Shown: in pieces, positions 1-64,000 of the stretch
Layout of the letters: the number at the start of each line of letters is the position of its first letter
Numbering within the stretch: the stretch's first letter is position 1
DNA from: a virus
DNA: 64,000 nucleotides
Strand: one strand, 5' to 3'
IMG/VR virus record: IMGVR_UViG_3300029381_000501
The notes under the pieces: model-generated
What the model was told of the DNA's origin: nothing
The model's database searches: none
Seen by the model: only the letters and a program-made list of their open reading frames with translations
Made by a program: the position numbers and the translations under genes

Positions 1-261
1 ATGGTTAGTAATAAAGTTAAATTGTATCATATAGCATTTTTGCAGATGGTACAAAACAAGTACGGCACAGTGATTAAAAACGTTTCTGTTCGTCAGATTG
101 CAAAAGATTTTGGCATGAATCAGCAGACACCCTTAAATTATATTAGATGTCTAGAAAGAAACGGTTACCTGACAATTGATAAAGTAAGCGCATATAAGTG
201 GGTTATTACTATCAATGTAGAGAAAGTAAACAGTGTAATTAATGGAAAAACCTGTATTTAA
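1..261 (+). CDS. Winged-helix DNA-binding protein, N-terminally truncated by window edge; possible replication-initiator/regulator
   Basis: ORF begins at base 1; C-terminal 'RQIAKDFGMNQQTPLNYIRCLERNGYLTI' looks like a winged HTH; sits directly upstream of a second wHTH gene and the iteron array. Confidence 0.35.
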   Translation: MVSNKVKLYHIAFLQMVQNKYGTVIKNVSVRQIAKDFGMNQQTPLNYIRCLERNGYLTIDKVSAYKWVITINVEKVNSVINGKTCI

Positions 262-631
262 TGATAACGGCAAATGGAGTAAAGGAAACGAATATTTGAG
301 TATGGCATTATTAAGTAAGTACAGTTTAAGTGGAAATCATTTGGCGGTATTACTTTATATCATATCGGCATATAATAGAAAGGTATTTAGTTATAAAACA
401 GAAGAAGAAACAGGGGTATCGGTTTCTTATGATGATTTACAATGTTATCTAAACTGTAGCGAGAAAACGCCTAAAAATGTTATAAAAGCGTTGTTAGAAT
501 GGAAATTGATTAATTGCGAGAATTTAAAACAAAGAGACGGAAAAGCAAAGTATCAGTATAAGCCGAATGTTAAGTTATTGAATAAAATATTAAATGATTA
601 TCTGGAGAATTTCCCAGAATTGAAAATATAG
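242..631 (+). CDS. Winged-helix protein, putative replication initiator / iteron-binding protein
   Basis: 129 aa; wHTH-like core ('LSGNHLAVLLYIISAYN...'); immediately followed by four 20-bp iterons and an AT-rich stretch. Confidence 0.4.
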   Translation: MEKPVFNDNGKWSKGNEYLSMALLSKYSLSGNHLAVLLYIISAYNRKVFSYKTEEETGVSVSYDDLQCYLNCSEKTPKNVIKALLEWKLINCENLKQRDGKAKYQYKPNVKLLNKILNDYLENFPELKI

Positions 632-634
632 TAG

Positions 635-754
635 AGGGGTAACGGCTTACCACTATAAGGGGTAACGGCTTACCACTCTAGAAAAAATAATAGGGGTAAC
701 GGCTTACCACTCTAGAAATGATTTTATGTCTTAGAGGGGTAACGGCTTACCACT
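635..754. repeat. Iteron array: four direct copies of AGGGGTAACGGCTTACCACT (starts 635, 658, 692, 735); each contains the inverted motif GGTAA-cggc-TTACC; two copies extend to ...ACTCTAGAAA; followed by AT-rich putative unwinding region 755-830
   Basis: Exact repeats read directly in the sequence; positioned between a wHTH gene and the RuvC gene; AT-rich DNA follows. Confidence 0.75.
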
Positions 755-825
755 TATAATATAGATGTAACTAGTTGATTTTCAGTAGAATCTTAATTTT
801 ATGGGTATAAAGCCCTTTATAATAT

Positions 826-848
826 ATATCTTTGTCTTGCAAAGATAT
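826..848 (+). promoter_or_regulatory. Inverted repeat ATATCTTTG-tcttg-CAAAGATAT containing a Bacteroidetes -7 box TATCTTTG (827-834) ahead of the RuvC gene
   Basis: Perfect 9-bp arms; TAnnTTTG consensus 46 nt upstream of the ATG at 880. Confidence 0.4.
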
Positions 849-879
849 TATAAAAGGAATACAAAAGATATAAAGTACA

Positions 880-1410
880 ATGGTAAACAGTACTAAAAAG
901 GCGCAAAAGGATAACATAATATTAGCAATAGACGGAGCGACAAAAACAGGGTACGCAGTATATAAGAACGGCAAAATCATAGAGCACGGCACAGAGCGTT
1001 TTAGACCAACAAGACGTTGTTATGATTATAGCAAGTGGGCGCAAAAGGTGATAGACAAGCACGGAGTAACCCAGATAGTGGCAGAAGATATTTTTAGAGA
1101 GCATTCCAGAACGAAAGATAAGGCGTTTTATGTACTCGCAAAATTGCATGGTGTGTTAGAGGATAGAAACGAAAGAAATGGGCTTCCAGAGGTTTGTTTC
1201 TTAAATCCCCTTATGGTAAAGCGTTTTATGATACCCAGAATGCACACAAAGTATGAGAGAAGCGAGGACAAGCAAAGAATGATTAATCGTGTAACCCATT
1301 TAGGTTATAATCTGGAATCAGAAAAAGCGGATGATGAAGCGGATGCAATAGGAATCCTTTTAACCTATCTGGATGCAAGAGGGCTTCCAATCAATCACCC
1401 AGACAATTAA
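880..1410 (+). CDS. RuvC-like Holliday junction resolvase
   Basis: N-terminal 'ILAIDGATKTGYAV' (catalytic Asp of the RuvC/RNase H fold) and C-terminal 'DDEADAIGI' acidic motif; 176 aa is typical of phage RuvC resolvases. Confidence 0.7.
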   Translation: MVNSTKKAQKDNIILAIDGATKTGYAVYKNGKIIEHGTERFRPTRRCYDYSKWAQKVIDKHGVTQIVAEDIFREHSRTKDKAFYVLAKLHGVLEDRNERNGLPEVCFLNPLMVKRFMIPRMHTKYERSEDKQRMINRVTHLGYNLESEKADDEADAIGILLTYLDARGLPINHPDN

Positions 1411-1472
1411 AAAGGAATTAGGGCTTTTACTGATTTTATAGTAAAACCCCCAGACAAGTAACAGGGAACAAA

Positions 1473-1520
1473 GAAGCCTCAACAGATACCACAAAGTATT
1501 TGCTGAGGCTTTTATTTTTG
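1473..1520 (+). terminator. Hairpin (GAAGCCTCA...TGAGGCTT) followed by TTTATTTTT; candidate intrinsic terminator after ruvC
   Basis: 8-bp stem then a T-run; the loop is long (~22 nt), so this is only moderately convincing. Confidence 0.35.
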
Positions 1521-1664
1521 AGGCTAACAACTCCACTGCTCAAAAATTTAGCAGTCAACAAGAACGACTGCTCAAAATTTGAGCACTCAACAACTAGTTT
1601 GGTGAATTTTTCACACAACTTCTTTTATGCTGCATAAAGTTAGGTGAATTTTTCCACAACTTTA

Positions 1665-2237
1665 TTAAATTGTTATCTCATCATCACAACAGGATGAAAA
1701 CTCGCTTTCTGGCATTCCAGAATCTTTGCAGTATATTGTTTTCATCGCTTTCATAGCTTCTTTAAACTCTTCCAGAATATTCTTGTTATTAAGTGCCTTT
1801 ACAGTTCCCAGAACGTTTGCAAAGTTGTTTTTGTATGCCTCAAACTCATAGCTAGCATATTCCACCCCAGAAGAAGAGCAAACAGAAACCTTATATTTGC
1901 AGTGTTTTATAATCTCGCTTTCAACGTGAAAATTTGCTTTGTTGTACTTCCATCCTTTACGGTTCATTCTGGAATCTTTGTAAACAGGGCGCAAATGTCC
2001 TATAGTGCGGTCGTATTCCTGTACTGTCATATCTCCCAGAACGTATTCTAAGCCTGTAAAGACGTTTTCTTTTAGGTAACGGTAATAGTAGTTACCAACA
2101 CTAATAAGAACGCCCTTACAGGCAGCAGAAACGTTACTAGGGGGTACGTTTGCGTATCTTGCAGCCTCATTAATGGAACAAGCCACAAGAACCAATTTCT
2201 TATGCTTATTAAAAATAAGTATCTTCTTCTGTTTCAT
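1665..2237 (-). CDS. NUMOD1-like HTH domain protein (homing-endonuclease-associated DNA-binding motif), function unknown
   Basis: N-terminal 'SINEAARYANVPPSNVSAACKG' matches the NUMOD1/IENR-type HTH signature (S-I-x-E-A-A-R...G-V-S-x-S-x-I-S-x-x-C-x-G); rest has no recognisable match. Confidence 0.3.
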   Translation of the reverse strand: MKQKKILIFNKHKKLVLVACSINEAARYANVPPSNVSAACKGVLISVGNYYYRYLKENVFTGLEYVLGDMTVQEYDRTIGHLRPVYKDSRMNRKGWKYNKANFHVESEIIKHCKYKVSVCSSSGVEYASYEFEAYKNNFANVLGTVKALNNKNILEEFKEAMKAMKTIYCKDSGMPESEFSSCCDDEITI

Positions 2238-2300
2238 ATCTTTTGTTTTAAATTAGAATCTGGAGAAACCTTTGTTAGGTTTACCCCAGATTGCTTTAAA

Positions 2301-3683
2301 CTACATATAATAATCACCCAATCTTATGTTTCTGGTTATTTGTCGTTTGTCAGTGTAAACTTCCTGTATGTTGTGCACTGATGTTTTAGCGATTGCAGAA
2401 ACTTCTTCTTTGTTAGGGTTAATAATAGCCATATTGGTTATTATTGTACGTCTCATAGTGTATGTTGTTACGTTTATATCAGACCACCCCAGATTTGCAC
2501 ATACAGACTTAAAGAATCGGTTTACCTTTTCTCTAGCTTTAGACAAGTCTAACAATCGTTTGTTAATGTCTGTTCTTACGTTAACGTTACAGCTAAACGG
2601 CAACAAATACCCAGATTTGCGAGTTCCTTTGTACTTCTGGATGATTGCCAAAGGTTCTTTGGCTAACCAAACAGGCGTATTTCTGGAGTCTGTATCGTAG
2701 TTCTTTTTCTTTTCTGGACAATAGAACCACGCATAAAGCCCTGTATCGCTATCTAGCTTTATATCTTCTATTCTCATTTGCAGAATATCAACAGGGCGAG
2801 ATGCCAAATAATATTGTAACAGAAGCATATCAATGCAAAGTTGTTTATCCTCATGTTTCATTTTCGGATGAATGAGGTCAACATTAAACGCTTTCAGCTC
2901 GTTAAATTCCTTTTGTGTTAAGGTACGTTTGCCTGTCTTGTCTTTCTTCTTCTGGCATTCTGGAAGGTAAGCAGACAAGCGGAAACCAAACTTAAAGCTA
3001 GGGTTATCGTTTTCTTTCTGCTGATAATGGTAAACTATAGCCCTAAATCGTTTAACGTTGTTCCAATAGTCGTTAGGAAAGTTATCTCTAACAAACTTGC
3101 AGAACTCTTTAAATACTTCATCGTCAACGTTGGCTATAGGCATGTTGGCGAATTTACTAACACCATTTGCCCACGGCATTTTAACGCCCTTTACTGTTCC
3201 CTGTAACTTATGAATAAGTTTATCGTAATTGGTGTAATTACGGCTTCCCTTTTCTCGCATTTTCCCAGACTTCCATAAATCACGGTAATAAATGGCATAT
3301 CCCAGAACCGTTTGAACGCTTGCAGCCTCAACGTTTAAGCTAGCTTTGTAGGCATTAAAGAAATCTTCTGGAGTGTAACACGGTACGGCTTCCAGAACTG
3401 TCTTGAACTGTCTTGCGAGTTCGTCTAACTGTTTGTTGTCTTCTGGAGCGGTAACAACAGACTGTTTCTTAAATGCAGTTAGAAAACGGCTTGTTTCTGC
3501 ATTCCAGAAATACACGTCAGTTTTCAGACGGTAATTTGTACCCCAGAAGAATTTAAGGGCTTTACGCACGGTTTTACTACCTTTATCACCCTTTGCAAAG
3601 TTAGGGTTATAAACGAATACGTTAATACTTTGTGTTGCTTTGTGTACCTTAAAAGATACGTTTTTAATTGTAATTTGTACCAT
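2301..3683 (-). CDS. int: Tyrosine site-specific recombinase (phage integrase)
   Basis: 460 aa; C-terminal catalytic region has box-I Arg ('LASRPVDILQMRIEDIKLD'), 'YTMRRTIITN' (HxxR-like) and 'SVHNIQEVYTD' (His...Tyr nucleophile) in the canonical order. Confidence 0.7.
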   Translation of the reverse strand: MVQITIKNVSFKVHKATQSINVFVYNPNFAKGDKGSKTVRKALKFFWGTNYRLKTDVYFWNAETSRFLTAFKKQSVVTAPEDNKQLDELARQFKTVLEAVPCYTPEDFFNAYKASLNVEAASVQTVLGYAIYYRDLWKSGKMREKGSRNYTNYDKLIHKLQGTVKGVKMPWANGVSKFANMPIANVDDEVFKEFCKFVRDNFPNDYWNNVKRFRAIVYHYQQKENDNPSFKFGFRLSAYLPECQKKKDKTGKRTLTQKEFNELKAFNVDLIHPKMKHEDKQLCIDMLLLQYYLASRPVDILQMRIEDIKLDSDTGLYAWFYCPEKKKNYDTDSRNTPVWLAKEPLAIIQKYKGTRKSGYLLPFSCNVNVRTDINKRLLDLSKAREKVNRFFKSVCANLGWSDINVTTYTMRRTIITNMAIINPNKEEVSAIAKTSVHNIQEVYTDKRQITRNIRLGDYYM

Positions 3684-4124
3684 AAACGATATAATTTTAT
3701 GGTTCTTAAATGAGATAAGCAGAAAAAGGCAAACTAAATGTCAAACTCATAAGTCAAACTTTCAGCGTTTTATTTGCCTTTAATGCAAAAAAATCAGATA
3801 GAACGGAATAAACTATTATAGTTAAATTCTCGTAACTATCTGATTTTCAATCAACTGTATATTAAAGTCTCTATTACAGATAAACTTCAATAATATATTG
3901 GTGTGACTCGCATGGGGTCACAATACATTTTATCTTACAGCCTAACAATCAGCTACTTACTTTCCTAATGCAAAGATAATGATAACTTTTTTATAACACA
4001 AATTTTTAGGTAGTTTTCTTTGATATTTATACGCTTTAAAAATAAGAGAAACGCTATAAGTTGTTCAAAACCAACAAGATACAAGTTTTTTTGCATTCCT
4101 TCTCAGTTAAAGAGTGTATAAAAG

Positions 4125-4156
4125 CTTGGATATTTGCCCACGTTTGTGTACTTTTG
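4125..4156 (+). promoter_or_regulatory. Candidate Bacteroidetes promoter: GCTTGG (-33 TTG, 4125-4128) with 20-nt spacer to TACTTTTG (-7, 4149-4156)
   Basis: Fits TTTG/TAnnTTTG architecture; the 12-mer GCTTGGATATTT is shared with the cro-like promoter at 8973. Confidence 0.35.
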
Positions 4157-4233
4157 CACTCGTCAAGTTGCGATTGACACAAGAAGACATAAGATTTATT
4201 GCAGCCTAAGTTCAATAGGTAACGATATATTGC

Positions 4234-4276
4234 ACTCCCCTTAGTTGGTCGCAACACAACTTTGGGGAGTTTTTGT
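4234..4276 (+). terminator. Hairpin ACTCCCC...GGGGAGT followed by TTTTTG; terminator or attenuator inside the long leader upstream of the RNase H-like gene
   Basis: 7-bp GC-rich stem plus T-run, located ~75 nt downstream of the candidate promoter at 4125-4156. Confidence 0.35.
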
Positions 4277-4623
4277 ATTCCCCAATTTTGAAACGACAAG
4301 TCGAAGCGGCAGACTATGGGCTAAATACCTTCCGAGCTACTAAGACTATAAATCTCGCAAGGAAGACTCATGGCGAAGTGCAGGATTAATCGCAGAAGGC
4401 ACGAGAAGGACGGAATGCTATAGTTCTGAAAGCTGCGAAACCGATTCACGTATAGCTTGTGATAGGTCGATGGAAGGGGCGAATATACGGTGTCCACCTG
4501 GAGAATCCTCCGCCACAATGAAATATTTGTGGGTAAGGGGGATTTTACTTTCCTCAGCTAACGTGCAACCAGTTCCTGTTTTAATCCTAGCGGAATAAAA
4601 TTATAAATTTAAAATATATCGTT

Positions 4624-5379
4624 ATGAATAAAAAAAATAATAAACAACCTAGCGTGTACGTACCTACACGCGAAGAGTTTGATGAGTACGTGACTTCCAA
4701 GATGAAGCTTGATGATAAAGATTGGGCGGATGCTATTTGGAATTTAGCCACAAAAGTTGGTTGGAGAAAGAAAAATGGCGAAGCTCCCAATCATTGGCAT
4801 TCTCTAGTTTCCGCATACAATGGTGTGTTACTGGTTAAACTGGGTAGAAAGCCGCATCTGTTAGACAAGAAGGTGAAAATCGTTTCTATGCACGAAAAGA
4901 CCATCATCAATGAGATTGACGATGAATTCCCCGATAATGGTTTGCACTATGTTGCCTATACCGATGGCTCTTGCGACAACTATTCGCAAGCAAAAGCAGG
5001 AGGTGCCGCTTACATCATCCTCAAAGATGGTGAAATCTTAAAGATGAAGAACCATGGGCAGTTAAACACTTCCAACAACAGAATGGAGCTGCTTGCGATA
5101 ATAAGTGCAGTCAACGCTTGCCCAGATGGTGCTTACGTTGATATCTATACTGATAGCCAGTATTGCATTTTGGTTCTCTCTAAATCATACAAGCCCAAGA
5201 AGAATCCCGATTTGTATGAGTTGTTCAAGAAATGCGCAGCTCATGTAGCTGGTATTCGTTTCCACTGGGTGAAAGGTCACAATGGCAACAAGTATAACGA
5301 ATTGGCTGACGAGTTAGCGTATGGTGCATATTGTGATATTTGCGACCAGTACAACATCGAAAAGACTAAGAGACATTGA
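4624..5379 (+). CDS. RNase H (ribonuclease HI)-like protein with ~110-aa N-terminal extension
   Basis: 'YTDGSC...GGAAYII', 'TSNNRMELLAIISAV', 'IYTDSQY', 'WVKGHNGNKYNELADELA' are the conserved RNase HI D-E-D-D block. Confidence 0.7.
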   Translation: MNKKNNKQPSVYVPTREEFDEYVTSKMKLDDKDWADAIWNLATKVGWRKKNGEAPNHWHSLVSAYNGVLLVKLGRKPHLLDKKVKIVSMHEKTIINEIDDEFPDNGLHYVAYTDGSCDNYSQAKAGGAAYIILKDGEILKMKNHGQLNTSNNRMELLAIISAVNACPDGAYVDIYTDSQYCILVLSKSYKPKKNPDLYELFKKCAAHVAGIRFHWVKGHNGNKYNELADELAYGAYCDICDQYNIEKTKRH

Positions 5380-5473
5380 TTTAAAAGTAGTGTTATGTTC
5401 AAGGCATTCATTATAATTGCTCTTTGCGTAATCATATTGCAGTTGAGCACGATGAAAGATAAATTATAGGCTT

Positions 5474-5683
5474 ATGAAGAAAATCAAGTGGAAGGTTGTA
5501 GCGTTTGTGAGTTGGGTGCTCATGACGTTTCTTGTGATAGATGCTTGCTTTGAAGCAGTTAACAAGGCTAATACGATAGTGAACATTATGGGCATTCTCG
5601 GAATTAACCTTTGGATATTGATTTCAGTTGCGACAAATTGTTTAACATTCAAAAATAAGAAAGACAATGAAAAGAAAGATTAA
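5474..5683 (+). CDS. Small membrane protein (2 predicted TM helices)
   Basis: 69 aa, two hydrophobic stretches; overlaps the start of the downstream gene. Confidence 0.3.
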   Translation: MKKIKWKVVAFVSWVLMTFLVIDACFEAVNKANTIVNIMGILGINLWILISVATNCLTFKNKKDNEKKD

Positions 5684-6455
5684 TCAGTTGTGTTTGTTTA
5701 TGCTGCTCGGTTCAGCGTTGTTTTCGACTACCTCTTGTAGTGAGCGTGTAGATGCAGGCTCTGAGGGTATCTTGGTGAACCTCTATGGTTCCGACAAGGG
5801 AGTAGATGATGTGAGTCTTGTCACTGGTCGTGTGTGGTACAATCCTTTCACTGAGGAGGTGTACGAGTACCCTACCTATGTTCAGACTATCGACTATCCT
5901 GCATTCACCATCAACGCCAAGGATGGCTCGGAGTTCACCGTGGATCCTACCGTATCACTGAAGATGGTTGACGGCAATGCTCCAAGAGTATTCAAGAAGT
6001 ACCGCAAAGGGCTGGACGATATTGTGAATGGTACTTTGTTCAACTACGTGAAGGATGCTTTCCGCATTCAGCTGAACAAATACACAACCGACCAAATCGT
6101 GAGCAATCGTGATTTGGTGGAGAAAGCCATTGAAGCCCAACTTAGCAAGGCTCTCGCCAAGGAACATTTCCACCTAGAGCAGCTTACTTCTGGATTGAAA
6201 TATCCAAGCTCGATTGTTGAAGCTGTCAATCAGAAGAATAAAGCCATTCAGGAAGCGCAGCGTGCTCTCAACGAGGTAGCCGTGAAGAAAGCAGAAGCAG
6301 AGAAAATGCTTGTGCAGGCAAAGGCTGAGCGTGAAGCGAATGAGTTGAAGACTGCTTCTCTTACTCCTGCTATCTTGCAGAAGATGTGGATTGAGAAGTG
6401 GGATGGCAAGTTGCCAGTATATGGCAATGTTCCTCAGATGATGATGGTGAAGTAA
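5667..6455 (+). CDS. SPFH/band-7 (prohibitin/HflC-like) domain lipoprotein
   Basis: Signal peptide with lipobox 'LFSTTSC'; SPFH-like core followed by a coiled-coil A/E/K-rich tail ('AEAEKMLVQAKAEREANELK'). Confidence 0.55.
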   Translation: MKRKINQLCLFMLLGSALFSTTSCSERVDAGSEGILVNLYGSDKGVDDVSLVTGRVWYNPFTEEVYEYPTYVQTIDYPAFTINAKDGSEFTVDPTVSLKMVDGNAPRVFKKYRKGLDDIVNGTLFNYVKDAFRIQLNKYTTDQIVSNRDLVEKAIEAQLSKALAKEHFHLEQLTSGLKYPSSIVEAVNQKNKAIQEAQRALNEVAVKKAEAEKMLVQAKAEREANELKTASLTPAILQKMWIEKWDGKLPVYGNVPQMMMVK

Positions 6456-6463
6456 GCTAATTG

Positions 6464-6488
6464 CCCTCTCTTCGGAGGGGGCTTTTAA
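6464..6488 (+). terminator. Intrinsic terminator CCCTCTC-ttcg-GAGGGGG + CTTTT
   Basis: GC stem, tetraloop, T-run immediately after the stop of the SPFH gene. Confidence 0.55.
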
Positions 6489-6498
6489 ATATAGGCTT

Positions 6499-6744
6499 AT
6501 GGTTGGAAGAAGTGAAATTCGCAAGAAAGATGCTTGCCATGAATCCTGCTGGGTGTATATCTGTATGTATGGCGAGAAGCGTGAGAAGCTATGTAGCTTC
6601 AGTTGCGTTGAAACTGGCAAGCCCTGCCGGAACTACATCAACGTGTTTTGGAAGATATTTCGCTACAGACATTACCACAAGACAAAGCCGAAATTTCCGA
6701 CCACGCTTGATGCCTGGAAGAAAAGATTCGAGTCCAAATTTTAA
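6499..6744 (+). CDS. Hypothetical Cys/His-rich small protein
   Basis: 81-aa ORF starting right after the terminator. Confidence 0.25.
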   Translation: MVGRSEIRKKDACHESCWVYICMYGEKREKLCSFSCVETGKPCRNYINVFWKIFRYRHYHKTKPKFPTTLDAWKKRFESKF

Positions 6745-6764
6745 AACAAATAACAAACAAGATT

Positions 6765-7058
6765 ATGGAAAAGGTATTTAAACAGATAGACAAGATTATT
6801 ATCATCGCAAAAGTCTTGTGCATGGAGGGTAAAATCCAAAAGCAGACTTATGATGAGATTAGATTATCCCTTGTGTATATGGAAGTTGAGCTAAACAAGT
6901 TCGCCATCACGGACCCTGCTTCGGGCAAATCATTCAGCGACATGGAGCAGTTTGTGAACGAGAGCATCAACTATGCCGACTCTGAAACTCTGTTTGAGGA
7001 GTTGCATAGAAGAGGTTTTAGAATCTCGGACGGCAAGTTCGTTAGAAAGGAGGACTAG
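6765..7058 (+). CDS. Hypothetical protein
   Basis: 97-aa ORF; ends in the TAGCGTATG junction with the next gene. Confidence 0.4.
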   Translation: MEKVFKQIDKIIIIAKVLCMEGKIQKQTYDEIRLSLVYMEVELNKFAITDPASGKSFSDMEQFVNESINYADSETLFEELHRRGFRISDGKFVRKED

Positions 7059-7061
7059 CGT

Positions 7062-7313
7062 ATGACAGAGCAGGATTTAGAGAAAGCTATCAAGCTCAAG
7101 GAGGATCTCGATTACGATAGAAATCTTCTGAAATTTGCGCTGAACCCTTCTGTAGAGTTAAACGTGATTCTTTGTAGTCTAGAAAGAAACGGAGATACAT
7201 TCATTGCGAATCGTGTTCTTGGCGATGAAGGTATTAAAGAAATTAAAGGGAAAATTCTCACCATCATCAAGGACAATATTCATAACTTGGAGTCGCAAAT
7301 AGAAAAGTTGTAG
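7062..7313 (+). CDS. Hypothetical protein
   Basis: 83-aa ORF flanked by TAGCGTATG junctions. Confidence 0.4.
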   Translation: MTEQDLEKAIKLKEDLDYDRNLLKFALNPSVELNVILCSLERNGDTFIANRVLGDEGIKEIKGKILTIIKDNIHNLESQIEKL

Positions 7314-7316
7314 CGT

Positions 7317-7448
7317 ATGACAGAAATGGATGAGATAAAGCTTGCGGCTTACAATAGCTACAAGCGACACATGAGAGTGTTTGGCAAGGGGAAGGATATT
7401 CTTTCCTTTGCCGAGTGGGAAAAGAAAGCGTGTGAACAATTAAAGTAA
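7317..7448 (+). CDS. Hypothetical small protein (43 aa, below the ORF-track cutoff)
   Basis: ATG at 7317 created by a TAGCGTATG junction; ends TAA-TAG-CGT-ATG into the next gene. Confidence 0.3.
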   Translation: MTEMDEIKLAAYNSYKRHMRVFGKGKDILSFAEWEKKACEQLK

Positions 7449-7454
7449 TAGCGT

Positions 7455-7865
7455 ATGGACAGACTAACAAAGGCAATGGATAAGTATTTGTCTGAAGCCA
7501 AGAAGAAGGTTCTGAAGCTCGTTGTTTCCAAGCAATGGTTCGATATGATTGCATCGGGCGAAAAGACTGAGGAGTATCGGGAGATTAAGGGCTATTGGGT
7601 AAGACGCATCTTCGACATTTCTAATATGAATGTGGATGCAGATACCTACGCATGGGCTTTGCAAGAAAACATAATTATCAGCCGAGAATCTTTTTTTGAA
7701 TACCAGAGCAAAGGGTTCACACACGTTCTCTTCATCAACGGCTACCGCAAGGATAGTCCACGTATTGAGAAAGAGATAGAGAGTATCAGTATTGGTAAGC
7801 CGAAGAAGGGCATGTGCCCCGACAAGTGGTTGGGTCATGAATTTTTCATTATTAAGTTCAAATAG
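7455..7865 (+). CDS. ASCH (PUA-like) domain protein
   Basis: 'KLVVSKQWFDMIASGEKTEEYREIKGYW' resembles the ASCH beta-barrel signature. Confidence 0.4.
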   Translation: MDRLTKAMDKYLSEAKKKVLKLVVSKQWFDMIASGEKTEEYREIKGYWVRRIFDISNMNVDADTYAWALQENIIISRESFFEYQSKGFTHVLFINGYRKDSPRIEKEIESISIGKPKKGMCPDKWLGHEFFIIKFK

Positions 7866-7868
7866 CGT

Positions 7869-8219
7869 ATGAAAATTAGAAGTGCCAAGAAGATTCTGAA
7901 TATTATGAAGAGAGGAACGGATGAACGTTACTTCGATTCAGAAGATGGAATCAAAGAAGATAGTAGGTTCTTACCTAGATTTGGATATCTGTACAAAAAA
8001 GCTGTAGTCAGATGGAATAAGGCAAATGCCCCTAGTGCTAACGTCAGTGTGTTTCGTGCAATTTTGAGAAATTCAAAGGAGTGCAGTCGTTGTAAGCATT
8101 ATAAAGGTAATGAGTTTGTCGGAAGATGTATTAAACTTCATGTTGATGCAGAAAGCAATGATTGGTGTGCCGGAGCGTTTTTTACTAAAAAGCGAGGTAA
8201 GCATGAGAAAACTAATTAG
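7869..8219 (+). CDS. Hypothetical protein with C-terminal Cys cluster (zinc-binding?)
   Basis: 'CSRCKHYKG...CIKLH...WCAG'. Confidence 0.35.
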   Translation: MKIRSAKKILNIMKRGTDERYFDSEDGIKEDSRFLPRFGYLYKKAVVRWNKANAPSANVSVFRAILRNSKECSRCKHYKGNEFVGRCIKLHVDAESNDWCAGAFFTKKRGKHEKTN

Positions 8220-8511
8220 CAAGAAAGTATATAAGGTGGAACGTCTTTGGTGCTACAAAAGATACTACGATGCCAACATCACTGGGCTGTTGTACTTGAA
8301 GACGAGAAAGTTCTTGTGGTGGGATTTGAAGCCAATCCTATACATTGAAGTGAAGGTTCCATATATTGACGAGCCTTTTTATGATGGCGAGTATGGTACA
8401 AATCATCGCCTATCATCTTTGGAGGTGCAGATGAGAGCAGAAATGGAAGTTATTAAAGATAAGTTCCAAAGAAGATTAGACAGACTTGTTAAACGAAAAA
8501 GCAGAGCCTAG
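8203..8511 (+). CDS. Hypothetical protein (start chosen at internal ATG 8203 to avoid a long overlap)
   Basis: ORF 8110-8511 overlaps the previous gene; Met at 8203 gives a 17-nt overlap. Confidence 0.35.
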   Translation: MRKLISKKVYKVERLWCYKRYYDANITGLLYLKTRKFLWWDLKPILYIEVKVPYIDEPFYDGEYGTNHRLSSLEVQMRAEMEVIKDKFQRRLDRLVKRKSRA

Positions 8512-8527
8512 TGCCCTGCTTTTTTTC
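8496..8527. terminator. Bidirectional terminator: A-run, GCAG...CTGC hairpin, T7 run, between convergent genes
   Basis: AAAAAGCAGAGCCTAGTGCCCTGCTTTTTTT. Confidence 0.5.
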
Positions 8528-8540
8528 GTATATATAGGTA

Positions 8541-8912
8541 TCAGCCTACAAGAGTCTTGCGTTCATCGGCTATCTTGCCGTTGTTCTTCTCCAGGAGTAT
8601 ATCACGAAGCTCCTTGGTGATGCCCTCTTGTACGAGCAGCTTGACCTTGGCTTCTGCCAGCTCCTTCAAGAGTGCTTCATCGGTTGGCTTGTCTTCCTTG
8701 AACATTGAACCTTTGCCGTCCAGTAACCAATCATACGAAACATCCACAAACGTGGATTTTATGTGCATGATAAAATCTAGGGTAGGGTCTTTTGTGCCGT
8801 TGATGTAGTTGTTAACTGTGGTATATTTCATACCTATTTTAGATGCAAAAGCCCTTCCGCTCAGATTGTTATAATTTCTAAGCTCGTTTATTCTATCAAC
8901 TATATCTTTCAT
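8541..8912 (-). CDS. XRE-family HTH transcriptional repressor (CI-like)
   Basis: 'LSGRAFASKIGMKYTTVNNYINGTKDP' is a classic HTH_3 motif; divergently arranged with a small HTH (cro-like) gene. Confidence 0.7.
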   Translation of the reverse strand: MKDIVDRINELRNYNNLSGRAFASKIGMKYTTVNNYINGTKDPTLDFIMHIKSTFVDVSYDWLLDGKGSMFKEDKPTDEALLKELAEAKVKLLVQEGITKELRDILLEKNNGKIADERKTLVG

Positions 8913-8973
8913 ATTGCATTAATGTTTAAATGTTTAAATATTGTTTAAGTAATTATAAATAAATATGCAAATG

Positions 8974-9005
8974 CTTGGATATTTCTACAAGATTGCGTAT
9001 CTTTG
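8974..9005 (+). promoter_or_regulatory. Candidate promoter of cro-like gene: GCTTGG (-33) with 20-nt spacer to TATCTTTG (-7, 8998-9005); inverted repeat ATCTTTGCA (8999-9007) / TGCAAAGAT (9061-9069) spans the switch region
   Basis: Consensus match; shares the 12-mer GCTTGGATATTT with 4124-4135. Confidence 0.4.
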
Positions 9006-9080
9006 CATCCGTGATTCAGACAACGATTCATCGTTTCTTTATCATTTAATGTTTTACGTGTGCAAAGATAATAAAAAAGT

Positions 9081-9290
9081 ATGGATAAAGTGGTATATAA
9101 ACCGAAAATTTTGGTTAGAAAATCAAAAATCGGCAAAATAGCTAAGTCAGTCGGCTGCTGCAATGCGGCAGTTTACGCTGCAATAGCATATAAGACAAAC
9201 AGCAAGTTAGCAGTCGATATTCGAAATGTTACTTGCAATAGGTTTGGTGGTATCCTCGTCAAGAAGTACCCCGAACTTGTGGAAGATTAA
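9081..9290 (+). CDS. Small HTH DNA-binding protein (Cro-like)
   Basis: 69 aa; 'IGKIAKSVGCCNAAVYAAIA' looks like an HTH; divergent from the repressor. Confidence 0.45.
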   Translation: MDKVVYKPKILVRKSKIGKIAKSVGCCNAAVYAAIAYKTNSKLAVDIRNVTCNRFGGILVKKYPELVED

Positions 9291-9927
9291 AGGAAGCCGT
9301 TCGGCTTTTAGATAAAAGTTGTGATTTAACGTTAAGCCCCCATCCTGCGTGAGCAGGGTGGAGGTTGCCAGAAGAAAATCTTATTGATCATATTTTTTAA
9401 TTATTAATACTTTACGGTACTCTCGTTCGTGAGAATAGGAGTATCAATCGGGTTTGAGCCAGTCTGCTCGGTAGTGGAGGGAGACCTTGGGTGTCAGCCA
9501 GCAATTTAGTAGGTTTTCTAGCAAGGGTGTTCAACTCGCCCCAAGCCCACACAAGTTTTTGTGTTTTGTTATTATAAAAATGTGATGTAAGGTGATAAAA
9601 GAGCGGTATATGTCAAGTGGCGGATATTTCATTATTTTCGGGTCGAAACAAGATGCCACGAACCAAAAGGAAATAGCTTTGGCGGCTATTCTACCAACAC
9701 CTTTCATTTTAATGACAATCGCAAAGCTATCCCATTGTCCCTTTGGTGGGCATACGATCATTGACTTATTGGAAAATTAAGCTGAAGGATATTAAGTCTT
9801 TATATAGGGTAAGCGAGGACGAAAGCAAAATAATAACTGATTGCTTGTTAGTATTACAAAAATCCTTCGCAAGCCCGAGCGGTGAGCATGGCTCTCAAAT
9901 TCGTGGTAGCGCACGATGCCGCTATAT

Positions 9928-10037
9928 TGCAGAATAGCTCAGTTGGTTAGAGCAGGCACGTAACATAATGAGTAAACCCTTAACATATTCTTATCAACCG
10001 TGCGACCTGGTCGTGGGTTCGAGTCCCACTTCTGCAA
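9928..10037 (+). tRNA. tRNA-like gene with ~31-nt insertion in the anticodon loop (intron-containing or disrupted tRNA; anticodon not assignable)
   Basis: Acceptor TGCAGAA/TTCTGCA (7 bp); D-arm GCTC-AGTTGGTTA-GAGC; T-arm GTGGG-TTCGAGT-CCCAC (canonical TTCGA); anticodon stem GCACG/CGTGC encloses 38 nt instead of 7. Confidence 0.5.
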
Positions 10038-10187
10038 CTTTTCATATTTATTTAAAATTTAAATTAAAAACAAGCCCCCTGTTGCAGCGGCAACATATTG
10101 GGCGGAATATGAGTTTTTTATCATGTCATGGTTCCTGCCAGTCCGTGAGGATAGGCAGGTTATCTTCAAACTTAAAAACAATAGCGT

Positions 10188-10379
10188 ATGCTTCAATTAT
10201 TCACGACTCGGTCCTATCAAGAGCGAGTGGACGATATATACAAACAGCTCGAAAGGAATCCGTGGTGTCCGCTGGAGATTTTTGAGCTGAAAATCAGAAA
10301 GATTAATATGCTCAACTCACGTATCAAGAATCTCGCAGCAGATATGGGACGTGAAGAGGGCAAGTACAATACACTATAA
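10188..10379 (+). CDS. Hypothetical protein
   Basis: 63-aa ORF preceded by TAGCGTATG. Confidence 0.3.
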   Translation: MLQLFTTRSYQERVDDIYKQLERNPWCPLEIFELKIRKINMLNSRIKNLAADMGREEGKYNTL

Positions 10380-10394
10380 TATATATAATAAGGT

Positions 10395-10907
10395 ATGGTA
10401 TTAAGAAGATACAAGCCCCTGAAAAGGACTCCAATAAAGAAAACTCCTTGGGATAAGCCCAAGAAGGAGCAGGAGAAGAAGAAGGCTAAGGGTATTCCTT
10501 CCAAGCAATCCTTGGTGAAGAAGCTTGATCGAATCTTCCAGTTATACATAAGACTCCGTGACGTAAACAATCAAGGAGCATTCAGATGTATATCTTGTGG
10601 TAAATACAAGCCGTTCAGCCAGATGGATGCCGGTCATTTCATCGGCAGAGCTTCGATGTCGCTACGATATTGCGAGACTAATGTGTTCGGACAATGTCGT
10701 TACTGCAACCGCATGCTGAATGGAAATCTGCTGGACTATCGCAAAGCCTTGGTCAAGAAACTGGGAGAAGACAAGGTGGAATGGCTGGAGAACACTAAGC
10801 ACTCTACCAAGCAATACTCCATTTTTGAACTTCAAACACTCATAGACTACTACACAAAGGAAGTAGAGAAACTTAAAATAGAAAAGAACTATGACGAATG
10901 GAAGTGA
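10395..10907 (+). CDS. ninG: NinG/Rap-like recombination-promoting nuclease
   Basis: 'CISCGK...DAGHFIGR...NVFGQCRYCNRMLNGN' matches the lambda NinG (Rap) Cys/His arrangement. Confidence 0.6.
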   Translation: MVLRRYKPLKRTPIKKTPWDKPKKEQEKKKAKGIPSKQSLVKKLDRIFQLYIRLRDVNNQGAFRCISCGKYKPFSQMDAGHFIGRASMSLRYCETNVFGQCRYCNRMLNGNLLDYRKALVKKLGEDKVEWLENTKHSTKQYSIFELQTLIDYYTKEVEKLKIEKNYDEWK

Positions 10908-11514
10908 AGAGTGGAGGGACATAAAAGGATATGAAGGTATTTATCAAATATCTGATTGTGGTCGTGTAAAGTCTTTGAAAAGGATAGTTCCTTGGGGAAA
11001 AGGAATTAGACATATCAAGGAAAAGTTTCTTAGGGTAAAAAAGAAAAAGAGCGGGTATCTGTTTTATTGTCTTTACCAAAGAGACGGAACAGTGAAATAT
11101 GAACACGCTCACCGTTTGGTTGCACAAGCGTTCATTCCGAATCCATTACACAAAAAAGACGTAAACCATATTGATGGTAACAAGTCGAATAATTGTGTTG
11201 ATAATTTGGAATGGGCAACACGTTCTGAAAATCAGATTCATGCCTATAATATTTTGAAAAGAACTAGAGAACACCCTGTAGGTTGGGTTAATAAGCTTGC
11301 AAAGCATATCGTACAACTAAACTTAGATGGTACTTTTGTAAGAAAATGGGCAAGTTCATGTGATTTTCAAAGACAGACGGGTAAGACAGAGGCAAATGTC
11401 AGGCGTTGTCTGATAGGTAAACAGAAAACGGCTTACGGCTTTAGGTGGATGTATTTAGAAGATTATCAGAAGGAAGTGGATAAGCTTCTTGAAGAGAAAC
11501 ATTTAACAGAATAG
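10891..11514 (+). CDS. HNH homing endonuclease with NUMOD4 N-terminal motif and C-terminal NUMOD/IENR-like HTH
   Basis: 'WRDIKGYEGIYQISDCGRVKS' (NUMOD4), 'HIDGNKSNNCVDNLEWATRSEN' (HNH), and a C-terminal HTH-like region. Confidence 0.7.
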   Translation: MTNGSEEWRDIKGYEGIYQISDCGRVKSLKRIVPWGKGIRHIKEKFLRVKKKKSGYLFYCLYQRDGTVKYEHAHRLVAQAFIPNPLHKKDVNHIDGNKSNNCVDNLEWATRSENQIHAYNILKRTREHPVGWVNKLAKHIVQLNLDGTFVRKWASSCDFQRQTGKTEANVRRCLIGKQKTAYGFRWMYLEDYQKEVDKLLEEKHLTE

Positions 11515-11521
11515 ATTATAT

Positions 11522-12040
11522 ATGAGTAAATTCGGTACAAAGATTAAAGTAGAGTTAGTGACGCATGGTTGTTTCCCGACAAAGGCGTATGAGACGGATG
11601 CCGCTTACGACCTTCATGTAGCAAAGGATATGGAGGTGACTCCTTACGCCCGCTATTACGTTCCGCTCGGGTTCAAGATTCAGCTTCCTGCCAATGTGAA
11701 GATGCTGATCCAGCCACGCAGCGGTATGTCGGGCAAAGGCATGCAGCTTGATGTGTACTTCCCTTCTTGGATGAAGGGCGGTCGATTGGGCAAGGTGAGA
11801 GAGAACCTTGATGTGATTCTCGGCTTGATAGATTGCGGATATGGCGAAGAAGTCCACGTAATCGTGAAGTCGGGCAGGTGGAAATGGAAGAACCGCATTT
11901 TGCGACTCCTCGGCTTCAAGTTCGTTCTCCCTTATAGCTGGCGCATTTGCCAGGGCGCCTTCACCTATGTTCCAGATGTCAACTTGGAACTTGGCAAGGT
12001 AACCGGCACACGAAAAGGGTTAGGTTCAACAGACAGTTAG
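11522..12040 (+). CDS. dut: dUTP diphosphatase (dUTPase) with a ~15-aa insertion before motif 3
   Basis: Motifs 'AAYDL', 'IQPRSG', 'GLIDCGYGEE', 'RICQ', 'TRKGLGSTDS' in canonical order. Confidence 0.7.
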   Translation: MSKFGTKIKVELVTHGCFPTKAYETDAAYDLHVAKDMEVTPYARYYVPLGFKIQLPANVKMLIQPRSGMSGKGMQLDVYFPSWMKGGRLGKVRENLDVILGLIDCGYGEEVHVIVKSGRWKWKNRILRLLGFKFVLPYSWRICQGAFTYVPDVNLELGKVTGTRKGLGSTDS

Positions 12041-12070
12041 TTAGTTGATTGTTTTCATACAATGTGTTTT

Positions 12071-12113
12071 CCTGCCCATTTCTCGGGTAGCAACCGGGCG
12101 TGGGCAGGTTTTT
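12071..12113 (+). terminator. Intrinsic terminator CCTGCCCA...TGGGCAGG + TTTTT
   Basis: 8-bp GC stem plus T-run after dut. Confidence 0.55.
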
Positions 12114-12128
12114 AGAAAGAAGAAAATC

Positions 12129-12437
12129 ATGAGTAGAAAGAATATCAGACAAAATTACTTCAACCAAATCAGAAAGGTTACCGAGGAGGTTGACAAGGCA
12201 GGAGAGCACGGCAAGCATTTCCGCTGCATCATCCTCATGGGCGATGCCAGCACCAAGCAGGGCTTCTCCTTCCTCCACGCCTCAGATGGAGATTTACAGC
12301 AACTCCTTCTTCAAGCTATGCGCAACAGCAATGCGTTCACCTATGCAGCCGCTTGCGCATTCGAAGCTTACGATAAGGAGCTGAGAGAGAAACAAGAACA
12401 GAATAAAGATAAGAAAGATGAAGAAGATAATCATTAA
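12129..12437 (+). CDS. Hypothetical protein (acidic C-terminus); start at internal ATG after the terminator
   Basis: ORF 12045-12437 contains the terminator hairpin, so the ATG at 12129 is more plausible; overlaps the next gene by a few codons. Confidence 0.35.
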   Translation: MSRKNIRQNYFNQIRKVTEEVDKAGEHGKHFRCIILMGDASTKQGFSFLHASDGDLQQLLLQAMRNSNAFTYAAACAFEAYDKELREKQEQNKDKKDEEDNH

Positions 12438-14421
12438 GAAACTGAGACTGCTCAACTTCTGTGGCATCCGTGATGCCGAGTATGAGTTTAGCGAGAAGCT
12501 TACCATCGTGTCGGGTGGCAACGGACGAGGAAAGAGCACGATTGCCAACGCAATCATGTATGTTCTCTTCGGTACGGATATAGCAGGAAATTCGCTCGAC
12601 ATCAAGACCTTCGACAAGAATCACGAGATTGTCAAGGAGATTCCTCACGAAGCTGAACTCACCCTGCTTGTGGATGGCGAGCAGGTTGTATTGAAGCGAA
12701 CACTCACCGATTCTTGGAAGGGCAGCGAGTGCAAGAACACCTACAAGTATTATGTGGATGGCGATGTTGCCACGGCAGGAGACTTCAAGAAGGTAGTAGA
12801 AGGCATTTGTCCTGATTCCGTTTTCCGCCGCATTTCTTCGGCAACGAATTTCTGTAGTCTCCCTTGGCAGAAGCAGCGTGAACTGTTGGAATCACTTGCT
12901 GACCAATATACTACGCTGGATATTACGAAGGGCGATGAACGATTCGATTTCGTGGTAGAAGAACTCAAAAAGAAGTCGATTGCCGACCTCATCCATCATA
13001 TCAAATACAAGCGCAAGGAAGTGCAGAAGCAGTTGGATGCCGTTCCTATCCGCTTGGCAGAACTCGGTAAGTCTCTGCCCGAAGCGCTGGATTGGGATGC
13101 CTTATCTACCGAGAAGTCGAATCTCAACGACAAGCTTGTGGAACTCGCCAACAAGATTCAGGCTATCCGTATTGGCGGTGCCGACAAGGTAAGATACGAT
13201 GGAATCCTAAAGAAGATTGAATTTGCCGAGAAGCGCAAGCACAATATGGAGCAGGGAGCCATGAATCTCGCTACCGAGCAGGCTACCAAACATCAGAGCG
13301 ATGTGATTACTGCCAATATCGCAGTAAAGAAGGCGCAGAGTCTGGTTGATGATCTGAAAGCAACGATGAGGGGCTATACAGAATCGGAGATTCACGCCAA
13401 GGATAAGAAGGAAGAGTGCGAGCGCAAGGTGGTGGACATTAACAACCGGCTTGATGAACTCTCTAAATCCCGATGGAGCTGGAATGCCGAGGATGGCATC
13501 TGTCCTCATTGCGGTCAGCCGCTTCCGGCAGAAGATGTTGAGCGTATCAAGAAGGAATCCAAGGACCGCTTCAATGAACACAAGTCTAACGCATCGAAGA
13601 AGATTCAAGAGGAGTTCAACGGCATTCAGCAGGAATATACCGATGCAAAGAATATCCTTGAGAAGCTTGACAACGACCGAATGGTTACAACCAACCAGCT
13701 GGTGAAGGCTAACAAGACTCTCAAGGAAGCTGAGTTCAAGAAACGGGAGGTGGATGCCGAGAAACCGAAGACCTACGAGCAGATTCTTGCCGAGAAGGAA
13801 GAATATCAGCAGGTAGTGAAGGAGATTGCCGACTTGAAGGCTGAACTTAATGAGCCATCCGTTAATTCGGACGAGAACACAGAAATGATTATAGGATTGG
13901 AGAAGGAGCGTGAGCCTATCGGCACAAGATACAACGAGGTACTGGAACTCCTTGCCACCAAGGAGACCTATGACCGCATTTCCGAACTTATCGAAAAGGC
14001 GAAGCAGGACAAGGAATCATATCAGAATCAGCTGGATGAACTTGATGAGCAACTCGACCTGGCAAACGAGTACAACAAGAAGTCGTGCCAGCTGCTCGAA
14101 GAGAATGTGAATGGACACTTCTCATACGTCAAGTGGTCAATGTTCCGACAGGATCTTGAAGGTAATATGCAGCCATATTGTGAGTGCTATCACGATGGTG
14201 TGCCTTATAGCCGACTCAATGGAGCCGCCAAGGTGAATGCAGGAATCGACATCGCCAACACCTTCTCTAGATTCTATGAGGTATCTGCACCGATGGTGCT
14301 CGATGAATGTGAGAGTGTGAACCACCCAATCTATTCGGGCGACCAGCAGCAGATTCGGTTGACGGTAACCACCGATGATGAGTTGAAGTTTGAATATCCA
14401 TCCCTTGCGGTTATGGAATAA
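12418..14421 (+). CDS. Rad50/SbcC-like SMC-family ATPase with CxxC zinc hook
   Basis: Walker A 'SGGNGRGKST'; long coiled-coil middle; 'CPHCGQPLP' zinc hook at the centre; Walker B/D-loop 'MVLDECESV' at the C-terminus. Confidence 0.65.
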   Translation: MKKIIIKKLRLLNFCGIRDAEYEFSEKLTIVSGGNGRGKSTIANAIMYVLFGTDIAGNSLDIKTFDKNHEIVKEIPHEAELTLLVDGEQVVLKRTLTDSWKGSECKNTYKYYVDGDVATAGDFKKVVEGICPDSVFRRISSATNFCSLPWQKQRELLESLADQYTTLDITKGDERFDFVVEELKKKSIADLIHHIKYKRKEVQKQLDAVPIRLAELGKSLPEALDWDALSTEKSNLNDKLVELANKIQAIRIGGADKVRYDGILKKIEFAEKRKHNMEQGAMNLATEQATKHQSDVITANIAVKKAQSLVDDLKATMRGYTESEIHAKDKKEECERKVVDINNRLDELSKSRWSWNAEDGICPHCGQPLPAEDVERIKKESKDRFNEHKSNASKKIQEEFNGIQQEYTDAKNILEKLDNDRMVTTNQLVKANKTLKEAEFKKREVDAEKPKTYEQILAEKEEYQQVVKEIADLKAELNEPSVNSDENTEMIIGLEKEREPIGTRYNEVLELLATKETYDRISELIEKAKQDKESYQNQLDELDEQLDLANEYNKKSCQLLEENVNGHFSYVKWSMFRQDLEGNMQPYCECYHDGVPYSRLNGAAKVNAGIDIANTFSRFYEVSAPMVLDECESVNHPIYSGDQQQIRLTVTTDDELKFEYPSLAVME

Positions 14422-14451
14422 AAGAAGTAGAATTTATTAAAAATATAAATC

Positions 14452-14694
14452 ATGGCAGAAAATATTAAATTGATAGCAGAGGTAGATAAAGACCTTGTAA
14501 GGGGTATGCTTGTATTTGGTGGCGGTCTGAAAGACAATACACCATCAAGCATCGTAAAAGAGTGGATTAACGAGCATGATAGTGTAGAGCTTCCTGCTAG
14601 CGTAATTAACGATGTCCCAGAAATGGGAGCGGCAATGGCAACGCTTGTCCTTTTGGGGATTTCGAACGAACTTAAAAAAGATAAGGAGAAGTAA
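14452..14694 (+). CDS. Hypothetical small protein
   Basis: 80-aa ORF between the ATPase and RecT. Confidence 0.3.
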   Translation: MAENIKLIAEVDKDLVRGMLVFGGGLKDNTPSSIVKEWINEHDSVELPASVINDVPEMGAAMATLVLLGISNELKKDKEK

Positions 14695-14696
14695 TC

Positions 14697-15599
14697 ATGG
14701 CAGAAACAGCAGTAGCAAAGCAGCCTTCACAGAAGGCACTAGCAGTAAAGAACTTCCAGGCGGTAATGAACAATAGTTATTACCAGACCCTTTTGCAGAA
14801 CACCTTGAAGGAGAACAAGGGAACCTTCACCACCAGTTTGATGGAGCTGGCAACATCAGATGAAAAGCTTCTACAGTGCAATCCTAATGCGCTCATGGTA
14901 GAGGCGCTGAAGGCAGCATCCCTGCATCTTCCGCTCAACAAACAGTTGGGGCAGTGCTATATCCTTCCTTTCAAGATTCATGGCGTGATGACTCCTACAC
15001 TGGTAGTGGGAACCAAGGGTTATCTCCAGCTGGCAATGCGTACTGGTAAGTATGAGACCATCAACTCCGATGTGGTATATGAGGGCGAGCTGAGAGGTTA
15101 TGACAAGGTAACCGGTAATCTTGATTTGTCAGGCATTCGTACCTCAAATGTTCCTATCGGCTACTTCGCCTACATAAAGAAGAAGGACGGATTTTTCAAG
15201 ATTCTATATATGTCGCTCGATGAAGTCTGTCTCTATGCCAAGCAGTATAGCCCTACCGTCAAGTTCAACGACAAGGTTACACCGGACACCTTGAAGGAAC
15301 TGGCATTAAAGCAGGCTGCATCGGGAGTAAGTGATGGAGTGGGTTGGAATTCCAACTTCGAGAGTATGGCGCTGAAGACCGTGCTGAGAAGACTCCTCTC
15401 AAAATGGGGCGAGCTTTCCATCGAGAATAACGACATTCTCAACATAGATGAAGCCCCTTCTGCCGAGCAGCAGCGAGACGAGGAGTTTGCCGGGGCAAAG
15501 AAAGTAATCGTGGTTGATCCTGAGACTGGTGGAATCAAGCAGCCAGCTGGCGAGGATCCAGAGGCTCAGACCGAAACCAAGAAGTTTAAGTTGAGCTAG
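14697..15599 (+). CDS. recT: RecT-family single-strand annealing protein
   Basis: 'CNPNALMVEALKAASLHLPL...GQCYILPF...TLVVGTKGYLQLAMRTGKYETINSDVVYEGE' follows the RecT consensus. Confidence 0.65.
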   Translation: MAETAVAKQPSQKALAVKNFQAVMNNSYYQTLLQNTLKENKGTFTTSLMELATSDEKLLQCNPNALMVEALKAASLHLPLNKQLGQCYILPFKIHGVMTPTLVVGTKGYLQLAMRTGKYETINSDVVYEGELRGYDKVTGNLDLSGIRTSNVPIGYFAYIKKKDGFFKILYMSLDEVCLYAKQYSPTVKFNDKVTPDTLKELALKQAASGVSDGVGWNSNFESMALKTVLRRLLSKWGELSIENNDILNIDEAPSAEQQRDEEFAGAKKVIVVDPETGGIKQPAGEDPEAQTETKKFKLS

Positions 15600-15600
15600 T

Positions 15601-16317
15601 ATGAATCTAATCATTATAGGCTCATCCTCAAAAGGCAATTCGTATGCCCTTCAATCAGATTCGGGAGAAATCCTGCTGATTGAAGCAGGCATACACTTGC
15701 GAGAGGTGAAGAAGGCTATCGGGTATAAGACGAGCAAGGTAGTAGGGTGTATCGTGAGCCACGTCCATTCTGATCATTCCAAGTATATCCCCGAGTATCT
15801 AAAGGCAGGAATCAACGTATCTTCCAATGATGAAGTGGCAGAGAAATACCCGGGTGTAGATACGATGTCCGAGAACATCACCTTTAGGTTCGGAGACTTC
15901 GGAGTAACCCCATTCACAGTGGAGCACGATGCAAAAAACTTCGGCTATCTGATTCACGAACCATCTTATGGAACTATCTTCTTTGCTACGGATTGCTACA
16001 ATCTGCATTTCTATCTCAAAGGTTGCAAGACCTATCTTGCAGAGTGCAACTATTCTGATGCAATCCTAGACAAGGCGGTAGCAGATGGCAAGACACCACG
16101 CAGCCAGGCAGACCGAGTTCGATTGTCGCACATGAGTTTGGAGCACTCTATCGCTTGGCTAAAGGAATGCGATGCAGAGCATTGCGCCAACCAGATCATC
16201 CTCATTCACGGTTCCGCCCGACACCTCAATCCAATCATAGCAGTAAACAAGTTCCAACAGGTAATAGGCGCACCAACGTACTATGCCAAGAGTGGAGAAA
16301 TCATTAATCTTATTTGA
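15601..16317 (+). CDS. Metallo-beta-lactamase-fold hydrolase (putative recombination nuclease partner)
   Basis: 'HVHSDH' HxHxDH zinc-binding motif near the N-terminus. Confidence 0.55.
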   Translation: MNLIIIGSSSKGNSYALQSDSGEILLIEAGIHLREVKKAIGYKTSKVVGCIVSHVHSDHSKYIPEYLKAGINVSSNDEVAEKYPGVDTMSENITFRFGDFGVTPFTVEHDAKNFGYLIHEPSYGTIFFATDCYNLHFYLKGCKTYLAECNYSDAILDKAVADGKTPRSQADRVRLSHMSLEHSIAWLKECDAEHCANQIILIHGSARHLNPIIAVNKFQQVIGAPTYYAKSGEIINLI

Positions 16318-16318
16318 T

Positions 16319-16750
16319 ATGGCAGTATTCAAGAATTTAAACGACCCTCGCAGCTATATGGCTGCATTGAAGGAGATAGAAAAGGCTAAGTCAGCAGGCT
16401 ATAGTTTGGAAATCAAAAAGTTTCATCCTATAGCCACCGACCAGCAGAAGGCTTATCTCAACTTCATCATCACGTATCTATCCGGACAGATAGGGCAGAC
16501 GTTCTACCAGACTCTCAGTGAGATTCAGAAGAATGTAGCCCCTCACATCTTCATGACTGGCGAATATGATTCTAAGGGCTATCCAAGATTCAAGCCCCTT
16601 GGTTTCCTCGATACCGCAGAAGCCTCATCGGTAATCAGAAACGTTGCCGACTATGCCAACTGCATAGGCTTTCCGCTTCCCGAGCAGGATGATGAGCTGG
16701 CAAAGAAGTATTGTCAGATGGATATAGACTCCAACAAGGGGTGGGTATAA
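16319..16750 (+). CDS. Hypothetical protein (start at internal ATG 16319)
   Basis: The ATG lies two bases after the stop of the upstream gene. Confidence 0.35.
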   Translation: MAVFKNLNDPRSYMAALKEIEKAKSAGYSLEIKKFHPIATDQQKAYLNFIITYLSGQIGQTFYQTLSEIQKNVAPHIFMTGEYDSKGYPRFKPLGFLDTAEASSVIRNVADYANCIGFPLPEQDDELAKKYCQMDIDSNKGWV

Positions 16751-16770
16751 CTCATAAAAACTACAAGCTT

Positions 16771-17286
16771 ATGAAAACATTAAAGGAAGTCATTGCCGAG
16801 GCTAACAACTATGCCCCCGACAACGAAGCCATGCGTGACGCATTCGTAAATGGCGCAAGATTCATGGTAACCGGCAAGTATTACAAGGAGAAGCCGATGT
16901 TCCCGGAAGTGGACGAGTTCGAGACAGTGGATTTGCATGAAACGTTACCACCGTTAGCAAGTGTCATTGTTCCGACCTTCCAAGACTTTTGGGATGCCTA
17001 TGCCTACAAGAAGGGGCGCAAAAAAGCCGAAGAGAAGTGGAATAAGCTAAAGCTGAAAGAGAAGGTAGCCTGCATGAAGGCGGTTCCTGCCTATGTAGAG
17101 AACACCATGATTCCAGGTTCCGTATCAGATGATTCCAGAAAACAATATAGAATGCACCCTCTCACTTATCTGAATGGAGCAAGATGGGAGGATGAAATTT
17201 ATCCAGTACAGAGCAATGAGCAACAGAGAGCAAACAATCTTGCAGCAAAGGCAGCAAGAATCCTTGGTTCCGATTATCAAGGATAA
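16771..17286 (+). CDS. Hypothetical protein (start at internal ATG 16771)
   Basis: ORF track 16711-17286 with an internal Met just after the upstream stop. Confidence 0.35.
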   Translation: MKTLKEVIAEANNYAPDNEAMRDAFVNGARFMVTGKYYKEKPMFPEVDEFETVDLHETLPPLASVIVPTFQDFWDAYAYKKGRKKAEEKWNKLKLKEKVACMKAVPAYVENTMIPGSVSDDSRKQYRMHPLTYLNGARWEDEIYPVQSNEQQRANNLAAKAARILGSDYQG

Positions 17287-17911
17287 GCCGGACTATATTC
17301 GCCCTACTTCCTTCGCTGATGCCTGCACCAAGAGCAGCACCACTTTGCTTTCCGTCCGCATGCAGAGAGGATTGCCTAGTCTTGTAGGCTGGGTCAAGGG
17401 CAAACTGATAGAACTCTTCACCTATCTCGGAGTCTTCGACATTGTTACGGAGTATCAGGTTCAGACGCTTGCCGCAAGAATCTGTGCCAAGTATCACTAT
17501 TGGACCACCACCGAACTGGACTATGCCTTTGTCACCATCATGGATGGAAAGTACGGCAAGCTGTTCCAGCACAAGCACGATGATAACAACACGACCATCA
17601 ATCCGCAGGATATTATCGAAGCGCTCAACAAATACGAGCAGGATATGCTGGCAGAGCGTGGAAGGCTGGACGATGAACGCAGAAGGGCAGAGGAAATCAG
17701 AAAAGCAGCCGAAGAAGCGAAGAAGCCTCTTGGCTTGGAAGGCTGGAAGGTCTATTGCGAGAAGAATGGTCTGGATCCTGCCACCCATCGCATTCAGTCG
17801 GTAGATATGAGTCAGCATGACGTTAATCAGGTGCTCTACAAGACCGAAGAAGAGCGAAAGATGGCAGAACGGAAGTTCTATCGCCATGACAGACGTAAAG
17901 AACAGAAATAA
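17174..17911 (+). CDS. Hypothetical protein, basic/coiled C-terminus; true start uncertain (probably internal Met 17216 or 17360)
   Basis: 245-aa ORF overlapping the previous gene by up to 110 nt. Confidence 0.35.
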   Translation: MEQDGRMKFIQYRAMSNREQTILQQRQQESLVPIIKDKPDYIRPTSFADACTKSSTTLLSVRMQRGLPSLVGWVKGKLIELFTYLGVFDIVTEYQVQTLAARICAKYHYWTTTELDYAFVTIMDGKYGKLFQHKHDDNNTTINPQDIIEALNKYEQDMLAERGRLDDERRRAEEIRKAAEEAKKPLGLEGWKVYCEKNGLDPATHRIQSVDMSQHDVNQVLYKTEEERKMAERKFYRHDRRKEQK

Positions 17912-17929
17912 TTAAAACGTAACAAACTT

Positions 17930-18313
17930 ATGAATACATTACAGACAGACATAGCTATCGTAACAGCTATCTTATGGTTGTTGGCTATCGCAGTCATTGC
18001 CTACGACCGCATCAAATATCGCAAGTACTACACTTCAAAAAGCAAGCTGGTAGTGCTTCGCATCAACAACGCCGCAGTCAGAGAGGTGTTATCACAGAAT
18101 GGCATCAAGCTTTGCCAGTGTGCTTATTACAACACGAACCGCTATCTCTACACCATAGAGGGCGATCACATTTGCGGCTTCACCGAATCATGCACGCATC
18201 TGATAGAAGATGCCGTCAAGCACCACCAGGAAGTGATAGATTGCGACATCAACGTCAATCTTTTCGTTAGTGAAATCAAGAAATTGCAGGAAGATTATGG
18301 GAGTGAAGATTAA
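17930..18313 (+). CDS. Hypothetical protein with N-terminal TM helix
   Basis: 'IAIVTAILWLLAIAVIAY' hydrophobic segment. Confidence 0.35.
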   Translation: MNTLQTDIAIVTAILWLLAIAVIAYDRIKYRKYYTSKSKLVVLRINNAAVREVLSQNGIKLCQCAYYNTNRYLYTIEGDHICGFTESCTHLIEDAVKHHQEVIDCDINVNLFVSEIKKLQEDYGSED

Positions 18314-18521
18314 TGTAGAAGGATTTAAAACAAAAACTTTATTTAATACGGCATCAGAGTTGTTTATTAATAAAGTAAGAAGATGTGGCGAAGATTACGA
18401 CCATAGAGGTGCGTGCTCCAATACCGAACGTAAAGTACATATACGAAATCTCGCAAGAGAGGCGGCAGAAGAAGCTAAGATTTTTATTGAAGAAGTTTCA
18501 AAGGAAGGAGGTGAGCAATGA
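18297..18521 (+). CDS. Hypothetical protein
   Basis: ORF track 18270-18521; ATG 18297 overlaps the previous stop. Confidence 0.3.
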   Translation: MGVKINVEGFKTKTLFNTASELFINKVRRCGEDYDHRGACSNTERKVHIRNLAREAAEEAKIFIEEVSKEGGEQ

Positions 18522-19210
18522 AAACATTTGTATTTGATATTATGCTCAACGGAAGATTCATCTGCACTTTAAAGTACAAATATTGTGCGCTCTTCCCGAT
18601 TGACTTTGAAGATTTAACAAAGGTATGCTCTTCTCGTATCAAGATTAAGGCTGAGTTAAAGTTGGCTGACATCATTAATATCGGTGTCGAGTGGCTGAAA
18701 GATATAACATCACCATCTAAAGTTAAGGCAGATGGTGTGTTAAACGACAACGGAGACAGAAATAAACAGATTGGTTCAAGCGGTGACTCTGCTAAGATTG
18801 GTTCAAGCGGTTACTCTGCTCAGATTGGTTCAAGCGGTGACTCTGCTAAGATTGGTTCAAGCGGTTACTCTGCTAAGATTGGTTCAAGCGGTGACTCTGC
18901 TAAGATTGGTTCAAGCGGTTACTCTGCTCAGATTGGTTCAAGCGGTGACTCTGCTAAGATTGGTTCAAGCGGTTACTATGCTCAGATTGATAGCACTGGA
19001 GAAGATTCCGTTATTATGTGCGCTGGCAATAGTTCCAGAGCCAAAGCAAAGGTAGGCTCATGGATAACGCTTGCAGAGTGGAAATGGAGCGATGAGAAAA
19101 ATCATAATGTTCCAGTATGCGTTAAGACAGAGTACGTTGACGGAGAAAATGTCAAGGCTGATACTTGGTATCAACTTAAAAACGGAAAGTTTGTTGAAGT
19201 TGAGGAGTAA
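18518..19210 (+). CDS. Tandem-repeat protein with about eight 9-aa repeats IGSSG[D/Y]SA[K/Q]
   Basis: 27-bp DNA repeat in frame; unique N- and C-terminal flanks. Confidence 0.45.
   Translation: MKTFVFDIMLNGRFICTLKYKYCALFPIDFEDLTKVCSSRIKIKAELKLADIINIGVEWLKDITSPSKVKADGVLNDNGDRNKQIGSSGDSAKIGSSGYSAQIGSSGDSAKIGSSGYSAKIGSSGDSAKIGSSGYSAQIGSSGDSAKIGSSGYYAQIDSTGEDSVIMCAGNSSRAKAKVGSWITLAEWKWSDEKNHNVPVCVKTEYVDGENVKADTWYQLKNGKFVEVEE
18768..19000 (+). repeat. 27-bp near-perfect tandem repeat (ATTGGTTCAAGCGGT[G/T]ACTCTGCT[A/C]AG), about 8.5 copies, alternating two variants
   Basis: Read directly in the sequence; contiguous with no spacers. Confidence 0.8.
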
Positions 19211-19245
19211 CTGACATCCTGCAAATGATATAAATAGATAGTAAT

Positions 19246-19494
19246 ATGATTAAAAAGTACAGAAAGAAGCCAGTTACCATTGAAGCTATTCAGTGGGATG
19301 GTGAAAATTTATCTGAAATTGATAAGTTTACTCAAGCTAAAGTAAAGAATCATGGATTGGTTCTTATTATTCCAACACTTGAAGGAGATATGTATGCTTC
19401 TCTTAGTGACTATATCATCAAAGGTGTAAACGGAGAGTTTTATCCTTGTAAGCCTGGTATTTTCGCTAAGACTTACGAGGAAGTAACCGAGTAA
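19246..19494 (+). CDS. Hypothetical protein
   Basis: 82-aa ORF. Confidence 0.35.
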
Positions 19495-19575
19495 CTAACC
19501 ACCCTCTCCTGCAACAGGAAGAGGGGAAAAAGAAGAGAAAAGCGTTCTTTGACTTAGTGGATTACCGCAAATAAA

Positions 19576-19607
19576 TTTGGAGATTACAAATATTTTCTGT
19601 ATCTTTG
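19576..19607 (+). promoter_or_regulatory. Bacteroidetes-type promoter: TTTG (19576-19579), 20-nt spacer, TATCTTTG (19600-19607), upstream of the KilA-N gene
   Basis: Exact consensus and spacing. Confidence 0.5.
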
Positions 19608-19630
19608 CAGCGTTTTAAAATATAAATGAT

Positions 19631-20509
19631 ATGGCAAAGACTAAGAAAATTACAGTTAAAGATGTTGAAATCTCTGTATTATTAAAGGGAGATGAGAATG
19701 ACTATATCTGTTTAACGGATATGACAAAAGGATTTGATGGTGGAAGTAAATTAATCGAGAAATGGTTGAGTAACAAATCTACTATTGATTTCCTTGGAGT
19801 TTGGGAGAGTATGAACAACCCTAATTTTAATTCCCCCGAATTCGGGGGAATTAGAAAAGAGACGGGAAGTAACAGCTTTTACATTTCCATCTCTGAATAC
19901 GTTAAAAAGACCAATGCAATAGGAATATTTGCAAAGGCTGGTAGATATGGTGGTACATTTGCGCATAAGGACATAGCTTATCATTTCGGAATGTGGCTTA
20001 GTCCTGAGTTCAATCTTTTAGTTATAAAAGAATTTCAAAGATTGAAAGAATCTCAAAGCAATCCTCTATTACTGCATTGGGATGTAAAAAGATTGCTTTC
20101 TAAGGTGAATTATGCTGTACATACTGATGCTATTAAAGAATGTATCATACCACAGTTGACAATAGAAGAGACTAAACGTAATATCACAAGCAGTATTTAT
20201 GCAGGCGAGGCTGATATGCTTAACCTTGCTTTATTTGGTTATACAGCGAAAGACTGGGAAAAAGCCAACCCAGTATTAGCTAAGAAGGGGTTGAATATGC
20301 GTGACACAGCTACAATTAATCAGCTTATTGTACTATCAGCAATGGAATCGTATAACTCTGTTCTCATAAAGGATGGAAAGCCTAGACGAGAGAGATTCCT
20401 TGCTTTACATAAAATGGCAAAGGAGCAATTAAAATCTCTAGACAAGCATAATGCAGAGCAACGATTTAGAAAACTATCTCCAGGAGATGACTCTCCTTTA
20501 TTAGAGTAG
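19631..20509 (+). CDS. KilA-N domain protein (phage antirepressor-like)
   Basis: 'ITVKDVEISVLLKGDENDYICLTDMTKGFDGGSKLIEKWLSNKSTIDFLGVWE' resembles the KilA-N/APSES signature; has its own promoter and terminator. Confidence 0.55.
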   Translation: MAKTKKITVKDVEISVLLKGDENDYICLTDMTKGFDGGSKLIEKWLSNKSTIDFLGVWESMNNPNFNSPEFGGIRKETGSNSFYISISEYVKKTNAIGIFAKAGRYGGTFAHKDIAYHFGMWLSPEFNLLVIKEFQRLKESQSNPLLLHWDVKRLLSKVNYAVHTDAIKECIIPQLTIEETKRNITSSIYAGEADMLNLALFGYTAKDWEKANPVLAKKGLNMRDTATINQLIVLSAMESYNSVLIKDGKPRRERFLALHKMAKEQLKSLDKHNAEQRFRKLSPGDDSPLLE

Positions 20510-20554
20510 GCTATATCAGCAAATTTTAAAACATAGGTCTAACGACCACTTTAT

Positions 20555-20589
20555 AAGCGGTAATCCACAAGTTGGGTTGCCGCTTTTTG
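20555..20589 (+). terminator. Intrinsic terminator AAGCGG...CCGCTT + TTTTT
   Basis: Hairpin plus T-run after the KilA-N gene. Confidence 0.45.
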
Positions 20590-20758
20590 TATTCAATAAT
20601 TTAAAAGAAAAGTATGATAAACATATTCAGACTTACATCACAGTTAGCCATCCTTCAAGAGGTAGCTGCCGACTATCAAGGCAAGACAATAGATAATATC
20701 ATTCAGCAGATGGAGGCAAGGTTGGATGAAGTAATTAAACAAGAAACAATTTAGAACT

Positions 20759-21064
20759 ATGGATAAGAAAGAGAAATCAATCAATAGTCATATTGGTAAG
20801 GCTATAGGCTATTCAGATAAGGCTCATGACGAGTTGCAAACCGCTCTAAATATTGCTTTGGAAGGAAAAGGGCTTAGTAACGAGGAAAAGGAACTTTTAA
20901 GCGTTGACTTTGCAACAGGTTCAGAAGAAGCCGTAGAGCGTGTTGCCGATGGTAGTTGTAATGATGAACATACAGGTGCATGGGATAGCCCAATTAGAGA
21001 CTGCCGAATATCTGAGGTATATCGCATGACAGGTGAGCAGATACGTGAATATTTTAAATTGTGA
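20759..21064 (+). CDS. Hypothetical acidic protein
   Basis: 101-aa ORF. Confidence 0.35.
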   Translation: MDKKEKSINSHIGKAIGYSDKAHDELQTALNIALEGKGLSNEEKELLSVDFATGSEEAVERVADGSCNDEHTGAWDSPIRDCRISEVYRMTGEQIREYFKL

Positions 21065-21378
21065 CAACTATGGATAAGAAGAAAGTTACAGAGCTGATAG
21101 AACAAGCTATCATTTGGAGTAGGTATGCTAACCAACATAGCGTTATCTCTAACTTAGAAGAAGCTTTGAAGGAACTCAACAAGCCAGACTGGGTATCTGT
21201 TGAGGATGAGCTGCCTCCTTATAACGAGAATGTGGAAGTTTGTAGCAAAGTAAAACCTACGGAAGTATGGATTGATTCAAGAGACAAATACATTAATGTA
21301 GGCAATAGCTTTAGATACAACAAGCTCTATGGTAATATTATCACTCATTGGAAACCTATTGATAAGTTGGAGGAATAA
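21061..21378 (+). CDS. Hypothetical protein (DUF551-like C-terminus?)
   Basis: 'VEVCSKVKPTEVWID...ITHWKPIDKLE' resembles the DUF551 end motif; weak. Confidence 0.3.
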   Translation: MTTMDKKKVTELIEQAIIWSRYANQHSVISNLEEALKELNKPDWVSVEDELPPYNENVEVCSKVKPTEVWIDSRDKYINVGNSFRYNKLYGNIITHWKPIDKLEE

Positions 21379-21851
21379 ATCGCAAGTCTTGTGAGTTGTA
21401 TGAACCAAAGTAAAAAGGGGTAGTTGCCGCTACCCCGAAAAAGATTCATTCTGCTTATACTAAGAAAGAAAAGCAAGTCCCATTTTTGGGATAGATGCGC
21501 TTTCCGTTCCTAATGATGTACTTGCAGAAAACACGAACCTTGTTGTCATTTGGATTCTTTTCCATCAAAAGTCCCTCCATCGTTTATCCAGACTTCTCTA
21601 TCTGGGGGAATACTGCCCACTACAAAGCAGTACAAGAAAAAAGCCCCTAAGCGGCAACTAAGGGGCTTTGTAATCTCCTTGAACAGAGGAAGAACGGCGT
21701 GTAGTGTCGCCGATGGGGGACTATGATGTCCTAGAATCCGAGTGCAAAGGTAGTCATTTATATGATAATATAAACAATAACAATGTTAATGTGTTTTAAA
21801 TATGGTCTAATTTAGACTACTCTAAAATAATATATAAATTTATAGTTAAGT

Positions 21852-22274
21852 ATGGACAGAAATCAAGCTAAAGAATTTTATCCTATTCTGCAAGCTTTTG
21901 CAGAAGGAAAGGTAATTGAGTGTAGAACAAAACCGAGTGCATTAAGCAAAAGCTGGCGAGGTATGAATGATTGGACGGAAATGAAAGAGATTGAGTTTTG
22001 GAATAATACAGAATACCGCATCAAGCCAGATAGTAAGGCGAAAGCAAAGTACCGCCCTTTTGCCAATGTAGAAGAATGTTGGACTGAGATGAAGAAGCAT
22101 CAGCCCTTCGGGTGGATAAAGTCTAAGGAAGATGGAAGTCGTTCCTTAATTACTCTTATTATTAGCGAAGAAAATATAGATATAAATTGTATCGGTGGCT
22201 TTACTTTGGACAAAATTATGAAAAGATTTACCTTTGCCGACGGAACAGTCTTTGGAATTTTAGAGGAGGAATAG
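21852..22274 (+). CDS. Hypothetical protein
   Basis: 140-aa ORF. Confidence 0.35.
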   Translation: MDRNQAKEFYPILQAFAEGKVIECRTKPSALSKSWRGMNDWTEMKEIEFWNNTEYRIKPDSKAKAKYRPFANVEECWTEMKKHQPFGWIKSKEDGSRSLITLIISEENIDINCIGGFTLDKIMKRFTFADGTVFGILEEE

Positions 22275-22277
22275 CTT

Positions 22278-22493
22278 ATGTATAGACCGATTACAATGTA
22301 TCAGATTGTTTGCGATAGATGCGGAGAAGTATTTGGCGGTACAGATACTTGCTCTGCACTATTCAATAACAAAAAAGTCGATATTGGTGACTACTCTGAT
22401 TGGGAAATGATAGATGGTAAGCATTATTGTCCAGATTGTTATGAAGTAGAAGTTATAAACGGAGTGTATAATGTTAAAGCAAAGGAGAAATAG
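22278..22493 (+). CDS. Zinc-ribbon small protein
   Basis: 'CDRCGEVF...HYCPDCYEV' two CxxC pairs. Confidence 0.45.
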   Translation: MYRPITMYQIVCDRCGEVFGGTDTCSALFNNKKVDIGDYSDWEMIDGKHYCPDCYEVEVINGVYNVKAKEK

Positions 22494-22495
22494 AT

Positions 22496-22789
22496 ATGGA
22501 AGTATTAAAAGACATAAGTCAGTTAACAAAAGGTTGCTTAGTGACATTTATTAAAAATGATAAATTCCAATTCTACGAGTACCTTATGGTACACCCTAAT
22601 TGTGAAACCTATTATCTTTTTATAGATAACTGGACGCAAGAAGTTGTACGAATACACGTCAGCGAACTCTTAAATGGAGATTACTATATAGGTAAATATG
22701 ATACTGTTTTCGTTAATAGAAAGATGATAGAATTTTATAAACGTATGATTCAGTGTCACGAGAATAGAATTAAAGAGAAGAGAACTTAA
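22496..22789 (+). CDS. Hypothetical protein
   Basis: 97-aa ORF, tightly packed with its neighbours. Confidence 0.35.
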   Translation: MEVLKDISQLTKGCLVTFIKNDKFQFYEYLMVHPNCETYYLFIDNWTQEVVRIHVSELLNGDYYIGKYDTVFVNRKMIEFYKRMIQCHENRIKEKRT

Positions 22790-22801
22790 AGGAGAATAGT
22801 T

Positions 22802-23056
22802 ATGGCAACATATAGAATAGTAGATATGTATCGTAAAAGCAAGGCTGTTAAAGGCATACATTACGATTCTTGGGGTAATCCAATATTGGCTTTTCGTGTA
22901 GATAAGAGATATTCATTGTTATTTGGACTTATCCATTATTGGGATTATGGTGCATATAACCTTTGCCCAGAGTATTTGTTTTCTTCGATTGATAAAGCAG
23001 AAGAAGCTATATTGAAGGTAGATAAAAGTAAAATAATAACAATTTTATATGAATAG
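22802..23056 (+). CDS. Hypothetical protein
   Basis: 84-aa ORF. Confidence 0.35.
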   Translation: MATYRIVDMYRKSKAVKGIHYDSWGNPILAFRVDKRYSLLFGLIHYWDYGAYNLCPEYLFSSIDKAEEAILKVDKSKIITILYE

Positions 23057-23059
23057 CTT

Positions 23060-23455
23060 ATGAAAGCAGAAAATATCAAGTTCAAGGCTAAACGTCTTGA
23101 CAATAATACTTGGGTAGAAGGTTACTTCTATGCTGAATGTGGTAACACTTACATCATCGAGGATAGGCAGAGTGAATCAATGCTTAATAGAAACGAGGCA
23201 CATCAGGTTGACCCTTTAACGGTCTGCCAATTTGCAGGATTGAAAGATTGTGAAGGCAATGAGATTTGGGAAGGTGACATACTTTCAAATGTCACCAATG
23301 ATAGTCCTGACGGAATAGTAGTGTTTAAATATGGCGCATTTTGTTTGCTCGCTAAGAATGGTCGTGACTTTTGCGTTGCACTAACATACCTTCTGAGTGA
23401 GAATGATTCATTAAATAGATTTAAGGTTATTGGCAATAAATTCGATAAGAAGTAG
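23060..23455 (+). CDS. YopX-like protein
   Basis: 'VDPLTVCQFAGLKDCEGNEIWEGDIL...FKYGAF' matches the YopX family core. Confidence 0.5.
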   Translation: MKAENIKFKAKRLDNNTWVEGYFYAECGNTYIIEDRQSESMLNRNEAHQVDPLTVCQFAGLKDCEGNEIWEGDILSNVTNDSPDGIVVFKYGAFCLLAKNGRDFCVALTYLLSENDSLNRFKVIGNKFDKK

Positions 23456-23507
23456 CATGGAAAAACAAATAACAATTAGTTTAGATTAGTACAACAAACT
23501 CATTGAT

Positions 23508-23813
23508 ATGCACACGAAAAGAGAGGAACTTCCCGAAAAGATAGAAGTAAAGAAGTTCACATCAAAGTGGTGGAAATGGCTCAAAAGAGCATCGTATTCA
23601 CTCTTTCACTACAACAAGAATGTTGAGCAACAGAAGCTCATCAAGCGTTGTATTAATGAAATGTCAAGTGTGTTCCTCGGTAATCTGTATGGTTATTGGC
23701 GAGGTGATTTATCTGACTATCTCAAAGATAGAAACAATTTTGAGTATTTTATGAGACGTTACGAAAATGATGCCTATCGTCACGTAATGGAATGGTTAGA
23801 TAAAAAGAAGTAG
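23508..23813 (+). CDS. Hypothetical protein
   Basis: 101-aa ORF ending in a TAGCGTATG junction. Confidence 0.35.
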   Translation: MHTKREELPEKIEVKKFTSKWWKWLKRASYSLFHYNKNVEQQKLIKRCINEMSSVFLGNLYGYWRGDLSDYLKDRNNFEYFMRRYENDAYRHVMEWLDKKK

Positions 23814-23816
23814 CGT

Positions 23817-24050
23817 ATGAAGAATAAGATTTTAAACTTAATCAAGTCAGCCGTTTGGTTTGTCTTGTGTTTGCTTGTAGGTGCATTGATTTTTGAGGGT
23901 GTCCGCTCTTTGGCTAATAGCAATGAACCTGCAAAGGAATTTAGTACAACAGTATTTACTAAGAATGGGCATGACTATCTGCTTGTGGACACGAAACACG
24001 GAGTTTGTGTTATTCACGCAGAGAGCTGCCATTGTCATAAAAAGAAATAG
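23817..24050 (+). CDS. Hypothetical protein with N-terminal TM helix
   Basis: 'AVWFVLCLLVGALIF'. Confidence 0.35.
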   Translation: MKNKILNLIKSAVWFVLCLLVGALIFEGVRSLANSNEPAKEFSTTVFTKNGHDYLLVDTKHGVCVIHAESCHCHKKK

Positions 24051-24053
24051 CGT

Positions 24054-24251
24054 ATGAAGGTTAGATTAGCAAAGAAGATAATGAAGCATAAATGTACTTT
24101 CCTCGATTTAGAAGAGAAGTACAAAAAGAAAGGGTATAATGTTAAGTGGTTGCTTGCATGGGCATCTTACGATAAAAGAAAGATGTGTCGGAATGCCTTA
24201 CCATTCGATCACCGCATCACCAAGGCGATAAGTTTAACAAGAAAGAAATAA
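24054..24251 (+). CDS. Hypothetical basic small protein
   Basis: 65-aa ORF. Confidence 0.3.
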   Translation: MKVRLAKKIMKHKCTFLDLEEKYKKKGYNVKWLLAWASYDKRKMCRNALPFDHRITKAISLTRKK

Positions 24252-24352
24252 TGGAGGAAAAGTAATATGGAAGCAGGACAATTTTTAGTGCTATTGTTGT
24301 CGTTTTGCGCTTTAGCATTACATATCAAGAATCGTAGAAGAAAGGGTTAATT

Positions 24353-24694
24353 ATGAACAAAACAGATTTACATTCATCATTACTCTTCCTAATGCTTAAA
24401 CTGGAAGAGGCAAAGAATAGCTCGATTCAAGACAAGAACTTTGTCTTGGCATTGACGGAAGTGCTCAGATATTTCCGTGATAACGGAGAGTTAAAGAAAG
24501 CCTATGAAATCCAAAAGGATTCTTTTATAGACCTTGCTAAAGGTAATTGGGCGAAATGGATAATGGAGATTCTTGCATCTAAAACGCAAGAAGAGGGTGT
24601 TGATGCAGAATTACCAGACATTAAAGCCTTAATAAAGGAATGCACTTCTGATGAGTTCATCGAAAAGAAAATCAAGGATATTCTTGGCGAGTAA
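24353..24694 (+). CDS. Hypothetical protein
   Basis: 113-aa ORF. Confidence 0.35.
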   Translation: MNKTDLHSSLLFLMLKLEEAKNSSIQDKNFVLALTEVLRYFRDNGELKKAYEIQKDSFIDLAKGNWAKWIMEILASKTQEEGVDAELPDIKALIKECTSDEFIEKKIKDILGE

Positions 24695-24789
24695 AACAAT
24701 CAATCCCCACCTAGCTTCACAGCCGGGTGGGGATTTTTAGCTAAATAAACAAACGTCTAACCTATAAAAACAAAAACCTAAAATTATAC

Positions 24790-25101
24790 CTAAATCAACT
24801 TATCTATGAACTTATCCAAATCCTTTTCATACCAAACAAGTTCGGTCCAGCCCTTGCGCTTCCGTCCCTTAGGGAGCCTGCCTTCTTTCACCAGCCGGTC
24901 AAAGGTAGCCCTGGAAACTTGGACATAACCGCAAGCCTCAGCTTTACTGATCGGCTCATCCTTGTTGGCAATCTGATGCAGGAAATTCAGCATCATTTTG
25001 TTCTGAAGCTTATTGGTAAGGCATCGCCCCGACTGAATCCGCTCATGAAATTCCATCAGGAGCGAGTCTATCATTTGGAGTTCTTCGCTAATCTTTCCCA
25101 T
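24790..25101 (-). CDS. HTH (excisionase/MerR-like) DNA-binding protein
   Basis: 'ISKAEACGYVQVSRATFDRLVKEGRLPKG' is an HTH_17-type motif. Confidence 0.45.
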   Translation of the reverse strand: MGKISEELQMIDSLLMEFHERIQSGRCLTNKLQNKMMLNFLHQIANKDEPISKAEACGYVQVSRATFDRLVKEGRLPKGRKRKGWTELVWYEKDLDKFIDKLI

Positions 25102-25104
25102 AAG

Positions 25105-25545
25105 CTAGCACTTTTTATTGTGATACCAGAAGGCAAAGCCGATGGCACATACTGCCAACAGAAAAAGAAATCCGATATAGCATCTTCCCAGTGTCATTAA
25201 TCTCTGCTCACTCTTGGTAAGCTGCCGCTCAACTGGTACTGGCACGGAAACTGAATCACGCTTGATGATGGTATCAAGCTTCACCTTATATATATTGCGG
25301 TATCGGTCCCGATAGGCAATCTTGCTTATCACTACGGTATCACCCTTCTGATACACATACACCGAATCCTTCACATACACACTATCCATTTTTGCGATAG
25401 TATCACTTCTCACAATATACTCAGTATGATACTCGGGAACCTTCACATACTCCTTTGTCTTGCAGCCAGTGAATACCAGCAGGATAACTCCAACCACCAA
25501 ACCGATGCAAGCCCATTTCCAAAATCTTATGTTATACCACTTCAT
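25105..25545 (-). CDS. Lipoprotein with C-terminal TM helix; unimolecular-spanin-like lysis protein candidate
   Basis: Signal peptide plus lipobox 'LVFTGC'; C-terminal 'YIGFLFLLAVCAIGFAFW' TM; last gene of the lysis cassette. Confidence 0.4.
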   Translation of the reverse strand: MKWYNIRFWKWACIGLVVGVILLVFTGCKTKEYVKVPEYHTEYIVRSDTIAKMDSVYVKDSVYVYQKGDTVVISKIAYRDRYRNIYKVKLDTIIKRDSVSVPVPVERQLTKSEQRLMTLGRCYIGFLFLLAVCAIGFAFWYHNKKC

Positions 25546-25548
25546 ACG

Positions 25549-25971
25549 CTATAGATTTTTATATTCCTCTTTCGCATTAAAACAAGGGCACATCTTCTTC
25601 CACTTCGACTTGTCTGCACCCCAAATATCACGATGCCCCATAATCGCCGCATTCGGATATTTCTTCTTCAGCGTTTTAAGCAGGGTAACCAGTGCATCCT
25701 TCTGCTCCTTGGTTCTGTTATCTACAGCCTTTCCCTTCGAGTCGATACCGCCTACATAGGCAATATTGATGGAAGTAGAATTATATCCCTTCACACCGTT
25801 GCTAACCATTTCTACCGGTAACATCTGATGAATGGCACCATCCTTGGTAATCACATAATGATAGCCGGGGTTCTTCCAGCCCTTGTGCTTGAACTCATCC
25901 CAAAGCTCCTTCACGCCCCATTCCTGAGAAGAGGCAGTACAGTGAACGAAAATTCTCTCAATCAGTCTCAT
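25549..25971 (-). CDS. N-acetylmuramoyl-L-alanine amidase (Amidase_2/PGRP, T7-lysozyme-like) endolysin
   Basis: 'HYVITKDGAIHQ', 'NSTSINIAYVGG', 'IMGHRDIW...KMCPCF' match the zinc-amidase motifs. Confidence 0.75.
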   Translation of the reverse strand: MRLIERIFVHCTASSQEWGVKELWDEFKHKGWKNPGYHYVITKDGAIHQMLPVEMVSNGVKGYNSTSINIAYVGGIDSKGKAVDNRTKEQKDALVTLLKTLKKKYPNAAIMGHRDIWGADKSKWKKMCPCFNAKEEYKNL

Positions 25972-26426
25972 ACTTTGCCCTCCTTCTCCTTTTCCAGTTC
26001 CTTCATAATCTCGGCAAAAGCCCTAGCAAGGTCCTCTTTGTTCTCCAGAAGAATGCTTACCGTTTTCTCCTGCTTCCGTATCTCTGCCTTCTGCCAGCTC
26101 TTCTCTCTTACGCTTACAAATTCACAGAACACGCAATAGCCTGCCCATATCATAGAGAAGACAGGGAAGGGGAGAACCGTACAGGCTATCAGGTCTATAC
26201 AGACCGTCACCATGAAGGGAGAGAAGTATTTCCTCGCCTTGTCGCAAGTCTTCTTGAATCCTGTACTTGTCGTAGCCAGTCCGTTCTCCTTCGCTTTCTT
26301 GATGCCAAAGAACAGGTCCACGCCCATAGAAATGATAAGAGCACCCATGCAGATGGCAATAACCAATGCCGATCTGTACAGGTGCTCTTGCAAAAATGTA
26401 TGAATAATCTCTGTCATATATACCAT
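25968..26426 (-). CDS. Holin-like membrane protein (3 TM, charged C-terminus)
   Basis: Three hydrophobic helices then a K/E-rich tail; directly upstream of and overlapping the endolysin. Confidence 0.45.
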   Translation of the reverse strand: MVYMTEIIHTFLQEHLYRSALVIAICMGALIISMGVDLFFGIKKAKENGLATTSTGFKKTCDKARKYFSPFMVTVCIDLIACTVLPFPVFSMIWAGYCVFCEFVSVREKSWQKAEIRKQEKTVSILLENKEDLARAFAEIMKELEKEKEGKV

Positions 26427-26444
26427 TAATATTGATTAATGGCG

Positions 26445-26486
26445 CAAAGATAAGGGGTTTTCAGATAGCTTTTTCCGTGTTTCCGT
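26445..26486 (-). promoter_or_regulatory. Late-type promoter of the lysis operon: tandem ACGGAAA-C-ACGGAAA element (26475-26486, minus-sense) with 22-nt spacer to TATCTTTG (-7, 26445-26452, minus-sense)
   Basis: Same element at the same spacing upstream of the portal and scaffold operons. Confidence 0.5.
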
Positions 26487-26954
26487 CTAACTGTTCATGT
26501 ACCACCAAATTTTATCGGTGGGGTGATTGGTTGACTCGTCGCAGAGGAAACTCACTGATAGTTCGGAGATTCTCTTCTTCAGGGTCTCCTTGCTTCTCGA
26601 CCATTTGCCAATCACATCAATGTTTTCTGCAAACATCTTATTCATGGTCACGGCAAAATCCCACATCGTGTAGTCGGGAATCATCCAAGCCTGCTTGTCG
26701 TACTCCTCCTTCATTTCCTTGTAATCGAAGAATGGGGCGTACTCCTTGGTCACATCATCTTTGAAATAGTAGATGTTGGCGATGCAGGCTCTTCCCAGCT
26801 TCTCATCAAAGTGATGTCTTCTTTCCATCCAGTACAGAAGGTTTCTCTGTACGATTCTCTCTTCTTCTTCCGAAAATCCGCATTCTCCATTCTGAAACAT
26901 CTGGAATGCGGCATTTGCTACGTGTGATAGCGATCTTGATAAATCCATAGGCAT
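26487..26954 (-). CDS. Hypothetical protein; 5' 150 nt overlaps the upstream ORF in another frame (true start probably internal Met ~26828)
   Basis: 155-aa ORF. Confidence 0.35.
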   Translation of the reverse strand: MPMDLSRSLSHVANAAFQMFQNGECGFSEEEERIVQRNLLYWMERRHHFDEKLGRACIANIYYFKDDVTKEYAPFFDYKEMKEEYDKQAWMIPDYTMWDFAVTMNKMFAENIDVIGKWSRSKETLKKRISELSVSFLCDESTNHPTDKIWWYMNS

Positions 26955-27369
26955 ATAATATTAATGTAAAAATGATAAATACATGGTGCATCTCCAACTG
27001 CTCAGGAGTGATGAGCCAGTGCTGATAATACAATCTGATAGCGTTGATACCGAAAAAATAAAGGAAAGGAATACGGAATATCCAGCAGTATCTGAAGAAG
27101 AAACTCACCGGTAGCATGCAGAGTGGCATATAAATGTATGCCAGGAAGTAAATCCAGATGATGCAGTTTCCGTTATCATTCGTATCAAGTATGGTAGGTC
27201 TAGGACAATGCCCATAGTCCCATACACCATACCAATGCCACAACATCAGTGGTATCGGTGCCCATTTTGCCAGGAGTTCATAGAATCTCCAAATCTTACG
27301 GCTCAGCAAACCTTGCAGAACCATCCTTTGCTCCTCTTCCGAGAGAGCGTTGTCAATACTCTTTTTCAT
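26806..27369 (-). CDS. Aromatic-rich polytopic membrane protein
   Basis: 187 aa with several W/F/Y-rich hydrophobic segments. Confidence 0.4.
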   Translation of the reverse strand: MKKSIDNALSEEEQRMVLQGLLSRKIWRFYELLAKWAPIPLMLWHWYGVWDYGHCPRPTILDTNDNGNCIIWIYFLAYIYMPLCMLPVSFFFRYCWIFRIPFLYFFGINAIRLYYQHWLITPEQLEMHHVFIIFTLILYAYGFIKIAITRSKCRIPDVSEWRMRIFGRRRENRTEKPSVLDGKKTSL

Positions 27370-27512
27370 CTTGTTTCATTTTTAAGTAAATTCAGTTGAT
27401 TCAGTTGCTGTTTCTTAGAAAACGGTAGCTAAATGTTTCAGTCGGTGCAAAGTTAAAAAGATTTCTGCACAAAACCATAAAAAGTGAGCAAAATATTAAA
27501 ATATATTATTTA

Positions 27513-27544
27513 TTTGGACGTATTCTAGATTATTTGTACCTTTG
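27513..27544 (+). promoter_or_regulatory. Bacteroidetes-type promoter TTTG (27513-27516), 20 nt, TACCTTTG (27537-27544)
   Basis: Exact consensus and spacing ahead of the plus-strand two-gene insert. Confidence 0.5.
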
Positions 27545-27569
27545 CAGTACGATTTAACGAGTAAAGCGT

Positions 27570-27995
27570 ATGACGAAAACCAATTATAGCTTGACGGAAA
27601 AGCAACGGGAAGACCTGATGAAGACTTATCGTGAGGTAGCACCAACCTGCCACACCGCAAAGGAGGCGTGGGCGAAGATAGTATCTCATCCCGCACCGAG
27701 ATATTACGTGAATCCCAAACAGGCATTCGAGAAGCTCAGAAAGATGGTGGTAGGCGATTTCTCCGAGGTGGATGCCATGACGGAACCGAGAAGGAGAATG
27801 TACTATTCTCTGTTCGATAGATTGAACGCAGTATCTCAGAAGAAGGAGTTTATCGGGCAGTCGCTCCATTTCATCTGCCAGTTTCTGGTAGGAGAGCCAG
27901 CCCCCGAATTCTTCCTGTCTCCTCGTTCTGCAGAGGATATTTTCTATAATTGCAAGCGATATGGGAAAGGTTACAGGGATGGTAAGCATGAATAG
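27570..27995 (+). CDS. Hypothetical protein co-transcribed with the rhomboid protease
   Basis: 141-aa ORF overlapping the rhomboid start. Confidence 0.4.
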   Translation: MTKTNYSLTEKQREDLMKTYREVAPTCHTAKEAWAKIVSHPAPRYYVNPKQAFEKLRKMVVGDFSEVDAMTEPRRRMYYSLFDRLNAVSQKKEFIGQSLHFICQFLVGEPAPEFFLSPRSAEDIFYNCKRYGKGYRDGKHE

Positions 27996-28446
27996 TTTCA
28001 GATTGAAGGCGTTTCTTTCGCTCATCTGCATCGTTCTTTGCACTTGGCATATAGGTTTCTATCACGGATGCCCATGGGAGAATCATCTACTATACAGTTT
28101 CTTCCACGTCAATGGATTTCATCTTGTCATCAATCTGCTGGTACTCTGGCAGATCAAGGGCAGAATTTCGCCTGTCAAGGCTTTTGTGGTAGCCGTAGCA
28201 GCCAGTTATCTGCCGATGTTCGTTACCGAACCAACGATGGGTTTGTCTGGGTTCCTCTTCGCCGTCTTCGGTGTGATGTGGGGCAGGACAGGACGATGGA
28301 AAGATGCAATCATAAAGGCTGGACCCTTCATCCTCTTCACGATGCTGTTGGACAACGTTAACGGATGCCTCCACCTTTATTGCTTCATCATAGGTTATTT
28401 GATGGAATGTTTCATAATCTACATAGAACGGAAACGTTCAGCATAA
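27961..28446 (+). CDS. Rhomboid-family intramembrane serine protease
   Basis: Polytopic; 'GLSGFLFAVFGVMWG' (GxSG catalytic Ser) and a later TM helix with 'CLHLYCFIIGY' (catalytic His), the rhomboid Ser/His dyad arrangement. Confidence 0.55.
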   Translation: MGKVTGMVSMNSFRLKAFLSLICIVLCTWHIGFYHGCPWENHLLYSFFHVNGFHLVINLLVLWQIKGRISPVKAFVVAVAASYLPMFVTEPTMGLSGFLFAVFGVMWGRTGRWKDAIIKAGPFILFTMLLDNVNGCLHLYCFIIGYLMECFIIYIERKRSA

Positions 28447-28467
28447 GTTTGTTAGTGTTTTAATGTC

Positions 28468-28510
28468 GAAGGCGACTGCTCATCACGAGTAGCCGCCTTC
28501 TTGATGTTAT
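28468..28510. terminator. Bidirectional hairpin GAAGGCGACT...AGCCGCCTTC + T-rich tract between convergent genes
   Basis: Long GC-rich stem. Confidence 0.4.
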
Positions 28511-28527
28511 CAAACTTATGGAAGGAA

Positions 28528-31269
28528 TTATCTTATCTTGTCTTCCCTTCTGCTCTGGGTCTCTATGATGGACCCGGCAAAGGAATCGCTTGCCTTGAAG
28601 TTCTTGAAAGAATACTCCAGCTTGAAGTATTTCCACGGCTTACCGAAGAGGCTCTTCAGCGCAACCCAGTCCTTGCCGTTGTTGGAGCCATAGACTGTTA
28701 CACTTACCGTGCCGGCATCTGAATCGAAAAGATGCTTCAAGCCTCTCAATGATTTCAGAATTGTAGAGCCGCCCAGTTTCAAAGGTCGGGTAGTCATTAC
28801 GCAGTCATAGTCGTTGGCATCATCCTCTGCCAATGGAATGTTGGTAAGGGAGTAAACGGTACTATCATCAAACTGAATAAGGTTGTCTGGATAGTTGTTG
28901 GCTACCGTTCTACAGAAAATCTTGCTACTGGTATAGTTGTGGGAGATAGAGAAAATCTTATCCACCATATTATATACATAGTGATAGCTGGTCTTCTTGT
29001 TGAATATTCTCAGCAGCGAAGCCTTGTAGTCATAGGCTATCAGGCAGTTCTCCAAGAAAGTCTTGAAAGGCAGGAAGTCGCTTGGCAGTCCTCTGTTCTT
29101 TCCACCGCTCAACTGCCCCGATACGCAAATCGCCTCGCCGCCCGAGGTTGCCATCAATCCCTTTTCTGACGTGAAGTAAACCACCTTGTCGGTAGGGGTG
29201 ATGGAATCAGCATTGTTGCAAACCTCTCTGGATATAGGGTGTATGCTGGAGTAAAGTCCCTCTGCATTCACGCTCATGGCATAGATGCCTTCATCGGTAA
29301 AGACGAGCAGAGGATATTGACCGAACTGTCCCTGACTTACCGCCTCTGTATTAGCCACGATACCAAGAATCTTACCAGTACCCACGGTGTTATCGCCCGA
29401 TGCCTCAAATACAAACGGATTGTTCACTACGGAAGTGAAAATCTGGGAATCAAGATATTCTGGCTTATTGAGATTCTTGACAAGTTCGATTATTTCATCT
29501 TCGGTCTTGTTTTCAAACTCTGCATCCCCTTCAGCAGACGGAAGATTGGTGAACGAATAGGCGCCATTCAGCATTGGATGCACAACCAATGGGATTCTCA
29601 GGCATTTGCCACCAGAATAAAGAATGATTTCGGTAGCGTTTGGGTCTGGATAATAAATCCATCCACGCAGGAACGACTTATTCACAGAAGCGATATTCAT
29701 CGCCCAAGTATCAGAAGTATTTGTTACGATATGGGTGTACATATAGTAATGCTCATCATCCGTCAAGTCTCTTCCTGTAAAATTCGAGAAACCTTCAAAT
29801 GGATAGCGCAACAATCCGATAGCTTGAAGTCTGCCGTTATAGGTGTATAGTCTTTCTGCAGTAGCCTTTGCCCATCCGTAATAATCATCAACATTCAGTT
29901 GGGTTTGTGTCGTAAGATTCTCAACAACTCCTTTCCCAATGAACATTCTATCTCCGTCCTTTATTCCGTTAACCGAGTAATGCCAGTTTCCATCCATAAC
30001 CTTATCCGATGCCTTTACTGAAAACAGTTTGTAGAACTGTGATTTTGTCAGCAGTTCATCTATGATTTCCTGGTCCGTTTTATATTCCGGCTGAATTTCA
30101 CTATGTACAGTGATGGTCTGGGAAGCCATCGCTTGCTTGTCGTAGTTAAACGGAAGCTCTCTATACTTGTCGTAGCCGAAATTAGCGGAAGGTTTCATAT
30201 AGGTGTCGTTTGGAGAAACTAATTTCCAACCGCTATCTAAACGGAATGGCAGGACCTGATCAGAGGCAAAGACTACAATTTCTTTGATGATGTCCCTCCA
30301 ATCATTGCTTATCGGTTCAAACTTGAATTTCAGTTCGCTATACTCGATAAAGTAAAAGATACTTTCTTTTCCTGCCATTTGCCTAAGATCCATATAGGTG
30401 TTATGGGTACGGTCGAAAGTCGCAGAGCTGAAATGGCAATTTCTGTTAATGGTAGGATAGCAGATATATGGGGTGGTAATCTTGGTATAAGAGCCATCGA
30501 AGAGTCTGAATGCGCACCTGATAAAGAAAGGGAACGCAAACATATTCTTGCTTTTTACCCAGCTGATAGCTTGGGCAACATGCCCTTGAACTGTTTCCTG
30601 AAAGCCTTTTTCGTGAGAGCCGTCTGTAGATACTTTGATGGAGAAATGGTGATACGTACCTTGTTGGAATATTCCGCTAGGTTCATCGCCAGCGGCATGC
30701 AGGAATTTACCATTCGCATCATAATAACATTTCCAGGCATCAGGTCCATCTACATCATTTGAAATATTCATCAGAGTTCTTTCGCTCTCTTCTGGTATGT
30801 AGTTGTTGGTTGGCTTCTCGAAGGTGAAGTTGCATTTCAGGTTAGGGATATTCATTCCCAAATCCTTGTAGGTATCTGATTTATAAAGGATGTATCTCAG
30901 TCCATTATCTGTAGCCAGTACCAGCGTATTCCCCACCGCTTGTGCATCCTTCACTTCTCCGTCACCCTCAAATGTACCTATCGCCGTTTTGAGGTCACTC
31001 TTCTTGTAGCATCTGATGGTATATTTGTTTGTTCCGGGGTCTCTGTCATAGGTAATGATATTCTCGAAGTCTGCCATTTTATGGACAAACAAAATCGTGC
31101 CGCTCACAGTGCCGAAAGGCTCCATCTTCTGAATCGGGACCATTTCACCATTCCTATATATGATGTTTTGAGAATAGGCAAGCTCGCTATCCTCACTCAG
31201 TAAGTCACTCGGTACGTTCGTCATACCCTTGCTGAAACTCAAAGTCTTTCTATCCAAGTTTCTCTCCAT
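28528..31269 (-). CDS. Large virion structural protein (portal or tail component candidate)
   Basis: 913 aa; immediately downstream of TerL in the same operon; no motif recognisable by eye. Confidence 0.3.
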   Translation of the reverse strand: MERNLDRKTLSFSKGMTNVPSDLLSEDSELAYSQNIIYRNGEMVPIQKMEPFGTVSGTILFVHKMADFENIITYDRDPGTNKYTIRCYKKSDLKTAIGTFEGDGEVKDAQAVGNTLVLATDNGLRYILYKSDTYKDLGMNIPNLKCNFTFEKPTNNYIPEESERTLMNISNDVDGPDAWKCYYDANGKFLHAAGDEPSGIFQQGTYHHFSIKVSTDGSHEKGFQETVQGHVAQAISWVKSKNMFAFPFFIRCAFRLFDGSYTKITTPYICYPTINRNCHFSSATFDRTHNTYMDLRQMAGKESIFYFIEYSELKFKFEPISNDWRDIIKEIVVFASDQVLPFRLDSGWKLVSPNDTYMKPSANFGYDKYRELPFNYDKQAMASQTITVHSEIQPEYKTDQEIIDELLTKSQFYKLFSVKASDKVMDGNWHYSVNGIKDGDRMFIGKGVVENLTTQTQLNVDDYYGWAKATAERLYTYNGRLQAIGLLRYPFEGFSNFTGRDLTDDEHYYMYTHIVTNTSDTWAMNIASVNKSFLRGWIYYPDPNATEIILYSGGKCLRIPLVVHPMLNGAYSFTNLPSAEGDAEFENKTEDEIIELVKNLNKPEYLDSQIFTSVVNNPFVFEASGDNTVGTGKILGIVANTEAVSQGQFGQYPLLVFTDEGIYAMSVNAEGLYSSIHPISREVCNNADSITPTDKVVYFTSEKGLMATSGGEAICVSGQLSGGKNRGLPSDFLPFKTFLENCLIAYDYKASLLRIFNKKTSYHYVYNMVDKIFSISHNYTSSKIFCRTVANNYPDNLIQFDDSTVYSLTNIPLAEDDANDYDCVMTTRPLKLGGSTILKSLRGLKHLFDSDAGTVSVTVYGSNNGKDWVALKSLFGKPWKYFKLEYSFKNFKASDSFAGSIIETQSRREDKIR

Positions 31270-31281
31270 AACTCAATATCT

Positions 31282-33414
31282 TTAAATTTTCGCAGCAGAA
31301 TGAACACCATCACCACCGCTGCTTGATCTTTCCTTTTGTTTCCACTTCGGCTTTTCCATATCGTTGGCACTTACCCACAAGCCGATGGCGGTACTCATCA
31401 GTACATCATCATGGTTTCCGCTGCCCACGATATTGCCAAGACTTCCATCATCGTGCCGCTCGTAGATTCTCAGCTCATGATACATTTCCTTATCAGGCTC
31501 ATCCCAGAGCATATCATCCACGAACTGCTCCAGATTGTCAATCACCCAACCCTTCGTCAGCTTATTGGTCTGGAATCCATACTTGGCAAGCACATCATCG
31601 CTCACGTCCTCAGGACTTGTGGTGCGCTGATACAGATTGTCGTAATAGTCGGCTATCTCGTTCAAGATACTTCCGAAGTGGTCGCCTTCCGTATTGTTGT
31701 TCTTCTCTCTATCTGCCGTGTTGCTCTCGATTACCAGCAAGGCATCATCATAGTAATGAGCCAATGCTGCCGCCATCCACGCCAGCTTGTCGTGCCTTAC
31801 GTGTCCTCGCCATCTTGCCACCACCTTCGGTTTACCCTTGATGGTAGGCAACATCCCGAATCTGTCTATCACCGTCATCACGGTATAGTCGGAAGTCGAG
31901 GATTTACCGCCAATATCCACGCTCACCAAGTATCTATTCTCTACTTTCAGACAGTTAGGTACTGCCCAGATTTTCAAGTCTCCATCACCATCTGTTCGGA
32001 TGCTGATCTTCGACTTTTCGATGGAAGATTCATTCTTGTTACCGTCAATGATGATGTCGGCGGTATAGATTGGCTCACGCTTATACTTCTTCTGCAAATC
32101 ATCAATAGAGTAGGGGTTGAAGACCAGATTACCAGAGTTTCGGAAGGCATCTTCCTCATCCACTGGTGCCTCGGTAGCACAGAAGGAATGGGTGGTAAAC
32201 TTATTGCGGAAGTTTCTGTACCACTCGATAGCTTGGAAGCAGGCTCCCTTCTCCCACATTCTCCAGAAGAACTTGCCAGTTTCTCGGTAGCCCTTCGGAT
32301 TGGTACTCTTATCCTTGTTTTCCAAAAGCCATTTGGCAAAGGCTCGTTCACTCTTCACTTCCTCCATATCGTGCTCGATGAAGAAGCAAGGGATGAATAG
32401 GAAGGAATAGGCATCGTTGTTCTTTGGGTCCATAGCCAACTGGCATTTCTCGTAGAAGAAGCCAGAGTTACCCTTGCCGGTACTCTCGAATACCTCCAAG
32501 TTATCCTCCTGATTTCTGATACCACCCGAGATAGAGGAAATCACACCCTCAGGATCATGCTCTGGGGTCTTCTTCCAATAGGCAACCTCAGAATAGTGGG
32601 CACAGTGGAAGTTGCTACCACGCACGGAATCGAAGTTCTCGAAGGATGCCACGGTCAGCGTACTTCTTCTGATTGCTCTTATTCCGTCTGTCACCTGAAA
32701 ATCATCAGGCGAGTTCTCGTAAGGAGAAAATTGAAGCTTGGCTCCTGGGCATCCGATTGTCCATCCCGGCTGGTTCTCCAAAGCCTTTCTGTACATCGCC
32801 TTGATTTTCTTCGCCGTATTCTTCTGCTGGGCTAGTACGATGGCGTTCCATCCGTCCTTGCGGAAATCCTGTAGCCACTTGATGTAAAGCTGTGTGAGTG
32901 TAGAACCGCCCCACTGTCTGGCTTTCAGAATCACTACTCGGATAGCCCTTTTGCTGGTTCTTAAATCCTCAAAAATCTTCAAGAGCTTGCGCTGGGGATA
33001 GTTCAGCTTGAAAGGTATCATGTCACCAGTTACCTTATCCTCAATCTTGTCGGTAGCAAACAGGGCAAACTCGGGGTCTTCCCTGAATCTCACCTTCATA
33101 ATCTCGAAGGTCAGCACCATCTTCAACTGCTTGGTGTAGTAACTCTTCTCGTTATACTCCTTGCCCCATACTTGGATGATGTACTTCTTCATGCTGCCCA
33201 ACCGTTTCAGACCTATATATAATAAGGTACGCATACATTCTTTGGGAACCCACATCTTCGGAATCATGAAGTCGGGCAGTTCGAGCAGCTCCCTGTGCTC
33301 GAAATCATAGCAGCCTTCACCCGTCCAAGGGTTGTAGGTTCCGTAAATCTCATCGTATCGCCGCTTGTTTTCGGCTACGAGTTCGTCAATATCTACTTCT
33401 CTAACTAATGCCAT
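31282..33414 (-). CDS. terL: Terminase large subunit
   Basis: Walker A-like 'KARQWGGSTL'; Walker B-like 'FHCAHYSEV'; C-terminal RNase H-fold nuclease acids 'VSVDIGGKSS', 'LLVIESN', 'GNHDDVLMS'. Confidence 0.7.
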   Translation of the reverse strand: MALVREVDIDELVAENKRRYDEIYGTYNPWTGEGCYDFEHRELLELPDFMIPKMWVPKECMRTLLYIGLKRLGSMKKYIIQVWGKEYNEKSYYTKQLKMVLTFEIMKVRFREDPEFALFATDKIEDKVTGDMIPFKLNYPQRKLLKIFEDLRTSKRAIRVVILKARQWGGSTLTQLYIKWLQDFRKDGWNAIVLAQQKNTAKKIKAMYRKALENQPGWTIGCPGAKLQFSPYENSPDDFQVTDGIRAIRRSTLTVASFENFDSVRGSNFHCAHYSEVAYWKKTPEHDPEGVISSISGGIRNQEDNLEVFESTGKGNSGFFYEKCQLAMDPKNNDAYSFLFIPCFFIEHDMEEVKSERAFAKWLLENKDKSTNPKGYRETGKFFWRMWEKGACFQAIEWYRNFRNKFTTHSFCATEAPVDEEDAFRNSGNLVFNPYSIDDLQKKYKREPIYTADIIIDGNKNESSIEKSKISIRTDGDGDLKIWAVPNCLKVENRYLVSVDIGGKSSTSDYTVMTVIDRFGMLPTIKGKPKVVARWRGHVRHDKLAWMAAALAHYYDDALLVIESNTADREKNNNTEGDHFGSILNEIADYYDNLYQRTTSPEDVSDDVLAKYGFQTNKLTKGWVIDNLEQFVDDMLWDEPDKEMYHELRIYERHDDGSLGNIVGSGNHDDVLMSTAIGLWVSANDMEKPKWKQKERSSSGGDGVHSAAKI

Positions 33415-33820
33415 CGCCCAATTCCTTTATTTCCTCAAAATCTGCATCCTGTATCTGTGGCACCTGAGTCACGTCCAATCCATTGTTGTCTGTCTTGGTT
33501 CTTCCCAGTGCCGCCAACTGCTTGAAGTCTTCATCCAATCCATGGGTCACGCTCACCTCGCTCTGCTTTGGTATCATGTGCTTGGTCAGGTTAGCATAGA
33601 TGGTAACGTATGTTTTCGGGTCGTATTCTGCCAACTGGTTCATACAATCCTCAAACTTATCCTGATGTCGGGCTAGGAAGTCACGGATAAATTCTTTCTG
33701 TGCGCTCTTGCTCACTGGCAGGATCTTCTTTGCCTTCTCACGTTTCTCCTGCATGATTTCTCTTACCGACTTAATATCATCAAACTCTCCCATAAGCTTC
33801 TCCTTCTCTTTTTTATCCAA
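33401..33820 (-). CDS. Terminase small subunit candidate
   Basis: 139-aa charged protein overlapping the TerL start. Confidence 0.3.
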   Translation of the reverse strand: MDKKEKEKLMGEFDDIKSVREIMQEKREKAKKILPVSKSAQKEFIRDFLARHQDKFEDCMNQLAEYDPKTYVTIYANLTKHMIPKQSEVSVTHGLDEDFKQLAALGRTKTDNNGLDVTQVPQIQDADFEEIKELGDGIS

Positions 33821-34421
33821 ATGGCTTTAGTGTATGAACCAGCATTCCTGCTTTGCTGGCACTCGCTGCATCCAGTATCTCCAGTTCTTCATCGTTCATT
33901 TCCTCCTGCTTCGAGACGGTAAGCGGATCCTTGCTGGTAAGCGTAAGCAGGAAATATTCATAGAGGGCACCAGCCACGATGTAGCTGTGGATATGTTTCA
34001 CAAGCTCGTCATACCGTGTGTCGTCCCAGTAGTCGGGCATGTTCAGCCAGATTTCCTTCTCATCCCATTCCTTCAGGGCATTGTCTCTTACCACTCCCTG
34101 TGGTTTCATCACGTAGGCAGAGAGGACTCCTTCTGCCTTTTTCAGATACTTGTCGAACCAGCGGTAGAAGAGCGGTCTTTCCCTGTCGTTCTCGCTGGTA
34201 GGGATGATGTCTTCCTGATTGGTCTGGTTGCCTCGTCTTGCCCTGCCTACCATGTTTGTAGCTGCATCAATGTCATACCAGAGTTGGTTGGCATAGATGA
34301 AAATGTGCTTGCTGTAGTACTTGTGTGCCGGGCGAGGAGGCTTCGGAAGGAAAGGATTCGGCTCGGGCTTCCATCCTCTCTCACGGATAAAATGTGTTGG
34401 GTGTAATGCGTTGAACTCCAT
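33813..34421 (-). CDS. Hypothetical protein
   Basis: 202-aa ORF in the packaging operon. Confidence 0.35.
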   Translation of the reverse strand: MEFNALHPTHFIRERGWKPEPNPFLPKPPRPAHKYYSKHIFIYANQLWYDIDAATNMVGRARRGNQTNQEDIIPTSENDRERPLFYRWFDKYLKKAEGVLSAYVMKPQGVVRDNALKEWDEKEIWLNMPDYWDDTRYDELVKHIHSYIVAGALYEYFLLTLTSKDPLTVSKQEEMNDEELEILDAASASKAGMLVHTLKPFG

Positions 34422-34422
34422 T

Positions 34423-35214
34423 CTATACCTCCTTTGCTACGGTTACTTCCACCTCTCTCTTCAGGTTGTCGCTGTGTCGGGAGAAGAGGGTAACGGTTGC
34501 CACACCGGTATTCCTTGGCTTCAGGGCGAAGGTATAAGGGTCTGGGCTGCGCTGAATCTCAACGATGCTAGGGTCGCTGCTTCTCGCCTCAATATCATCA
34601 ATGGCGCCATCATCAATGGAGTAGGAGATATTCACGTCCTCTTCCTCCAGGGCAATCGTGATAGCTCCATCACCACAGCTTCCATCCACCTTGGCAGTAA
34701 GATGCTGGGTATAAGGAACGGTTGGAACTACTGGACCGCTCAGTACGAAACATCTGCGGATGCTCTGTTCATCTATACTGAGTGAAGCCTGATAAGGCTC
34801 TGCTTGTTTCAAGTTGGTAGTCTTCAACCACCACTGGAAAATCACGTAGTCTTCCACATACTTTGATACCAGCCGGGCAAGTGTATCGGTCAAGGTTCCG
34901 TTGCATCTTCTGGAGGCATTGATGATAAACTCTACCACATCATCCGTCTTGGAGTCGTAGTAGATAATGTTGTCACCGATGGTCTGCGCATTCGGTACCA
35001 GATACTCGGCAAGAAGTGTCTTCACAATCTCCAGTGCCGTATCAAAATCATGGGTGAGCGTTGCTTCGTGAACCTCATCATCACCAGCAGCCTCATTGAA
35101 TCCCAACTTGATAGCCTTCTCGTCAACCGCACTATCCACCTTTGCCTTCAGGTAGGTGGCTCTCTTTACGGCTCCAATCACTACCGACTTTACGATTTGA
35201 AATTTTATAATCAT
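34423..35214 (-). CDS. Hypothetical virion protein with C-terminal Ig-like (Big_2-like) region
   Basis: 'PRNTGVATVTLFSRHSDNLKREVEVTVA' resembles a bacterial Ig-like domain. Confidence 0.3.
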   Translation of the reverse strand: MIIKFQIVKSVVIGAVKRATYLKAKVDSAVDEKAIKLGFNEAAGDDEVHEATLTHDFDTALEIVKTLLAEYLVPNAQTIGDNIIYYDSKTDDVVEFIINASRRCNGTLTDTLARLVSKYVEDYVIFQWWLKTTNLKQAEPYQASLSIDEQSIRRCFVLSGPVVPTVPYTQHLTAKVDGSCGDGAITIALEEEDVNISYSIDDGAIDDIEARSSDPSIVEIQRSPDPYTFALKPRNTGVATVTLFSRHSDNLKREVEVTVAKEV

Positions 35215-35226
35215 AGCTTTATCTTT

Positions 35227-35721
35227 TTAGTTCAAAATTACTTCTCCTGTCATATCTGTCAGGTTTCCGCTTACAGATGCCGGCGCATCCTTCTGGAAGA
35301 TCAGCTTCAATGCAGAGTTCACATGATTCGCCATATCGTCTGCATACTTCCTTGCTGATTCGGCATAGGTCATGGATAGCACAGAATAGGCTACGTAATC
35401 TACCGCATAGCTCTTGAAGAGACTACAGAATGCGTTTGCCTTGCCATCGCTCACTCTGTTCTGCTGATAGGTGAATACCACATCATCGGTGTTGTCCGTG
35501 TAGCCGGCTATCAGTGGAGAGAAGTTGCCCACGAATGTTTCCGCCGCATCCTTCACATACTGCTTCAAGATGTCTTCCTCGGTCGAGGATAGGGTAACGC
35601 CGGTAAAGAGGATATTCCCCTGCTTGTCGGAAAGTCTTTTTCCGATGATGGAGAAATGCTTCTTCACCTTGCTCTTGATGTCGGCATACCCTATTGTTAT
35701 TGTCTGTTCTGTTACTGCCAT
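35227..35721 (-). CDS. Hypothetical protein
   Basis: 164-aa ORF. Confidence 0.35.
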   Translation of the reverse strand: MAVTEQTITIGYADIKSKVKKHFSIIGKRLSDKQGNILFTGVTLSSTEEDILKQYVKDAAETFVGNFSPLIAGYTDNTDDVVFTYQQNRVSDGKANAFCSLFKSYAVDYVAYSVLSMTYAESARKYADDMANHVNSALKLIFQKDAPASVSGNLTDMTGEVILN

Positions 35722-35724
35722 AAC

Positions 35725-37749
35725 TTATGCTGTTTGATAATACTGATTATTCATGTTCATAGCCTGTGCCACTGCGTTCTGGTCTGCACCCTGTACGATG
35801 CCGTTTTCTACCTGTCCACCTCCCTGCTGCTGAGCCATCGCTTGTTGCTGCTGGTACATCTGTTCCAACTGTGCCTGCTGTTTCTGCACGCTGGCAAGAA
35901 GCTTGTCGGCAAATGGTTTGTTCACGTTCTGCAAGTACTGAATCAAGTTGATTGCACGCATCTGCAGTAACTCCTTCAAGTCATCATTCTGTAAGGTGTT
36001 GTAGGCAGCAGATGCCGCTGCATTCTTGATGCTTATCTTGAAGTGAATGTCTCTTGCTGATAGTCTGTCGTAACTGTAGGTGTTCAGACCGTCCTTGTTG
36101 AAAATCTTTCTTCCGTCCTCGTAGAACTGCTGGATAACTGAGCACTTTTTCATTGCCAGCTTCTCCGTAAAGATCTCCATGTCGGATAGGATAGTGTAGA
36201 GCGAAGTGGTTGCGTTCTGACTCTCCTGAGCATATCTTGCAGCCGACGTACCAGCCGAAGGAGTCTTGCCCTGCAAGGCACCGCTTACGTTGGTTACCTC
36301 TCTGATAAGGTTCAGTTCTATCTGTAAGAGTTCGTTGGTTCCGATATTTACCGCATTCGAAGTAATAATCTCTGGCTTCACGTTTGGCATTGTTCTCTTT
36401 GGTGTATAGAATATCCATCCATCGTATTCTATTGCCTCTTCCATGAACTGCTCTGGTGTCCTTCCACCCAGTACGGTTGTAGGAATCATCTTGAATCCCT
36501 TAAAGCTGCTTCTGATACTCATGTCATTCATCACAATCAGGCGGTTGATGTAGCGCTGCTGATCTATCACGTTGGTCATGAACGGATGAATCTCTCCGTT
36601 GATGAAAGGATAAAGCTTCATGGTGTATGGGTGGCTCTTGAAATCGTAAGGAGATTCACCACGGCAAAGCACCGTACCGTCAGGAGCCATGAAGGTGTAG
36701 TACCAGTATTTATCTGAAAGATCTTCCGATGTAATATAGGCACGGTCTTCTTCCGGCACACCGTATTCGTCATACTGCTTCTTTCGCTTCTCGTTCTCCA
36801 GAATCAGCTTGTTTATCATTGCCGTATCTTCCAAATCCACACGGAACCAAGCATTGTTCATGTTCTTGGCAATAGGGTCGAAGCACTGCAGTCTCGGTTT
36901 GGTTTCCGTGGTCCATACCTCAATCACTCTTACGTAGTGTCTTCCCTTGTTGGTATAATCGAAGCTGAGATTTTCCAAAGCCTTCTCTTCGTTAAACTCG
37001 TAGCCATAACTGCTATCATCTACATCATGAATGTCAAAGATACAGTTCAAGTCATTAACCGTCAATCCGTATTCCCTGCGGGCAAACTTCTGATACAAGT
37101 CTTCCTTGCTTACGTCATGCAGACAGCCTATCAGACAAACGTCATTGTGTCTTGGGTCACTTCCGCATTCGAAGAACATGTGGTCAGGTTCCATTGCGTC
37201 CGTCCAAGCATCAGGCATTTCCAGTTCTCGGTCTTCCCAGCTCTCCCTCACAAACATCTGACCGCCCTGCAGGTAGTCCTTGATGAGGTGATTCAGCAAA
37301 TCCTGCATACCGGTGGTCTGCCAGTTGCATTGCATCGTAGCACTCATCATGTCGCTCAGTTGTCGGGAGTCATTATCTCTTGCAAAGCATACTGGTTCCG
37401 TGCCCTGCTTGGCATAGAGTCCTGCGATGGATTCCAAGATACTGATCATGATGTTGTTGCTCATAGGGGTCTGGTTGCGCCGCTCCATATAGGTGCGCTC
37501 CGTCATTTCCTCCCAGTAGCCATGATGATACACCCTGATGGTGTCGCTCCATTGGTCTCCGTTGCAGTATCTCATCGTTCTTGCTCGGGTCTCCCTCACG
37601 CCGCTCAGATTGTTCCAGGCATTCTTGCATCGGGTCAGCAGTTCCCAGTCCTTTCCGTGCTCCTGCCGCTTCTTTCGAGCTTTCACGGAATCGTATCTGT
37701 TGCGCTGAGGCATCACCTTGCTAAGTGTTAATAATTTCGCCTTAACCAT
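35725..37749 (-). CDS. Portal protein candidate
   Basis: 674 aa; first gene of the minus-strand packaging operon, divergent from scaffold/MCP; Q-rich helical C-terminus. Confidence 0.4.
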   Translation of the reverse strand: MVKAKLLTLSKVMPQRNRYDSVKARKKRQEHGKDWELLTRCKNAWNNLSGVRETRARTMRYCNGDQWSDTIRVYHHGYWEEMTERTYMERRNQTPMSNNIMISILESIAGLYAKQGTEPVCFARDNDSRQLSDMMSATMQCNWQTTGMQDLLNHLIKDYLQGGQMFVRESWEDRELEMPDAWTDAMEPDHMFFECGSDPRHNDVCLIGCLHDVSKEDLYQKFARREYGLTVNDLNCIFDIHDVDDSSYGYEFNEEKALENLSFDYTNKGRHYVRVIEVWTTETKPRLQCFDPIAKNMNNAWFRVDLEDTAMINKLILENEKRKKQYDEYGVPEEDRAYITSEDLSDKYWYYTFMAPDGTVLCRGESPYDFKSHPYTMKLYPFINGEIHPFMTNVIDQQRYINRLIVMNDMSIRSSFKGFKMIPTTVLGGRTPEQFMEEAIEYDGWIFYTPKRTMPNVKPEIITSNAVNIGTNELLQIELNLIREVTNVSGALQGKTPSAGTSAARYAQESQNATTSLYTILSDMEIFTEKLAMKKCSVIQQFYEDGRKIFNKDGLNTYSYDRLSARDIHFKISIKNAAASAAYNTLQNDDLKELLQMRAINLIQYLQNVNKPFADKLLASVQKQQAQLEQMYQQQQAMAQQQGGGQVENGIVQGADQNAVAQAMNMNNQYYQTA

Positions 37750-37779
37750 ATTTGTTTACACATTATTAATTTATAGGCG

Positions 37780-37822
37780 CAAAAATAGTCTTAAATCCCT
37801 TTTTCTTTGCCGTGTTTCCGTG
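37780..37822 (-). promoter_or_regulatory. Late-type promoter of the portal/terminase operon: CACGGAAACACGG (rc of 37810-37822) with 22-nt spacer to TATTTTTG (-7, rc of 37780-37787)
   Basis: Same element and spacing as at the lysis and scaffold operons. Confidence 0.5.
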
Positions 37823-37836
37823 TGTTTGCCTATTGT

Positions 37837-37879
37837 CACGGAAACACGGAAATATAATTGCATTTTCTTTGCATCTTTG
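37837..37879 (+). promoter_or_regulatory. Late-type promoter of the scaffold/capsid operon: CACGGAAACACGGAAA (37837-37852) with 22-nt spacer to CATCTTTG (37872-37879); the two divergent elements form a perfect 13-bp inverted repeat separated by 14 bp
   Basis: Read directly in the sequence. Confidence 0.5.
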
Positions 37880-37905
37880 CGGCAACGTTTCAAACAGTTT
37901 AAGAT

Positions 37906-38703
37906 ATGACAAAGGAAGAATTAGAACAGATGAATGCAGGTGGAGAATCTGAACAGCAGGTTTCTTCACCCGAACAGGCTGCGGAAGAGACTCCCCCGGT
38001 AGAGGAGCGCCCTAACCGCAAGGCTTTCTCCGACCGATTCAAGAAGCGTCATGCTGACATTGATTTCGAGGACAAGGAAGCTCGTTATGCGGCTATGAAT
38101 GATGATGCTGATTTGCTCGGACGATACGAGGAAAGCGGTAAGGCGTTGTCTAAGGTGTTCGATAAACACAAGTGGCTTGCTGCTCTGGCGATGGACATGG
38201 AAAAGAATCCGGATGATAATCCGTTTGATGCGATGGCTCGCTTGGGTATTGACGTGAAGACCTTGCTTGATGATCCCGAAGGCGGCAAGAAACTTGCTGA
38301 GATTCTCGCCAAGCACAACGAGGACGTGGCTGAACAGAATGAAGCAACCGAAAGGGTTACGGAAAACATGCGCAAGTCTATCGAGCGCTTGGTTAAGCTC
38401 TACCCAGACGATGCACACGATATGTGGAAGCAGATTTACGAGATTCACGACAAGGTGGAGAGCGGTGACATCCCAGATGATGTTTGGAAGATGCTCCATA
38501 ATGCCAACAACTACGATTCTGACATTTCCTCTGCCCGAGACGAGGCGGCTATGCAGGCAAGAAACGAGAAGATTCAGAATAAGGTCCGCTCTTCTGCAAC
38601 AGAGGGTATTCCTCCTTCACTTTCTAGTTCGGGTGCCGGAAACGAGCCAGCTAAGAAGAAAACTAAGAAGAGAGCATCCAGCTTCTTTGATGATATTGGT
38701 TAA
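37906..38703 (+). CDS. Scaffolding protein candidate
   Basis: 265 aa, highly acidic/helical, directly upstream of the capsid gene. Confidence 0.45.
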   Translation: MTKEELEQMNAGGESEQQVSSPEQAAEETPPVEERPNRKAFSDRFKKRHADIDFEDKEARYAAMNDDADLLGRYEESGKALSKVFDKHKWLAALAMDMEKNPDDNPFDAMARLGIDVKTLLDDPEGGKKLAEILAKHNEDVAEQNEATERVTENMRKSIERLVKLYPDDAHDMWKQIYEIHDKVESGDIPDDVWKMLHNANNYDSDISSARDEAAMQARNEKIQNKVRSSATEGIPPSLSSSGAGNEPAKKKTKKRASSFFDDIG

Positions 38704-38737
38704 CACAAGATTATTAATCCATAAATATAAGTATAAA

Positions 38738-40423
38738 ATGAAGAAAGTAATTAATTATTTTTCTAATCGTCAGTTCATCTTTAAGATGATTCTGATGCTT
38801 CTTGCTGTTGTTACAGGTGGTGGCGCAATGGCTGTTGGTGATGATGTTGAACCAGACTTGAACGAGCCAGGTTCTAAGCCTGCAACAACCGAAGAGACAG
38901 CTGCCAATGAGCAGGTAGATAAGGATAAGAACGACTTGCTTGCCCCTGGCGGTAAAACTGCTGGTCAGTCTTTGACTGGTACGCAGGCTTCTGCTACACA
39001 GATGGACCGAGGCGGTCTTGAAGAGGAAGACTGGGACACGGGTGAAACCAAGTTCCGCCCATATCATACACCTCTCCTTTCTATTGTTAAGAAGTTTACA
39101 ACTACAGTTCCTTGTACTGGCTACAAGAAGAAGCACGCTCGTTATGGTGGCGAGACCTTGGACGGTGAGGTTACACAGCCAATTACTGCCGGTGCTTCCA
39201 TCAAGCTTACCAAGACCAACTTCTCAGGCTCTTTGAAGCCATTCTACGAGGGTTCTACTGCTATCGTTCCTACCGTAGCTGGTTATAAGCGTGGCTCTAC
39301 TACAGTTCGTGAGGGTCGTTTGGTTCTCTTTGTTACCAGCGCCAATAAGTCAGGTACTGAGGTTACATTGCAGGCTATCAATGGTAAGGCTAATGAGGAG
39401 AATGCCGATTGCGAGTTCTTGGAAAACATGACTTGCCCGGATATTCCTGTTGGTACAGTTATTTTGGCAGCTTCTACAGCGCTCTCTGAGTCTCAGATGA
39501 AGGTTCCTGCTGAGAACTATCAGCCACGTTCTGCCGATGTTTATCTCCAGAAGCGAGCGTTCTCTATCGTCTTCACCGAGGACTTCGAGACCATGAAGAA
39601 GAAGATTCCTCATACCGTGAAGGATATGAAGGAAGATGCACTCAACAAGTACAAGATGCGTGCTGAGCGTTCTTACTGGATGGGTACCAAGGCTCGTATT
39701 CATTCTACCACCAATGATGGTGCTGATGAGTACACCTACTTCGCAGATGGTATCTTGAATCAGCTGACCAACCAGTATGGTATCGGTGAGGTTTACAAGT
39801 ACGAGGATCTGACAGCTATCAGCATGTTGATGTTTACTGACTTCTCTGAGTCTGACCACATCTACATGTTCTGTGGCAAGAATGCCATCAAGCGCCTGAT
39901 GAACATTGAAATCCCTAAGGGTCGCACCGAAGTTCTTTCTACCCACAAGGAAATTGACATTACCTTCTCTCGCTACGTTGACAACTACGGTACTATTGAT
40001 TTCGTTTGGGATCAGACTCTTGACATGATGCACATGGAAGACTGCATGGTTGGTATGGACTTGAAGGGTGCTCGCCACTACGTGAAGGAGAAGGGCAAGG
40101 ATAAGACCAATGATATGAGCAAGGATGGCTACGACCCACGTGAGGCTAAGCGATACATGCACATTGAGGCAGATTGTATTGCTCTTCGTGGCTACAACTC
40201 TATCCTGGTTGGTCCAGAAGCATTCATCACCAACCTTGGTGTTACTGGCATCGTGAACAGCATTATATCTCTGAAGACTCTCCCAGATACTGCTTCCAAG
40301 GGCATGAAGGTGGCTTTGACAGAGGATTACACCAAGGATGAGACAACCTACGAGAAGGGCAAGGTTTACGAGTACGATGGTACTAAGTGGAACTTGTATG
40401 CCGGCATGGACGTTGCTGCATAA
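38738..40423 (+). CDS. Major capsid protein candidate
   Basis: 561 aa starting at ATG 38738 (the ORF track extends it upstream in frame across the scaffold gene); follows the scaffold; strong terminator-like hairpin downstream. Confidence 0.5.
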   Translation: MKKVINYFSNRQFIFKMILMLLAVVTGGGAMAVGDDVEPDLNEPGSKPATTEETAANEQVDKDKNDLLAPGGKTAGQSLTGTQASATQMDRGGLEEEDWDTGETKFRPYHTPLLSIVKKFTTTVPCTGYKKKHARYGGETLDGEVTQPITAGASIKLTKTNFSGSLKPFYEGSTAIVPTVAGYKRGSTTVREGRLVLFVTSANKSGTEVTLQAINGKANEENADCEFLENMTCPDIPVGTVILAASTALSESQMKVPAENYQPRSADVYLQKRAFSIVFTEDFETMKKKIPHTVKDMKEDALNKYKMRAERSYWMGTKARIHSTTNDGADEYTYFADGILNQLTNQYGIGEVYKYEDLTAISMLMFTDFSESDHIYMFCGKNAIKRLMNIEIPKGRTEVLSTHKEIDITFSRYVDNYGTIDFVWDQTLDMMHMEDCMVGMDLKGARHYVKEKGKDKTNDMSKDGYDPREAKRYMHIEADCIALRGYNSILVGPEAFITNLGVTGIVNSIISLKTLPDTASKGMKVALTEDYTKDETTYEKGKVYEYDGTKWNLYAGMDVAA

Positions 40424-40448
40424 GGCATCTTTTTCATCTTTAACATAT

Positions 40449-40492
40449 AAATCACGCAGAGGGGCAGAAGTTAATAGCCCTGTCCCTTTGTT
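40449..40492 (+). terminator. Hairpin AGGGGCAG...CTGTCCCT + TTGTTATT after the capsid gene
   Basis: GC stem then T-rich tract. Confidence 0.35.
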
Positions 40493-40508
40493 ATTAAAAT
40501 AGAAAATA

Positions 40509-40943
40509 ATGATTAAGACATATAGATATAACGAGCTGTGTAATAATGTAAGCCTTACGATTTCCGGTGCTGGCGGTAATTCTATGCGCTACAACTTTAC
40601 TCATGGCAACACTTACATGCGCAAATGCCCAGAGGTTACTCTTCGCAACAAATATGCGCAAGACCTTTTGGATAACCATGAATTGGTAAGGAGCGGAAAG
40701 GTTACTTGTATTCGTACAACTCTTGAAGAGGCGGATATTGTGCAGGAAGAGGCGCTTGTAAATGAGCATGCAAAGAAGCCTGCAAAGAAAGCTCAGAAGG
40801 AGGAGGTATCTGGCATTCGCACAGCCGAAGAGGTTATCAATTACGTAAATAGCCGTTTTGACAAGGATTGCAGAACCCTTGAAACTGCCATGAAGCATGC
40901 AGACAAGGCTGGTCTTGTTTTCCCTGATTACGGCAAGGAGTAA
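40509..40943 (+). CDS. Hypothetical virion protein
   Basis: 144-aa ORF. Confidence 0.35.
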   Translation: MIKTYRYNELCNNVSLTISGAGGNSMRYNFTHGNTYMRKCPEVTLRNKYAQDLLDNHELVRSGKVTCIRTTLEEADIVQEEALVNEHAKKPAKKAQKEEVSGIRTAEEVINYVNSRFDKDCRTLETAMKHADKAGLVFPDYGKE

Positions 40944-40961
40944 CATATATAATAAGGTGAA

Positions 40962-41618
40962 ATGAAGGTAGAAGACATCATAAAGGCAGTCCGTTGGTGC
41001 ATAGACGAGGAATCCAACAACTTCTCATCAATCACAGATGAGAAGGATGATTTGTATATGGACAACATCATCAAGGCAAAAATCAACGATGCCCTGCATT
41101 GGATTGCCGTTACCGCATCATCCTCTGCAGCATTGGCTGATTCCAAGAAGATAGGTACTTCTTCTGCCACCCTCCAAGTACAGGACTACGATACCCAGAG
41201 AAGCATCGGAGTAGTCACGATGGATGCCAATACCGAGGTAATCAATATCTCTCGCATTCGTGGCAATGGCTGGTTCAAGGCAGTAGTGCCTATAGAAGAT
41301 ACTCAAGATGAGGCTGTCATGATGTTTGATGATACGGCAAAGGGAACTATCGACCGACCACAGGCGGCTATTATGCGTGAGAATCCTCTGAAAATCCTCT
41401 TGCAGCCCAAGCCTACGGAAGCGGTCATTTCCTTTGTGGGTGTTCCGAAGAACGTAAGCACGTCCGATTCTACAGATGTAGCTATCCCGGACCGCTTGAA
41501 GAATGCCTTCATCTACTATCTCGCCTTTTTATTGCTTTCAGCCTACGATGATACCAAGGCTACGCAAATGTACACGATAGCCTTGCAGCAGCTAGGCGTT
41601 AGTCAAACATCAAAATAA
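40962..41618 (+). CDS. Hypothetical virion protein
   Basis: 218-aa ORF. Confidence 0.35.
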   Translation: MKVEDIIKAVRWCIDEESNNFSSITDEKDDLYMDNIIKAKINDALHWIAVTASSSAALADSKKIGTSSATLQVQDYDTQRSIGVVTMDANTEVINISRIRGNGWFKAVVPIEDTQDEAVMMFDDTAKGTIDRPQAAIMRENPLKILLQPKPTEAVISFVGVPKNVSTSDSTDVAIPDRLKNAFIYYLAFLLLSAYDDTKATQMYTIALQQLGVSQTSK

Positions 41619-41625
41619 TGAAATC

Positions 41626-41904
41626 ATGGAGTATGTATCTACGAATTATAGCGAAGAAGAACTGGCATGGGTCTCCCCGGAGATAACCTTGCAGCGTGAC
41701 ATCTACCTGATGATTACGCTCAAGCGCCCAGGAAAGCTGGTAATCAGACAGGATAGGGGCGATGGCAAGAAGCCTCGGGTTCCCATTCGTGCCCACAAGA
41801 ACACCAGCGAGTTCAAACTTCGCCTTCGGGTGATTCCCGAAACCAGAAAGATTCAGATATTCACTTCATCAGAACCAAAAGAAATCAAATATGCCTACAT
41901 TTAG
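41626..41904 (+). CDS. Hypothetical protein
   Basis: 92-aa ORF. Confidence 0.3.
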   Translation: MEYVSTNYSEEELAWVSPEITLQRDIYLMITLKRPGKLVIRQDRGDGKKPRVPIRAHKNTSEFKLRLRVIPETRKIQIFTSSEPKEIKYAYI

Positions 41905-42388
41905 AGATGATCCAAAAATGGGCGGCTTGATGCCATTAATTAAGACTGACGACATTAATGACCAAGCCGTCACCACAGATAAGATACGTGACGACTGCGT
42001 GAGTGGAAGAAAAATCCAAAAGGGAACTATAGAATTGTATCATCTGAGTGCTATGCTTGCTAGTATTCTGAAAGCTGCCATAGGGTTGCCTGAGGATTTG
42101 ATTAATCAAATGACTTATCTTTATAAGAAAATCAATGAAATACAGCCCATATCGGAAGATGATATTGACAAGATTACAGAAGGAAGTTATGTTCCCGAGG
42201 ATGAAGAAACGTCTCCTCCTCCAGCTTCTCTTAATGAAAAAGTTGAAGTACTTGAGAAGAAGGTCAAGACCAATGAAAATGACAACTCTTACACTCGTCT
42301 GAAATTGGATTCATTCATTGATTCTGATTTAACTGCAGAGCAGGTTAATGATTTGTTGGATAAGCAAAATGATAATATTAATATTTAA
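41891..42388 (+). CDS. Hypothetical protein
   Basis: 165-aa ORF. Confidence 0.3.
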   Translation: MPTFRDDPKMGGLMPLIKTDDINDQAVTTDKIRDDCVSGRKIQKGTIELYHLSAMLASILKAAIGLPEDLINQMTYLYKKINEIQPISEDDIDKITEGSYVPEDEETSPPPASLNEKVEVLEKKVKTNENDNSYTRLKLDSFIDSDLTAEQVNDLLDKQNDNINI

Positions 42389-42400
42389 TTTTTAAGTTTT

Positions 42401-43072
42401 ATGGCTGAGTATAATTATTTAAGTAAAACTGGTTTGACTGCACTTTGGAACAAGTGCAAGAGTGTGTTTGTTAAGGCTTCTGAAAAGGGCAAGGCTAATG
42501 GTGTTGCTACACTTGATGGCAATGGTAATGTACCTTTGACTCAGTTGGGCAACATTGATACCACCTTTGCGGAAGTAGTTACAGAACTCCCTTCAACTGG
42601 TATCAAGAAGCATATCTACATGATGAAGGCTGGCACCACTGGTGACAAGAACGTCTATGCAGAGTATGTCTATACTGGTGATATTGCTGGCACTTACGAT
42701 GCAACCAAGTGGGAGAAACTGGGCGAGGCTACTACAACGGTTGACTTGTCTGGCTACGTGAAGACCACAACGTTTACAACTGAACTTGGCAAGAAGGTTG
42801 ACAAGGTTAGTGGTAAGCAGCTTTCTACCAACGACTATACCACTGCCGAGAAGAACAAACTGGCTGGAATTGCAGAGAGAGCTAACAACTATGTTCACCC
42901 TACCAGTGCAGCTGGAGCCAAGGCTTCTGGTCTGTATAAGATCACAACAGATGCCAATGGTCACGTTACTGCTGCCACTGTTGTTGCTAAAGCAGACATT
43001 ACCGGTCTTGGTATTCCTGCAAGTTCTGACTTTGTTGAGATTACGGAGGAGTTCATCAACTCGCTGACTTAA
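42401..43072 (+). CDS. Tail fibre protein (short)
   Basis: N-terminal 'TGLTALWNKCK' anchor motif shared with the next gene; 'LSTNDYTTAEKNKLAGI' tail-fibre repeat motif. Confidence 0.5.
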   Translation: MAEYNYLSKTGLTALWNKCKSVFVKASEKGKANGVATLDGNGNVPLTQLGNIDTTFAEVVTELPSTGIKKHIYMMKAGTTGDKNVYAEYVYTGDIAGTYDATKWEKLGEATTTVDLSGYVKTTTFTTELGKKVDKVSGKQLSTNDYTTAEKNKLAGIAERANNYVHPTSAAGAKASGLYKITTDANGHVTAATVVAKADITGLGIPASSDFVEITEEFINSLT

Positions 43073-43087
43073 CGGTGTCTTTTCTAT

Positions 43088-43143
43088 GAACTTTAGTCCA
43101 AGCATAAACTCTGGGTGTAATATCCAGGTTTATGCACTAAAGT
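43088..43143. repeat. Long near-perfect hairpin/inverted repeat (AACTTTAGT..GCATAAAC..CTGG / CCAG..GTTTATGC..ACTAAAGTT) between the two tail-fibre genes
   Basis: More than 20 bp pair; no T-run follows. Confidence 0.6.
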
Positions 43144-43183
43144 TATAGTAGAGCCAAATTGTTTTACTTAAAAATTATATACA

Positions 43184-44692
43184 ATGAAGATATTAACTGA
43201 TACTGGTTTAATGGTGCTTTGGAACAAGATTAAGCAGCTTGTTCTGGGCAACCGTCCATATAACCCTTCCGAGTTTTCCGGCAAGGGCTATAAGGTGCTG
43301 GAGAAAAATATCCAGACCGTTGGTGGCGTTAAGAAGAACATCCTAACGGCAATTATGCTAAGTGAAGCCAATACCATCTATGAAATCAGGTATGACTTTG
43401 ACTTGAATGGGGAGACTATTGAGATGCAGGAGGGATGTACCTTGAAGTTTTGTGGGGGTAGCTTGAAGAATGGTACATTAAAAGGTAATAATTCGATTAT
43501 TGATTCTCGTTGTGTTCAAATATTTAATGAAGCTTTTGTGATAAACGGCTCTTGGAATGTTCATGAAGCATATCCGGAATGGTTTGGGGCTGTAGGGGAT
43601 GGAAATGTTGATGATACTAAGGCTATTCAAAAAACATTTGATACTTTTGATCTCATAAGATTATCTCGAAAAGAGTATAAAGTTGAAACGATAGATCAAA
43701 AAGGTGTAGTTCTTAATCTGCCAAAGAATAAACATCTTATAGGAATGGATATTGACCATAATGCAGAGAATACAATATACACTCTTCATTGCGAGAACCC
43801 TAATGCAAAAGTAATTCTTCAAATAAATAGTGGATGTATTGTTGAAAATATTACTTTGAGAGGTGTTTCACAAAAGGCATCATACAATACCTATAATGAT
43901 GCACTTCACGGTTTTTGTTGTATTAAAACAAATGGAGAATGCAATAGAATTACTTTAACAGAAGTTCAATGTTTATCTGGAGATGTGGGGTTTTTCCTTA
44001 TGGCCTATCTCACCAATATTGATCATTGTTATTCATTTTATAACAAAATAGGATTTGCAATAACAGGAAATATTTCAGAAGACGGAAGTCTAAAAGTAGA
44101 AAATACTACAATAAATATGAGAACTTGTTATTGTATATATTGTAATATGTGTGCCTTTTATATAAAGGGAATCATATATTCTAATTTTGAAAATCTTGCA
44201 GCAGATGGGTGTGGACATGAGTTAAAGGCTATCAATTCATGGGATGATGTTAAAGCTCCATACTATCTTGAATCTCTTAAAGCTGTAAACTTTCTTTCTA
44301 TAGGAGCTGAATCATCATTGAAAATGATTATGACATATAGCTGTATTAATATTGGACTCTATAATATTAATTTTACTTATGGCTTTCATTCAAACAAACA
44401 ACTTGGAGGAACCTATACTCCTGGACATTTATTTGAATTTAAGTTTAGCTATATTAGAATGGTTGACACTTATTTAAATATTGGCGGAGTTGACACTAAC
44501 AAAATAAAAACCTTACTAGAAAGCAATACTAATGCTCCTTTAATTTATATTGAAGATAATAAAACTTCTTATATCAAATATAGATTTTATGGATTGGTAG
44601 AAAGACTTAAAAGAGAAAATATAAAACTAGGAGGTGCTGTAAATACAAATAATGTTTATATAGAAGACTATATTGTTAGTGATAACACCTAA
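43184..44692 (+). CDS. Tail spike / tail fibre with pectate-lyase-like beta-helix
   Basis: N-terminal 'TGLMVLWNKIK' anchor motif; 'GAVGDGNVDDTKAIQKTFD' is typical of pectate-lyase-fold tailspikes; the gene becomes strongly AT-rich from ~43480. Confidence 0.5.
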   Translation: MKILTDTGLMVLWNKIKQLVLGNRPYNPSEFSGKGYKVLEKNIQTVGGVKKNILTAIMLSEANTIYEIRYDFDLNGETIEMQEGCTLKFCGGSLKNGTLKGNNSIIDSRCVQIFNEAFVINGSWNVHEAYPEWFGAVGDGNVDDTKAIQKTFDTFDLIRLSRKEYKVETIDQKGVVLNLPKNKHLIGMDIDHNAENTIYTLHCENPNAKVILQINSGCIVENITLRGVSQKASYNTYNDALHGFCCIKTNGECNRITLTEVQCLSGDVGFFLMAYLTNIDHCYSFYNKIGFAITGNISEDGSLKVENTTINMRTCYCIYCNMCAFYIKGIIYSNFENLAADGCGHELKAINSWDDVKAPYYLESLKAVNFLSIGAESSLKMIMTYSCINIGLYNINFTYGFHSNKQLGGTYTPGHLFEFKFSYIRMVDTYLNIGGVDTNKIKTLLESNTNAPLIYIEDNKTSYIKYRFYGLVERLKRENIKLGGAVNTNNVYIEDYIVSDNT

Positions 44693-44718
44693 GTTTATAT
44701 AGAGAAATAATGTCAATT

Positions 44719-44755
44719 AAACTGTGTCAAGCAATTTTTGACACAGTTTAAATTA
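44719..44755 (+). terminator. Perfect 12-bp hairpin AAACTGTGTCAA...TTGACACAGTTT + T/A-rich tract after the tail-spike gene
   Basis: Read directly in the sequence. Confidence 0.5.
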
Positions 44756-44774
44756 CACCCCCAGCTTTTTCTTT

Positions 44775-44951
44775 AAGACTCTCCTAAAACTATTGGGGCA
44801 TTTGTATAGTCTTTTCCATTTAAAAGAATAACATTGTGCATTTTAGTACTTCTTTCAAAAGTATAAGGTTCTTCAGATTTTGGGAGAAATCTAGCATATT
44901 TGACAATAGCATCATATTCTAGATTATTAAAATAACCTTTAACAATGATCA
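44775..44951 (-). CDS. Hypothetical 58-aa protein in the AT-rich insert (below the ORF-track cutoff)
   Basis: ATG...TAA ORF (MIIVKGYFNNLEYDAIVKYARFLPKSEEPYTFERSTKMHNVILLNGKDYTNAPIVLGES) in a ~30% GC island. Confidence 0.25.
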
Positions 44952-45120
44952 TATTAATTTATTTTATTTGGAGCCGCCACCTCACTCCTAAACATTATGG
45001 CTGAGGTAATCATCTGATTACACAGCAAAGATACTTAGTTTTGATGAGGTGAGCAAGTCAATAAGTATTTTACTTACAATTTAAATATAGAAATACTTAT
45101 TTCCTATGTAAGTAAAGGCA

Positions 45121-45160
45121 TCTATATGTAAAGAAGAAGGATGAGTCGAAAGACTCACCC
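45121..45160 (-). terminator. Hairpin GGGTGAGTC-tttc-GACTCATCC + T-rich tract overlapping the stop of the 45155-45535 gene
   Basis: 9-bp stem with one mismatch. Confidence 0.4.
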
Positions 45161-45535
45161 TTTTCTTCTGTAGCAAGCCTGTACCAATCCACCAAGCAAA
45201 TAGCAAGCCTCCTCACCATACATATTTATCAAGAACTGTTCGGAAATATGCTGAACCACATGCAGCATTTCGTGGCTGAGGCTGTTCATGTATTCAGCCT
45301 TTGAAGTAGCCCATCCAATAACAACTACCGATTTACGAACATCAACGTTAGAGTAGGTGATACCCTTGTTAGGCTCACCTTCGAGCACGAGATTACAGGC
45401 ATCTTCGAGAGGAATGCCGCTGCACCCTAAATCCCGAAGATGCCTTCTTGCCTTCATGGCATCCTTTGAGTGAACATCGCACATTACGTGTACGGTCCAG
45501 TCATACCTATCTATGTAAATTTCCTGCTCAGTCAC
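45155..45535 (-). CDS. Small HExxH zinc-metallopeptidase-like protein
   Basis: 'SLSHEMLHVVQHISEQ' HExxH with a downstream Glu ('GEEACY'). Confidence 0.35.
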   Translation of the reverse strand: MTEQEIYIDRYDWTVHVMCDVHSKDAMKARRHLRDLGCSGIPLEDACNLVLEGEPNKGITYSNVDVRKSVVVIGWATSKAEYMNSLSHEMLHVVQHISEQFLINMYGEEACYLLGGLVQACYRRKG

Positions 45536-45573
45536 TCTCTAACTTAACATTTAACATTCAACACTTAACATTA

Positions 45574-45987
45574 CTACAAAATCTCTTCCCAAGGAATGCC
45601 CACACCATTAAACGATGTATCTGCATAGAAGCGGTTGAAGATGAAACCGTCCTGCTGATCCTCATCATCCACGTAGTCCTTGATGAACTGAGCCATCTGC
45701 TTCTCCTCCGTGATAGACGAGCCATAGAAATCAGCCAAGCACATATGTGCGATGTAAACCGCATCATAGCCCACATTGTTCTCCAGCACAATATTGTTCT
45801 TCTTCAAGATGTCCTCAATATCATCCTTGCTCATCATGCGGATGGGCTTACCGTTCTTCCGCATCTGCTTTACTGCCCACTCGCACATCTTCTTATTGAA
45901 ATGCCAGCCGTTGTATCTCAGGTAAGCCCTCATTTCTTCCGGCTGATAATCGTAGGCGTTCAAAGATTGTCTGTATTTTGTTCCCAT
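45574..45987 (-). CDS. Hypothetical protein
   Basis: 137-aa ORF. Confidence 0.35.
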   Translation of the reverse strand: MGTKYRQSLNAYDYQPEEMRAYLRYNGWHFNKKMCEWAVKQMRKNGKPIRMMSKDDIEDILKKNNIVLENNVGYDAVYIAHMCLADFYGSSITEEKQMAQFIKDYVDDEDQQDGFIFNRFYADTSFNGVGIPWEEIL

Positions 45988-46068
45988 AATCTCAATCGTT
46001 TAAAATGAAAAGAGTGAAGAGGAAAAGCAAATGAATTTTTCACTCTTCGTTCTTCACTCTTCACTTAA

Positions 46069-46338
46069 TTAGTAATCTTCTCCGTAATCACTTCTGTAAT
46101 CACGTCCACGGTCTTCACGTTGGCGCATGTCGTCGTACTCTTCATGCTCTCGCATACCACTTCTGCCTCCACGACCTCTATAATCGGGCATGCGGTTGCG
46201 CTCGCCGTATCGGTCACGTCTGCCATCACGCTTCATTTCGCCCAGGCAGTTCATAGCCTTATCCAAGTAGCGCAAGCCCTTCTCCACGTTCTCATACAAG
46301 CCATCAAACTTGTCTTCTGTAATCTCAATCATTACCAT
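46069..46338 (-). CDS. Hypothetical RG/DY-rich low-complexity protein
   Basis: 89 aa, 'DGRRDRYGERNRMPDYRGRGGRSGMRE'. Confidence 0.3.
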   Translation of the reverse strand: MVMIEITEDKFDGLYENVEKGLRYLDKAMNCLGEMKRDGRRDRYGERNRMPDYRGRGGRSGMREHEEYDDMRQREDRGRDYRSDYGEDY

Positions 46339-46379
46339 AATATCATAAGATTTTAAAAGTGAATAGATAGGGTAGGAGA

Positions 46380-46880
46380 TTACTTGCTTGCCACCTGTTC
46401 GAGCAATCCCATCATCCTGTCAAGCTTTCCCTCCATGCCAGAAACCTTGCCTTCCAGCTTGGAAATCTTCTCAGCCTGTTCCTTCTCCTTGGCTATCTGG
46501 GGGTTGAGTTGCAGTAGCATTCCCTCACAAGATTTAACGACTCTCTCATGGTAATCTACGCTCTCCAGTATCGCCTTGGATTGTCTCAGCATTGCATCGA
46601 CCTCTGCACTCATGGCTTCCTTGCTATCGCTTACCACAAGATTCTTGTCGTTCGCTATCTGTCCGTTAGCAGGTAGCTGCTTGAAATCCGCCTCTTCGTC
46701 ACCCAGCTTCACCCTAACGTCCACCACAGTCTCCATAGGTTGAGGGGTGAAGCCATTGTTGAAGGATGGGTATCTCGTCTGAGGGTTGCTAACCGAAACA
46801 ACCTGACCGATCCTCAAGCTAGGGTTTTCACCCTTGTCGAGCACATAGAATAAAGAATTTGTTCGTAGTCCTTGAAACAT
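46380..46880 (-). CDS. Hypothetical virion protein
   Basis: 166-aa ORF. Confidence 0.35.
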   Translation of the reverse strand: MFQGLRTNSLFYVLDKGENPSLRIGQVVSVSNPQTRYPSFNNGFTPQPMETVVDVRVKLGDEEADFKQLPANGQIANDKNLVVSDSKEAMSAEVDAMLRQSKAILESVDYHERVVKSCEGMLLQLNPQIAKEKEQAEKISKLEGKVSGMEGKLDRMMGLLEQVASK

Positions 46881-46907
46881 AATGTAATCTCCTATTATCT
46901 ATTCTTG

Positions 46908-47252
46908 TTAAACAATACCCGTCATCAGCTGAAGGGTGTTAGTATCTCGCTCGAACCAGAGCTGAACCACTCCAGTTCCCGGCACGTCAGCAACCGTCAA
47001 AGCATCACCATTGAATTTGGTTACAGCTTGGGTTGCTCCGTTGGTCTCGAAAAGGATAGGCAGCGTACCTGTCGTTCCTGTCGGAATAGCCTGCATCAGA
47101 TTCACGAAAATCGTTCCCCTGTAGTTGGTATTCACGAAGGCGTGGTTTTTAAAGGTGAACACCACATTGGCGGTATTCACCTTCACGCCAGTAGAAGCGA
47201 TAGCCGCCGAACCGTTACGATTCACCCAAGTAAAAGGTCTTAACCATAACAT
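46908..47252 (-). CDS. Hypothetical beta-rich protein
   Basis: 114-aa ORF. Confidence 0.35.
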   Translation of the reverse strand: MLWLRPFTWVNRNGSAAIASTGVKVNTANVVFTFKNHAFVNTNYRGTIFVNLMQAIPTGTTGTLPILFETNGATQAVTKFNGDALTVADVPGTGVVQLWFERDTNTLQLMTGIV

Positions 47253-47267
47253 AGCAGCCTCCTTTCT

Positions 47268-48248
47268 TTAACCCCAGAATCCTGCACCGTTAGCAGCATT
47301 CAGTCCATACAAACCAGCCTGATAAGCAACGCAGTTAGGAACCGCAGTGAATGGGCTGTAAGGGGTGGTTACTGTCTCTGGCAGCTTGCACTTGATGCCT
47401 GCCACCTCACTCTGCAAACCAGCCAATACCTGATTGATAGGTGCCACAGCCTGACTCACGATTTGTGAAGTCATAGCAGAAGCCTTGAAGGTACTGTTCT
47501 CCTCACGCAGAGAATCAATCTTGTTCTGCATTTCACGCATCTCAGCCTGCTTCTGACCGTCAACGATGGTCTGAGTACTCTCCTTGATGGCGTTGTGCAA
47601 GTCGCAAGTCTGTCGCTGGGTCTCGTAAGCAACGTTAGAGAAGCCACGCTCCTGACCTACAGCCACATTGTTGATGGCATTCTGCAAGGTTCCAGTCTGC
47701 TGACAGATAGCCAGACGGTTCTCGCAGCAGCAGTTTGCAATCTGCTGAGCAATCTGCATGTTACCCTGCTGCAAAGCATTGATGGTCTGCATACCGCTCA
47801 TGCCCACCTGATTACCCACGTTCTGAACCTGAGAAGTCAAGGCAGAAATAGCATTCTGAATCTGACCTTCAGTACAGTTGAGCTGAGTAGCGAGATTACT
47901 GAGTGCGTTACGATTACCGCCGATGGCATCCATCAAGAGGCTACGACCGTAGTCATTGTTAATCTCGTTAGCGATACCGCCACGACCGTTGCCGCCGAAG
48001 CCGCCCCAGCCATTGCCACCCCAACCCATAAGGAAGAAGAGGAAGATAACCCACATGAACCAGCCGCCTTCACCGCACATTCCGTTGTTACCCTTCATGG
48101 CGAGAAGCACATTTGGATCTACACCCTGCTTCTGGAGCAGAGGAGCAAGAAGTCCAAGCATTCCGTTTGAACCTCCGTTTTGGTTTTCACCAAAGATGTA
48201 TGTCTTAGATTCTGACATAATAAATGATAGATTAATCGTTTCGTTCAC
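47268..48248 (-). CDS. Gly/Gln/Asn-rich protein with one TM helix and a glycine-zipper (virion-internal or membrane-interacting protein candidate)
   Basis: 'GWFMWVIFLFFLMGWGGNGWGGFGGNGRGG' then a long Q/N-rich helical region. Confidence 0.35.
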   Translation of the reverse strand: MNETINLSFIMSESKTYIFGENQNGGSNGMLGLLAPLLQKQGVDPNVLLAMKGNNGMCGEGGWFMWVIFLFFLMGWGGNGWGGFGGNGRGGIANEINNDYGRSLLMDAIGGNRNALSNLATQLNCTEGQIQNAISALTSQVQNVGNQVGMSGMQTINALQQGNMQIAQQIANCCCENRLAICQQTGTLQNAINNVAVGQERGFSNVAYETQRQTCDLHNAIKESTQTIVDGQKQAEMREMQNKIDSLREENSTFKASAMTSQIVSQAVAPINQVLAGLQSEVAGIKCKLPETVTTPYSPFTAVPNCVAYQAGLYGLNAANGAGFWG

Positions 48249-48437
48249 TATTGAACTTGGTGCAAAGTTACGAAGAACCTTGCACCCTGCCTAACTATGC
48301 TCAAAATATTTTTTTAGCAAGTTAAGCCCCAGTTCCTCAGCATTTTATGCTGAGTCATTCTCTGCTCATTTATTTAGTAAAAATCTAAACTATTCAGAAA
48401 TTGCTCTCAAACCGATACAATCTATCAATATTATCTG

Positions 48438-48445
48438 TACCTTTG
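48438..48445 (+). promoter_or_regulatory. -7 box TACCTTTG ahead of a plus-strand small gene with its own promoter and terminator
   Basis: Consensus TAnnTTTG 45 nt upstream of ATG 48491. Confidence 0.35.
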
Positions 48446-48490
48446 CACGAAAATGAGCTAAATTAAGGAAGAATTTTAATTTTATCAATT

Positions 48491-48706
48491 ATGAGCAAAT
48501 ATAAATTGAACATTTATCAAATTCAAGAGAAAGAGACTCTTGATGTAAACTTAATCAGTCTTAAAGACAAGATTGAGGCTATTATGAAAATTGACGAAAC
48601 AGTGTCTAATGCTCCAGCAGCATGTTTTGAAGAAAATGAAGAAACCCCATTTGCTATAGCTTACAAGAAAGCTAATGGCGAAGTGGTTTTCTATTACCCA
48701 GAGTAA
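48491..48706 (+). CDS. Hypothetical small protein inserted on the opposite strand in the minus-strand block
   Basis: 71-aa ORF with its own promoter and downstream hairpin. Confidence 0.4.
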   Translation: MSKYKLNIYQIQEKETLDVNLISLKDKIEAIMKIDETVSNAPAACFEENEETPFAIAYKKANGEVVFYYPE

Positions 48707-48716
48707 GTTTAAAAAA

Positions 48717-48760
48717 AGGAGTGAGCACTAAGCCCACTCCTCATTTAATATTTATTCCAG
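48717..48760. terminator. Bidirectional hairpin GGAGTG...CACTCC + T-rich tract
   Basis: Between convergent genes. Confidence 0.4.
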
Positions 48761-49606
48761 CCTATCCAGCTCATCAACCGCATCCATCATGATCCTGTCA
48801 ATATTCTGATTAGCGAAGTTGATGCTCTCGGTATCGCTCGCCTTATCCCTCATCTTCTTCCATCGCTTCATCTGTTTCTCTGCCAGCTCGATTACTCTCA
48901 CCTTGGCAGCTTCCTTGGAGTTTTGAAAGTGGAAATACTCACCTATATTCGTGATTCTTTTATCAATCGGAACGTTCTTCGATTTCAGGCGGTCCACGTT
49001 CGCCATGGTCTTCTCCATTTCATCCTTGTAGTTATACCACTTGCTCTTGGTTCTCTGCAAGCTGCTCTGCTCGTTTGGAGTATAGAGAAGAGAGCGAAGG
49101 AAAGGAATATCCTTGGTTTCCGTGTCGCTTCCGTGCTTGATAACACCGATAGCACGCTCTGTAAAGGTAGCAGCGCCACCGCCTATACCACCGATGTAAT
49201 GATTCAGCATACTAGGGTTCGTCACCATATCCAGGAAACTATTACCCAGCATATCCTCATTACCCTTGGCTACATCGTTGGTCTGGGCATTCACCCATTT
49301 ATTTACAGCCATATACCCGTCAGGCGTGCCTTTGTTGGCTCTCTGCCAAGCAGGGGAATTTTCATTCCAGTCACCACGTCTTTCAATCGGCGCACCCTTC
49401 CAGTCGGTGTTTAACTCCCATTCCACGAAAGGAGATAGGGCAGAAGGAGAGATAGCCTTGATCGTCTCGTTCAATGGCTCCTTGCCAGCCGAAGAGTTAC
49501 CGAGATAGTCCATCACCGGCACAAGCTGCGACATACAGCCCACGGCATCCAAGGCAGGATTCTTCTGTCCGCTTACGTTTGGCGAGAAGGTCAAGCCAGC
49601 CGCCAA
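48752..49606 (-). CDS. Stand-alone paralogue of the C-terminal ~280-aa domain of the giant protein (putative virion-targeting/anchoring module); apparent TTG start
   Basis: Shared blocks with the giant C-terminus: 'QRTKSKWYNYKDEM' / 'QRTRSKWYNYSDEL'; 'VNKWVNAQTNDV' / 'INKWANQGTNSI'; 'DWKGAPIERRGDWNENSPAWQRA' / 'DWTGRPFYRDYDYLDKAPRWKRA'; 'AVDELDRLE' / 'AVNDLDKLN'. Confidence 0.5.
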   Translation of the reverse strand: MAAGLTFSPNVSGQKNPALDAVGCMSQLVPVMDYLGNSSAGKEPLNETIKAISPSALSPFVEWELNTDWKGAPIERRGDWNENSPAWQRANKGTPDGYMAVNKWVNAQTNDVAKGNEDMLGNSFLDMVTNPSMLNHYIGGIGGGAATFTERAIGVIKHGSDTETKDIPFLRSLLYTPNEQSSLQRTKSKWYNYKDEMEKTMANVDRLKSKNVPIDKRITNIGEYFHFQNSKEAAKVRVIELAEKQMKRWKKMRDKASDTESINFANQNIDRIMMDAVDELDRLE

Positions 49607-49779
49607 GCACCATACGACTAAAATCTGATTTTTTGGAAACTGTTAAATGATGTGAAGTGCCGATAAATAAAGGCGATTTTCTAGATAATACGTAGAACTG
49701 TCGTCGAACAGTTATTGACTGGTTTATACCGTATGGATTTCTTAACTTTTAAAATTGCGCTTATCCCGAAAAATCGTAC

Positions 49780-49787
49780 TATCTTTG
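49780..49787 (+). promoter_or_regulatory. -7 box TATCTTTG ahead of the Bro-N gene; the leader contains a long imperfect hairpin (~49803-49880)
   Basis: Consensus match. Confidence 0.35.
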
Positions 49788-49942
49788 CACTCGTAAGTTC
49801 GTGAGGTGAGAGGCACAAACAGACACAGAATCAATGGATTTCATCATAATAATATACAATGCCCTGTCTGCACCTCTCACACTAGCGGATGGGGCATTTC
49901 TTATGCCCTTTCATTGGAAGTAGAATTTTAAAATATATTATT

Positions 49943-50674
49943 ATGAACGAAATCAGTTTGATTAGCAAGTCAACTTTCCTTGGTAAGGAGATTGATGTGT
50001 ATGGTAACGCCGAGAACCCATTGTTTAAGGCAAACGATGTTGCAGAGTGGTTGGAACTTTCGAATGTTTCCGACATGATCACAAGAGTTGATGAGGATGA
50101 ACGGTCTAAGTTCAACTTAGGGCGTCAGGGTGAGACTTGGTTTCTCACTGAGGATGGTCTTTACGAAGTTTTGATGCAGAGTCGTAAGCCGCAAGCTAAG
50201 CAGTTCAAGAAGGGAGTGAAGGAAATCTTGAAGTCTATCCGTCGCACAGGATGCTATTCTGTCACGAATGTAATCAAGGATAGAGTAGAGGCTGGTATGA
50301 TGTGGGTGGAAGGCTGCAAGCGAATCCTTAACCTTAGCGATTCATCAACTCTTGCTCTGATGCAGAAGGTAGCAGAACCTCTTGGCTTGCCATCCCCAGA
50401 CTATATTGCTAGCAAGGGAGTGATGCACTCGGCATCAGAACTGTTGAAACGCTTTGGATCCAAGATGTCGGCATTGAAGTTCAACCAGCAGATGGTTAAG
50501 CTTGGCTTCTTGAAAGAGGAGACCCGCCAGGGAACTACAAAGATTCATAAATTCAAGGTGATTACCGAGAAGGGTAAGTCTTATGGAGAGAACCAGGTAT
50601 CTCCAAAGAACCAGAGTGAGACGCAGCCACGATGGTATGATGATAAGTTTGAAGAGCTGTTGAAGGCTATATAA
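49943..50674 (+). CDS. Bro-N domain protein (antirepressor-like)
   Basis: 'LISKSTFLGKEIDVYGNAENPLFKANDVAEWLELSN' resembles the Bro-N signature; ORF track starts at 49889, ATG 49943 is preferred. Confidence 0.55.
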   Translation: MNEISLISKSTFLGKEIDVYGNAENPLFKANDVAEWLELSNVSDMITRVDEDERSKFNLGRQGETWFLTEDGLYEVLMQSRKPQAKQFKKGVKEILKSIRRTGCYSVTNVIKDRVEAGMMWVEGCKRILNLSDSSTLALMQKVAEPLGLPSPDYIASKGVMHSASELLKRFGSKMSALKFNQQMVKLGFLKEETRQGTTKIHKFKVITEKGKSYGENQVSPKNQSETQPRWYDDKFEELLKAI

Positions 50675-50680
50675 TATAAT

Positions 50681-50716
50681 AAGGTGGAGTACTGTCTGTA
50701 CTCCACCTTATTATTT
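50681..50716. terminator. Bidirectional terminator: perfect 12-bp hairpin AAGGTGGAGTAC-tgtct-GTACTCCACCTT flanked by A/T runs
   Basis: Read directly in the sequence. Confidence 0.6.
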
Positions 50717-51649
50717 ATACTTTTTGTCATACTCTTCAATTGCCAGCAAAACATTCTTCCGAAAAACGGCAGATGGATGGTCGTCTTTCTTCGATGTGCT
50801 TCTTCCACCTTCCATGGTCGCAATCTTATCTAGTACCCTAATCATAATATTGGGGTCTGCACCAATAAATTGCAAGAAACGATATGAAGCAATATCGGCT
50901 TCTATCTCCTGCTCTCTAGAATAGCGCATCTTATAATTGCTAGTTGCAAGATAAGCATCCCTATCAAAGGCGTGACCGGCAAGTAAAACGTTTTGCTGAT
51001 ATTGAGCATTGTTAGAAGAACTGTAGGTAGAGTTGTATGCGCCAGAGTATGCTACGGCTGTAGCAGCCAGTGCGCCACCAAGTTCTGCCCACATCTTGTT
51101 ATTGCGCTCTTTCTTGTTTGCGGCGTATATGTGGTTAAGAGAATGCTTACCAACGAAATGTTGTATTTCATGTGCTAGTACGGCAACAATCTCCATTGTG
51201 TCCAGCTTCTCAATTAATCCTGTGTTGAGAAAAATTAATCCAGTAGGATAGGTGGATGAGTTAAACTCATTGTTAGGATTTATATGAATCTCAATATCGC
51301 TATCAATCTTATTGAGATTAAAGATACTGTCAAGTTTTCCTAATAGCCCCTTGTATTTAAGATCACAATATTTGTTAGGCTTAATCTTACTTTTAATGGT
51401 GTTACATGTTAGAACGTACTCTGACAGAGATCTTTTTGCAGTCTTTGACTTTGCAGAATATATCTTGTCTATCTTCTGGTCGTACCAATGTCTCTTCCAC
51501 CAAAACTCTGCAACCTTATCTTTCGGAAGACTTTTTAGTTCTGATGGTACATCGTATTGTTTGATATAATTCTCACATTCCCATGAACTTTGAGCATGGC
51601 ACATAGAAGCCAAAGCTATTATGGTTACTATTGATAATATCCTTTTCAT
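50711..51649 (-). CDS. Secreted M48-family zinc metalloprotease
   Basis: Signal peptide 'IVTIIALASMCHAQ'; 'VAVLAHEIQHFVGKHS' (HExxH) and 'EQEIEADIASYRFL' (third-ligand Glu motif). Confidence 0.55.
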   Translation of the reverse strand: MKRILSIVTIIALASMCHAQSSWECENYIKQYDVPSELKSLPKDKVAEFWWKRHWYDQKIDKIYSAKSKTAKRSLSEYVLTCNTIKSKIKPNKYCDLKYKGLLGKLDSIFNLNKIDSDIEIHINPNNEFNSSTYPTGLIFLNTGLIEKLDTMEIVAVLAHEIQHFVGKHSLNHIYAANKKERNNKMWAELGGALAATAVAYSGAYNSTYSSSNNAQYQQNVLLAGHAFDRDAYLATSNYKMRYSREQEIEADIASYRFLQFIGADPNIMIRVLDKIATMEGGRSTSKKDDHPSAVFRKNVLLAIEEYDKKYK

Positions 51650-52194
51650 AAGCTTTCATTTATATAATCAAATTCTCCGTATTTTAAACAAACAAAATAG
51701 CCTTTTTTATCAGCTGTATTTTTTGTAACATACAACTTAAATGCATATTCATCAGAATTAACAGGTGAAGTGCCTCCAAAATAGCATTTAAATTTGTTGT
51801 CGTCAATCTCTTCTTGCATTTCATATTTATTTCCAAGTATGCCTTTAAGATATTCTCTGCCGCTCTTTGCCTCTTCTGCAGTATCGCATAAAAATCCCAT
51901 CATACATTCGCTGAGATAACTTCTGACCCCATCATTTTGGAATGTAAAAAATATAAAGTCGAATTTTATCCCGGCATAAGTTACATTATCAAAACCTATT
52001 GCATTTAATTCGTCCATGCTAGGATCTCCATACTTGTTAGTAAGTATAGTTCTAGCAGTTGGTCTGTCAGAGCCAAACTTAACCCCACACATTTCTGTTA
52101 CAACATCACTTTGAGCAAAACAGCTAGCCGATGCGATAGCTAACAGAAAGAATAATATAATTTTCCTCATAAGTTTAATATTTTGTTTTTGCAA
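51646..52194 (-). CDS. Secreted hypothetical protein
   Basis: Signal peptide 'ILFFLLAIASASCFAQ'; 182 aa. Confidence 0.4.
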   Translation of the reverse strand: MQKQNIKLMRKIILFFLLAIASASCFAQSDVVTEMCGVKFGSDRPTARTILTNKYGDPSMDELNAIGFDNVTYAGIKFDFIFFTFQNDGVRSYLSECMMGFLCDTAEEAKSGREYLKGILGNKYEMQEEIDDNKFKCYFGGTSPVNSDEYAFKLYVTKNTADKKGYFVCLKYGEFDYINESL

Positions 52195-52259
52195 AAGTAC
52201 AAAAAATAGCGATAGGTTGTATCACCTACCGCCACTTTTCTTTGTAGTTTATACGGATT

Positions 52260-55200
52260 CTAGTTTAACTTATCCAAGTCATTCACAGCCTCCTGCATCT
52301 TTCGATTGATGTCTTCATTAATCGACTTGATTACTTCTGGGTTAGATGCCTTGTTTAATTGTCTCTTCTTCTTCGAGATATAACTATCAGCAGCTTCCCA
52401 GATGTTATACGCCTTTCCTTCCTTGCCGTGAGTAAAGTTGAACTTCTTGGCATTATTCTCCATGTTCTTCAAAACATCAGGCGTATTAGTCTTCAACTGC
52501 TTGATATTATATTCCGTCTGCTTCAACTCGTCGGAATAGTTATACCATTTCGATCTAGTTCGCTGCATATCTTGCCCCTCTTTTGGAGTATAGTTAAACA
52601 CCCTGTAAAGAGGGATTTGATTTTTATCAAACTTTTCAAATTCATCAGAGAATCCCTTGCTGAATCCTTCTTTGTTCTTTGCTCCAGATATAACGCCCTT
52701 ACCAACAGCTTCTAACGTTTTGTAAGTTCTGCCAATAGTTGAACCCATACCACCGGTGTAACTATCTATCAAATGTTGCCAAGCGTAAGGTGCAGTAAGA
52801 TAATCAAGAGTTTCATTCCCCTTCATATCTGCATTAGAACTATCAATACTATTTGTGCCTTGGTTAGCCCATTTATTAATACTCATATAAATACCATTGG
52901 TGTTATCGTATGCCCTCTTCCATCTTGGAGCCTTATCAAGATAGTCATAATCACGATAGAAAGGTCTGCCTGTCCAGTCTCGATTGAAGGCAAGTTCCAT
53001 AGCAGGAGATATGGTTGTTGGAGTTACTGCAAGTATTGCATCCTCTCCAAGTTCCTTAATGTTGTTGCTTGGCGAATGGTGTCCAAGGAAATCAGAGGCT
53101 GGTACTAATTGTGCCATCTGTCCCAAAATATCATAACCGATAGGTGTACTACTCTTCAACTTATCATTCACAACATAGCCAGCCGCAATATCGCCCAACC
53201 CGAAGAACGCTCTTAACTCGATGGCAATAGGAATAGTCTTAAAGTTTCCGTGCCCAGTATAGATACAGATATTATTTCTGCGTTTCCATTCTGGTAACTC
53301 TGCGTATGGATCCTTCACGCCCTTTCTGTCCTTCTCGTCCTCATTATTAATCAGGTATTGATTGATTAACGCCTGAGCAATACCGAGTCCTAAAGGTAAC
53401 ATACCGAATGAAACGGCAGATGTCTTCCATGCACTCTTATAGTTCTTGAAAAACAGATTTGCACCTTGCACTCCGGCGTTATAGAACTGCGTATGATTCT
53501 TCATCCAGCTATTGAAGAAACCGAGAGTACCACGGAATTTCTTATCAATATTGCTATCATTTGAAGTTTTCAAGGTCTTGATGGCATCTCCAGAACCGTG
53601 CCGGTTGAAGTTTGTTGAAACCTCCTTGGCATCATAGATACTCCGTCCTACGCTTCTTCCGTGCTTTCGTGAAGTACAGTAAGTAGAGTAGCGAGCTACG
53701 TTTTCAATAATCTCGTTGGCAGCCTCAATAAAGGTTCCACCTTCCTTGATTTTCTTGACAAACCATCCGTCTGCATCCTTACTTCCTTTCTTGATCAGGT
53801 TATCATATTCCTCAATCAGGCTTTCCAGTTTCTTGATTTGAACAAAACCAGTCTGACCGCCATTGTCCATAAACTCTTTGAACATTCTTTCTCGTTCATT
53901 ATTTGTATCAAGCTTACCGTCTCTATACTTGCGGAACATAGTAAGATAGTTTCCACTACCTTTTCCGTTCTTGATAGAAATCATGTTTCCTGCATATTCT
54001 TTCAAGAAGTCCTTGGTGTAGCTAAATCCTTCCTTGGTAACATTGGCTGATGCAAAAGTTAAGTCACGCAACATATTAGACATCATAAAGTCTGGATTCA
54101 GCGATGTATTGAATTGGGCAATTTTTCTCGTAACCTTCGCATCAAATTGCGTTACCGCATTTCTGGTTCCTGAATCTTTCAAAAGACCATTGAGTGCTTG
54201 GGCTGCTCTAGGGTTACCCTGACAGACAAAGCTTCTTTTCCTTCCTGCGATATACACATCAATGATATGTTCAGACTTATCCTTGGCACGCTGGAATTTA
54301 AAGCCAATGTTAGGCTTTCTGTGTGAAAGCTTTGCATCACCAGTTGCTTTCTTCGCCTGCATGCTGTCCTCAAAGTTTTGCAGTATATTGCTTATTTGCT
54401 GCTGTGTGGCGTTCTCCGGAATTTGAGGTGTAACCTCTTCCCAAACTTCTTTACCATCTACTACGTGCTTCTCTAGCCAAGGATTCACTTCAACAAAGAT
54501 TTTATCTTTTGTATTACCAGTTTCATAGGCAGAAACAAATCTGGCAAAGTGCTGCTTTACTACATTCTTTCCGCCATTGATAAGCGAAGACTTTGCCATG
54601 GCGGATATTTGAGCCATAACATTAATGTCGCTCAGACTGCTTCTTCCCTTTGCATTTGCCAATACAGGACCAACAAAGTTGGAAGGATCTCCCTTTTCTC
54701 CGATATAACCATACACATCTTCTGCGGTTGTATCATCAAACTTTCTAAGAGGCACATACCATTGGAACATTCCCTTTAGATAATCTCTATCAGATTGATC
54801 AATAAAGCCGTTGTAGTATTCTTGGTCGATAACGTAATCTGTTGCAGCCTTCTTCTTTATCCAGAAGTCTTTTGCCAAATCGCTACCCATCTGGCTTTCT
54901 GCACTCATCACGTTGTCAATGGCAAGCTTGTCGTCGTATGGATCAGAGGTCTTGGCTATATTTTGCATACCATGGAATCCAGAATAATCGTGTTCGTCAG
55001 CAACAAAGTTAACGTCCACGTTGCTACGAATCCATTCGTCCATTTGCTCCAGGTACTCATCAAATCTGATGTTGCCTTTCTCTAGTTCGTCAGCCAAATC
55101 CTTCTGCTTGTCGTTCCAGTCCTTCATCAATGTCTTTGCTTTCGTAACATCGTCATTCATCATATCACGAATTGCGTCACGAACAAAGAATACACGGTTG

Positions 55201-58200
55201 CGCTCCAAACCGTGCTTGGTAATCATGTAGAGTTGTGCGTTTCTTAACTGCTCATCCTTATCGCTACCGCTCATGGTAGATACAACTTTCTTGAAAGTAT
55301 CATCAAGAGGCTTCGTGTATTTTCGGTCATATTCTTCTGCCTTTTGCTGTACGATACTGTCAATGCGGTTCTGCGCCTGCAATGGATTGAAGGCAGAAGG
55401 AATATCCGTCCACGCATTCTTTTCACCAGAGATTATTTCCATAGCCTCTTGCAAAGACTGCATATTATCAACGGTACTTTCCTTGAAAGCATAGAGTTTT
55501 GTTCCGAGTCTGCGGTTATACTCCTCAATCTTAGATGCAGTCATAGGGGAGGTGCGGAAATGCACTTTTCCATCGGTAGCCTCCTCGAAGTCCTTATGAT
55601 TCAAGTCGAGCAGATAACCATGGTTCTTACCATCATTATCAAAGAACATTCCGTTTCTCTCTACGATGCTAGGCGTGTTGTCTCTCTCCAACTTATGCAG
55701 CAAGGCATTTCTTCTGATAGCAAAGTAACCATCACTCTCAGGATGTTTGGAGTAATTCTTGGCGAGCCACAAGAGATACTTAATATCCTTCGTGTTCGGC
55801 GCCACACGGTAGCCGATTTCTCTAAAGATATTTGTTACCTTGTTTTTCAGGTTATTCCAAAGCCCATGCTCGCCGTGTCCTTCTTCTGCCATTCTAGCAA
55901 TAGCCTCTTCAATGGCATTTCTGTAATCGAATGGGTTGTACTGTAGTTCCTTAACGACGAGTTTTTTGAGGTCGGCGTATTCCGGCTTATCAAGATTGAA
56001 GTAAATATCATCAAGGAATTTATCGTAGTTGTCGTTACCGAACAGTTCACGCATTCCTTTATGACCCACGATTTCGTGCCATACTGTTTTCTCAGCTGTG
56101 TAGCTGTCATGTACGTTTGGCATATACAGCACAACTTCACCTGTGCGTTCATCGTACCATCCTTCTACCTTTTCACCCTTTTCAAGCCTTGCCTTAGCCT
56201 CGGCATTGGTAACATCTTCGACACTTTGCAACATCTTGACTTTGCCGCCCGTAGCCTTTGCAACCTTTGCAACATGCTTTACTACAGCAGGAGCATCTTT
56301 AGAAATTGACACAGGTGAATTGTTATCATTTCTAAAATAAATCTCTTCATCTGTTAAATTTTTGCTTTCTTCAAGCAATTTCTTCCCAGAATCGTATGAT
56401 TTCTCAACTCCATTTAGTAACTTTGCAACAGATATAGAGTTGCTTGGTGCATCCGAATGTGGTTTGTCGGGATTCTCTCGCTCTCCAGGGGAGCCAAGTA
56501 ACTCTATTTTTGTTACCTCATAACTATGAGGCTTGTTTTCTTCACCACCTCTAAACTCTTGCATGGTTGTTTTCACACGGTATGTCTTGCCGTCCAATTG
56601 TACGGCACCATACAAACGATGAACCAAAATATTGTCACCGTATCCATTTTCTATGCTGCGATTTCTATTTTCATCCTTGTTGTAGTCTGGGTGAATCTCC
56701 GCTTCGATACTCTCGTGAATAACATCTGTAAGCTTTGGAAGAACGGAAAGATGAATATCAAGACCATCGCTCTTCTTCACAGCACTCTCAGACAAGTATT
56801 TTTCAACAGCCTTTTTACTAATAGTATAAGGCGTTCCATCACGCATTGTAGGCAATTCCGATTTTCCTGTAGTTACAAGATTATCTTTCGCCCATGCCTT
56901 TGCATTTGCCAATATCTCATTCTCGGTAACTCCAAAGCTATGTTTTTCCACCGGCACAACATTAACGCTTTCCTTATTCAGGTTAGGCATAACAATACCT
57001 TTTTCCTCTACAGCTCTGTCTCTTACTCCATCAAAATTCTCCTTGGAGTCTGAGAATGTCTTGCCTAGTTCCATACGGAAGTGGGTGCTGCCGTTGGTCT
57101 TTGATGCGATATATCTCTGCATTTCATCCTCTGTCATACCGGCAAGCTTGCAAGACAGTTTCTTCAACTCATCAAACACCGCCTGCTTGTTTTCCTGATA
57201 CTCCAGCTTTTGAAGCTCATCATATTTGGTGTAATAGTTAGCCATCTTATCTCTCCAGTAGTTCGGTTTGTCACTGCCAGTGAAAGATATACCATAGTTC
57301 ATCCAAGAACCAGCCAAAGACACATCAATACCTGTCTTACCATAAGAAACGTTTTTTACGCCCTTGATTTCCATAATATCCTTGACAGCAGCCTTGGCTT
57401 TCTTCTGCATTTTGAGATTCGTATCAATGATACGCTCAGGCATTTCAATATCCCGAAGATCATTGAAAAAATCTTCAATCTTATCGTAATGACCGCTCAG
57501 ATCAATCTTTTCAGGATAACCTGCCTTGCTTCTCAAAGCGGCATCGGAAATCTTATCCAATACAACTACTCGGCATGCAACTCTGGTTCCTGCCTGCTGG
57601 AAAAGGATATCAGGAAGATTTACCTCAGCACGCATGGCAACGTTCTTCTGCTCGTTATACCACTTGTCAAACTTCTTGTCTGTTGAGCCTCTAGGTATGA
57701 TTGCTACGATACGACCTCCTTCATCCAAGTGCTTGAATGCCTTGTCAACATGTTGGATAGCCAATGCGCCAGCCTTGCCGAAAGGAGGATTCATTACAAT
57801 TACATCGTGCTTGTTGTTCAATGCGTAGTTCTCAAACGTATTGTTCAAGAACTTTCTGCCCAAGCCGCCAGCCTTCAACTGCAACTTCGTGAAGAGACTT
57901 TGACTAGGCTCGATGCTTACCATTTCGTTAGTCTTAGGCACGTATCTTGCGATGGCTCCATGACCGGCACTAGGCTCCAATACAGAGTCACCTTCACCCA
58001 ATCCTGCCCATTCTACCATCTTGTAGCCAAGAGGCTCTGGGGTAGGGAAGTAGTCGCTACCTTCACGATTGTTCTTGTTTAGTTTCTGATTGCTGTAATA
58101 ATCAAGCACTGCATTATCGAATGGATCATTCTCACTTGGTGTTGCTGCATCAAATTCCTTTCCGCCTACACCCTGGTTCTCTACCGGTACAATACCGCTA

Positions 58201-61200
58201 TGTTCCAAGATACCATTGGCGAAACTGTCACGCAAGTTTCTTGCCTGACTGCCCAATGCAAGGTTCTCGGTAGTACTTACCTGATTATTGAACTTTTCTC
58301 CAAAAAGCATCATTTCAGAGTTGAGACCCAATATAGGGTACTCAAAGATGGCATTGCTCATATTACCGATACGGTAAATGCGACCTTCAATCTGCAAGGC
58401 TGTGATAGGACTCTGAGGCAATGCGAGGGTGATACAGACACGCTGGTGCTTGCTTGTGGTATCATGAAGTGAGATTCCTTCCTTTCCAGAAGCTTCCTGA
58501 ATCACGATGATATTCTTGCCGCTATCGTCATCATTAAAGGTATCAACCGCCTTATCCTTCACCTTCTTGCTTTCCTTTCCGCTGAAGAACAACACATTCT
58601 TCTCTCCAAACACCTTGGCAATCTGTTCTCTTGGCATACTGTAGTCAAGAGTCTTCTCCCATTCCAGAAGGTCTGCATACTTGTTTCGGAACTCGGTGCA
58701 TTCCTTGATGTATTCGTCACGCTCCTTGCCTGGTTTCATCATCTTGATCTGCTCGTTGGCAACTCTAAGCATGTAAGCAAATGGAGCCTCCAAAGGTTCC
58801 TTGCTCTCTACACGGCGATGGAAGATAACAACCTTTCTACCCAAATCCAAGTGCTGTTTGATTCTGTCAATGGCAGCAGATACTTTCATAGTCTCGAAAA
58901 GGGCACTGCCATAATTGTAATCACCGATGGTCTTGCTGTACGCATCATGCAGATACTTTGTCTTCAATGTGTCCTGCACCGCATGATTGAAATCCTCGGC
59001 ATGATCAGGAGCCACGGTAGGGAAGTCTCTAGAATAGTCGTAAGGACTATCAATAATTCTTCCGCTCATTGTGCCAAGTGTGTTCTGCAAGTAATCAGAG
59101 AAAGCAACCTCCTGCTTGGCTACGGCATCCGGGTTACTGATGCTCTGCTCCAGACGATGGTAGCGGAACTTGTATGCAGCGCCAAAGTGATTAAGATAGA
59201 ACTGGGTTCTTCCAGCCATTCCTCTCTCGTCCGTTTCCGGGTACTTAAAGATATAGCCCTCAACATAATCAAGATTCTCTCTAGTATTGAAAGGTGTAGC
59301 AGATAGGAATATGGTCTTTGTGTTTTTCCATGAATCCTTTGCCTGCTCTTTCAGTTTAGGCTCTACCTTATTATATGTATCCCTTGCCTTGATGAAATCC
59401 TGATATGCTTTTCCAAGCTTAGGGAAAGTCATTCCGTCGGCAGGAGCAAAGCTGTTCAAATCCCTTGGAAGGCTCTTTAATGTGGCATTATCCACATCTC
59501 TGTCTGTAGCACTTGGATGACTATTCTTGTACTCTTTCTTTATGCGTTCGATTTCCTTTATTCTTAACGCATCAAATTTTTCAGCAGCACCATTCATTTT
59601 TTGATACTCAGGGTTGATGCTCTGCAATCTCTGGAAACAATGATTCTCGTCACGATTGGTAACCATGTAGTGCTGCATGCTTCTGGCAGTTTCAGTACCC
59701 TTCTTGTTTTCCATGATACGGTGGCACTCGTCATAGATAACGGCATCCCATTCTGTTTCAAGAAGTTTCTTATTCAGACCAAAGTTTGCAAATGTAGTGA
59801 TTACCATTCCTTCTCCACTTTCTGTAGTAGCAGTGGTTCCACGCATTTTTGCCCAGGAGTCAAGATCCTTAATGTCCAGACCAAGATTCTTTCCGTCCTT
59901 TATCCAGTCGGAAACCTTCTTCTGGCTAGGAGTAATAAAGAGTATTCTGCCTTTGCCCTGCTTAGCCAATCGCTTAGCAATGCCAAGACCTGTGTATGTT
60001 TTTCCTGTACCAGTTCCATTGGTAAACAGGTAGCCCTTACCGTAAGCATGTTCACGGTCTGTATGTTCCTTTCCGAAGAACTGAGTTTCAGCCTTCAATA
60101 CGTCTTCCTGCTGCTGAGGCAAGAGATAAGGCAAAGTCTCCTCGATGTTCTTCATGTCGCCCACCTTCACTTCGATAGGTTCGGCTTCCATCTGTCTCTT
60201 ATACTTCTCTTCAAGAGGTTCTTTTAGCTTCTTTTTCAGCTGCTGGTTTCCATAGATGCTGCTCCACTCCCTGATTGTATGGGTCTCACCATCCATTTCG
60301 TAAGGAGTGTTCCAATAGTCTTCAATGAATCTGTCAATATCATCATCACTAAGACCTATCATTTTCAGCTCCTCGCCTTCCTCGGCAAGCATGGCAGCTT
60401 TCCACTCGTTGAACTTGTAGATACCCTCCTTAATCTTCAAGACAGCACCGTTAAGGTGCATCTTTACCAACTCAGGCAGCATTTCTATTTGCTCTGGTGT
60501 AAGGTTGAGCTTCTTGAAAGGAGTCAGGGCAATCTTGGCATAGCCTTGCCCTGCCTTCTTCCATCTAGCCCAGAAGTCTTTCTTCTTCTTCTCATAGTCA
60601 GCTCTTTCCTGCTTTAGCCGTTCTGCTGTGCTATCTGGGAAAGTAGTTCCTTGCTTGGCTGTAGGCTTCCGTCCTGCATTCGTGTCAGCAGGTCTGTTGC
60701 TGCTTTCACGTCCACTTCCTCCAGATACATGTCCATTTCCGCTAGCTGAACCGCCTCCGTTGGTGTCAGAACCTCCGGCAGGTACTGCGCCCACTCCGGA
60801 TGAATTTCCTTCACCTTGCTTATTGCCTTGTTCTCCAGCAGATAGAGTAGTGTCGTTCTGATTACTCTCTCCGCCATTTCGCTCTCCGGGTGCAGCTTCG
60901 TTGCCTGTTCCTCTATCCACTGGTCCATCAGGTCTTCCGCTTTCTCGTCCTCGTCCCAGTCCCAATCCTTCGCCGCCTGTAGTATCGGCAGCATCCAGCT
61001 GTGTTCCGTTTTCTGTTCCGCTATTGTCGGAAACATTCTCATGTCTATTTCTAACATCGTTCCAAATTTTAAAGTAAGATATTGCGTTTATGATATTGCT
61101 CTTGTCGCCACGCAAATATGCGAGTGCGGCAGGTATCAATTCTTTATTTTCCTCAGAGGTCAGTTCATTAATCTCTGATTCCGTGAGAGGGTTCTTTGAA

Positions 61201-63998
61201 GAAACAGCTTCTCGTTCCTCCAAGTCCATCTGTTCCCAAGGCTTGTCGATTATATCAGCCTCAGCCTTTCCTATCTCTTCGGCGATAATCTTCTGTCTCT
61301 CAGCAAGACCTTTACCCTCTTGCTTCAATCTGTCGTCTAAGAGATGCTTCAATTCCTTGGCAGCCGTGGTGGTCCGCTCTGCATCACCGCTTTCCTTGGC
61401 GGCAGCATAATCTTGTCGAGCCTTGCCAATCTTCAAGTTCATGGCAAATTCACCTTTCTGCTTCTGCTCTTCATGGAATGCGTCAGCAGCCTGCTTCAAA
61501 CCTTCCATAGGATCTGCGGACGGTTCTTTTGAGTCTTTCTTAACGGAATCCTTTGCTGATTCAAGTTCTTTATTCCACATGTCAGCCACAGATGCCTCGT
61601 CAAGAACACCGTTCATATTCTGGTGATCTTTATACGCAAACTCAAATTCACCTTCTGCTGCTTTGATCTCCTTCTCACTCTTGGCTTCTTTTAAAGCCTT
61701 TACGTATTTTTCCTTAGCTCTATCAAGTTTTTCCTGATGATCTCTAATTTCCTTTGGAGTAAAGCCTGCTGAATTTGGCTTGTCTTCATCCTCAGACTTT
61801 ACTCTTCCTTCTCCTGCTTCTGCTGGTTCATTTCCTCCTGATGCTTCTTGTTGAGGTTTTTCAACGCCTGAAACATCATTGCCTCCTTCATTTTCTGAAT
61901 GTCCTGTTCCATAATCTTGCCATTTTTTAAAGTTCAAATACTCATTAATTAACTCTTCCTTGGTAGGAGCTGCCTCAAAGATACTGCCCTCGCCAGTGTT
62001 TCTTGCTGCTGCGATGCGGTTGTATTCGTCAAGCAAATCTCTGAAATCTGCAACCTTGCCTTCCAGAGCCAAAGCCATCATCTGAGAGATAGAAGGGTAG
62101 CGCTTAGCCGCATCCTCACCGAACATGTCTGGTGTTCTCAGCAACGTATCAACCTTATTACCGCCCTGTCTTGCCTCATAGAGCAATTGGATAGCCTGAT
62201 CAATCTCATCACGAAGAGAGAACTCGCCCAACTTCATGTTGTCCATTACCGAGCGGATAGCGTTGATAGCCTTATTCTTCACCGTAGAGTCGATGCCTAG
62301 CATTCTGATAGTCTCTGGCTTGAAGATTGAACCCAAAAGAAGGTTCTTCACATACTCCCTGCCTTGTGCGGAAAGCCGCTCAGGACTATCCATCATCTGT
62401 GCCACCTCGTTCTGTCCGATGATGCCTTTATCTACTAACGTCTTCACCAAGTCATTTATTGCCTTGGAATTGTTAAAGAAAGCATCAAGAGAACCATTTC
62501 CTTCAATCTCGGCAACAATCGCGCCTACTTCGTCAGAAGTCAAGGTCTTAGCATTCTTAACAGCCTGTTCTGTATTACTTTCGCTCTTTGTCTCTTTCTT
62601 GTTAAACAAGTCGAATGTCTTACTGTTGAGTGGAAGCTTCTCGTCAGGAACAAAGTAAACAATACCTTTGAATCCAGCTCCCTTAATCTGTTCTGGAGTC
62701 CAACCGAAACCTTCTGCATTATCCTCCAAATCCTCATAGTACTTACTGTCTTTTCCGGCTTGCTCTGCCAGTTTCTTACCCATTACAGTACCATTACCGC
62801 TAAGAGTAATACCTTCCTGTACGACTGGAACGTTCTTCAAGGCAAGTCCATTGAAATCATTTCCTATCTTCTGCGTAAACAGACGTGACTCCTTATCCCG
62901 GTAAGAACGAGAATTGGAAGATGTTCCATCTTCGTTAACAGGGAATCCCTCGCTTTGTTTGAAGTCGTTGAATGGATCATGCGAAGTGGTAAGACCAGAA
63001 GTTTCACCATAATAATATGTACCACGAATCTTCGTTCCATCTGCTAAGGTGATAGAACCTCTTCTACCTTTAATCTTTTTGGAAGCCTCGAATCTTTCTT
63101 TTACTTTAGGTGAAACCACACCAGCTTCCTGCGCTACACCATCAGCAGCTCTTTCTGGTTCAACTGGTCTTTCCACGGTCTCAGCCACCTTCTTGGCAGT
63201 CATTGCCTTTTTGATATTCTGAGCGTGGTCCAACTGCTTCTTGGCAGCTTCAATGGTCTGATTCTTCAAAGCCTCCTGCTCCATGATGTCGTTAGGCTCG
63301 GCGGTATAGTCCACCTTCATCTTCTCGGCATCCTTCAAAGCATTCTCAGCCTTCTTAATCTGTCCGTCCACCACCTTCTCAGCATTCTCCCCGAAATCCT
63401 CAGTAAGAATCTCCGCACTCTGTTCAGGAGTCATACTAGCATAGTCTGGCGTAGGCCTTCCCTTGCTATCCGTAGCCATAGGAACATCGGAACCATCGGC
63501 AAACTTTCGGGTCTGCTGAGGCTGCTCTTGTGGTGCTAAGTTCTCATTTGTGGTATTATCTTTGTCCGATGTGGTATCAACTTTTGTTAAAGTGGTATCA
63601 TCTTTTGTTAAATCACCCCCATTTGTGGTACTATCTTCCGGTTTTGTGGTATTATATTTTGGTGCCTCCTGCTCCTGCTGAGGCTTGGCTGCATCCTGCA
63701 TAGCCTGCTCTTGTGCCGCCTGATTGTAAGGCTCAGAGTTCTTCATCTGCAATCTCTGACGATATTCTGCAGCAAACTGTTCGATAGGCTGGTTTTGGAG
63801 CAGAGTAACCTCGTCTGCCTTCACGTAAACCATTTCCTTTGTATTAGGATCTAAGCAGACAAGCATATCGCCGCTGCCTTCCTTGGCTCTACCTGTAGTC
63901 TGGTCGAAGGCAACATCACCCGAACCAACAAGAAATGTTCTTCCGTTGCTGTCCTGCACGTACAAAGCCTGTTCGCCATTCATTGGCTGACCGTTCAA
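52260..63998 (-). CDS. Giant polyvalent protein (at least 3912 aa; ORF reaches the window edge so the N-terminus may lie outside): DExH/SNF2-type helicase + N6-adenine DNA methyltransferase + HExxH zincin domain + C-terminal anchoring-like domain; DarB-like anti-restriction protein candidate
   Basis: Helicase motif I 'TNGTGTGKTYTG' (~60010), motif II 'YDECH' (~59715), motif VI 'QIEGRIYRIG' (~58380); MTase motif I 'LEPSAGHGA' (~57965) and 'NPPFG' (~57785); 'VWHEIVGHKGM' HExxH (~56070); long disordered S/T/G/N/E-rich N-terminal third; uninterrupted 11.7-kb ORF. Confidence 0.75.
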   Translation of the reverse strand: MNGQPMNGEQALYVQDSNGRTFLVGSGDVAFDQTTGRAKEGSGDMLVCLDPNTKEMVYVKADEVTLLQNQPIEQFAAEYRQRLQMKNSEPYNQAAQEQAMQDAAKPQQEQEAPKYNTTKPEDSTTNGGDLTKDDTTLTKVDTTSDKDNTTNENLAPQEQPQQTRKFADGSDVPMATDSKGRPTPDYASMTPEQSAEILTEDFGENAEKVVDGQIKKAENALKDAEKMKVDYTAEPNDIMEQEALKNQTIEAAKKQLDHAQNIKKAMTAKKVAETVERPVEPERAADGVAQEAGVVSPKVKERFEASKKIKGRRGSITLADGTKIRGTYYYGETSGLTTSHDPFNDFKQSEGFPVNEDGTSSNSRSYRDKESRLFTQKIGNDFNGLALKNVPVVQEGITLSGNGTVMGKKLAEQAGKDSKYYEDLEDNAEGFGWTPEQIKGAGFKGIVYFVPDEKLPLNSKTFDLFNKKETKSESNTEQAVKNAKTLTSDEVGAIVAEIEGNGSLDAFFNNSKAINDLVKTLVDKGIIGQNEVAQMMDSPERLSAQGREYVKNLLLGSIFKPETIRMLGIDSTVKNKAINAIRSVMDNMKLGEFSLRDEIDQAIQLLYEARQGGNKVDTLLRTPDMFGEDAAKRYPSISQMMALALEGKVADFRDLLDEYNRIAAARNTGEGSIFEAAPTKEELINEYLNFKKWQDYGTGHSENEGGNDVSGVEKPQQEASGGNEPAEAGEGRVKSEDEDKPNSAGFTPKEIRDHQEKLDRAKEKYVKALKEAKSEKEIKAAEGEFEFAYKDHQNMNGVLDEASVADMWNKELESAKDSVKKDSKEPSADPMEGLKQAADAFHEEQKQKGEFAMNLKIGKARQDYAAAKESGDAERTTTAAKELKHLLDDRLKQEGKGLAERQKIIAEEIGKAEADIIDKPWEQMDLEEREAVSSKNPLTESEINELTSEENKELIPAALAYLRGDKSNIINAISYFKIWNDVRNRHENVSDNSGTENGTQLDAADTTGGEGLGLGRGRESGRPDGPVDRGTGNEAAPGERNGGESNQNDTTLSAGEQGNKQGEGNSSGVGAVPAGGSDTNGGGSASGNGHVSGGSGRESSNRPADTNAGRKPTAKQGTTFPDSTAERLKQERADYEKKKKDFWARWKKAGQGYAKIALTPFKKLNLTPEQIEMLPELVKMHLNGAVLKIKEGIYKFNEWKAAMLAEEGEELKMIGLSDDDIDRFIEDYWNTPYEMDGETHTIREWSSIYGNQQLKKKLKEPLEEKYKRQMEAEPIEVKVGDMKNIEETLPYLLPQQQEDVLKAETQFFGKEHTDREHAYGKGYLFTNGTGTGKTYTGLGIAKRLAKQGKGRILFITPSQKKVSDWIKDGKNLGLDIKDLDSWAKMRGTTATTESGEGMVITTFANFGLNKKLLETEWDAVIYDECHRIMENKKGTETARSMQHYMVTNRDENHCFQRLQSINPEYQKMNGAAEKFDALRIKEIERIKKEYKNSHPSATDRDVDNATLKSLPRDLNSFAPADGMTFPKLGKAYQDFIKARDTYNKVEPKLKEQAKDSWKNTKTIFLSATPFNTRENLDYVEGYIFKYPETDERGMAGRTQFYLNHFGAAYKFRYHRLEQSISNPDAVAKQEVAFSDYLQNTLGTMSGRIIDSPYDYSRDFPTVAPDHAEDFNHAVQDTLKTKYLHDAYSKTIGDYNYGSALFETMKVSAAIDRIKQHLDLGRKVVIFHRRVESKEPLEAPFAYMLRVANEQIKMMKPGKERDEYIKECTEFRNKYADLLEWEKTLDYSMPREQIAKVFGEKNVLFFSGKESKKVKDKAVDTFNDDDSGKNIIVIQEASGKEGISLHDTTSKHQRVCITLALPQSPITALQIEGRIYRIGNMSNAIFEYPILGLNSEMMLFGEKFNNQVSTTENLALGSQARNLRDSFANGILEHSGIVPVENQGVGGKEFDAATPSENDPFDNAVLDYYSNQKLNKNNREGSDYFPTPEPLGYKMVEWAGLGEGDSVLEPSAGHGAIARYVPKTNEMVSIEPSQSLFTKLQLKAGGLGRKFLNNTFENYALNNKHDVIVMNPPFGKAGALAIQHVDKAFKHLDEGGRIVAIIPRGSTDKKFDKWYNEQKNVAMRAEVNLPDILFQQAGTRVACRVVVLDKISDAALRSKAGYPEKIDLSGHYDKIEDFFNDLRDIEMPERIIDTNLKMQKKAKAAVKDIMEIKGVKNVSYGKTGIDVSLAGSWMNYGISFTGSDKPNYWRDKMANYYTKYDELQKLEYQENKQAVFDELKKLSCKLAGMTEDEMQRYIASKTNGSTHFRMELGKTFSDSKENFDGVRDRAVEEKGIVMPNLNKESVNVVPVEKHSFGVTENEILANAKAWAKDNLVTTGKSELPTMRDGTPYTISKKAVEKYLSESAVKKSDGLDIHLSVLPKLTDVIHESIEAEIHPDYNKDENRNRSIENGYGDNILVHRLYGAVQLDGKTYRVKTTMQEFRGGEENKPHSYEVTKIELLGSPGERENPDKPHSDAPSNSISVAKLLNGVEKSYDSGKKLLEESKNLTDEEIYFRNDNNSPVSISKDAPAVVKHVAKVAKATGGKVKMLQSVEDVTNAEAKARLEKGEKVEGWYDERTGEVVLYMPNVHDSYTAEKTVWHEIVGHKGMRELFGNDNYDKFLDDIYFNLDKPEYADLKKLVVKELQYNPFDYRNAIEEAIARMAEEGHGEHGLWNNLKNKVTNIFREIGYRVAPNTKDIKYLLWLAKNYSKHPESDGYFAIRRNALLHKLERDNTPSIVERNGMFFDNDGKNHGYLLDLNHKDFEEATDGKVHFRTSPMTASKIEEYNRRLGTKLYAFKESTVDNMQSLQEAMEIISGEKNAWTDIPSAFNPLQAQNRIDSIVQQKAEEYDRKYTKPLDDTFKKVVSTMSGSDKDEQLRNAQLYMITKHGLERNRVFFVRDAIRDMMNDDVTKAKTLMKDWNDKQKDLADELEKGNIRFDEYLEQMDEWIRSNVDVNFVADEHDYSGFHGMQNIAKTSDPYDDKLAIDNVMSAESQMGSDLAKDFWIKKKAATDYVIDQEYYNGFIDQSDRDYLKGMFQWYVPLRKFDDTTAEDVYGYIGEKGDPSNFVGPVLANAKGRSSLSDINVMAQISAMAKSSLINGGKNVVKQHFARFVSAYETGNTKDKIFVEVNPWLEKHVVDGKEVWEEVTPQIPENATQQQISNILQNFEDSMQAKKATGDAKLSHRKPNIGFKFQRAKDKSEHIIDVYIAGRKRSFVCQGNPRAAQALNGLLKDSGTRNAVTQFDAKVTRKIAQFNTSLNPDFMMSNMLRDLTFASANVTKEGFSYTKDFLKEYAGNMISIKNGKGSGNYLTMFRKYRDGKLDTNNERERMFKEFMDNGGQTGFVQIKKLESLIEEYDNLIKKGSKDADGWFVKKIKEGGTFIEAANEIIENVARYSTYCTSRKHGRSVGRSIYDAKEVSTNFNRHGSGDAIKTLKTSNDSNIDKKFRGTLGFFNSWMKNHTQFYNAGVQGANLFFKNYKSAWKTSAVSFGMLPLGLGIAQALINQYLINNEDEKDRKGVKDPYAELPEWKRRNNICIYTGHGNFKTIPIAIELRAFFGLGDIAAGYVVNDKLKSSTPIGYDILGQMAQLVPASDFLGHHSPSNNIKELGEDAILAVTPTTISPAMELAFNRDWTGRPFYRDYDYLDKAPRWKRAYDNTNGIYMSINKWANQGTNSIDSSNADMKGNETLDYLTAPYAWQHLIDSYTGGMGSTIGRTYKTLEAVGKGVISGAKNKEGFSKGFSDEFEKFDKNQIPLYRVFNYTPKEGQDMQRTRSKWYNYSDELKQTEYNIKQLKTNTPDVLKNMENNAKKFNFTHGKEGKAYNIWEAADSYISKKKRQLNKASNPEVIKSINEDINRKMQEAVNDLDKLN

Positions 63999-64000
63999 TG

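Follow-up and report, generated by a model that had tools for sequence, protein, structure and literature searches.

A tRNA-shaped RNA gene with a conserved 38-nt loop in place of an anticodon loop in the early region of a human-gut phage

The window analysed here, a 64,000-nt stretch of viral DNA, belongs to a temperate podovirus-like phage. It encodes a tyrosine integrase (2301-3683, minus strand), an RNase H (4624-5379), an HTH repressor-type regulator (8541-8912, minus strand) and a small rightward gene (9081-9290), followed by NinG (10395-10907), an HNH endonuclease (10891-11514), a dUTPase (11522-12040), an SbcC-like protein (12418-14421) and RecT (14697-15599). Further along lie the terminase (31282-33414, minus strand), SU10-type capsid and adaptor proteins (38267-40423 and 40962-41618) and a giant polyvalent protein (52260-63998, minus strand). 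Judged by the terminase, the closest cultured phages are the temperate Bacteroides phages BF1-TP2, BS-TP4 and BKO1-TP3 (35-39% identity), a neighbourhood that suggests the host is probably a member of the Bacteroidales. Searching genomes with NinG returned a single gut MAG, whose label, 'Bacilli bacterium', may reflect mis-binning. Downstream of the divergent regulator pair, upstream of the nin-type genes and in the same orientation, about 900 nt without convincing open reading frames (9290-10190) hold a tRNA-like gene. A blastn search of 9300-10200 against annotated phages gave no match, and our literature searches found no published description of the element.

The gene runs on the plus strand from acceptor position 1 at 9928 to the discriminator A at 10037. 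The 5' strand of its 7-bp acceptor stem, TGCAGAA (9928-9934), pairs with TTCTGCA (10030-10036), which the discriminator A follows (10030-10037 together) without an encoded CCA. Between these strands lie a D arm, GCTC-AGTTGGTTA-GAGC (9937-9953), with GG in its loop in all lineages, and a T arm, GTGGG-TTCGAGT-CCCAC (10013-10029), preceded by a variable region of non-canonical length (GACCTGGTC, 10004-10012; 9 nt here and 3-9 nt in relatives). In the position of the anticodon stem, GCACG (9956-9960) pairs with CGTGC (9999-10003) and closes a 38-nt loop (9961-9998), the apparent insertion, within which we distinguish block A (GAGTAAACCCTTAA, 9970-9983) and block B (TTCTTATCAA, 9988-9997). The loop also contains a direct repeat, TAACATA at 9961-9967 and TTAACATA at 9980-9987. 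The preliminary description had reported the acceptor stem, both arms and the GCACG/CGTGC stem around 38 nt with this repeat, and all of its structural statements and coordinates proved correct; the repeat itself is peculiar to the lineage of the window and is not kept in relatives.

Rfam's tRNA model, RF00005, matches exactly 9928-10037 with 47 bits (gathering threshold 29; E = 6.8e-07), accommodating 51 nt where the model has 15. This is the sole Rfam match in the window, and between 8900 and 10450 no other Rfam family was matched even at E <= 5. Our own covariance model, R1, scores the same positions at 126 bits. In its default mode without introns, ARAGORN reported neither a tRNA nor a tmRNA anywhere in the window, which by this program contains no genuine tRNA gene. 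Running ARAGORN with introns enabled, a check that had been proposed earlier, did yield a call at the gene; it failed to settle an identity, however, as the two calls are discordant, SeC(tca) with a 31-nt intron against Cys(aca), and neither has U33. Indeed, every reading of the loop fails to combine U33 with a clean stem. We therefore rejected a canonical decoding tRNA, of which the cloverleaf, the arms and the elbow are present and the 7-nt loop with U33 and a purine at 37 is absent. A tmRNA was rejected as well: G3:U70 (pair 3:70 is CG in 12, AU in 7, UA in 5 and GU in 1 of 25 copies), a tag frame and pseudoknots are lacking, and neither ARAGORN nor RF00023 gave a match. Likewise, GOLLD and ROOL (RF01998 and RF03087) did not match at the gathering threshold or at E <= 5.

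Scans with exact words and motifs located the element at 174 loci, representing 90 distinct sequences, in human-gut phage contigs of about 65-80 kb. All copies come from one phage group, seen in viromes and metagenomes of the human gut, and the position of the element is syntenic throughout, with the flanking genes on both sides conserved in related phage contigs. As MAFFT placed the stems of diverged lineages out of register, we made a covariance model from eight canonical members and used Infernal to align 25 diverse copies. In this alignment the four cloverleaf helices are 95.9% paired, a figure somewhat inflated by the structure-fitted alignment, compared to 71.5% after shuffling and 28-45% with slid partners; both partners have changed in 18 of 21 pairs, and none of 500 shuffles reached the observed value on any of five measures. 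The conclusion of covariation is robust despite the fitted alignment, given the slid controls and how varied the pair types are. All seven acceptor pairs changed on both sides, with 5' strands that differ by lineage (TGCAGAA, CCTCGCA, CGCAACA, TCCCGAG, CCTCGTA, CTTTGCA, CCACCGA) and are matched by their partners, as in CCTCGCA/TGCGAGG, CGCAACA/TGTTGCG and TCCCGAG/CTCGGGA. The same holds for all five T-stem pairs (GTGGG/CCCAC, GTTGG/CCAAC, GTAGG/CCTAC, GGCAG/CTGTC), and two of the four D-stem pairs are compensatory (GCTC/GAGC, GTGT/GCAC; 99% paired). In the closing stem, 99.2% paired, four of five pairs have both-side changes (GCACG/CGTGC, CCCG/CGGG, TCCGTG/CACGGA, TTCCGTG/CACGGAA, CCTGG/CCAGG); the difference between GCACG/CGTGC and CCCGA/TCGGG is mostly a one-column register shift with one true compensatory pair, the remaining changes coming from other lineages.

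Beyond the helices, the elbow nucleotides are retained, namely the D-loop GG and C56 and A58 of the T loop. The ends of the gene are uniform across the 25 copies, with a pyrimidine at -1 in all of them (U in 22), A as discriminator in 24 and C at +74 in 25. In V3, the lineage met most often, the T stem is weakened, U55 is changed to C and two acceptor pairs are mismatched, so a 'perfect tRNA' shape is not strictly required. Taken together, the comparison of relatives shows a cloverleaf, compatible with the L-shape, that is under purifying selection for structure, and the element is well supported as a real, selected RNA.

The part of the gene that appears inserted is also its best-conserved part. 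In the loop 20 of 42 alignment columns are invariant, compared to 0 of 14 in the acceptor, 0 of 10 in the T stem and 0 of 9 in the variable region, and the invariant columns fall in the two blocks, whose family consensus is GUGUAAAUCCUUAA for block A and (A)UUCUUAUCAAA for block B. The family can accordingly be written as closing stem, (U)AAC, 3-12 variable nt, GUGUAAAUCCUUAA, 3-7 variable nt, (A)UUCUUAUCAAA and closing stem, from which the window copy deviates slightly (GAGUAAACCCUUAA ... UUCUUAUCAAC). RNAalifold predicts no conserved pairs inside the insert. The lineages keeping these loop positions have NinG proteins that are just 55-61% identical. What would be the anticodon, by contrast with the blocks, is variable: the six positions past the closing stem read UAACAU, AACUGU, AAGGAA, UAAAUG and others, U33 is absent in most lineages, and no anticodon is conserved between lineages. 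Furthermore, acceptor pairs 1-7 all vary, leaving no conserved identity elements among orthologues. The anticodon end thus carries a sequence-conserved, apparently unpaired loop of about 40 nt. Because the 'inserted' 38 nt are the best-conserved part, the gene is most likely a non-decoding carrier of a functional loop and not a tRNA with an intron.

The preliminary description had also surmised further RNA elements at 9.3-9.9 kb, and several were found. A 46-nt leader (9878-9923, plus strand) is predicted from helix covariation to form a three-way junction and ends 5-11 nt upstream of the tRNA-shaped unit in every lineage. It consists of P1, (A)GCGGU/GCCGC(U), P2, GAGC-AUG-GCUC, and P3, CGUG-GUAGCG-CACG, with the joining segment UCAAAUU (UUAAAUU in the family). 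The leader is 95.5% paired compared to 84.2% when shuffled, with both-side changes in 7 of 14 pairs, and none of 500 shuffles did as well. The covarying helices are P1 and P3; neither P2 nor the joining UUAAAUU varies, which makes covariation uninformative for P2. In two lineages (L042 and L043) what follows the leader is a tRNA-like element of 74 nt, whose 'anticodon' loop has 3-4 nt and which lacks the conserved insert. The gene occupies a fixed place in the early rightward region, with a constant structured leader before it.

A second tRNA-shaped element (9450-9549, plus strand), for which RNAalifold predicts a cloverleaf, recurs in V1-type relatives. It has a 7-bp acceptor (GGGTTTG/CAAGCCC), a D-like hairpin, a T arm (GGGTG-TTCAACT-CGCCC) and a long arm of 9 bp with a branched loop; its covariation is weak, the relatives at hand all being close. 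Other lineages have at this point a 74-nt tRNA-like gene instead, with a 7-9-nt loop, AAGGAGGU or AAGGAUGCU, that differs among close relatives. Pairing of the SD-like loop of the upstream tRNA-like element with block A (AAGGAU/AUCCUU) was considered and rejected, as it spans 4-6 nt and is inconsistent across lineages. Three plus-strand hairpins with a GUGA (GNRA) tetraloop represent one motif: CCATCCTGC-GTGA-GCAGGGTGG (9340-9361), kept between lineages of about 70% identity; a hairpin of the form stem-NG-UYC-GUGA-GRA-UA-stem (9419-9442), 7 nt upstream of the second tRNA-shaped element; and CCTGCC-AG-TCC-GTGA-GGA-TA-GGCAGG (10134-10159), upstream of ORF 10188-10379. The locus also holds a structured module (9589-9704, plus strand), in which GGUG/CACC forms an outer helix and three pairs of a 3' hairpin are compensatory; it is optional in that 9580-9710 is missing in some close relatives. 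About 45 nt downstream of the main element, a small hairpin, GTTGC-AGCG-GCAAC (10081-10094, plus strand), can be recognised by inspection, and its stem varies in relatives with pairing kept (GCTGC/GCAGC, GTGC/GCAC). An analogous arrangement occurs in the cultured Bacteroides phage BF1-TP2, where the stem-NG-UYC-GUGA-GRA-UA-stem hairpin again precedes a tRNA-shaped gene; this gene (3829-3944 of that phage) is 116 nt long, has about 56 nt replacing the anticodon arm and is annotated as a hypothetical protein, gp8.

To look for what the loop might pair with, we searched the window itself. The complement of block B does not occur elsewhere in it, and the best whole-loop duplexes, at -21 to -23 kcal/mol, fall inside the shuffled range of -21 to -26; this search covered the 64 kb, about 11 kb of the phage falling outside. 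As no own-phage target exceeds what shuffled loops give, a host RNA or protein is the likelier partner. A possible lead is the heptamer CUUAUCA, which appears complementary to U33-G39 of a standard tRNA-Ile(GAU) anticodon loop.

We favour, at slightly better than even confidence, the reading that 9928-10037 encodes a stable, non-decoding tRNA-scaffold RNA with probable tRNA-like end processing, whose loop binds a partner that is probably supplied by the host. Such an RNA would be transcribed with the early rightward operon, directly downstream of the switch between the repressor and the first rightward gene. Its acceptor, D and T arms would stack into the usual L-shape, and the anticodon stem would present the single-stranded 38-nt loop instead of an anticodon loop. 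The features that RNase P generally recognises are present (a 7-bp acceptor, a T arm and suitable contexts at -1 and the discriminator), and the pyrimidine at -1, A73 and C74 are consistent with tRNA-type end processing as far as sequence can indicate. The shape may thus make the transcript a substrate of host RNase P at the 5' end and of RNase Z or CCA addition at the 3' end, and processing would release the leader together with a nuclease-resistant RNA of about 110 nt. By analogy with engineered tRNA scaffolds and with phage regulatory RNAs matured by RNase P, the tRNA body would stabilise the transcript, leaving GUGUAAAUCCUUAA and UUCUUAUCAAA as the putative effector part, whose partner, not encoded in these 64 kb, would most likely be an RNA or protein of the host. 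A more elaborate version can be put forward only tentatively, as a possibility we rate well short of even: Bacteroidales gut phages may have evolved a family of natural, L-shaped tRNA scaffolds that hijack the tRNA maturation and stability machinery of the host, the loop of about 40 nt titrating or blocking a host factor and the RNA being produced together with the leader RNA in a multi-RNA early locus. This factor might be an RNA-binding protein, an RNA of the host or a defence nuclease that targets tRNAs.

An alternative that we consider unlikely, yet deserving of weight, places the function in cis. Here the tRNA shapes would serve as 'punctuation' for RNase P and RNase Z and the hairpins as nut- or put-like signals, so that the early transcript is processed or antiterminated, freeing the leader and the downstream mRNA (ORF 10188-10379 and NinG onward), and the loop would be conserved for some local reason. 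Lambdoid phages have nutR/tR1 between the repressor switch and the nin genes, and the RNA cluster occupies this very position, between the regulator pair (8541-8912, minus strand, and 9081-9290) and the nin-like genes, in the same orientation as these. The recurrence of one GUGA-loop motif in three hairpins also fits signals acting in cis, as do L042 and L043, where the leader is followed by an element lacking the loop. Punctuation alone, however, leaves unexplained 20 loop positions that stay invariant while NinG diverges to 55-61% identity, and no terminator-like site was detected on the plus strand around the element.

Somewhat less probable again is an anti-defence decoy, a tRNA mimic that engages a host tRNA-targeting nuclease or sensor and blocks or titrates it with the big loop. 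Preservation of the tRNA shape and elbow together with loss of the decoding features would suit such a role, and so would the presence of two tRNA-shaped RNAs, the interior of the upstream one varying among close relatives as fits an arms race. Altered anticodon loops are known to let phage tRNAs escape host anticodon nucleases, PARIS or retrons (PMC10264068, PMC11464382, PMC11555353), and the element resembles such tRNAs in being a phage tRNA-type molecule that differs in the anticodon loop. The known cases, however, are functional tRNAs that keep 7-nt loops and decode, not loop-expanded mimics, and 9928-10037 cannot decode. Moreover, its loop is strongly conserved rather than fast-evolving.

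The preliminary description had listed a small intron among its options, and a genuine tRNA with a short spliced intron we now regard as very improbable. Such a tRNA might arise, for example, by removal of about 33 nt at 37/38 to give GUAACAC (Val-AAC). In its favour, ARAGORN does call a tRNA when introns are enabled, one splice solution is common to the variants V1 and V2, and unrelated phage tRNAs have a canonical CUUAUA/G loop start followed by inserts of about 39-42 nt, so short insertions are not unique to this family. The V1/V2 solution, the sole shared one when all single-segment splices were tried by brute force, requires G at 32, a mismatch at 27/43 and a variable loop of 7-8 nt; being non-canonical, it led us to reject a functional tRNA, and no splice yields a canonical anticodon arm common to all lineages. 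The ARAGORN modes disagree on identity, as described above, and the implied anticodon differs by lineage, with U33 absent in most. An intron is expected to outpace its exons, and its removal should restore a 7-nt loop in which 33 is U and 37 a purine; intron-less alleles also often exist. Here the insert is more conserved than the exons, every viral-contig match to either tRNA half carries the insert, and no cellular tRNA donor was found in the cellular genomes searched. Close relatives differ by single-nucleotide indels beside the 3' half of the closing stem (CAAC, CAAAC, CAACC), a further point against an intron; similar 1-nt indels in close relatives break ORF 9968-10285 (105 aa), which runs through the gene, and a coding reading was rejected.

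Known splicing machineries fit no better. A group I intron needs some 200 nt or more with a P1-P9 core, far above the 38 nt of the insert, for which no internal structure is predicted, and no Rfam intron family matched even at E <= 5. Bulge-helix-bulge (BHB) geometry is absent: a CGA bulge with a 4-bp CACG/CGUG helix can be drawn, but a 4x4 internal loop lies opposite and the inner helix is missing, and by inspection the arrangement is not conserved in other lineages. A hammerhead-like reading of AUAAUGAG...GUAAAC lacks stem II, is not conserved and has no Rfam match. Finally, a scan of about 45 phage proteins, a subset of the ORFs, turned up neither a ligase nor a splicing endonuclease.

A decayed pseudo-tRNA or an attP/att remnant of the tyrosine integrase at 2301-3683 (minus strand), both raised earlier and hinted at by that integrase and by a single D-stem mismatch in the relative L012, is barely credible. 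A decaying gene would not gather compensatory changes as seen in all four helices. In many contigs synteny of phage genes extends to the left and right of the element, which places it within the phage rather than at an integration junction. The integrase is some 6 kb distant, the window contains no second copy of any segment of the gene, and the 3' 21-mer, GGTTCGAGTCCCACTTCTGCA, has no match in the genomes of 185,579 species (one genome each), so the suggested identity with a host tRNA attB did not materialise. Of the options first offered, it is the non-canonical structure that the data support.

Returning to the non-decoding scaffold, its closest working analogue would be an engineered one, with looser parallels in P1 C4, P4 CI, tmRNA and T4 RNAs C and D. 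In the tRNA scaffolds of Ponchon and Dardel, a cargo RNA replaces the anticodon stem-loop, and the product is processed and stabilised in bacteria (PMC3753655). As in the phage element, the acceptor, D and T arms are kept and the anticodon stem is the insertion point for foreign RNA. The laboratory construct relies on cellular tRNA processing and is nuclease-resistant, whereas processing of 9928-10037 is predicted; it also carries a folded insert, whereas the phage gene is natural and maintained, with an unstructured conserved loop. A tmRNA likewise has a tRNA-like body in which the anticodon region is replaced by a functional insert, but it measures 260-400 nt compared to 110 nt here, and the phage element has a full D arm.

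Among phage RNAs, the CI RNA of P4 is a regulatory RNA matured by RNase P. Phage regulatory RNAs such as C4 of P1/P7 are also matured by this enzyme, as cited in PMC4919922 (ref. 206). C4 and CI resemble the element in being small phage RNAs near an immunity region with tRNA-mimic precursors, and their short exposed segments, which do the work, can be likened to the loop; they pair, however, with transcripts of their own phage, whereas the loop has no such site in the 64 kb, and neither of them is known to form a full cloverleaf, as the element does. The T4 stable RNAs C and D (species 1 and 2), of about 120-140 nt, lie in a tRNA cluster and are transcribed and processed jointly with tRNAs; they have tRNA-like ends, and their function is still unknown. 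Compared by description, they too are phage-encoded stable RNAs with tRNA-like ends, but they sit among genuine tRNA genes, of which the window has none. GOLLD and ROOL, large ornate phage RNAs of 500-800 nt and unknown function, often lie beside tRNA genes and share with the present locus the association of a structured phage ncRNA with tRNA-type elements. Each of them is a single large RNA, whereas the locus described here is a string of small modules, one of them optional.

If the favoured reading is true, these phages, a widespread group in the human gut, would possess in nature a design at which RNA engineers arrived independently, and the family would constitute a new class of abundant small RNA. 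It also follows that calls of 'tRNA genes with introns' in phages can be something else entirely. With a small RNA that covaries strongly, a conserved loop that is clearly delimited and a cultured relative system in Bacteroides fragilis, the family makes non-decoding roles of phage tRNA-like RNAs directly testable.

The RNA locus around the tRNA-shaped gene at window 9928-10037(+) varies in composition among related phages. A structured module of ~131 nt (window 9580-9710) is precisely absent from four phage loci (L004, L005, L007 and L008) and its presence extends to lineages as remote as V3, the commonest lineage of the element; since the module is missing from some relatives and retained in distant ones, the RNA locus consists of separable modules. 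In locus L176, a copy of the element (~9385-9554) has its T arm replaced by unrelated sequence downstream of AGATAGGT, an insertion or rearrangement that makes this copy naturally broken. The upstream tRNA-shaped element (window 9450-9549(+)) has counterparts in sister lineages at L009 5498-5572, L010 1236-1311, L011 8275-8350 and L027 2056-2129, which are 74-76 nt long and look like canonical tRNAs apart from the anticodon loop. Their anticodon loops (AAGGAGGU, AAGGAGGUU, AAGGAUGCU or ACAACAAAGGU) resemble Shine-Dalgarno sequences, are 7-9 nt or longer, have no U33 and diverge in sequence between close relatives; ARAGORN calls these elements Leu(gag), Leu(caa) or assigns them 4-nt anticodons.

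Unusual features were also observed in tRNA genes of other phages. Inserts of ~15-58 nt occupy the anticodon region at L017 10297-10409 (identical to L021 and L022), L018 351-466, L014 2688-2801 and L019 4641-4755. The L017 and L018 genes begin the loop canonically with CUUAUA/G (U33, UAU and a purine at 37), followed by ~39-42 nt, and are stronger contenders for carrying a genuine short intron than is the gene at window 9928-10037. Unrelated large phages carry a tRNA-Ile(UAU) of 93-97 nt (L013 2708-2800, L015 10656-10749 and L020 1456-1552, and also L016, L023 and L024) with the anticodon loop CUUAUAC, and its long variable arm resembles a second anticodon stem-loop of the tRNA-Ile(GAU) type (GCGC-CUGAUAA-GCGC). 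This tRNA may act on IleRS as an identity mimic.

Elsewhere in the window, the segment 10491-11464, overlapping an HNH endonuclease gene (10891-11514), is missing from the otherwise collinear relatives L002, L003, L004, L007 and L008, where ~360 nt take its place, a presence/absence pattern typical of a mobile homing-endonuclease gene. An ORF for a giant polyvalent protein of more than 3912 aa (52260-63998(-)) continues past the window end and adjoins a gene with an LPD38 domain; such proteins are typical of these phages, gp68 of the Bacteroides phage BF1-TP2 measuring 10.9 kb.

As for the host, positions 2668-2778 of locus L043, in the stretch flanked by the tRNA-like element and the third GUGA hairpin, gave weak matches to the Bacteroides sRNA families GibS (40 bits, below the gathering score of 115) and FopS (34 bits, below 56), a similarity that fits a Bacteroidales host but is not evidence of homology. 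The only relative of the phage group in the genome collection was L057 (CAAGQJ010000014.1), which lies in a MAG labelled 'Bacilli bacterium' (HGM10836), whereas the host of the cultured relatives is Bacteroides; mis-binning of phage DNA probably accounts for this contig. In the cultured temperate relative BF1-TP2 (L247, PQ571263.1), a 116-nt tRNA-shaped gene with the GUGA hairpin motif upstream (3787-3951) is overlain by the annotated CDS gp8 ('hypothetical protein'). A second tRNA-like element, of 84 nt, is at L248 25662-25745, with the repressor gene on one side and the early genes on the other. The two elements are probably RNAs that have been mis-annotated or left unannotated.

Follow-up and report, generated by a model that had tools for sequence, protein, structure and literature searches.

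A 64,000-nt stretch of viral DNA (IMG/VR record IMGVR_UViG_3300029381_000501, hereafter the window) carries a short, oriented sequence ahead of its lysis, portal/terminase, and scaffold/capsid operons, which raises the question of whether these late operons share a dedicated type of promoter and, if so, what recognizes it. A preliminary description of the window had placed the same element upstream of the three operons, at a fixed distance from a -7 box and in the position of the usual -33 sequence, and had suggested a phage-specific late-promoter class served by a dedicated activator or an alternative sigma factor. Judged from the comparisons reported here, the element, a 15-base motif, very probably serves as the binding site for a late-gene transcription factor that the phage encodes, and the arrangement as a whole is likely to represent activator-dependent late promoters of a temperate phage of the Segatella (Prevotella) copri complex.

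Contigs identical to the window run left of position 1 into bacterial genes encoding FtsW, a GldH lipoprotein, PSP1, DNA polymerase III delta', and MTHFR (a flank that in L359:1-9000 also includes an MFS transporter), and close relatives of the portal gene sit in assemblies of Segatella copri, Candidatus Segatella albertsiae, and Candidatus Segatella violae. Thus, the window covers the greater part of a Segatella (Prevotella) copri-complex prophage of roughly 75 kb, and the left end of the prophage is near the window start, since bacterial genes lie directly to the left. More than 150 relatives of the phage are present in IMG/VR; megablast of the 35-41 kb region found no close relative among deposited phage genomes. 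No integrase was recognized among the scanned ORFs (ORF 2301-3683 had no Pfam match), no tRNA genes were found in the window, and no relatives were found of ORF 242-631. The early region (window 1-24700) is mosaic relative to the relatives: its KilA-N gene, for example, is missing from relatives with the same late region and was found in a different contig set. This region also encodes a cI-like HTH_3 protein and a 230-aa protein (18518-19210, +) with tandem IGSSG(D/Y)SA(K/Q) repeats and a weak collagen-like match. Two standard-type promoters, at 4120-4156(+) and 8969-9005(+), have AAnGCTTGGATATTT in common at the -33 position, and one of them adjoins the cI-like gene; the pair may represent a second, early promoter or operator class.

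Pattern searches of the 64-kb window recovered the exact 15-mer ACGGAAACACGGAAA at two sites, ahead of the lysis and scaffold/capsid operons, and a one-mismatch copy, ACGGAAACACGGCAA, ahead of the portal/terminase operon (Table 1). The recurrence claimed in the preliminary description was therefore borne out, although two of its copies had been placed a few bases off and ACGGAAA had been read in both units of the portal copy, the promoter-proximal unit of which is ACGGCAA. At up to three mismatches, seven matches to ACGGAAACACGGAAA were found vs 1.4 expected, a count reached in 0 of 100 shuffles; the remaining four of the seven were three-mismatch noise, and searches at two mismatches or with relaxed box patterns yielded no extra copies of the element in the window. 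The tandem ACGGAAA-C-ACGGAAA structure emphasized earlier is real here but peculiar to this lineage rather than a conserved principle, and ACGGAAA alone occurs 23 times in the window. The gap between the 15-mer and the -7 box is exactly 19 nt at all three copies, and the distance from the CACGG core to the box is constant too, at the 22 nt first reported. The two divergent copies form a perfect 13-bp inverted repeat (CCGTGTTTCCGTG at 37810-37822 and CACGGAAACACGG at 37837-37849), also as first described; the lysis-operon element directly follows the stop codon of ORF 26487-26954. Similarity among the three promoters is limited to the 15-mer, at 93-100% identity, and the box; in the 19-nt spacers, identity is 16-32%. 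When the 13 nt at this register were compared all-against-all for the 118 [TC]AnnTTTG boxes in the window, only the trio of late promoters matched at ≥12 of 13 positions.

A -7 TAnnTTTG and -33 TTTG consensus has been confirmed genome-wide in Bacteroides thetaiotaomicron, and the -33 box is not universal among Bacteroidota promoters (PMC7366714). The TAnnTTTG box of the Bacteroidota primary-sigma promoter was found in the lysis (TATCTTTG), portal (TATTTTTG), and scaffold (cATCTTTG) promoters, the last with one deviating position that is itself conserved in relatives, and again in a fourth late promoter described below (TATATTTG). Near -33, the late promoters read GAAA or GCAA rather than TTTG or TTG; in contrast, standard promoters of the window, at 3978(-), 4149(+), 8998(+), 19600(+), and 27537(+), have TT(T)G at a distance of exactly 20 nt before the box, a place taken by the end of the element in the late promoters. 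A missing -33 sequence is no proof of activator dependence, because the -33 box is not universal in this phylum. A scan of the region for sigma-70 type promoters and terminators found nothing, as expected for a Bacteroidota host.

Table 1. Promoter elements, operons, and genes discussed in the text (window coordinates unless a contig is named).
Feature	Position	Strand	Remark
cI-like HTH_3 gene	8541..8912	-	
KilA-N gene	19631..20509		
Zinc-ribbon ORF, 71 aa	22278..22493		weak, sub-threshold Pfam matches only
Lysis operon	24790..26426	-	holin-like protein, amidase, 146-aa membrane protein, 103-aa HTH_17 protein
HTH_17 protein, 103 aa	24790..25101	-	Pfam
Amidase	25549..25971	-	phrog_822; adjoins holin-like membrane protein
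-7 box TATCTTTG, lysis-operon promoter	26445..26452	-	from sequence
Late-promoter element, lysis operon, ACGGAAACACGGAAA	26472..26486	-	single arm without inverted partner
Standard host-type promoter of p141: TTTG, N20, TACCTTTG	27513..27544	+	from sequence; consensus in PMC7366714
p141, candidate late-gene transcription factor, 141 aa	27570..27995	+	family without Pfam model
Portal-to-terminase-to-913-aa-protein operon	28528..37749	-	leftward 37.8-kb promoter
Terminase match, 710-aa protein	31282..33414	-	
p202, late protein	33813..34421		
Portal	35725..37749	-	phrog_156
-7 box TATTTTTG, portal/terminase promoter	37780..37787	-	30 nt upstream of portal ATG at 37749
Late-promoter element, portal/terminase operon, ACGGAAACACGGCAA	37807..37821	-	left palindrome arm; one mismatch
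Late-promoter element, scaffold/capsid operon, ACGGAAACACGGAAA	37838..37852	+	right palindrome arm; exact match
-7 box-like CATCTTTG, scaffold/capsid promoter	37872..37879	+	26 nt upstream of ATG at 37906
Scaffold, capsid, tail-fibre operon	37906..44692	+	rightward promoter
Scaffold-like gene	37906..38703	+	followed by capsid-sized protein, tail-fibre genes
Giant polyvalent protein gene, >3900 aa	52260..63998	-	truncated by window end; downstream of fourth promoter
Fourth promoter GGAAACACGGCAA-N19-TATATTTG	L423 3308..3347		also in six other window-lineage contigs

The genes behind these promoters were identified by phrog and domain matches, and the holin/lysis, portal/terminase, and scaffold assignments made earlier hold; the holin-like protein corresponds to phrog_20732. 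Upstream of the lysis operon, ORFs 26806-27369(-), encoding a 187-aa membrane protein, and 26487-26954(-), encoding a 155-aa protein with a weak DUF7841 match, overlap by 149 nt. Both frames of the overlap are conserved in relatives, in some of which the first ORF is split across two frames, and the 26487-27369(-) region could represent overlapping genes or a frameshift.

The -7 boxes and their 19-nt distance from the element are retained in more than 150 relatives. In the portal/scaffold intergenic region, compared across 80 relatives (58 different sequences), the two -7 boxes were conserved (CAT(C/T)TTTGC was kept at the scaffold box in 58 of 58 distinct sequences, and the 8-nt portal box TATTTTTG was identical in every relative listed) and an inverted repeat was always present, while the sequence of that repeat depended on the lineage. 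Whereas the palindrome arm of the window lineage is CACGGAAACACGGAAA, those of other lineages include GATGGAAACACGGAAA, GGTTGGAGCACGGCAAAA, TTTGGAACACCGCAAAA, AATCGTGGTATCGGTAAAA, and ATCGTGCTATGGGTAAAA, with a TATGTATGGGAAAA-like arm in a further relative from the genome collection and a GGAAAArTCGGAAA palindrome at the portal gene of a further phage; examples of the lineage-specific element are GGAAACACGG, TGGAACACGG, TGGAAYACCG, and CGTGGTATCGG. Element classes were designated A (ACGGAAACACGG; 15-mer ACGGAAACACGGAAA), B (ATGGAAACACGG), C (TTGGAACACGGC; 15-mer GTTGGAACACGGCAA), D (TTGGAAYACCGC), and F (TCGTGGTATCGG; 15-mer TCGTGGTATCGGCAA). All are built alike: the distal half varies, and after it comes (C/G)(G/C)(G/A)nAA, often continuing AA(G/C). 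The preliminary description had named absence of the element from the late promoters of related phages as an outcome that would count against it; all homologous promoters carry an element at the same register.

Within a genome, the same element is found at the portal, scaffold, holin, and fourth promoters, where these were recovered, and it switches between lineages, while the orthologous boxes and downstream sequence stay constant as one class gives way to another. At the lysis promoter of the 80 relatives, the single arm is the palindrome sequence of that genome, with the core ending 22 nt before the box, and in the CGTGGTATCGG lineage the lysis promoter matches the other late promoters too. 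In more distant phages, looking without bias for 13-mers that recur at this register picked out only late promoters, in five independent loci (L202, L363, L364, L368, and L486) and again in L487, each genome having its own variant, among them GTAAACACGG, GTGAACACGG, and GAAAACACGG. Exact-pattern scans of viral contigs with the arms of two divergent lineages gave mostly chance matches; beyond these, each related contig contributed just its two palindrome arms. In 86 of 86 loci, covering every element class, 84 or 85 nt separate the divergent -7 boxes, with the central 14-17 nt between the arms free to vary; this fixed distance may mean that two bound factors or polymerases have to be positioned in a set way relative to each other. 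Since one sequence occurs at up to four promoters, in one register and orientation, and is replaced between lineages, the element looks like the site of a trans-acting factor, and this pattern is the signature of a lineage-specific factor site and not of a hairpin; arm pairing is not what is conserved, because the holin and fourth sites are single arms.

The three promoters of the class that had been described were confirmed, but a fourth late promoter with the same geometry lies outside the window, ∼6.7 kb beyond its right end. It reads GGAAACACGGCAA-N19-TATATTTGCCCTCG and is followed by genes encoding proteins of 266, 356, and 455 aa and then by the polyvalent protein gene. The orientation of the element relative to the gene is the same as at the three window promoters, and internal dyad symmetry is absent from this site, as it is from the holin site. 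Almost all contigs of classes A, C, D, and F have TATATTTGCCCTCG at this promoter, and a single one of class C has TATATTTGCCCTAG; the element there co-varies with lineage, including the very different CGTGGTATCGG lineage, and the box and downstream sequence are essentially unchanged. The giant polyvalent protein contains LPD38, LPD3, ResIII helicase, methyltransferase, and weak ParB-like domains by Pfam, and its gene also lies behind a late promoter in the distant relatives L368, L486, and L487. It is probably a late, virion-associated product, because its gene is downstream of the fourth late promoter. Such proteins have been proposed to be packaged and delivered together with the DNA, and late control shared with the virion genes would fit this idea. 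The N-terminal part of the protein is ≤76% identical even in contigs with a 99% identical portal. Just upstream of the fourth promoter is an ∼850-nt non-coding stretch (L423:2500-3300) with G+C-rich runs and simple repeats, which could be a packaging or attachment region.

In the mechanism proposed here, a late promoter would consist of a host primary-sigma -7 box, TAnnTTTG, and an oriented, phage-specific element of ∼15 bp that spans roughly -50 to -30, in place of the usual -33 TTTG. A phage DNA-binding protein, made earlier from a standard promoter, would bind the element and recruit or stabilize the host RNA polymerase, and four operons (lysis, portal/terminase, scaffold/capsid/tail, and polyvalent-protein) would be switched on together. 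The palindrome at 37810-37849 would be two sites placed back to back for two divergent promoters, and the factor would be the 141-aa protein p141, one site being bound by a monomer through two tandem repeats. Activity of the boxes as promoters, a positive rather than negative action of the factor, and late transcription of the operons are all inferred. Of the two kinds of recognition suggested in the preliminary description, whose late-promoter class is supported by sameness within genomes and change between lineages, host polymerase with a phage activator over the -33 region is favored over a sigma factor, because the -7 box is the kind used by the host primary sigma factor and nothing sigma-like turned up among ∼58 ORFs of the window and 10 just past its right end.

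The element might instead be an operator for a phage repressor, a dimer of which, bound across the palindrome, would block the -33 region and so hold the late operons silent in a lysogen or at an early stage of infection. The perfect symmetry of the portal and scaffold sites, the invariant distance between their -7 boxes, and the overlap of the element with the -33 region would all suit an operator, as would a temperate phage that is flanked by bacterial genes and carries a cI-like HTH_3 gene. However, the single arms of the holin and fourth promoters, held in constant orientation and register, would be needless for a dimeric operator, and the lack of a -33 TT(T)G at all four promoters fits a need for help rather than blocking; lysogeny, moreover, is normally kept by repression of early promoters only. 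Repression is thus considered unlikely. The strict spacing to the downstream box and the strict orientation would also be expected if the element were the -35-type sequence of a phage or host alternative sigma factor, whose lineage-specific region 4 would explain the co-variation equally well, and GGAAAC may resemble ECF-type -35 motifs. Yet scans of ∼58 ORFs in the window and 10 beyond its right end found neither Sigma70 r2/r4 nor another kind of sigma domain, the downstream box is the host primary-sigma TAnnTTTG and is unchanged when the upstream element switches, the conserved stretch of 13-15 nt or more exceeds a -35 hexamer, and the 19-nt spacer, so poorly conserved between promoters, includes no second conserved -10-like motif. 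An alternative sigma factor is accordingly rated as quite improbable.

The evidence weighs more heavily against explanations that involve no DNA-binding protein at these sites. The 61-nt palindrome region can form a stem of 13 bp (-15.5 kcal/mol, z = -7.8), and its arms change jointly between lineages, which would be the behavior of a DNA or RNA hairpin (a cruciform, terminator, or processing site) with arms that co-vary for pairing; but the same lineage sequence stands as a partnerless single arm at two other promoters per genome, and the arms are sometimes imperfectly complementary and yet near the class consensus (e.g., GGAGC vs GGAAC). Moreover, both arms are upstream of the divergent -7 boxes and so would not be transcribed. 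A hairpin is therefore a very remote prospect. As for the idea that the copies match by chance or were carried along when promoters duplicated, and are themselves functionless, the sequence is short and A-rich, and its ACGGAAA unit is common in the window; the shuffling result speaks against chance, though, the similarity between promoters stops at the edges of the 15-mer, and the keeping of register together with co-varying sequence over many lineages contradicts it, leaving this explanation a negligible probability. The reading preferred here remains that of a site for a phage-encoded activator.

Candidates for this activator were compared by a class test of 28 genes, which a gene passes if its proteins are always more alike within an element class than between classes; the test covers the relatives' loci from the window-equivalent of ∼23.4 kb onward. 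Most genes fail because the genomes are mosaic: this is so for the portal (≥86% within classes, ≤96% between), the capsid (≥51% and ≤99%), HTH_17 (≥74% and ≤92%), and HTH_26, encoded outside the window (≥33% and ≤100%), and the holin, scaffold, and DUF7841 genes also mix element classes. p141 passes, with a lowest identity within class of 86% (mean 99%; up to 100%) and a highest identity between classes of 74% (mean 62%), the widest margin among the 28 genes. The rhomboid-like membrane protein whose gene overlaps that of p141 (≥76% within, ≤67% between), the late protein p202 (≥94% and ≤89%), and the amidase (≥89% and ≤78%, with only two classes covered) also pass, and p146 is marginal (≥85% and ≤84%); part of the p141 signal is perhaps linkage, because the rhomboid-like gene, p202, and the amidase separate cleanly as well. 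The divergence of p141 does not scale with that of the element, as classes A and B differ by 1-2 bases and their p141 proteins are ∼74% identical, and a p141 homolog of 43% identity accompanies the element GTAAACACGG. Other proteins were set aside as the factor: the KilA-N protein, which is absent from relatives sharing the late region and element; the HTH_17 protein as specificity factor, with up to 92% identity between classes and down to 74% within them; and the HTH_26 protein, which is 100% identical between classes. The DUF7841 protein (26487-26954) is borderline, at up to 93% between classes and down to 83% within.

p141, the best candidate for the factor, is a member of a protein family that forms 825 clusters at 50% identity in public data. 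It had no Pfam match, its only PHROG match was an annotation without function, and no Pfam domains were found in ten distant family members. The AlphaFold2 model (pLDDT 89.4) consists of two tandem repeats, marked by PAPRYYV and PAPEFF motifs, which bear a weak resemblance to helix-turn-helix folds; neither a Foldseek search of the model against the PDB nor a profile search of PDB sequences found anything significant. A monomer with two such predicted repeats on an asymmetric 15-bp site would fit the single-arm sites. In distant phages, the p141 homolog adjoins late promoters, often lying divergently between the polyvalent-protein operon and another late operon. The identification of p141 as the factor is tentative, if plausible on this evidence. 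It is possible, though somewhat more doubtful, that the whole p141 family are new late-gene activators for the Bacteroidota primary-sigma polymerase, acting as monomers on a ∼15-bp site that replaces the -33 sequence and re-targeted to at least eight site sequences.

The layout has several counterparts among known phages. The middle promoters of T4 keep a host -10-type element and have the -35 sequence replaced, at a fixed distance, by an oriented, asymmetric MotA box, which is read by a small phage protein made earlier, together with host sigma-70 and AsiA. An oriented box in place of the -35 sequence at fixed distance was likewise found at the four promoters and in all lineages seen here, an analogy that extends to layout only: the host here has a Bacteroidota-type sigma, which uses a -7 TAnnTTTG box, the element is longer (∼15 nt) and has many lineage-specific versions, late rather than middle genes are controlled, and no MotA or AsiA domain was found by Pfam in the ∼68 ORFs scanned. 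At the C- and Mor-dependent late and middle promoters of Mu, an activator is bound over the -35-type region and works with host polymerase, a similar working layout; no Mor/C-family protein (Pfam Mor) was found in the scanned ORFs, and unlike in Mu there is no dyad-symmetric dimer site at each promoter, the holin and fourth sites being single arms. The Ogr/Delta-dependent late promoters of P2/P4 are a parallel in function to what is proposed here, with four late operons of a temperate phage co-activated by one small activator and the host primary-sigma polymerase. Ogr is a zinc-finger protein, and its sites are TGT-N12-ACA dyads centered near -55, whereas the site described here is asymmetric and abuts the -33 position; no Ogr-type protein was found in the scanned ORFs, the 71-aa zinc-ribbon ORF (Table 1) giving only weak, sub-threshold Pfam matches. 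Relative to alternative or ECF sigma promoters, the late promoters differ in having a primary-sigma box downstream and no non-primary -10 motif, and in the lack of a sigma domain in the scanned ORFs. With the canonical Bacteroidota primary-sigma promoter they share the -7 box, and the 19-nt gap places the end of the element at -33 (PMC7366714); in these promoters, however, (C/G)(G/C)(G/A)nAA, preceded by the lineage-specific distal half, stands in place of the -33 TT(T)G.

Literature searches found no description of late-gene control in gut Bacteroidota phages, nor of this element. The locus provides a promoter of defined build, present at four targets in each genome, together with a natural specificity-swap series and one candidate protein. 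If p141 is confirmed as the factor, its pairs with the element could be usable as orthogonal expression switches in Segatella and Bacteroides and could help with the annotation of late operons in related metagenomic phages, of which there are thousands. If the reading of the whole p141 family is true, ready-made orthogonal activator/promoter pairs would be at hand for gut Bacteroidota, and the giant polyvalent proteins would be under late control and hence among the probable virion cargo.

What the first reader, a model, noticed from the sequence alone, without database searches (positions are those of the whole stretch)
52260..63998. Giant (>3900 aa) multi-enzyme polyvalent protein: helicase + N6A-methyltransferase + zincin, DarB-like
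A single uninterrupted 11.7-kb ORF that reaches the window edge; the N-terminus may lie outside the window. It encodes a DExH/SNF2-like helicase (GTGKT / DECH / QIEGRIYRIG), an N6-adenine methyltransferase (LEPSAGHGA / NPPF), an HExxH metallopeptidase-like domain and long low-complexity linkers. This architecture (methyltransferase plus helicase in a very large protein) is that of phage P1 DarB, a capsid-packaged anti-restriction protein, and of the polyvalent proteins described for phages and conjugative elements. A version this large in a Bacteroidetes-type temperate phage, with additional unassigned domains between the methyltransferase and zincin regions and a portable C-terminal module, is worth characterising. 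It is probably injected with the DNA to pre-empt host defences.
Basis: partly seen in the sequence, partly recalled or inferred. Interest (0 to 1): 0.75.

Follow-up and report, generated by a model that had tools for sequence, protein, structure and literature searches.

The report
Giant phage polyvalent ejection protein
This is a real, uninterrupted gene for a roughly 4,900-residue multi-enzyme "polyvalent" protein of a Prevotella/Segatella gut prophage, probably packed in the virus head and injected with the DNA; it is a typical member of a protein class already described in many phages.

Summary
Window 52260-63998 (minus strand) is one stop-free 3,912-codon ORF that runs off the window. A 100%-identical overlapping contig shows the start lies about 1,022 codons further on, giving about 4,934 aa.

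Supported domains, in order:
- DdrB-like ParB
- Strawberry-notch/SNF2-like SF2 helicase
- gamma-class N6-adenine methyltransferase
- LPD3
- zincin-like peptidase
- LPD38

Three corrections:
- The peptidase motif is HExxxH, not HExxH. This variant is already described for polyvalent proteins.
- The order is helicase then methyltransferase, the reverse of P1 DarB. Only the methyltransferase is detectably homologous to DarB.
- The ParB domain lacks its conserved arginine.

The size is ordinary for the family. Bacteroidales genomes carry stop-free relatives of more than 4,500 aa, Bacteroides phage BKO1-TP3 has a 5,553-aa "DarB-like" gene, and Burkholderia phage Bcep22 has a 4,602-aa one.

The C-terminal ~1,350 aa is a conserved block shared with Bcep22 gp75. 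Other proteins with the same LPD38 signature are phi24B gp47 (virion-associated) and PTXU04_00025 (needed for infection).

A close relative keeps the flanks at 91-97% DNA identity but carries a different methyltransferase-helicase cassette.

Verdict: new member of a known kind, of modest interest.

The parts
52260..63998 (-). Giant polyvalent-protein ORF. 3,912 codons plus the stop lie in the window. The 5' end lies about 3.07 kb beyond position 64000.
63069..63998 (-). aa 1-310: unassigned region, T/D/Q/P-rich in part. It continues the off-window N-terminal ~1,022 aa.
   Evidence: No Pfam or PHROG hit. Composition. P0009 overlap.
62049..63068 (-). aa 311-650: DdrB-like ParB/Srx-superfamily module. 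The conserved Arg of the GNGRTM motif is replaced by Thr (GNGTVM at aa 401-406).
   Evidence: Pfam ddrB-ParB E=2.6e-4 on the segment, below its cut-off. BLAST to P1 DdrB E=1.6e-5. HHalign to P1 DdrB 96.1%, E=2.9e-9, 348 columns. Arg->Thr seen.
60216..62048 (-). aa 651-1261: unassigned K/E/A-rich helical stretches and a Gly/Ser-rich linker (aa ~1000-1100).
   Evidence: no family hit
58299..60215 (-). aa 1262-1900: SF2 helicase-like ATPase, Strawberry-notch/SNF2-like. Motif I GTGKT at 1330, II DECH at 1423, III SAT at 1566, VI QIEGRxxR at 1869. A 143-aa insert separates motifs II and III.
   Evidence: Pfam ResIII 1.4e-12, AAA_34 2.1e-6, Helicase_C_4 and Helicase_C weak. phrog_10691 5.7e-251. SsoRad54 is the weak best PDB hit. 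Motifs.
57549..58061 (-). aa 1980-2150: gamma-class N6-adenine DNA methyltransferase. TP motif at 1986, motif I LEPSAGHGA at 2007, motif IV NPPF at 2070.
   Evidence: PHROG DNA methyltransferase 6.6e-20. Pfam MTS 3e-4, below cut-off. PDB RsmC-type MTase 9e-5. HHalign to the P1 DarB MTase 95%, E=4e-8.
56541..56909 (-). aa 2364-2486: LPD3 domain, function unknown.
   Evidence: Pfam LPD3 9.4e-9, 35.9 bits against cut-off 27
55683..56288 (-). aa 2571-2772: zincin-like metallopeptidase of the HExxxH type. H2641, E2642, H2646, E2698 and E2705 are invariant. This is the start of the conserved C-terminal block.
53313..55682 (-). aa 2773-3562: conserved, mostly helical region of the C-terminal block. 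No Pfam family and no PDB fold match.
   Evidence: Model pLDDT 71.8. Foldseek against PDB found nothing. BFVD gave 74 phage polyvalent-protein matches. BLAST to Bcep22 gp75 E=8.6e-16.
52701..53312 (-). aa 3563-3766: LPD38 domain. Two hydrophobic segments lie around its start: aa 3526-3550 (just upstream of the Pfam hit) and aa 3588-3610 (inside it).
   Evidence: Pfam LPD38 3.7e-26 and 1.8e-27. Hydropathy.
52263..52700 (-). aa 3767-3912: conserved C-terminal tail. It has a PLYRVF motif at 3796 resembling PLxRFG, then a K/N-rich helical end.
48752..49606 (-). Separate 284-aa ORF, a diverged copy (34-35% identity) of the last 308 aa of the giant protein (partial LPD38 plus tail). It is absent from the close relative L007.
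50711..52194 (-). Two small genes immediately downstream of the giant gene: a 182-aa unknown and a 312-aa M48-family peptidase. They form an accessory cassette that is absent from L007.

Best explanation
The gene encodes a phage-type large polyvalent protein of about 4,934 aa. It most likely works as an encapsidated ejection protein that carries enzymatic cargo.

Proposed mechanism:
1. The conserved C-terminal ~1,350 aa serve as the scaffold that gets the protein into the head and out through the short tail at infection. This block comprises the HExxxH zincin, about 800 helical residues, LPD38 with two adjacent hydrophobic segments, and the tail. It may also contribute to a trans-envelope conduit.
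2. The variable N-terminal and middle parts are delivered with the DNA. These are the DdrB-like ParB-fold module, the SF2 translocase fused to an N6-adenine methyltransferase, and LPD3.
3. The translocase-methyltransferase pair is predicted to travel along the incoming genome and methylate or shield it in cis against host restriction.
4. The zincin probably cleaves the polyprotein into working pieces.

What is shown and what is inferred:
- Shown here: the ORF, the domain identities, the catalytic motifs, the mosaic structure and the phage context.
- Shown in homologues only: virion association and requirement for infection.
- Inferred: packaging, injection, self-processing and anti-restriction for this particular protein.
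For: - The ORF is intact and cannot be due to chance.
- Signature domains of phage-type polyvalent proteins are present. LPD38 and LPD3 pass the Pfam cut-offs and ddrB-ParB is weaker. [quoted passage not shown]
- Helicase motifs I, II, III and VI and methyltransferase motifs TP, I and IV are intact. The MTase is homologous to that of P1 DarB.
- The phage context includes a portal, capsid protein, adaptor, terminase-like gene, tail fibre/spike genes and an integrase in the same window.
- The C-terminal block ends collinearly in all relatives. It matches Bcep22 gp75, Bacteroides phage BKO1-TP3 gp55 and 74 BFVD phage proteins.
- Homologues: JC1 gp69, the homologue of Bcep22 gp75, was found in CsCl-purified virions by mass spectrometry (PMC9144972).
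- Other LPD38-bearing giants (not compared with this protein here): phi24B gp47 is abundant in virions yet absent from the cryo-EM map, and was proposed to be an ejection protein. PTXU04_00025 is needed for efficient infection.
- A close relative (L007) shares the flanks at 91-97% nucleotide identity but has a different cassette in the order MTase then helicase. This fits a constant scaffold with exchangeable cargo.
Against: - There is no direct evidence for packaging, ejection, cleavage or anti-restriction of this protein.
- About half of the residues have no assigned fold, and the PDB fold search of the C-terminal block returned nothing.
- The ParB-like module lacks the superfamily's conserved Arg, so at least one cargo domain may be inactive.
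- The giant gene lies about 8 kb from the nearest tail gene and is separated from the structural block by small genes on both strands, so it is not embedded in that block.
- Two close relatives carry frame-breaking indels in this gene. Either the gene is dispensable in some prophages or those assemblies contain errors.
Confidence: 0.7

Rival explanations
1. A strict P1 DarB equivalent. On this view it is a dispensable, head-packaged anti-restriction accessory whose only role is cis-protection of the incoming DNA against type I restriction, and the rest of the protein is linker.
For: Related phage genes are annotated 'DarB-like antirestriction'. The MTase is homologous to that of DarB. It also contains a DdrB-like module, so two P1 Dar components sit in one chain.
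Against: - The domain order is reversed relative to DarB, no LPD36 was found, and the helicase does not align with DarB.
- The best-conserved part is the non-enzymatic C-terminal block.
- PTXU04_00025, an LPD38 protein with no other confident annotation, is needed for efficient infection.
Confidence: 0.15
2. A protein that is not packaged. It would be expressed inside the cell, in the lysogen or during replication, as a phage-encoded methyltransferase/helicase/nuclease complex, for example for epigenetic self-marking or superinfection exclusion.
For: The gene lies at the edge of the structural region, next to morons (M48 peptidase, Bro-N). Solitary fragments of related proteins occur in bacterial chromosomal contexts.
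Against: LPD38 and DdrB-ParB are reported only in phage-type, virion-linked polyvalent proteins. The homologue family Bcep22 gp75/JC1 gp69 was detected in virions, as was the LPD38-bearing phi24B gp47. In Bacteroides phage BKO1-TP3 the homologous gene abuts the portal gene.
Confidence: 0.1
3. An assembly chimera or decaying pseudogene. On this view the single ORF is an artefact of joining pieces, or an inactive relic.
For: Close relatives have the gene split, by a 44-nt deletion in L003 and a 1-nt deletion in an A-run in L007. The gene is mosaic relative to L007.
Against: - 3,912 codons without a stop (log10 P about -113).
- All catalytic motifs except the ParB Arg are intact.
- More distant homologues (73-78% identity) read through the positions where L003 and L007 are broken.
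- Many Bacteroidales genomes carry stop-free ORFs of more than 4,500 aa of the same family.
Confidence: 0.05

Closest known systems
Phage-type large polyvalent proteins (Iyer, Burroughs, Anand, de Souza & Aravind 2017, J Bacteriol; PMC5512222)
   Same: - Many unrelated enzymatic domains in one giant chain encoded by a (pro)phage.
- LPD3, LPD38, DdrB-ParB, an MTase-SF2 helicase pair and a zincin hub domain, including the HEXXXH variant described in that paper.
   Different: The helicase precedes the methyltransferase. The paper says the MTase is nearly always N-terminal to the helicase and is preceded by LPD36. No LPD36 was detected here, and the ParB Arg is missing.
Bcep22 gp75 / JC1 gp69 'DarB-like antirestriction protein' (4,515-4,602 aa; Lessievirus temperate podoviruses)
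   Same: - A giant gene taking about a fifth of a ~60-kb temperate podovirus genome.
- A shared C-terminal block: gp75 aa 3845-4512 aligns with giant aa 3056-3826, E=8.6e-16.
- JC1 gp69 is virion-associated by mass spectrometry.
   Different: Only the C-terminal block is detectably similar by BLAST. The hosts are Burkholderia rather than Bacteroidales, and the cargo region is not collinear.
Bacteroides phage BKO1-TP3 gp55 (5,553 aa, 'DarB-like antirestriction'), BS-TP4 and BF1-TP2
   Same: The host order is the same. The gene is giant and, in BKO1-TP3, lies next to the portal. The C-terminal ~1,100-1,300 aa are homologous at 27-28% identity.
   Different: The N-terminal and middle regions are not detectably similar. 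Those genes are even larger.
Stx phage phi24B gp47 (2,811 aa) and Escherichia phage PTXU04_00025 (2,198 aa)
   Same: Both are LPD38-bearing giant proteins. gp47 is in virions and was proposed to be an ejection protein. PTXU04_00025 is needed for efficient infection. The Stx-phage family phrog_616 matches giant aa 3263-3759, and a PTXU04 protein is a BFVD fold match.
   Different: Their cargo differs. gp47 has LPD5, LPD1 and MuF-C, with no helicase-MTase reported, and they are roughly half the length.
Phage P1 DarB (2,255 aa) and DdrB (995 aa)
   Same: The MTase domain is homologous to DarB aa 90-277 (HHalign 95%). The ParB-like module is homologous to DdrB aa 26-422 (HHalign 96%). In effect two P1 Dar-system components are fused in one chain.
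   Different: - DarB is ordered MTase then helicase; here the order is helicase then MTase.
- The helicases do not align.
- P1 is a myovirus with separate Dar proteins.
- DarB has no LPD38 block.
- The DdrB Arg is not conserved here.

Membership tests
Large polyvalent protein (Iyer et al. 2017) | Two or more domains of disparate biochemical activity in one polypeptide | tested here: met
   ParB-like module, SF2 ATPase, N6A-MTase, LPD3, zincin and LPD38 are all in one ORF.
Large polyvalent protein (Iyer et al. 2017) | Signature LPD domains above the curated threshold | tested here: met
   LPD38 92.8 bits and LPD3 35.9 bits, each against a cut-off of 27.
Large polyvalent protein (Iyer et al. 2017) | Encoded by a phage or conjugative element near packaging or structural genes | tested here: met
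   Portal, SU10-like capsid protein and adaptor, terminase-like gene, tail genes and integrase lie in the same window. The homologue in BKO1-TP3 abuts the portal.
Large polyvalent protein (Iyer et al. 2017) | Delivered into the host cell with the DNA | not testable with these tools
   Evidence comes only from other proteins: virion mass spectrometry for JC1 gp69 and phi24B gp47.
P1 DarB-type methylase-helicase dyad | EcoKI/TaqI-like gamma-class N6A MTase with TP motif and NPP(Y/F) | tested here: met
   TPEPLG at 1986, LEPSAGHGA at 2007, NPPF at 2070. HHalign to the DarB MTase 95%, E=4e-8.
P1 DarB-type methylase-helicase dyad | Order LPD36 - MTase - SWI2/SNF2 helicase | tested here: not met
   The helicase (aa 1262-1900) precedes the MTase (aa 1980-2150). 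There is no LPD36 hit. The relative L007 does have MTase before helicase.
P1 DarB-type methylase-helicase dyad | Helicase homologous to the DarB helicase | tested here: inconclusive
   BLAST and HHalign align only the MTase. The profile was shallow (5 sequences).
P1 DarB-type methylase-helicase dyad | Head-packaged and protects DNA in cis from type I restriction | not testable with these tools
   This needs virion proteomics and restriction assays.
SWI2/SNF2 / Strawberry-notch-like SF2 ATPase | Motifs I, II, III and VI, with a helical insert after motif II | tested here: met
   GTGKT at 1330, DECH at 1423, SAT at 1566, QIEGRxxR at 1869, with a 143-aa gap between motifs II and III. ResIII 48.3 bits and AAA_34 27.3 bits pass their cut-offs; Helicase_C_4 is below its cut-off.
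DdrB-like ParB domain | Homology to the N-terminal region of P1 DdrB | tested here: met
   HHalign 96.1%, E=2.9e-9, 348 columns. Pfam gives 21.6 bits, below the cut-off of 27.6.
DdrB-like ParB domain | Conserved active-site arginine (GNGRTM) | tested here: not met
   The giant protein has GNGTVM. Eight of the ten aligned sequences have R; only the giant and P0004 have T.
Zincin-like MPTase of polyvalent proteins | HEXXH or HEXXXH helix plus a downstream Glu on a second helix, after a 3-stranded sheet | tested here: met
LPD38-bearing ejection-type block (phi24B gp47, PTXU04_00025, Bcep22 gp75) | C-terminal LPD38 with the flanking conserved helical region, collinear to the C-terminus | tested here: met
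   plus phrog_14770 and phrog_616.

The most novel reading that the evidence does not exclude
The giant gene may be a two-part system. A constant N-terminal segment and a constant ~1,350-aa C-terminal encapsidation/ejection scaffold would act as recombination flanks. Between them, whole anti-defence cassettes would be swapped among co-circulating Segatella phages; here a helicase-then-MTase cassette sits where a near-identical relative has an MTase-then-helicase one. The separately encoded 284-aa LPD38-tail paralogue would then be a functional partner, or a spare recombination end, rather than debris. That would make these genes a natural, programmable cargo-delivery platform for protein injection into gut Bacteroidales.
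Probability: 0.2. Interest if true: 0.55.

Novelty: new member of a known kind. Interest (0 to 1): 0.3.

Why it matters
It adds a well-delimited, intact example from a Prevotella/Segatella prophage to a protein class that is predicted far more often than it is tested. It also gives a clean allelic comparison in which the flanks stay constant and the enzyme cassette is exchanged. That comparison could guide experiments on how giant proteins are packaged and injected, and on how gut phages evade restriction in hosts that are hard to manipulate genetically. It does not reveal a new kind of system. The domain set, the HExxxH peptidase, the size and the proposed injection role are all already in the literature or in annotated phage genomes.

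Tried and rejected
- A search of the protein database with the full 3,912-aa sequence timed out. It was replaced by segment searches.
- Megablast of the gene against the phage collection found no match. Only protein-level similarity exists.
- NCBIfam gave nothing useful.
- phmmer of the whole protein against PDB sequences gave no hit at E<=0.01.
- Foldseek of the 1,200-residue C-terminal model against the PDB gave only spurious helical-repeat matches, best E=0.02. The ~800 aa between the zincin and LPD38 therefore remain without an assigned fold.
- A segment-wise Pfam rescan of the unassigned regions added no domain.
- P0009, the off-window N-terminal 1,022 aa, has no Pfam, NCBIfam or PHROG hit.
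- The first genome-contig scan, with a single sequence, found nothing. The alignment-based scan worked.
- No tRNA genes were found in the window.
- There are no internal repeats in the protein, and no other copy in the window except the 284-aa ORF.
- A conjugative-element origin was considered and rejected. The window carries a portal, capsid protein and adaptor, and LPD38 and DdrB-ParB are phage-type only.
- The single representative-library HMMER job was not used, because PHROGs, BFVD and the genome scan already showed that the family is large.
Full report
**Observation**

The minus strand of window 52260..63998 carries one stop-free frame of 3,912 codons ending in a stop at 52260-52262. It reaches the last full codon of the window. 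With the local base composition a random frame would have a stop every ~16 codons, and log10 P of 3,912 stop-free codons is about -113.

Low-complexity linkers are real; residues 1001-1100 are 59% G/S/N/T/P.

The ORF continues outside the window. Protein P0009 (1,221 aa) matches giant residues 1-195 at 99.5% identity with its residues 1023-1217. Its contig L003 is 100% identical to the window over the 585-nt overlap. Three further relatives start with the same MAGDKFDQLYNALKADG-type N-terminus at the same distance. The complete protein is therefore about 4,934 aa.

**Domains**

Pfam on the whole protein gives the following:
- LPD38 at aa 3563-3766 (3.7e-26)
- ResIII at aa 1309-1440 (1.4e-12)
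- LPD3 at aa 2364-2486 (9.4e-9)
- AAA_34 (2.1e-6)
- weak Helicase_C and Helicase_C_4
- MTS at aa 2032-2103 (3e-4)
- weak ddrB-ParB at aa 386-438

PHROGs gives very strong matches to families of giant phage proteins:
- phrog_10691: 5.7e-251 over aa 1262-2361
- phrog_14770: 3.4e-121 over aa 2590-3908
- phrog_616, the Stx-phage giant: over aa 3263-3759
- 'DNA methyltransferase' phrog_6263: 6.6e-20

Helicase. Motifs I, II, III (SAT at 1566) and VI are intact, with a 143-residue insert between II and III as in SNF2-like enzymes. The best, though weak, PDB sequence match is SsoRad54.

Methyltransferase. It has the TP motif, then motif I, then NPPF, in gamma-class order. It aligns with the P1 DarB methyltransferase at HHalign 95%, E=4e-8.

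ParB-like module. Residues ~310-650 align with P1 DdrB residues 26-422 at HHalign 96.1%, E=2.9e-9. The superfamily's conserved arginine in GNGRTM is Thr here (GNGTVM). Eight of the ten aligned sequences keep Arg. This cargo domain may therefore be inactive or altered.

**The 'zincin'**

There is no HExxH anywhere in the ORF. The motif meant is H2641-E-I-V-G-H2646, which is HExxxH. In about 60 homologous segments the pattern GW(Y/F)D..TG - HE.V.H.G.R - ..EE..A..AE is conserved. In a 27-sequence alignment H2641, E2642, H2646, E2698 and E2705 are invariant.

Iyer et al. explicitly describe an HEXXXH variant of the polyvalent-protein metallopeptidase (PMC5512222 section 8). The zincin call is therefore right in substance, wrong in the motif, and not new.

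**Relation to DarB**

Iyer et al. define the DarB dyad as LPD36-MTase-SWI2/SNF2. Here the helicase precedes the methyltransferase and no LPD36 is detected. Only the methyltransferase aligns with DarB by BLAST (E=5e-4) or HHalign.

The same helicase-then-MTase order is collinear in many phage genes annotated 'DarB-like', including Serratia Parlo, Pseudomonas Skulduggery, Vibrio phages and Ruegeria 45A6. It is thus a populated sub-type and not a DarB orthologue.

**The C-terminal block**

Relatives diverge N-terminal of about aa 2555 and are collinear from there to the last residue.

A model of aa 2540-3739 (pLDDT 71.8) has no PDB fold match. It matches 74 BFVD entries at E<=1e-3, nearly all of them terminal pieces of phage 'large polyvalent protein' genes. 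Examples are Ralstonia phage Alix, Escherichia phage PTXU04, and proteins with lytic transglycosylase or RelA/SpoT cargo.

Bcep22 gp75 residues 3845-4512 align with giant residues 3056-3826 (E=8.6e-16), and BKO1-TP3 gp55 with giant residues 2590-3768.

Two hydrophobic segments lie around the start of LPD38. One (aa 3526-3550) is just upstream of the Pfam hit and the other (aa 3588-3610) is inside it.

Published work on such proteins:
- JC1 gp69, the homologue of Bcep22 gp75, is found in purified virions by mass spectrometry (PMC9144972).
- phi24B gp47, which carries LPD38, is abundant in virions, invisible in cryo-EM, and was proposed to be an ejection protein (bioRxiv 10.64898/2026.04.10.717836).
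- PTXU04_00025, whose only confident annotation is LPD38, is required for efficient infection.

**Context and host**

The window is a temperate phage. It encodes:
- a tyrosine-integrase-like gene (2301-3683)
- an SMC-like ATPase and RecT
- a terminase-like gene
- a P22-like portal (35725-37749)
- an SU10-like capsid protein and adaptor
- tail fibre/spike genes
- a Bro-N/Ant gene

The closest protein homologues are from Segatella copri. A genome scan found the C-terminal block in 22 loci, nearly all in Bacteroidales genomes or MAGs, some inside contigs of 100-480 kb.

In those loci stop-free frames of 4,100 to more than 4,700 aa are common, many still running off the 10-kb flank. BKO1-TP3 gp55 is 5,553 aa and Bcep22 gp75 is 4,602 aa. 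The size is therefore typical.

**Mosaicism**

Compared with contig L007, the window is 91.8% identical over 64000-63173, 90.5% over 62603-61800 and 96.9% over 56172-52261. It has no nucleotide similarity in between.

The L007 allele has a ParB domain with the Arg intact, an NPPF methyltransferase at aa ~986 of its middle ORF that is only 25% identical to the giant's, Strawberry-notch-like helicase domains (AAA_34, Helicase_C_4) in the same ORF, and an HExxH motif. Two near-identical scaffolds therefore carry non-orthologous cargo of the same functional kind.

L007 also lacks the 182-aa plus M48-peptidase genes (window ~50688-52260) and the 284-aa ORF region.

L003 and L007 both have frame-breaking indels in the giant gene: a 44-nt deletion and a 1-nt deletion in an A-run, respectively. 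More distant homologues read through those points, so the window copy is the intact form.

**Mechanism**

Best-supported reading, with confidence about 0.7: this is an encapsidated ejection protein. Its conserved C-terminal block mediates incorporation and exit, and possibly helps form a conduit. Its exchangeable N-terminal and middle region delivers a translocase-coupled adenine methyltransferase and other modules that act on the incoming DNA against restriction. The HExxxH zincin processes the chain.

Domain identities, motifs, mosaic structure and context are shown here. Virion association and requirement for infection are shown only for other proteins of this class. Packaging, cleavage and anti-restriction of this protein are inferred.

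Rivals are a strictly DarB-like dispensable accessory, a non-packaged intracellular enzyme, and an artefact or pseudogene. They are weighed in the Rival explanations section.

**Verdict**

The polyvalent-protein, phage, helicase, MTase, zincin-like and portable C-terminus calls are right. The HExxH motif, the DarB architecture and the claim of exceptional size are not.

This is a new member of a known kind. The allelic cargo swap and the reversed dyad are of modest interest, but nothing here lies outside the described class.

Noticed in passing
window 48752-49606 (-): A separate 284-aa ORF is a diverged copy of the last 308 residues of the giant protein (partial LPD38 plus tail). BLASTP gives 35% identity (E=1e-54) and tblastn 34% (E=9e-44). 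It has no stop codons, is absent from the close relative L007, and has 260-468-aa homologues elsewhere. One of those (P0088, L031) sits among ordinary bacterial chromosomal genes.
   Followed up: partly
window 50711-52194 (-): A 182-aa unknown ORF and a 312-aa M48-family metallopeptidase lie directly downstream of the giant gene. Both are missing in L007, where the giant gene is followed at once by the Bro-N gene. This looks like an accessory (moron) cassette.
   Followed up: partly
window 62781-62798 (-), giant aa 401-406: The ParB/Srx-type motif GNGRTM is GNGTVM here, so the conserved arginine is lost. Only one other homologue (P0004) shares the change. The domain may be inactive.
   Followed up: yes
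L007 1-14698 versus window 52261-64000: A near-identical relative has a different middle cassette (an MTase only 25% identical, plus an HExxH motif) between flanks that are 91-97% identical at the DNA level. This is evidence for cassette exchange inside the giant gene.
   Followed up: partly
L003 ~4903 and L007 ~1239: Both close relatives have the giant gene broken, by a 44-nt deletion and by a 1-nt deletion in an A-run. These are either assembly errors or inactivated prophage copies.
   Followed up: partly
P0009 aa ~390-600 (off-window N-terminal part; L003 1255-4920): There is a Gly/Ala/Ser-rich, mildly hydrophobic stretch of about 200 residues that resembles glycine-zipper-like membrane-active regions. 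It has no family hit.
   Followed up: no
L004 10001-15120: An 897-aa PBECR2 + DdrB-ParB protein, followed by an 809-aa unknown, sits between ordinary bacterial genes (TamB, QueC, RadA-like) with no phage genes nearby. It may be a domesticated or relic polyvalent fragment.
   Followed up: no
window 4624-5379 (+), 12418-15599 (+): An RNase H-domain protein lies near the integrase. An SMC/RecF-like ATPase (667 aa) is followed by RecT, which looks like a recombination module.
   Followed up: no
window 1-4000, 18000-24000, 42000-46000: These segments have a GC content of 0.35-0.39, against 0.45-0.48 in the structural and recombination blocks. This suggests a mosaic origin of the phage genome.
   Followed up: no
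window 38267-40423 (+): The capsid-protein ORF as listed starts at a TTG and is 718 aa. The SU10-type capsid match covers only aa 248-623, so the true start or an N-terminal extension needs checking.
   Followed up: no
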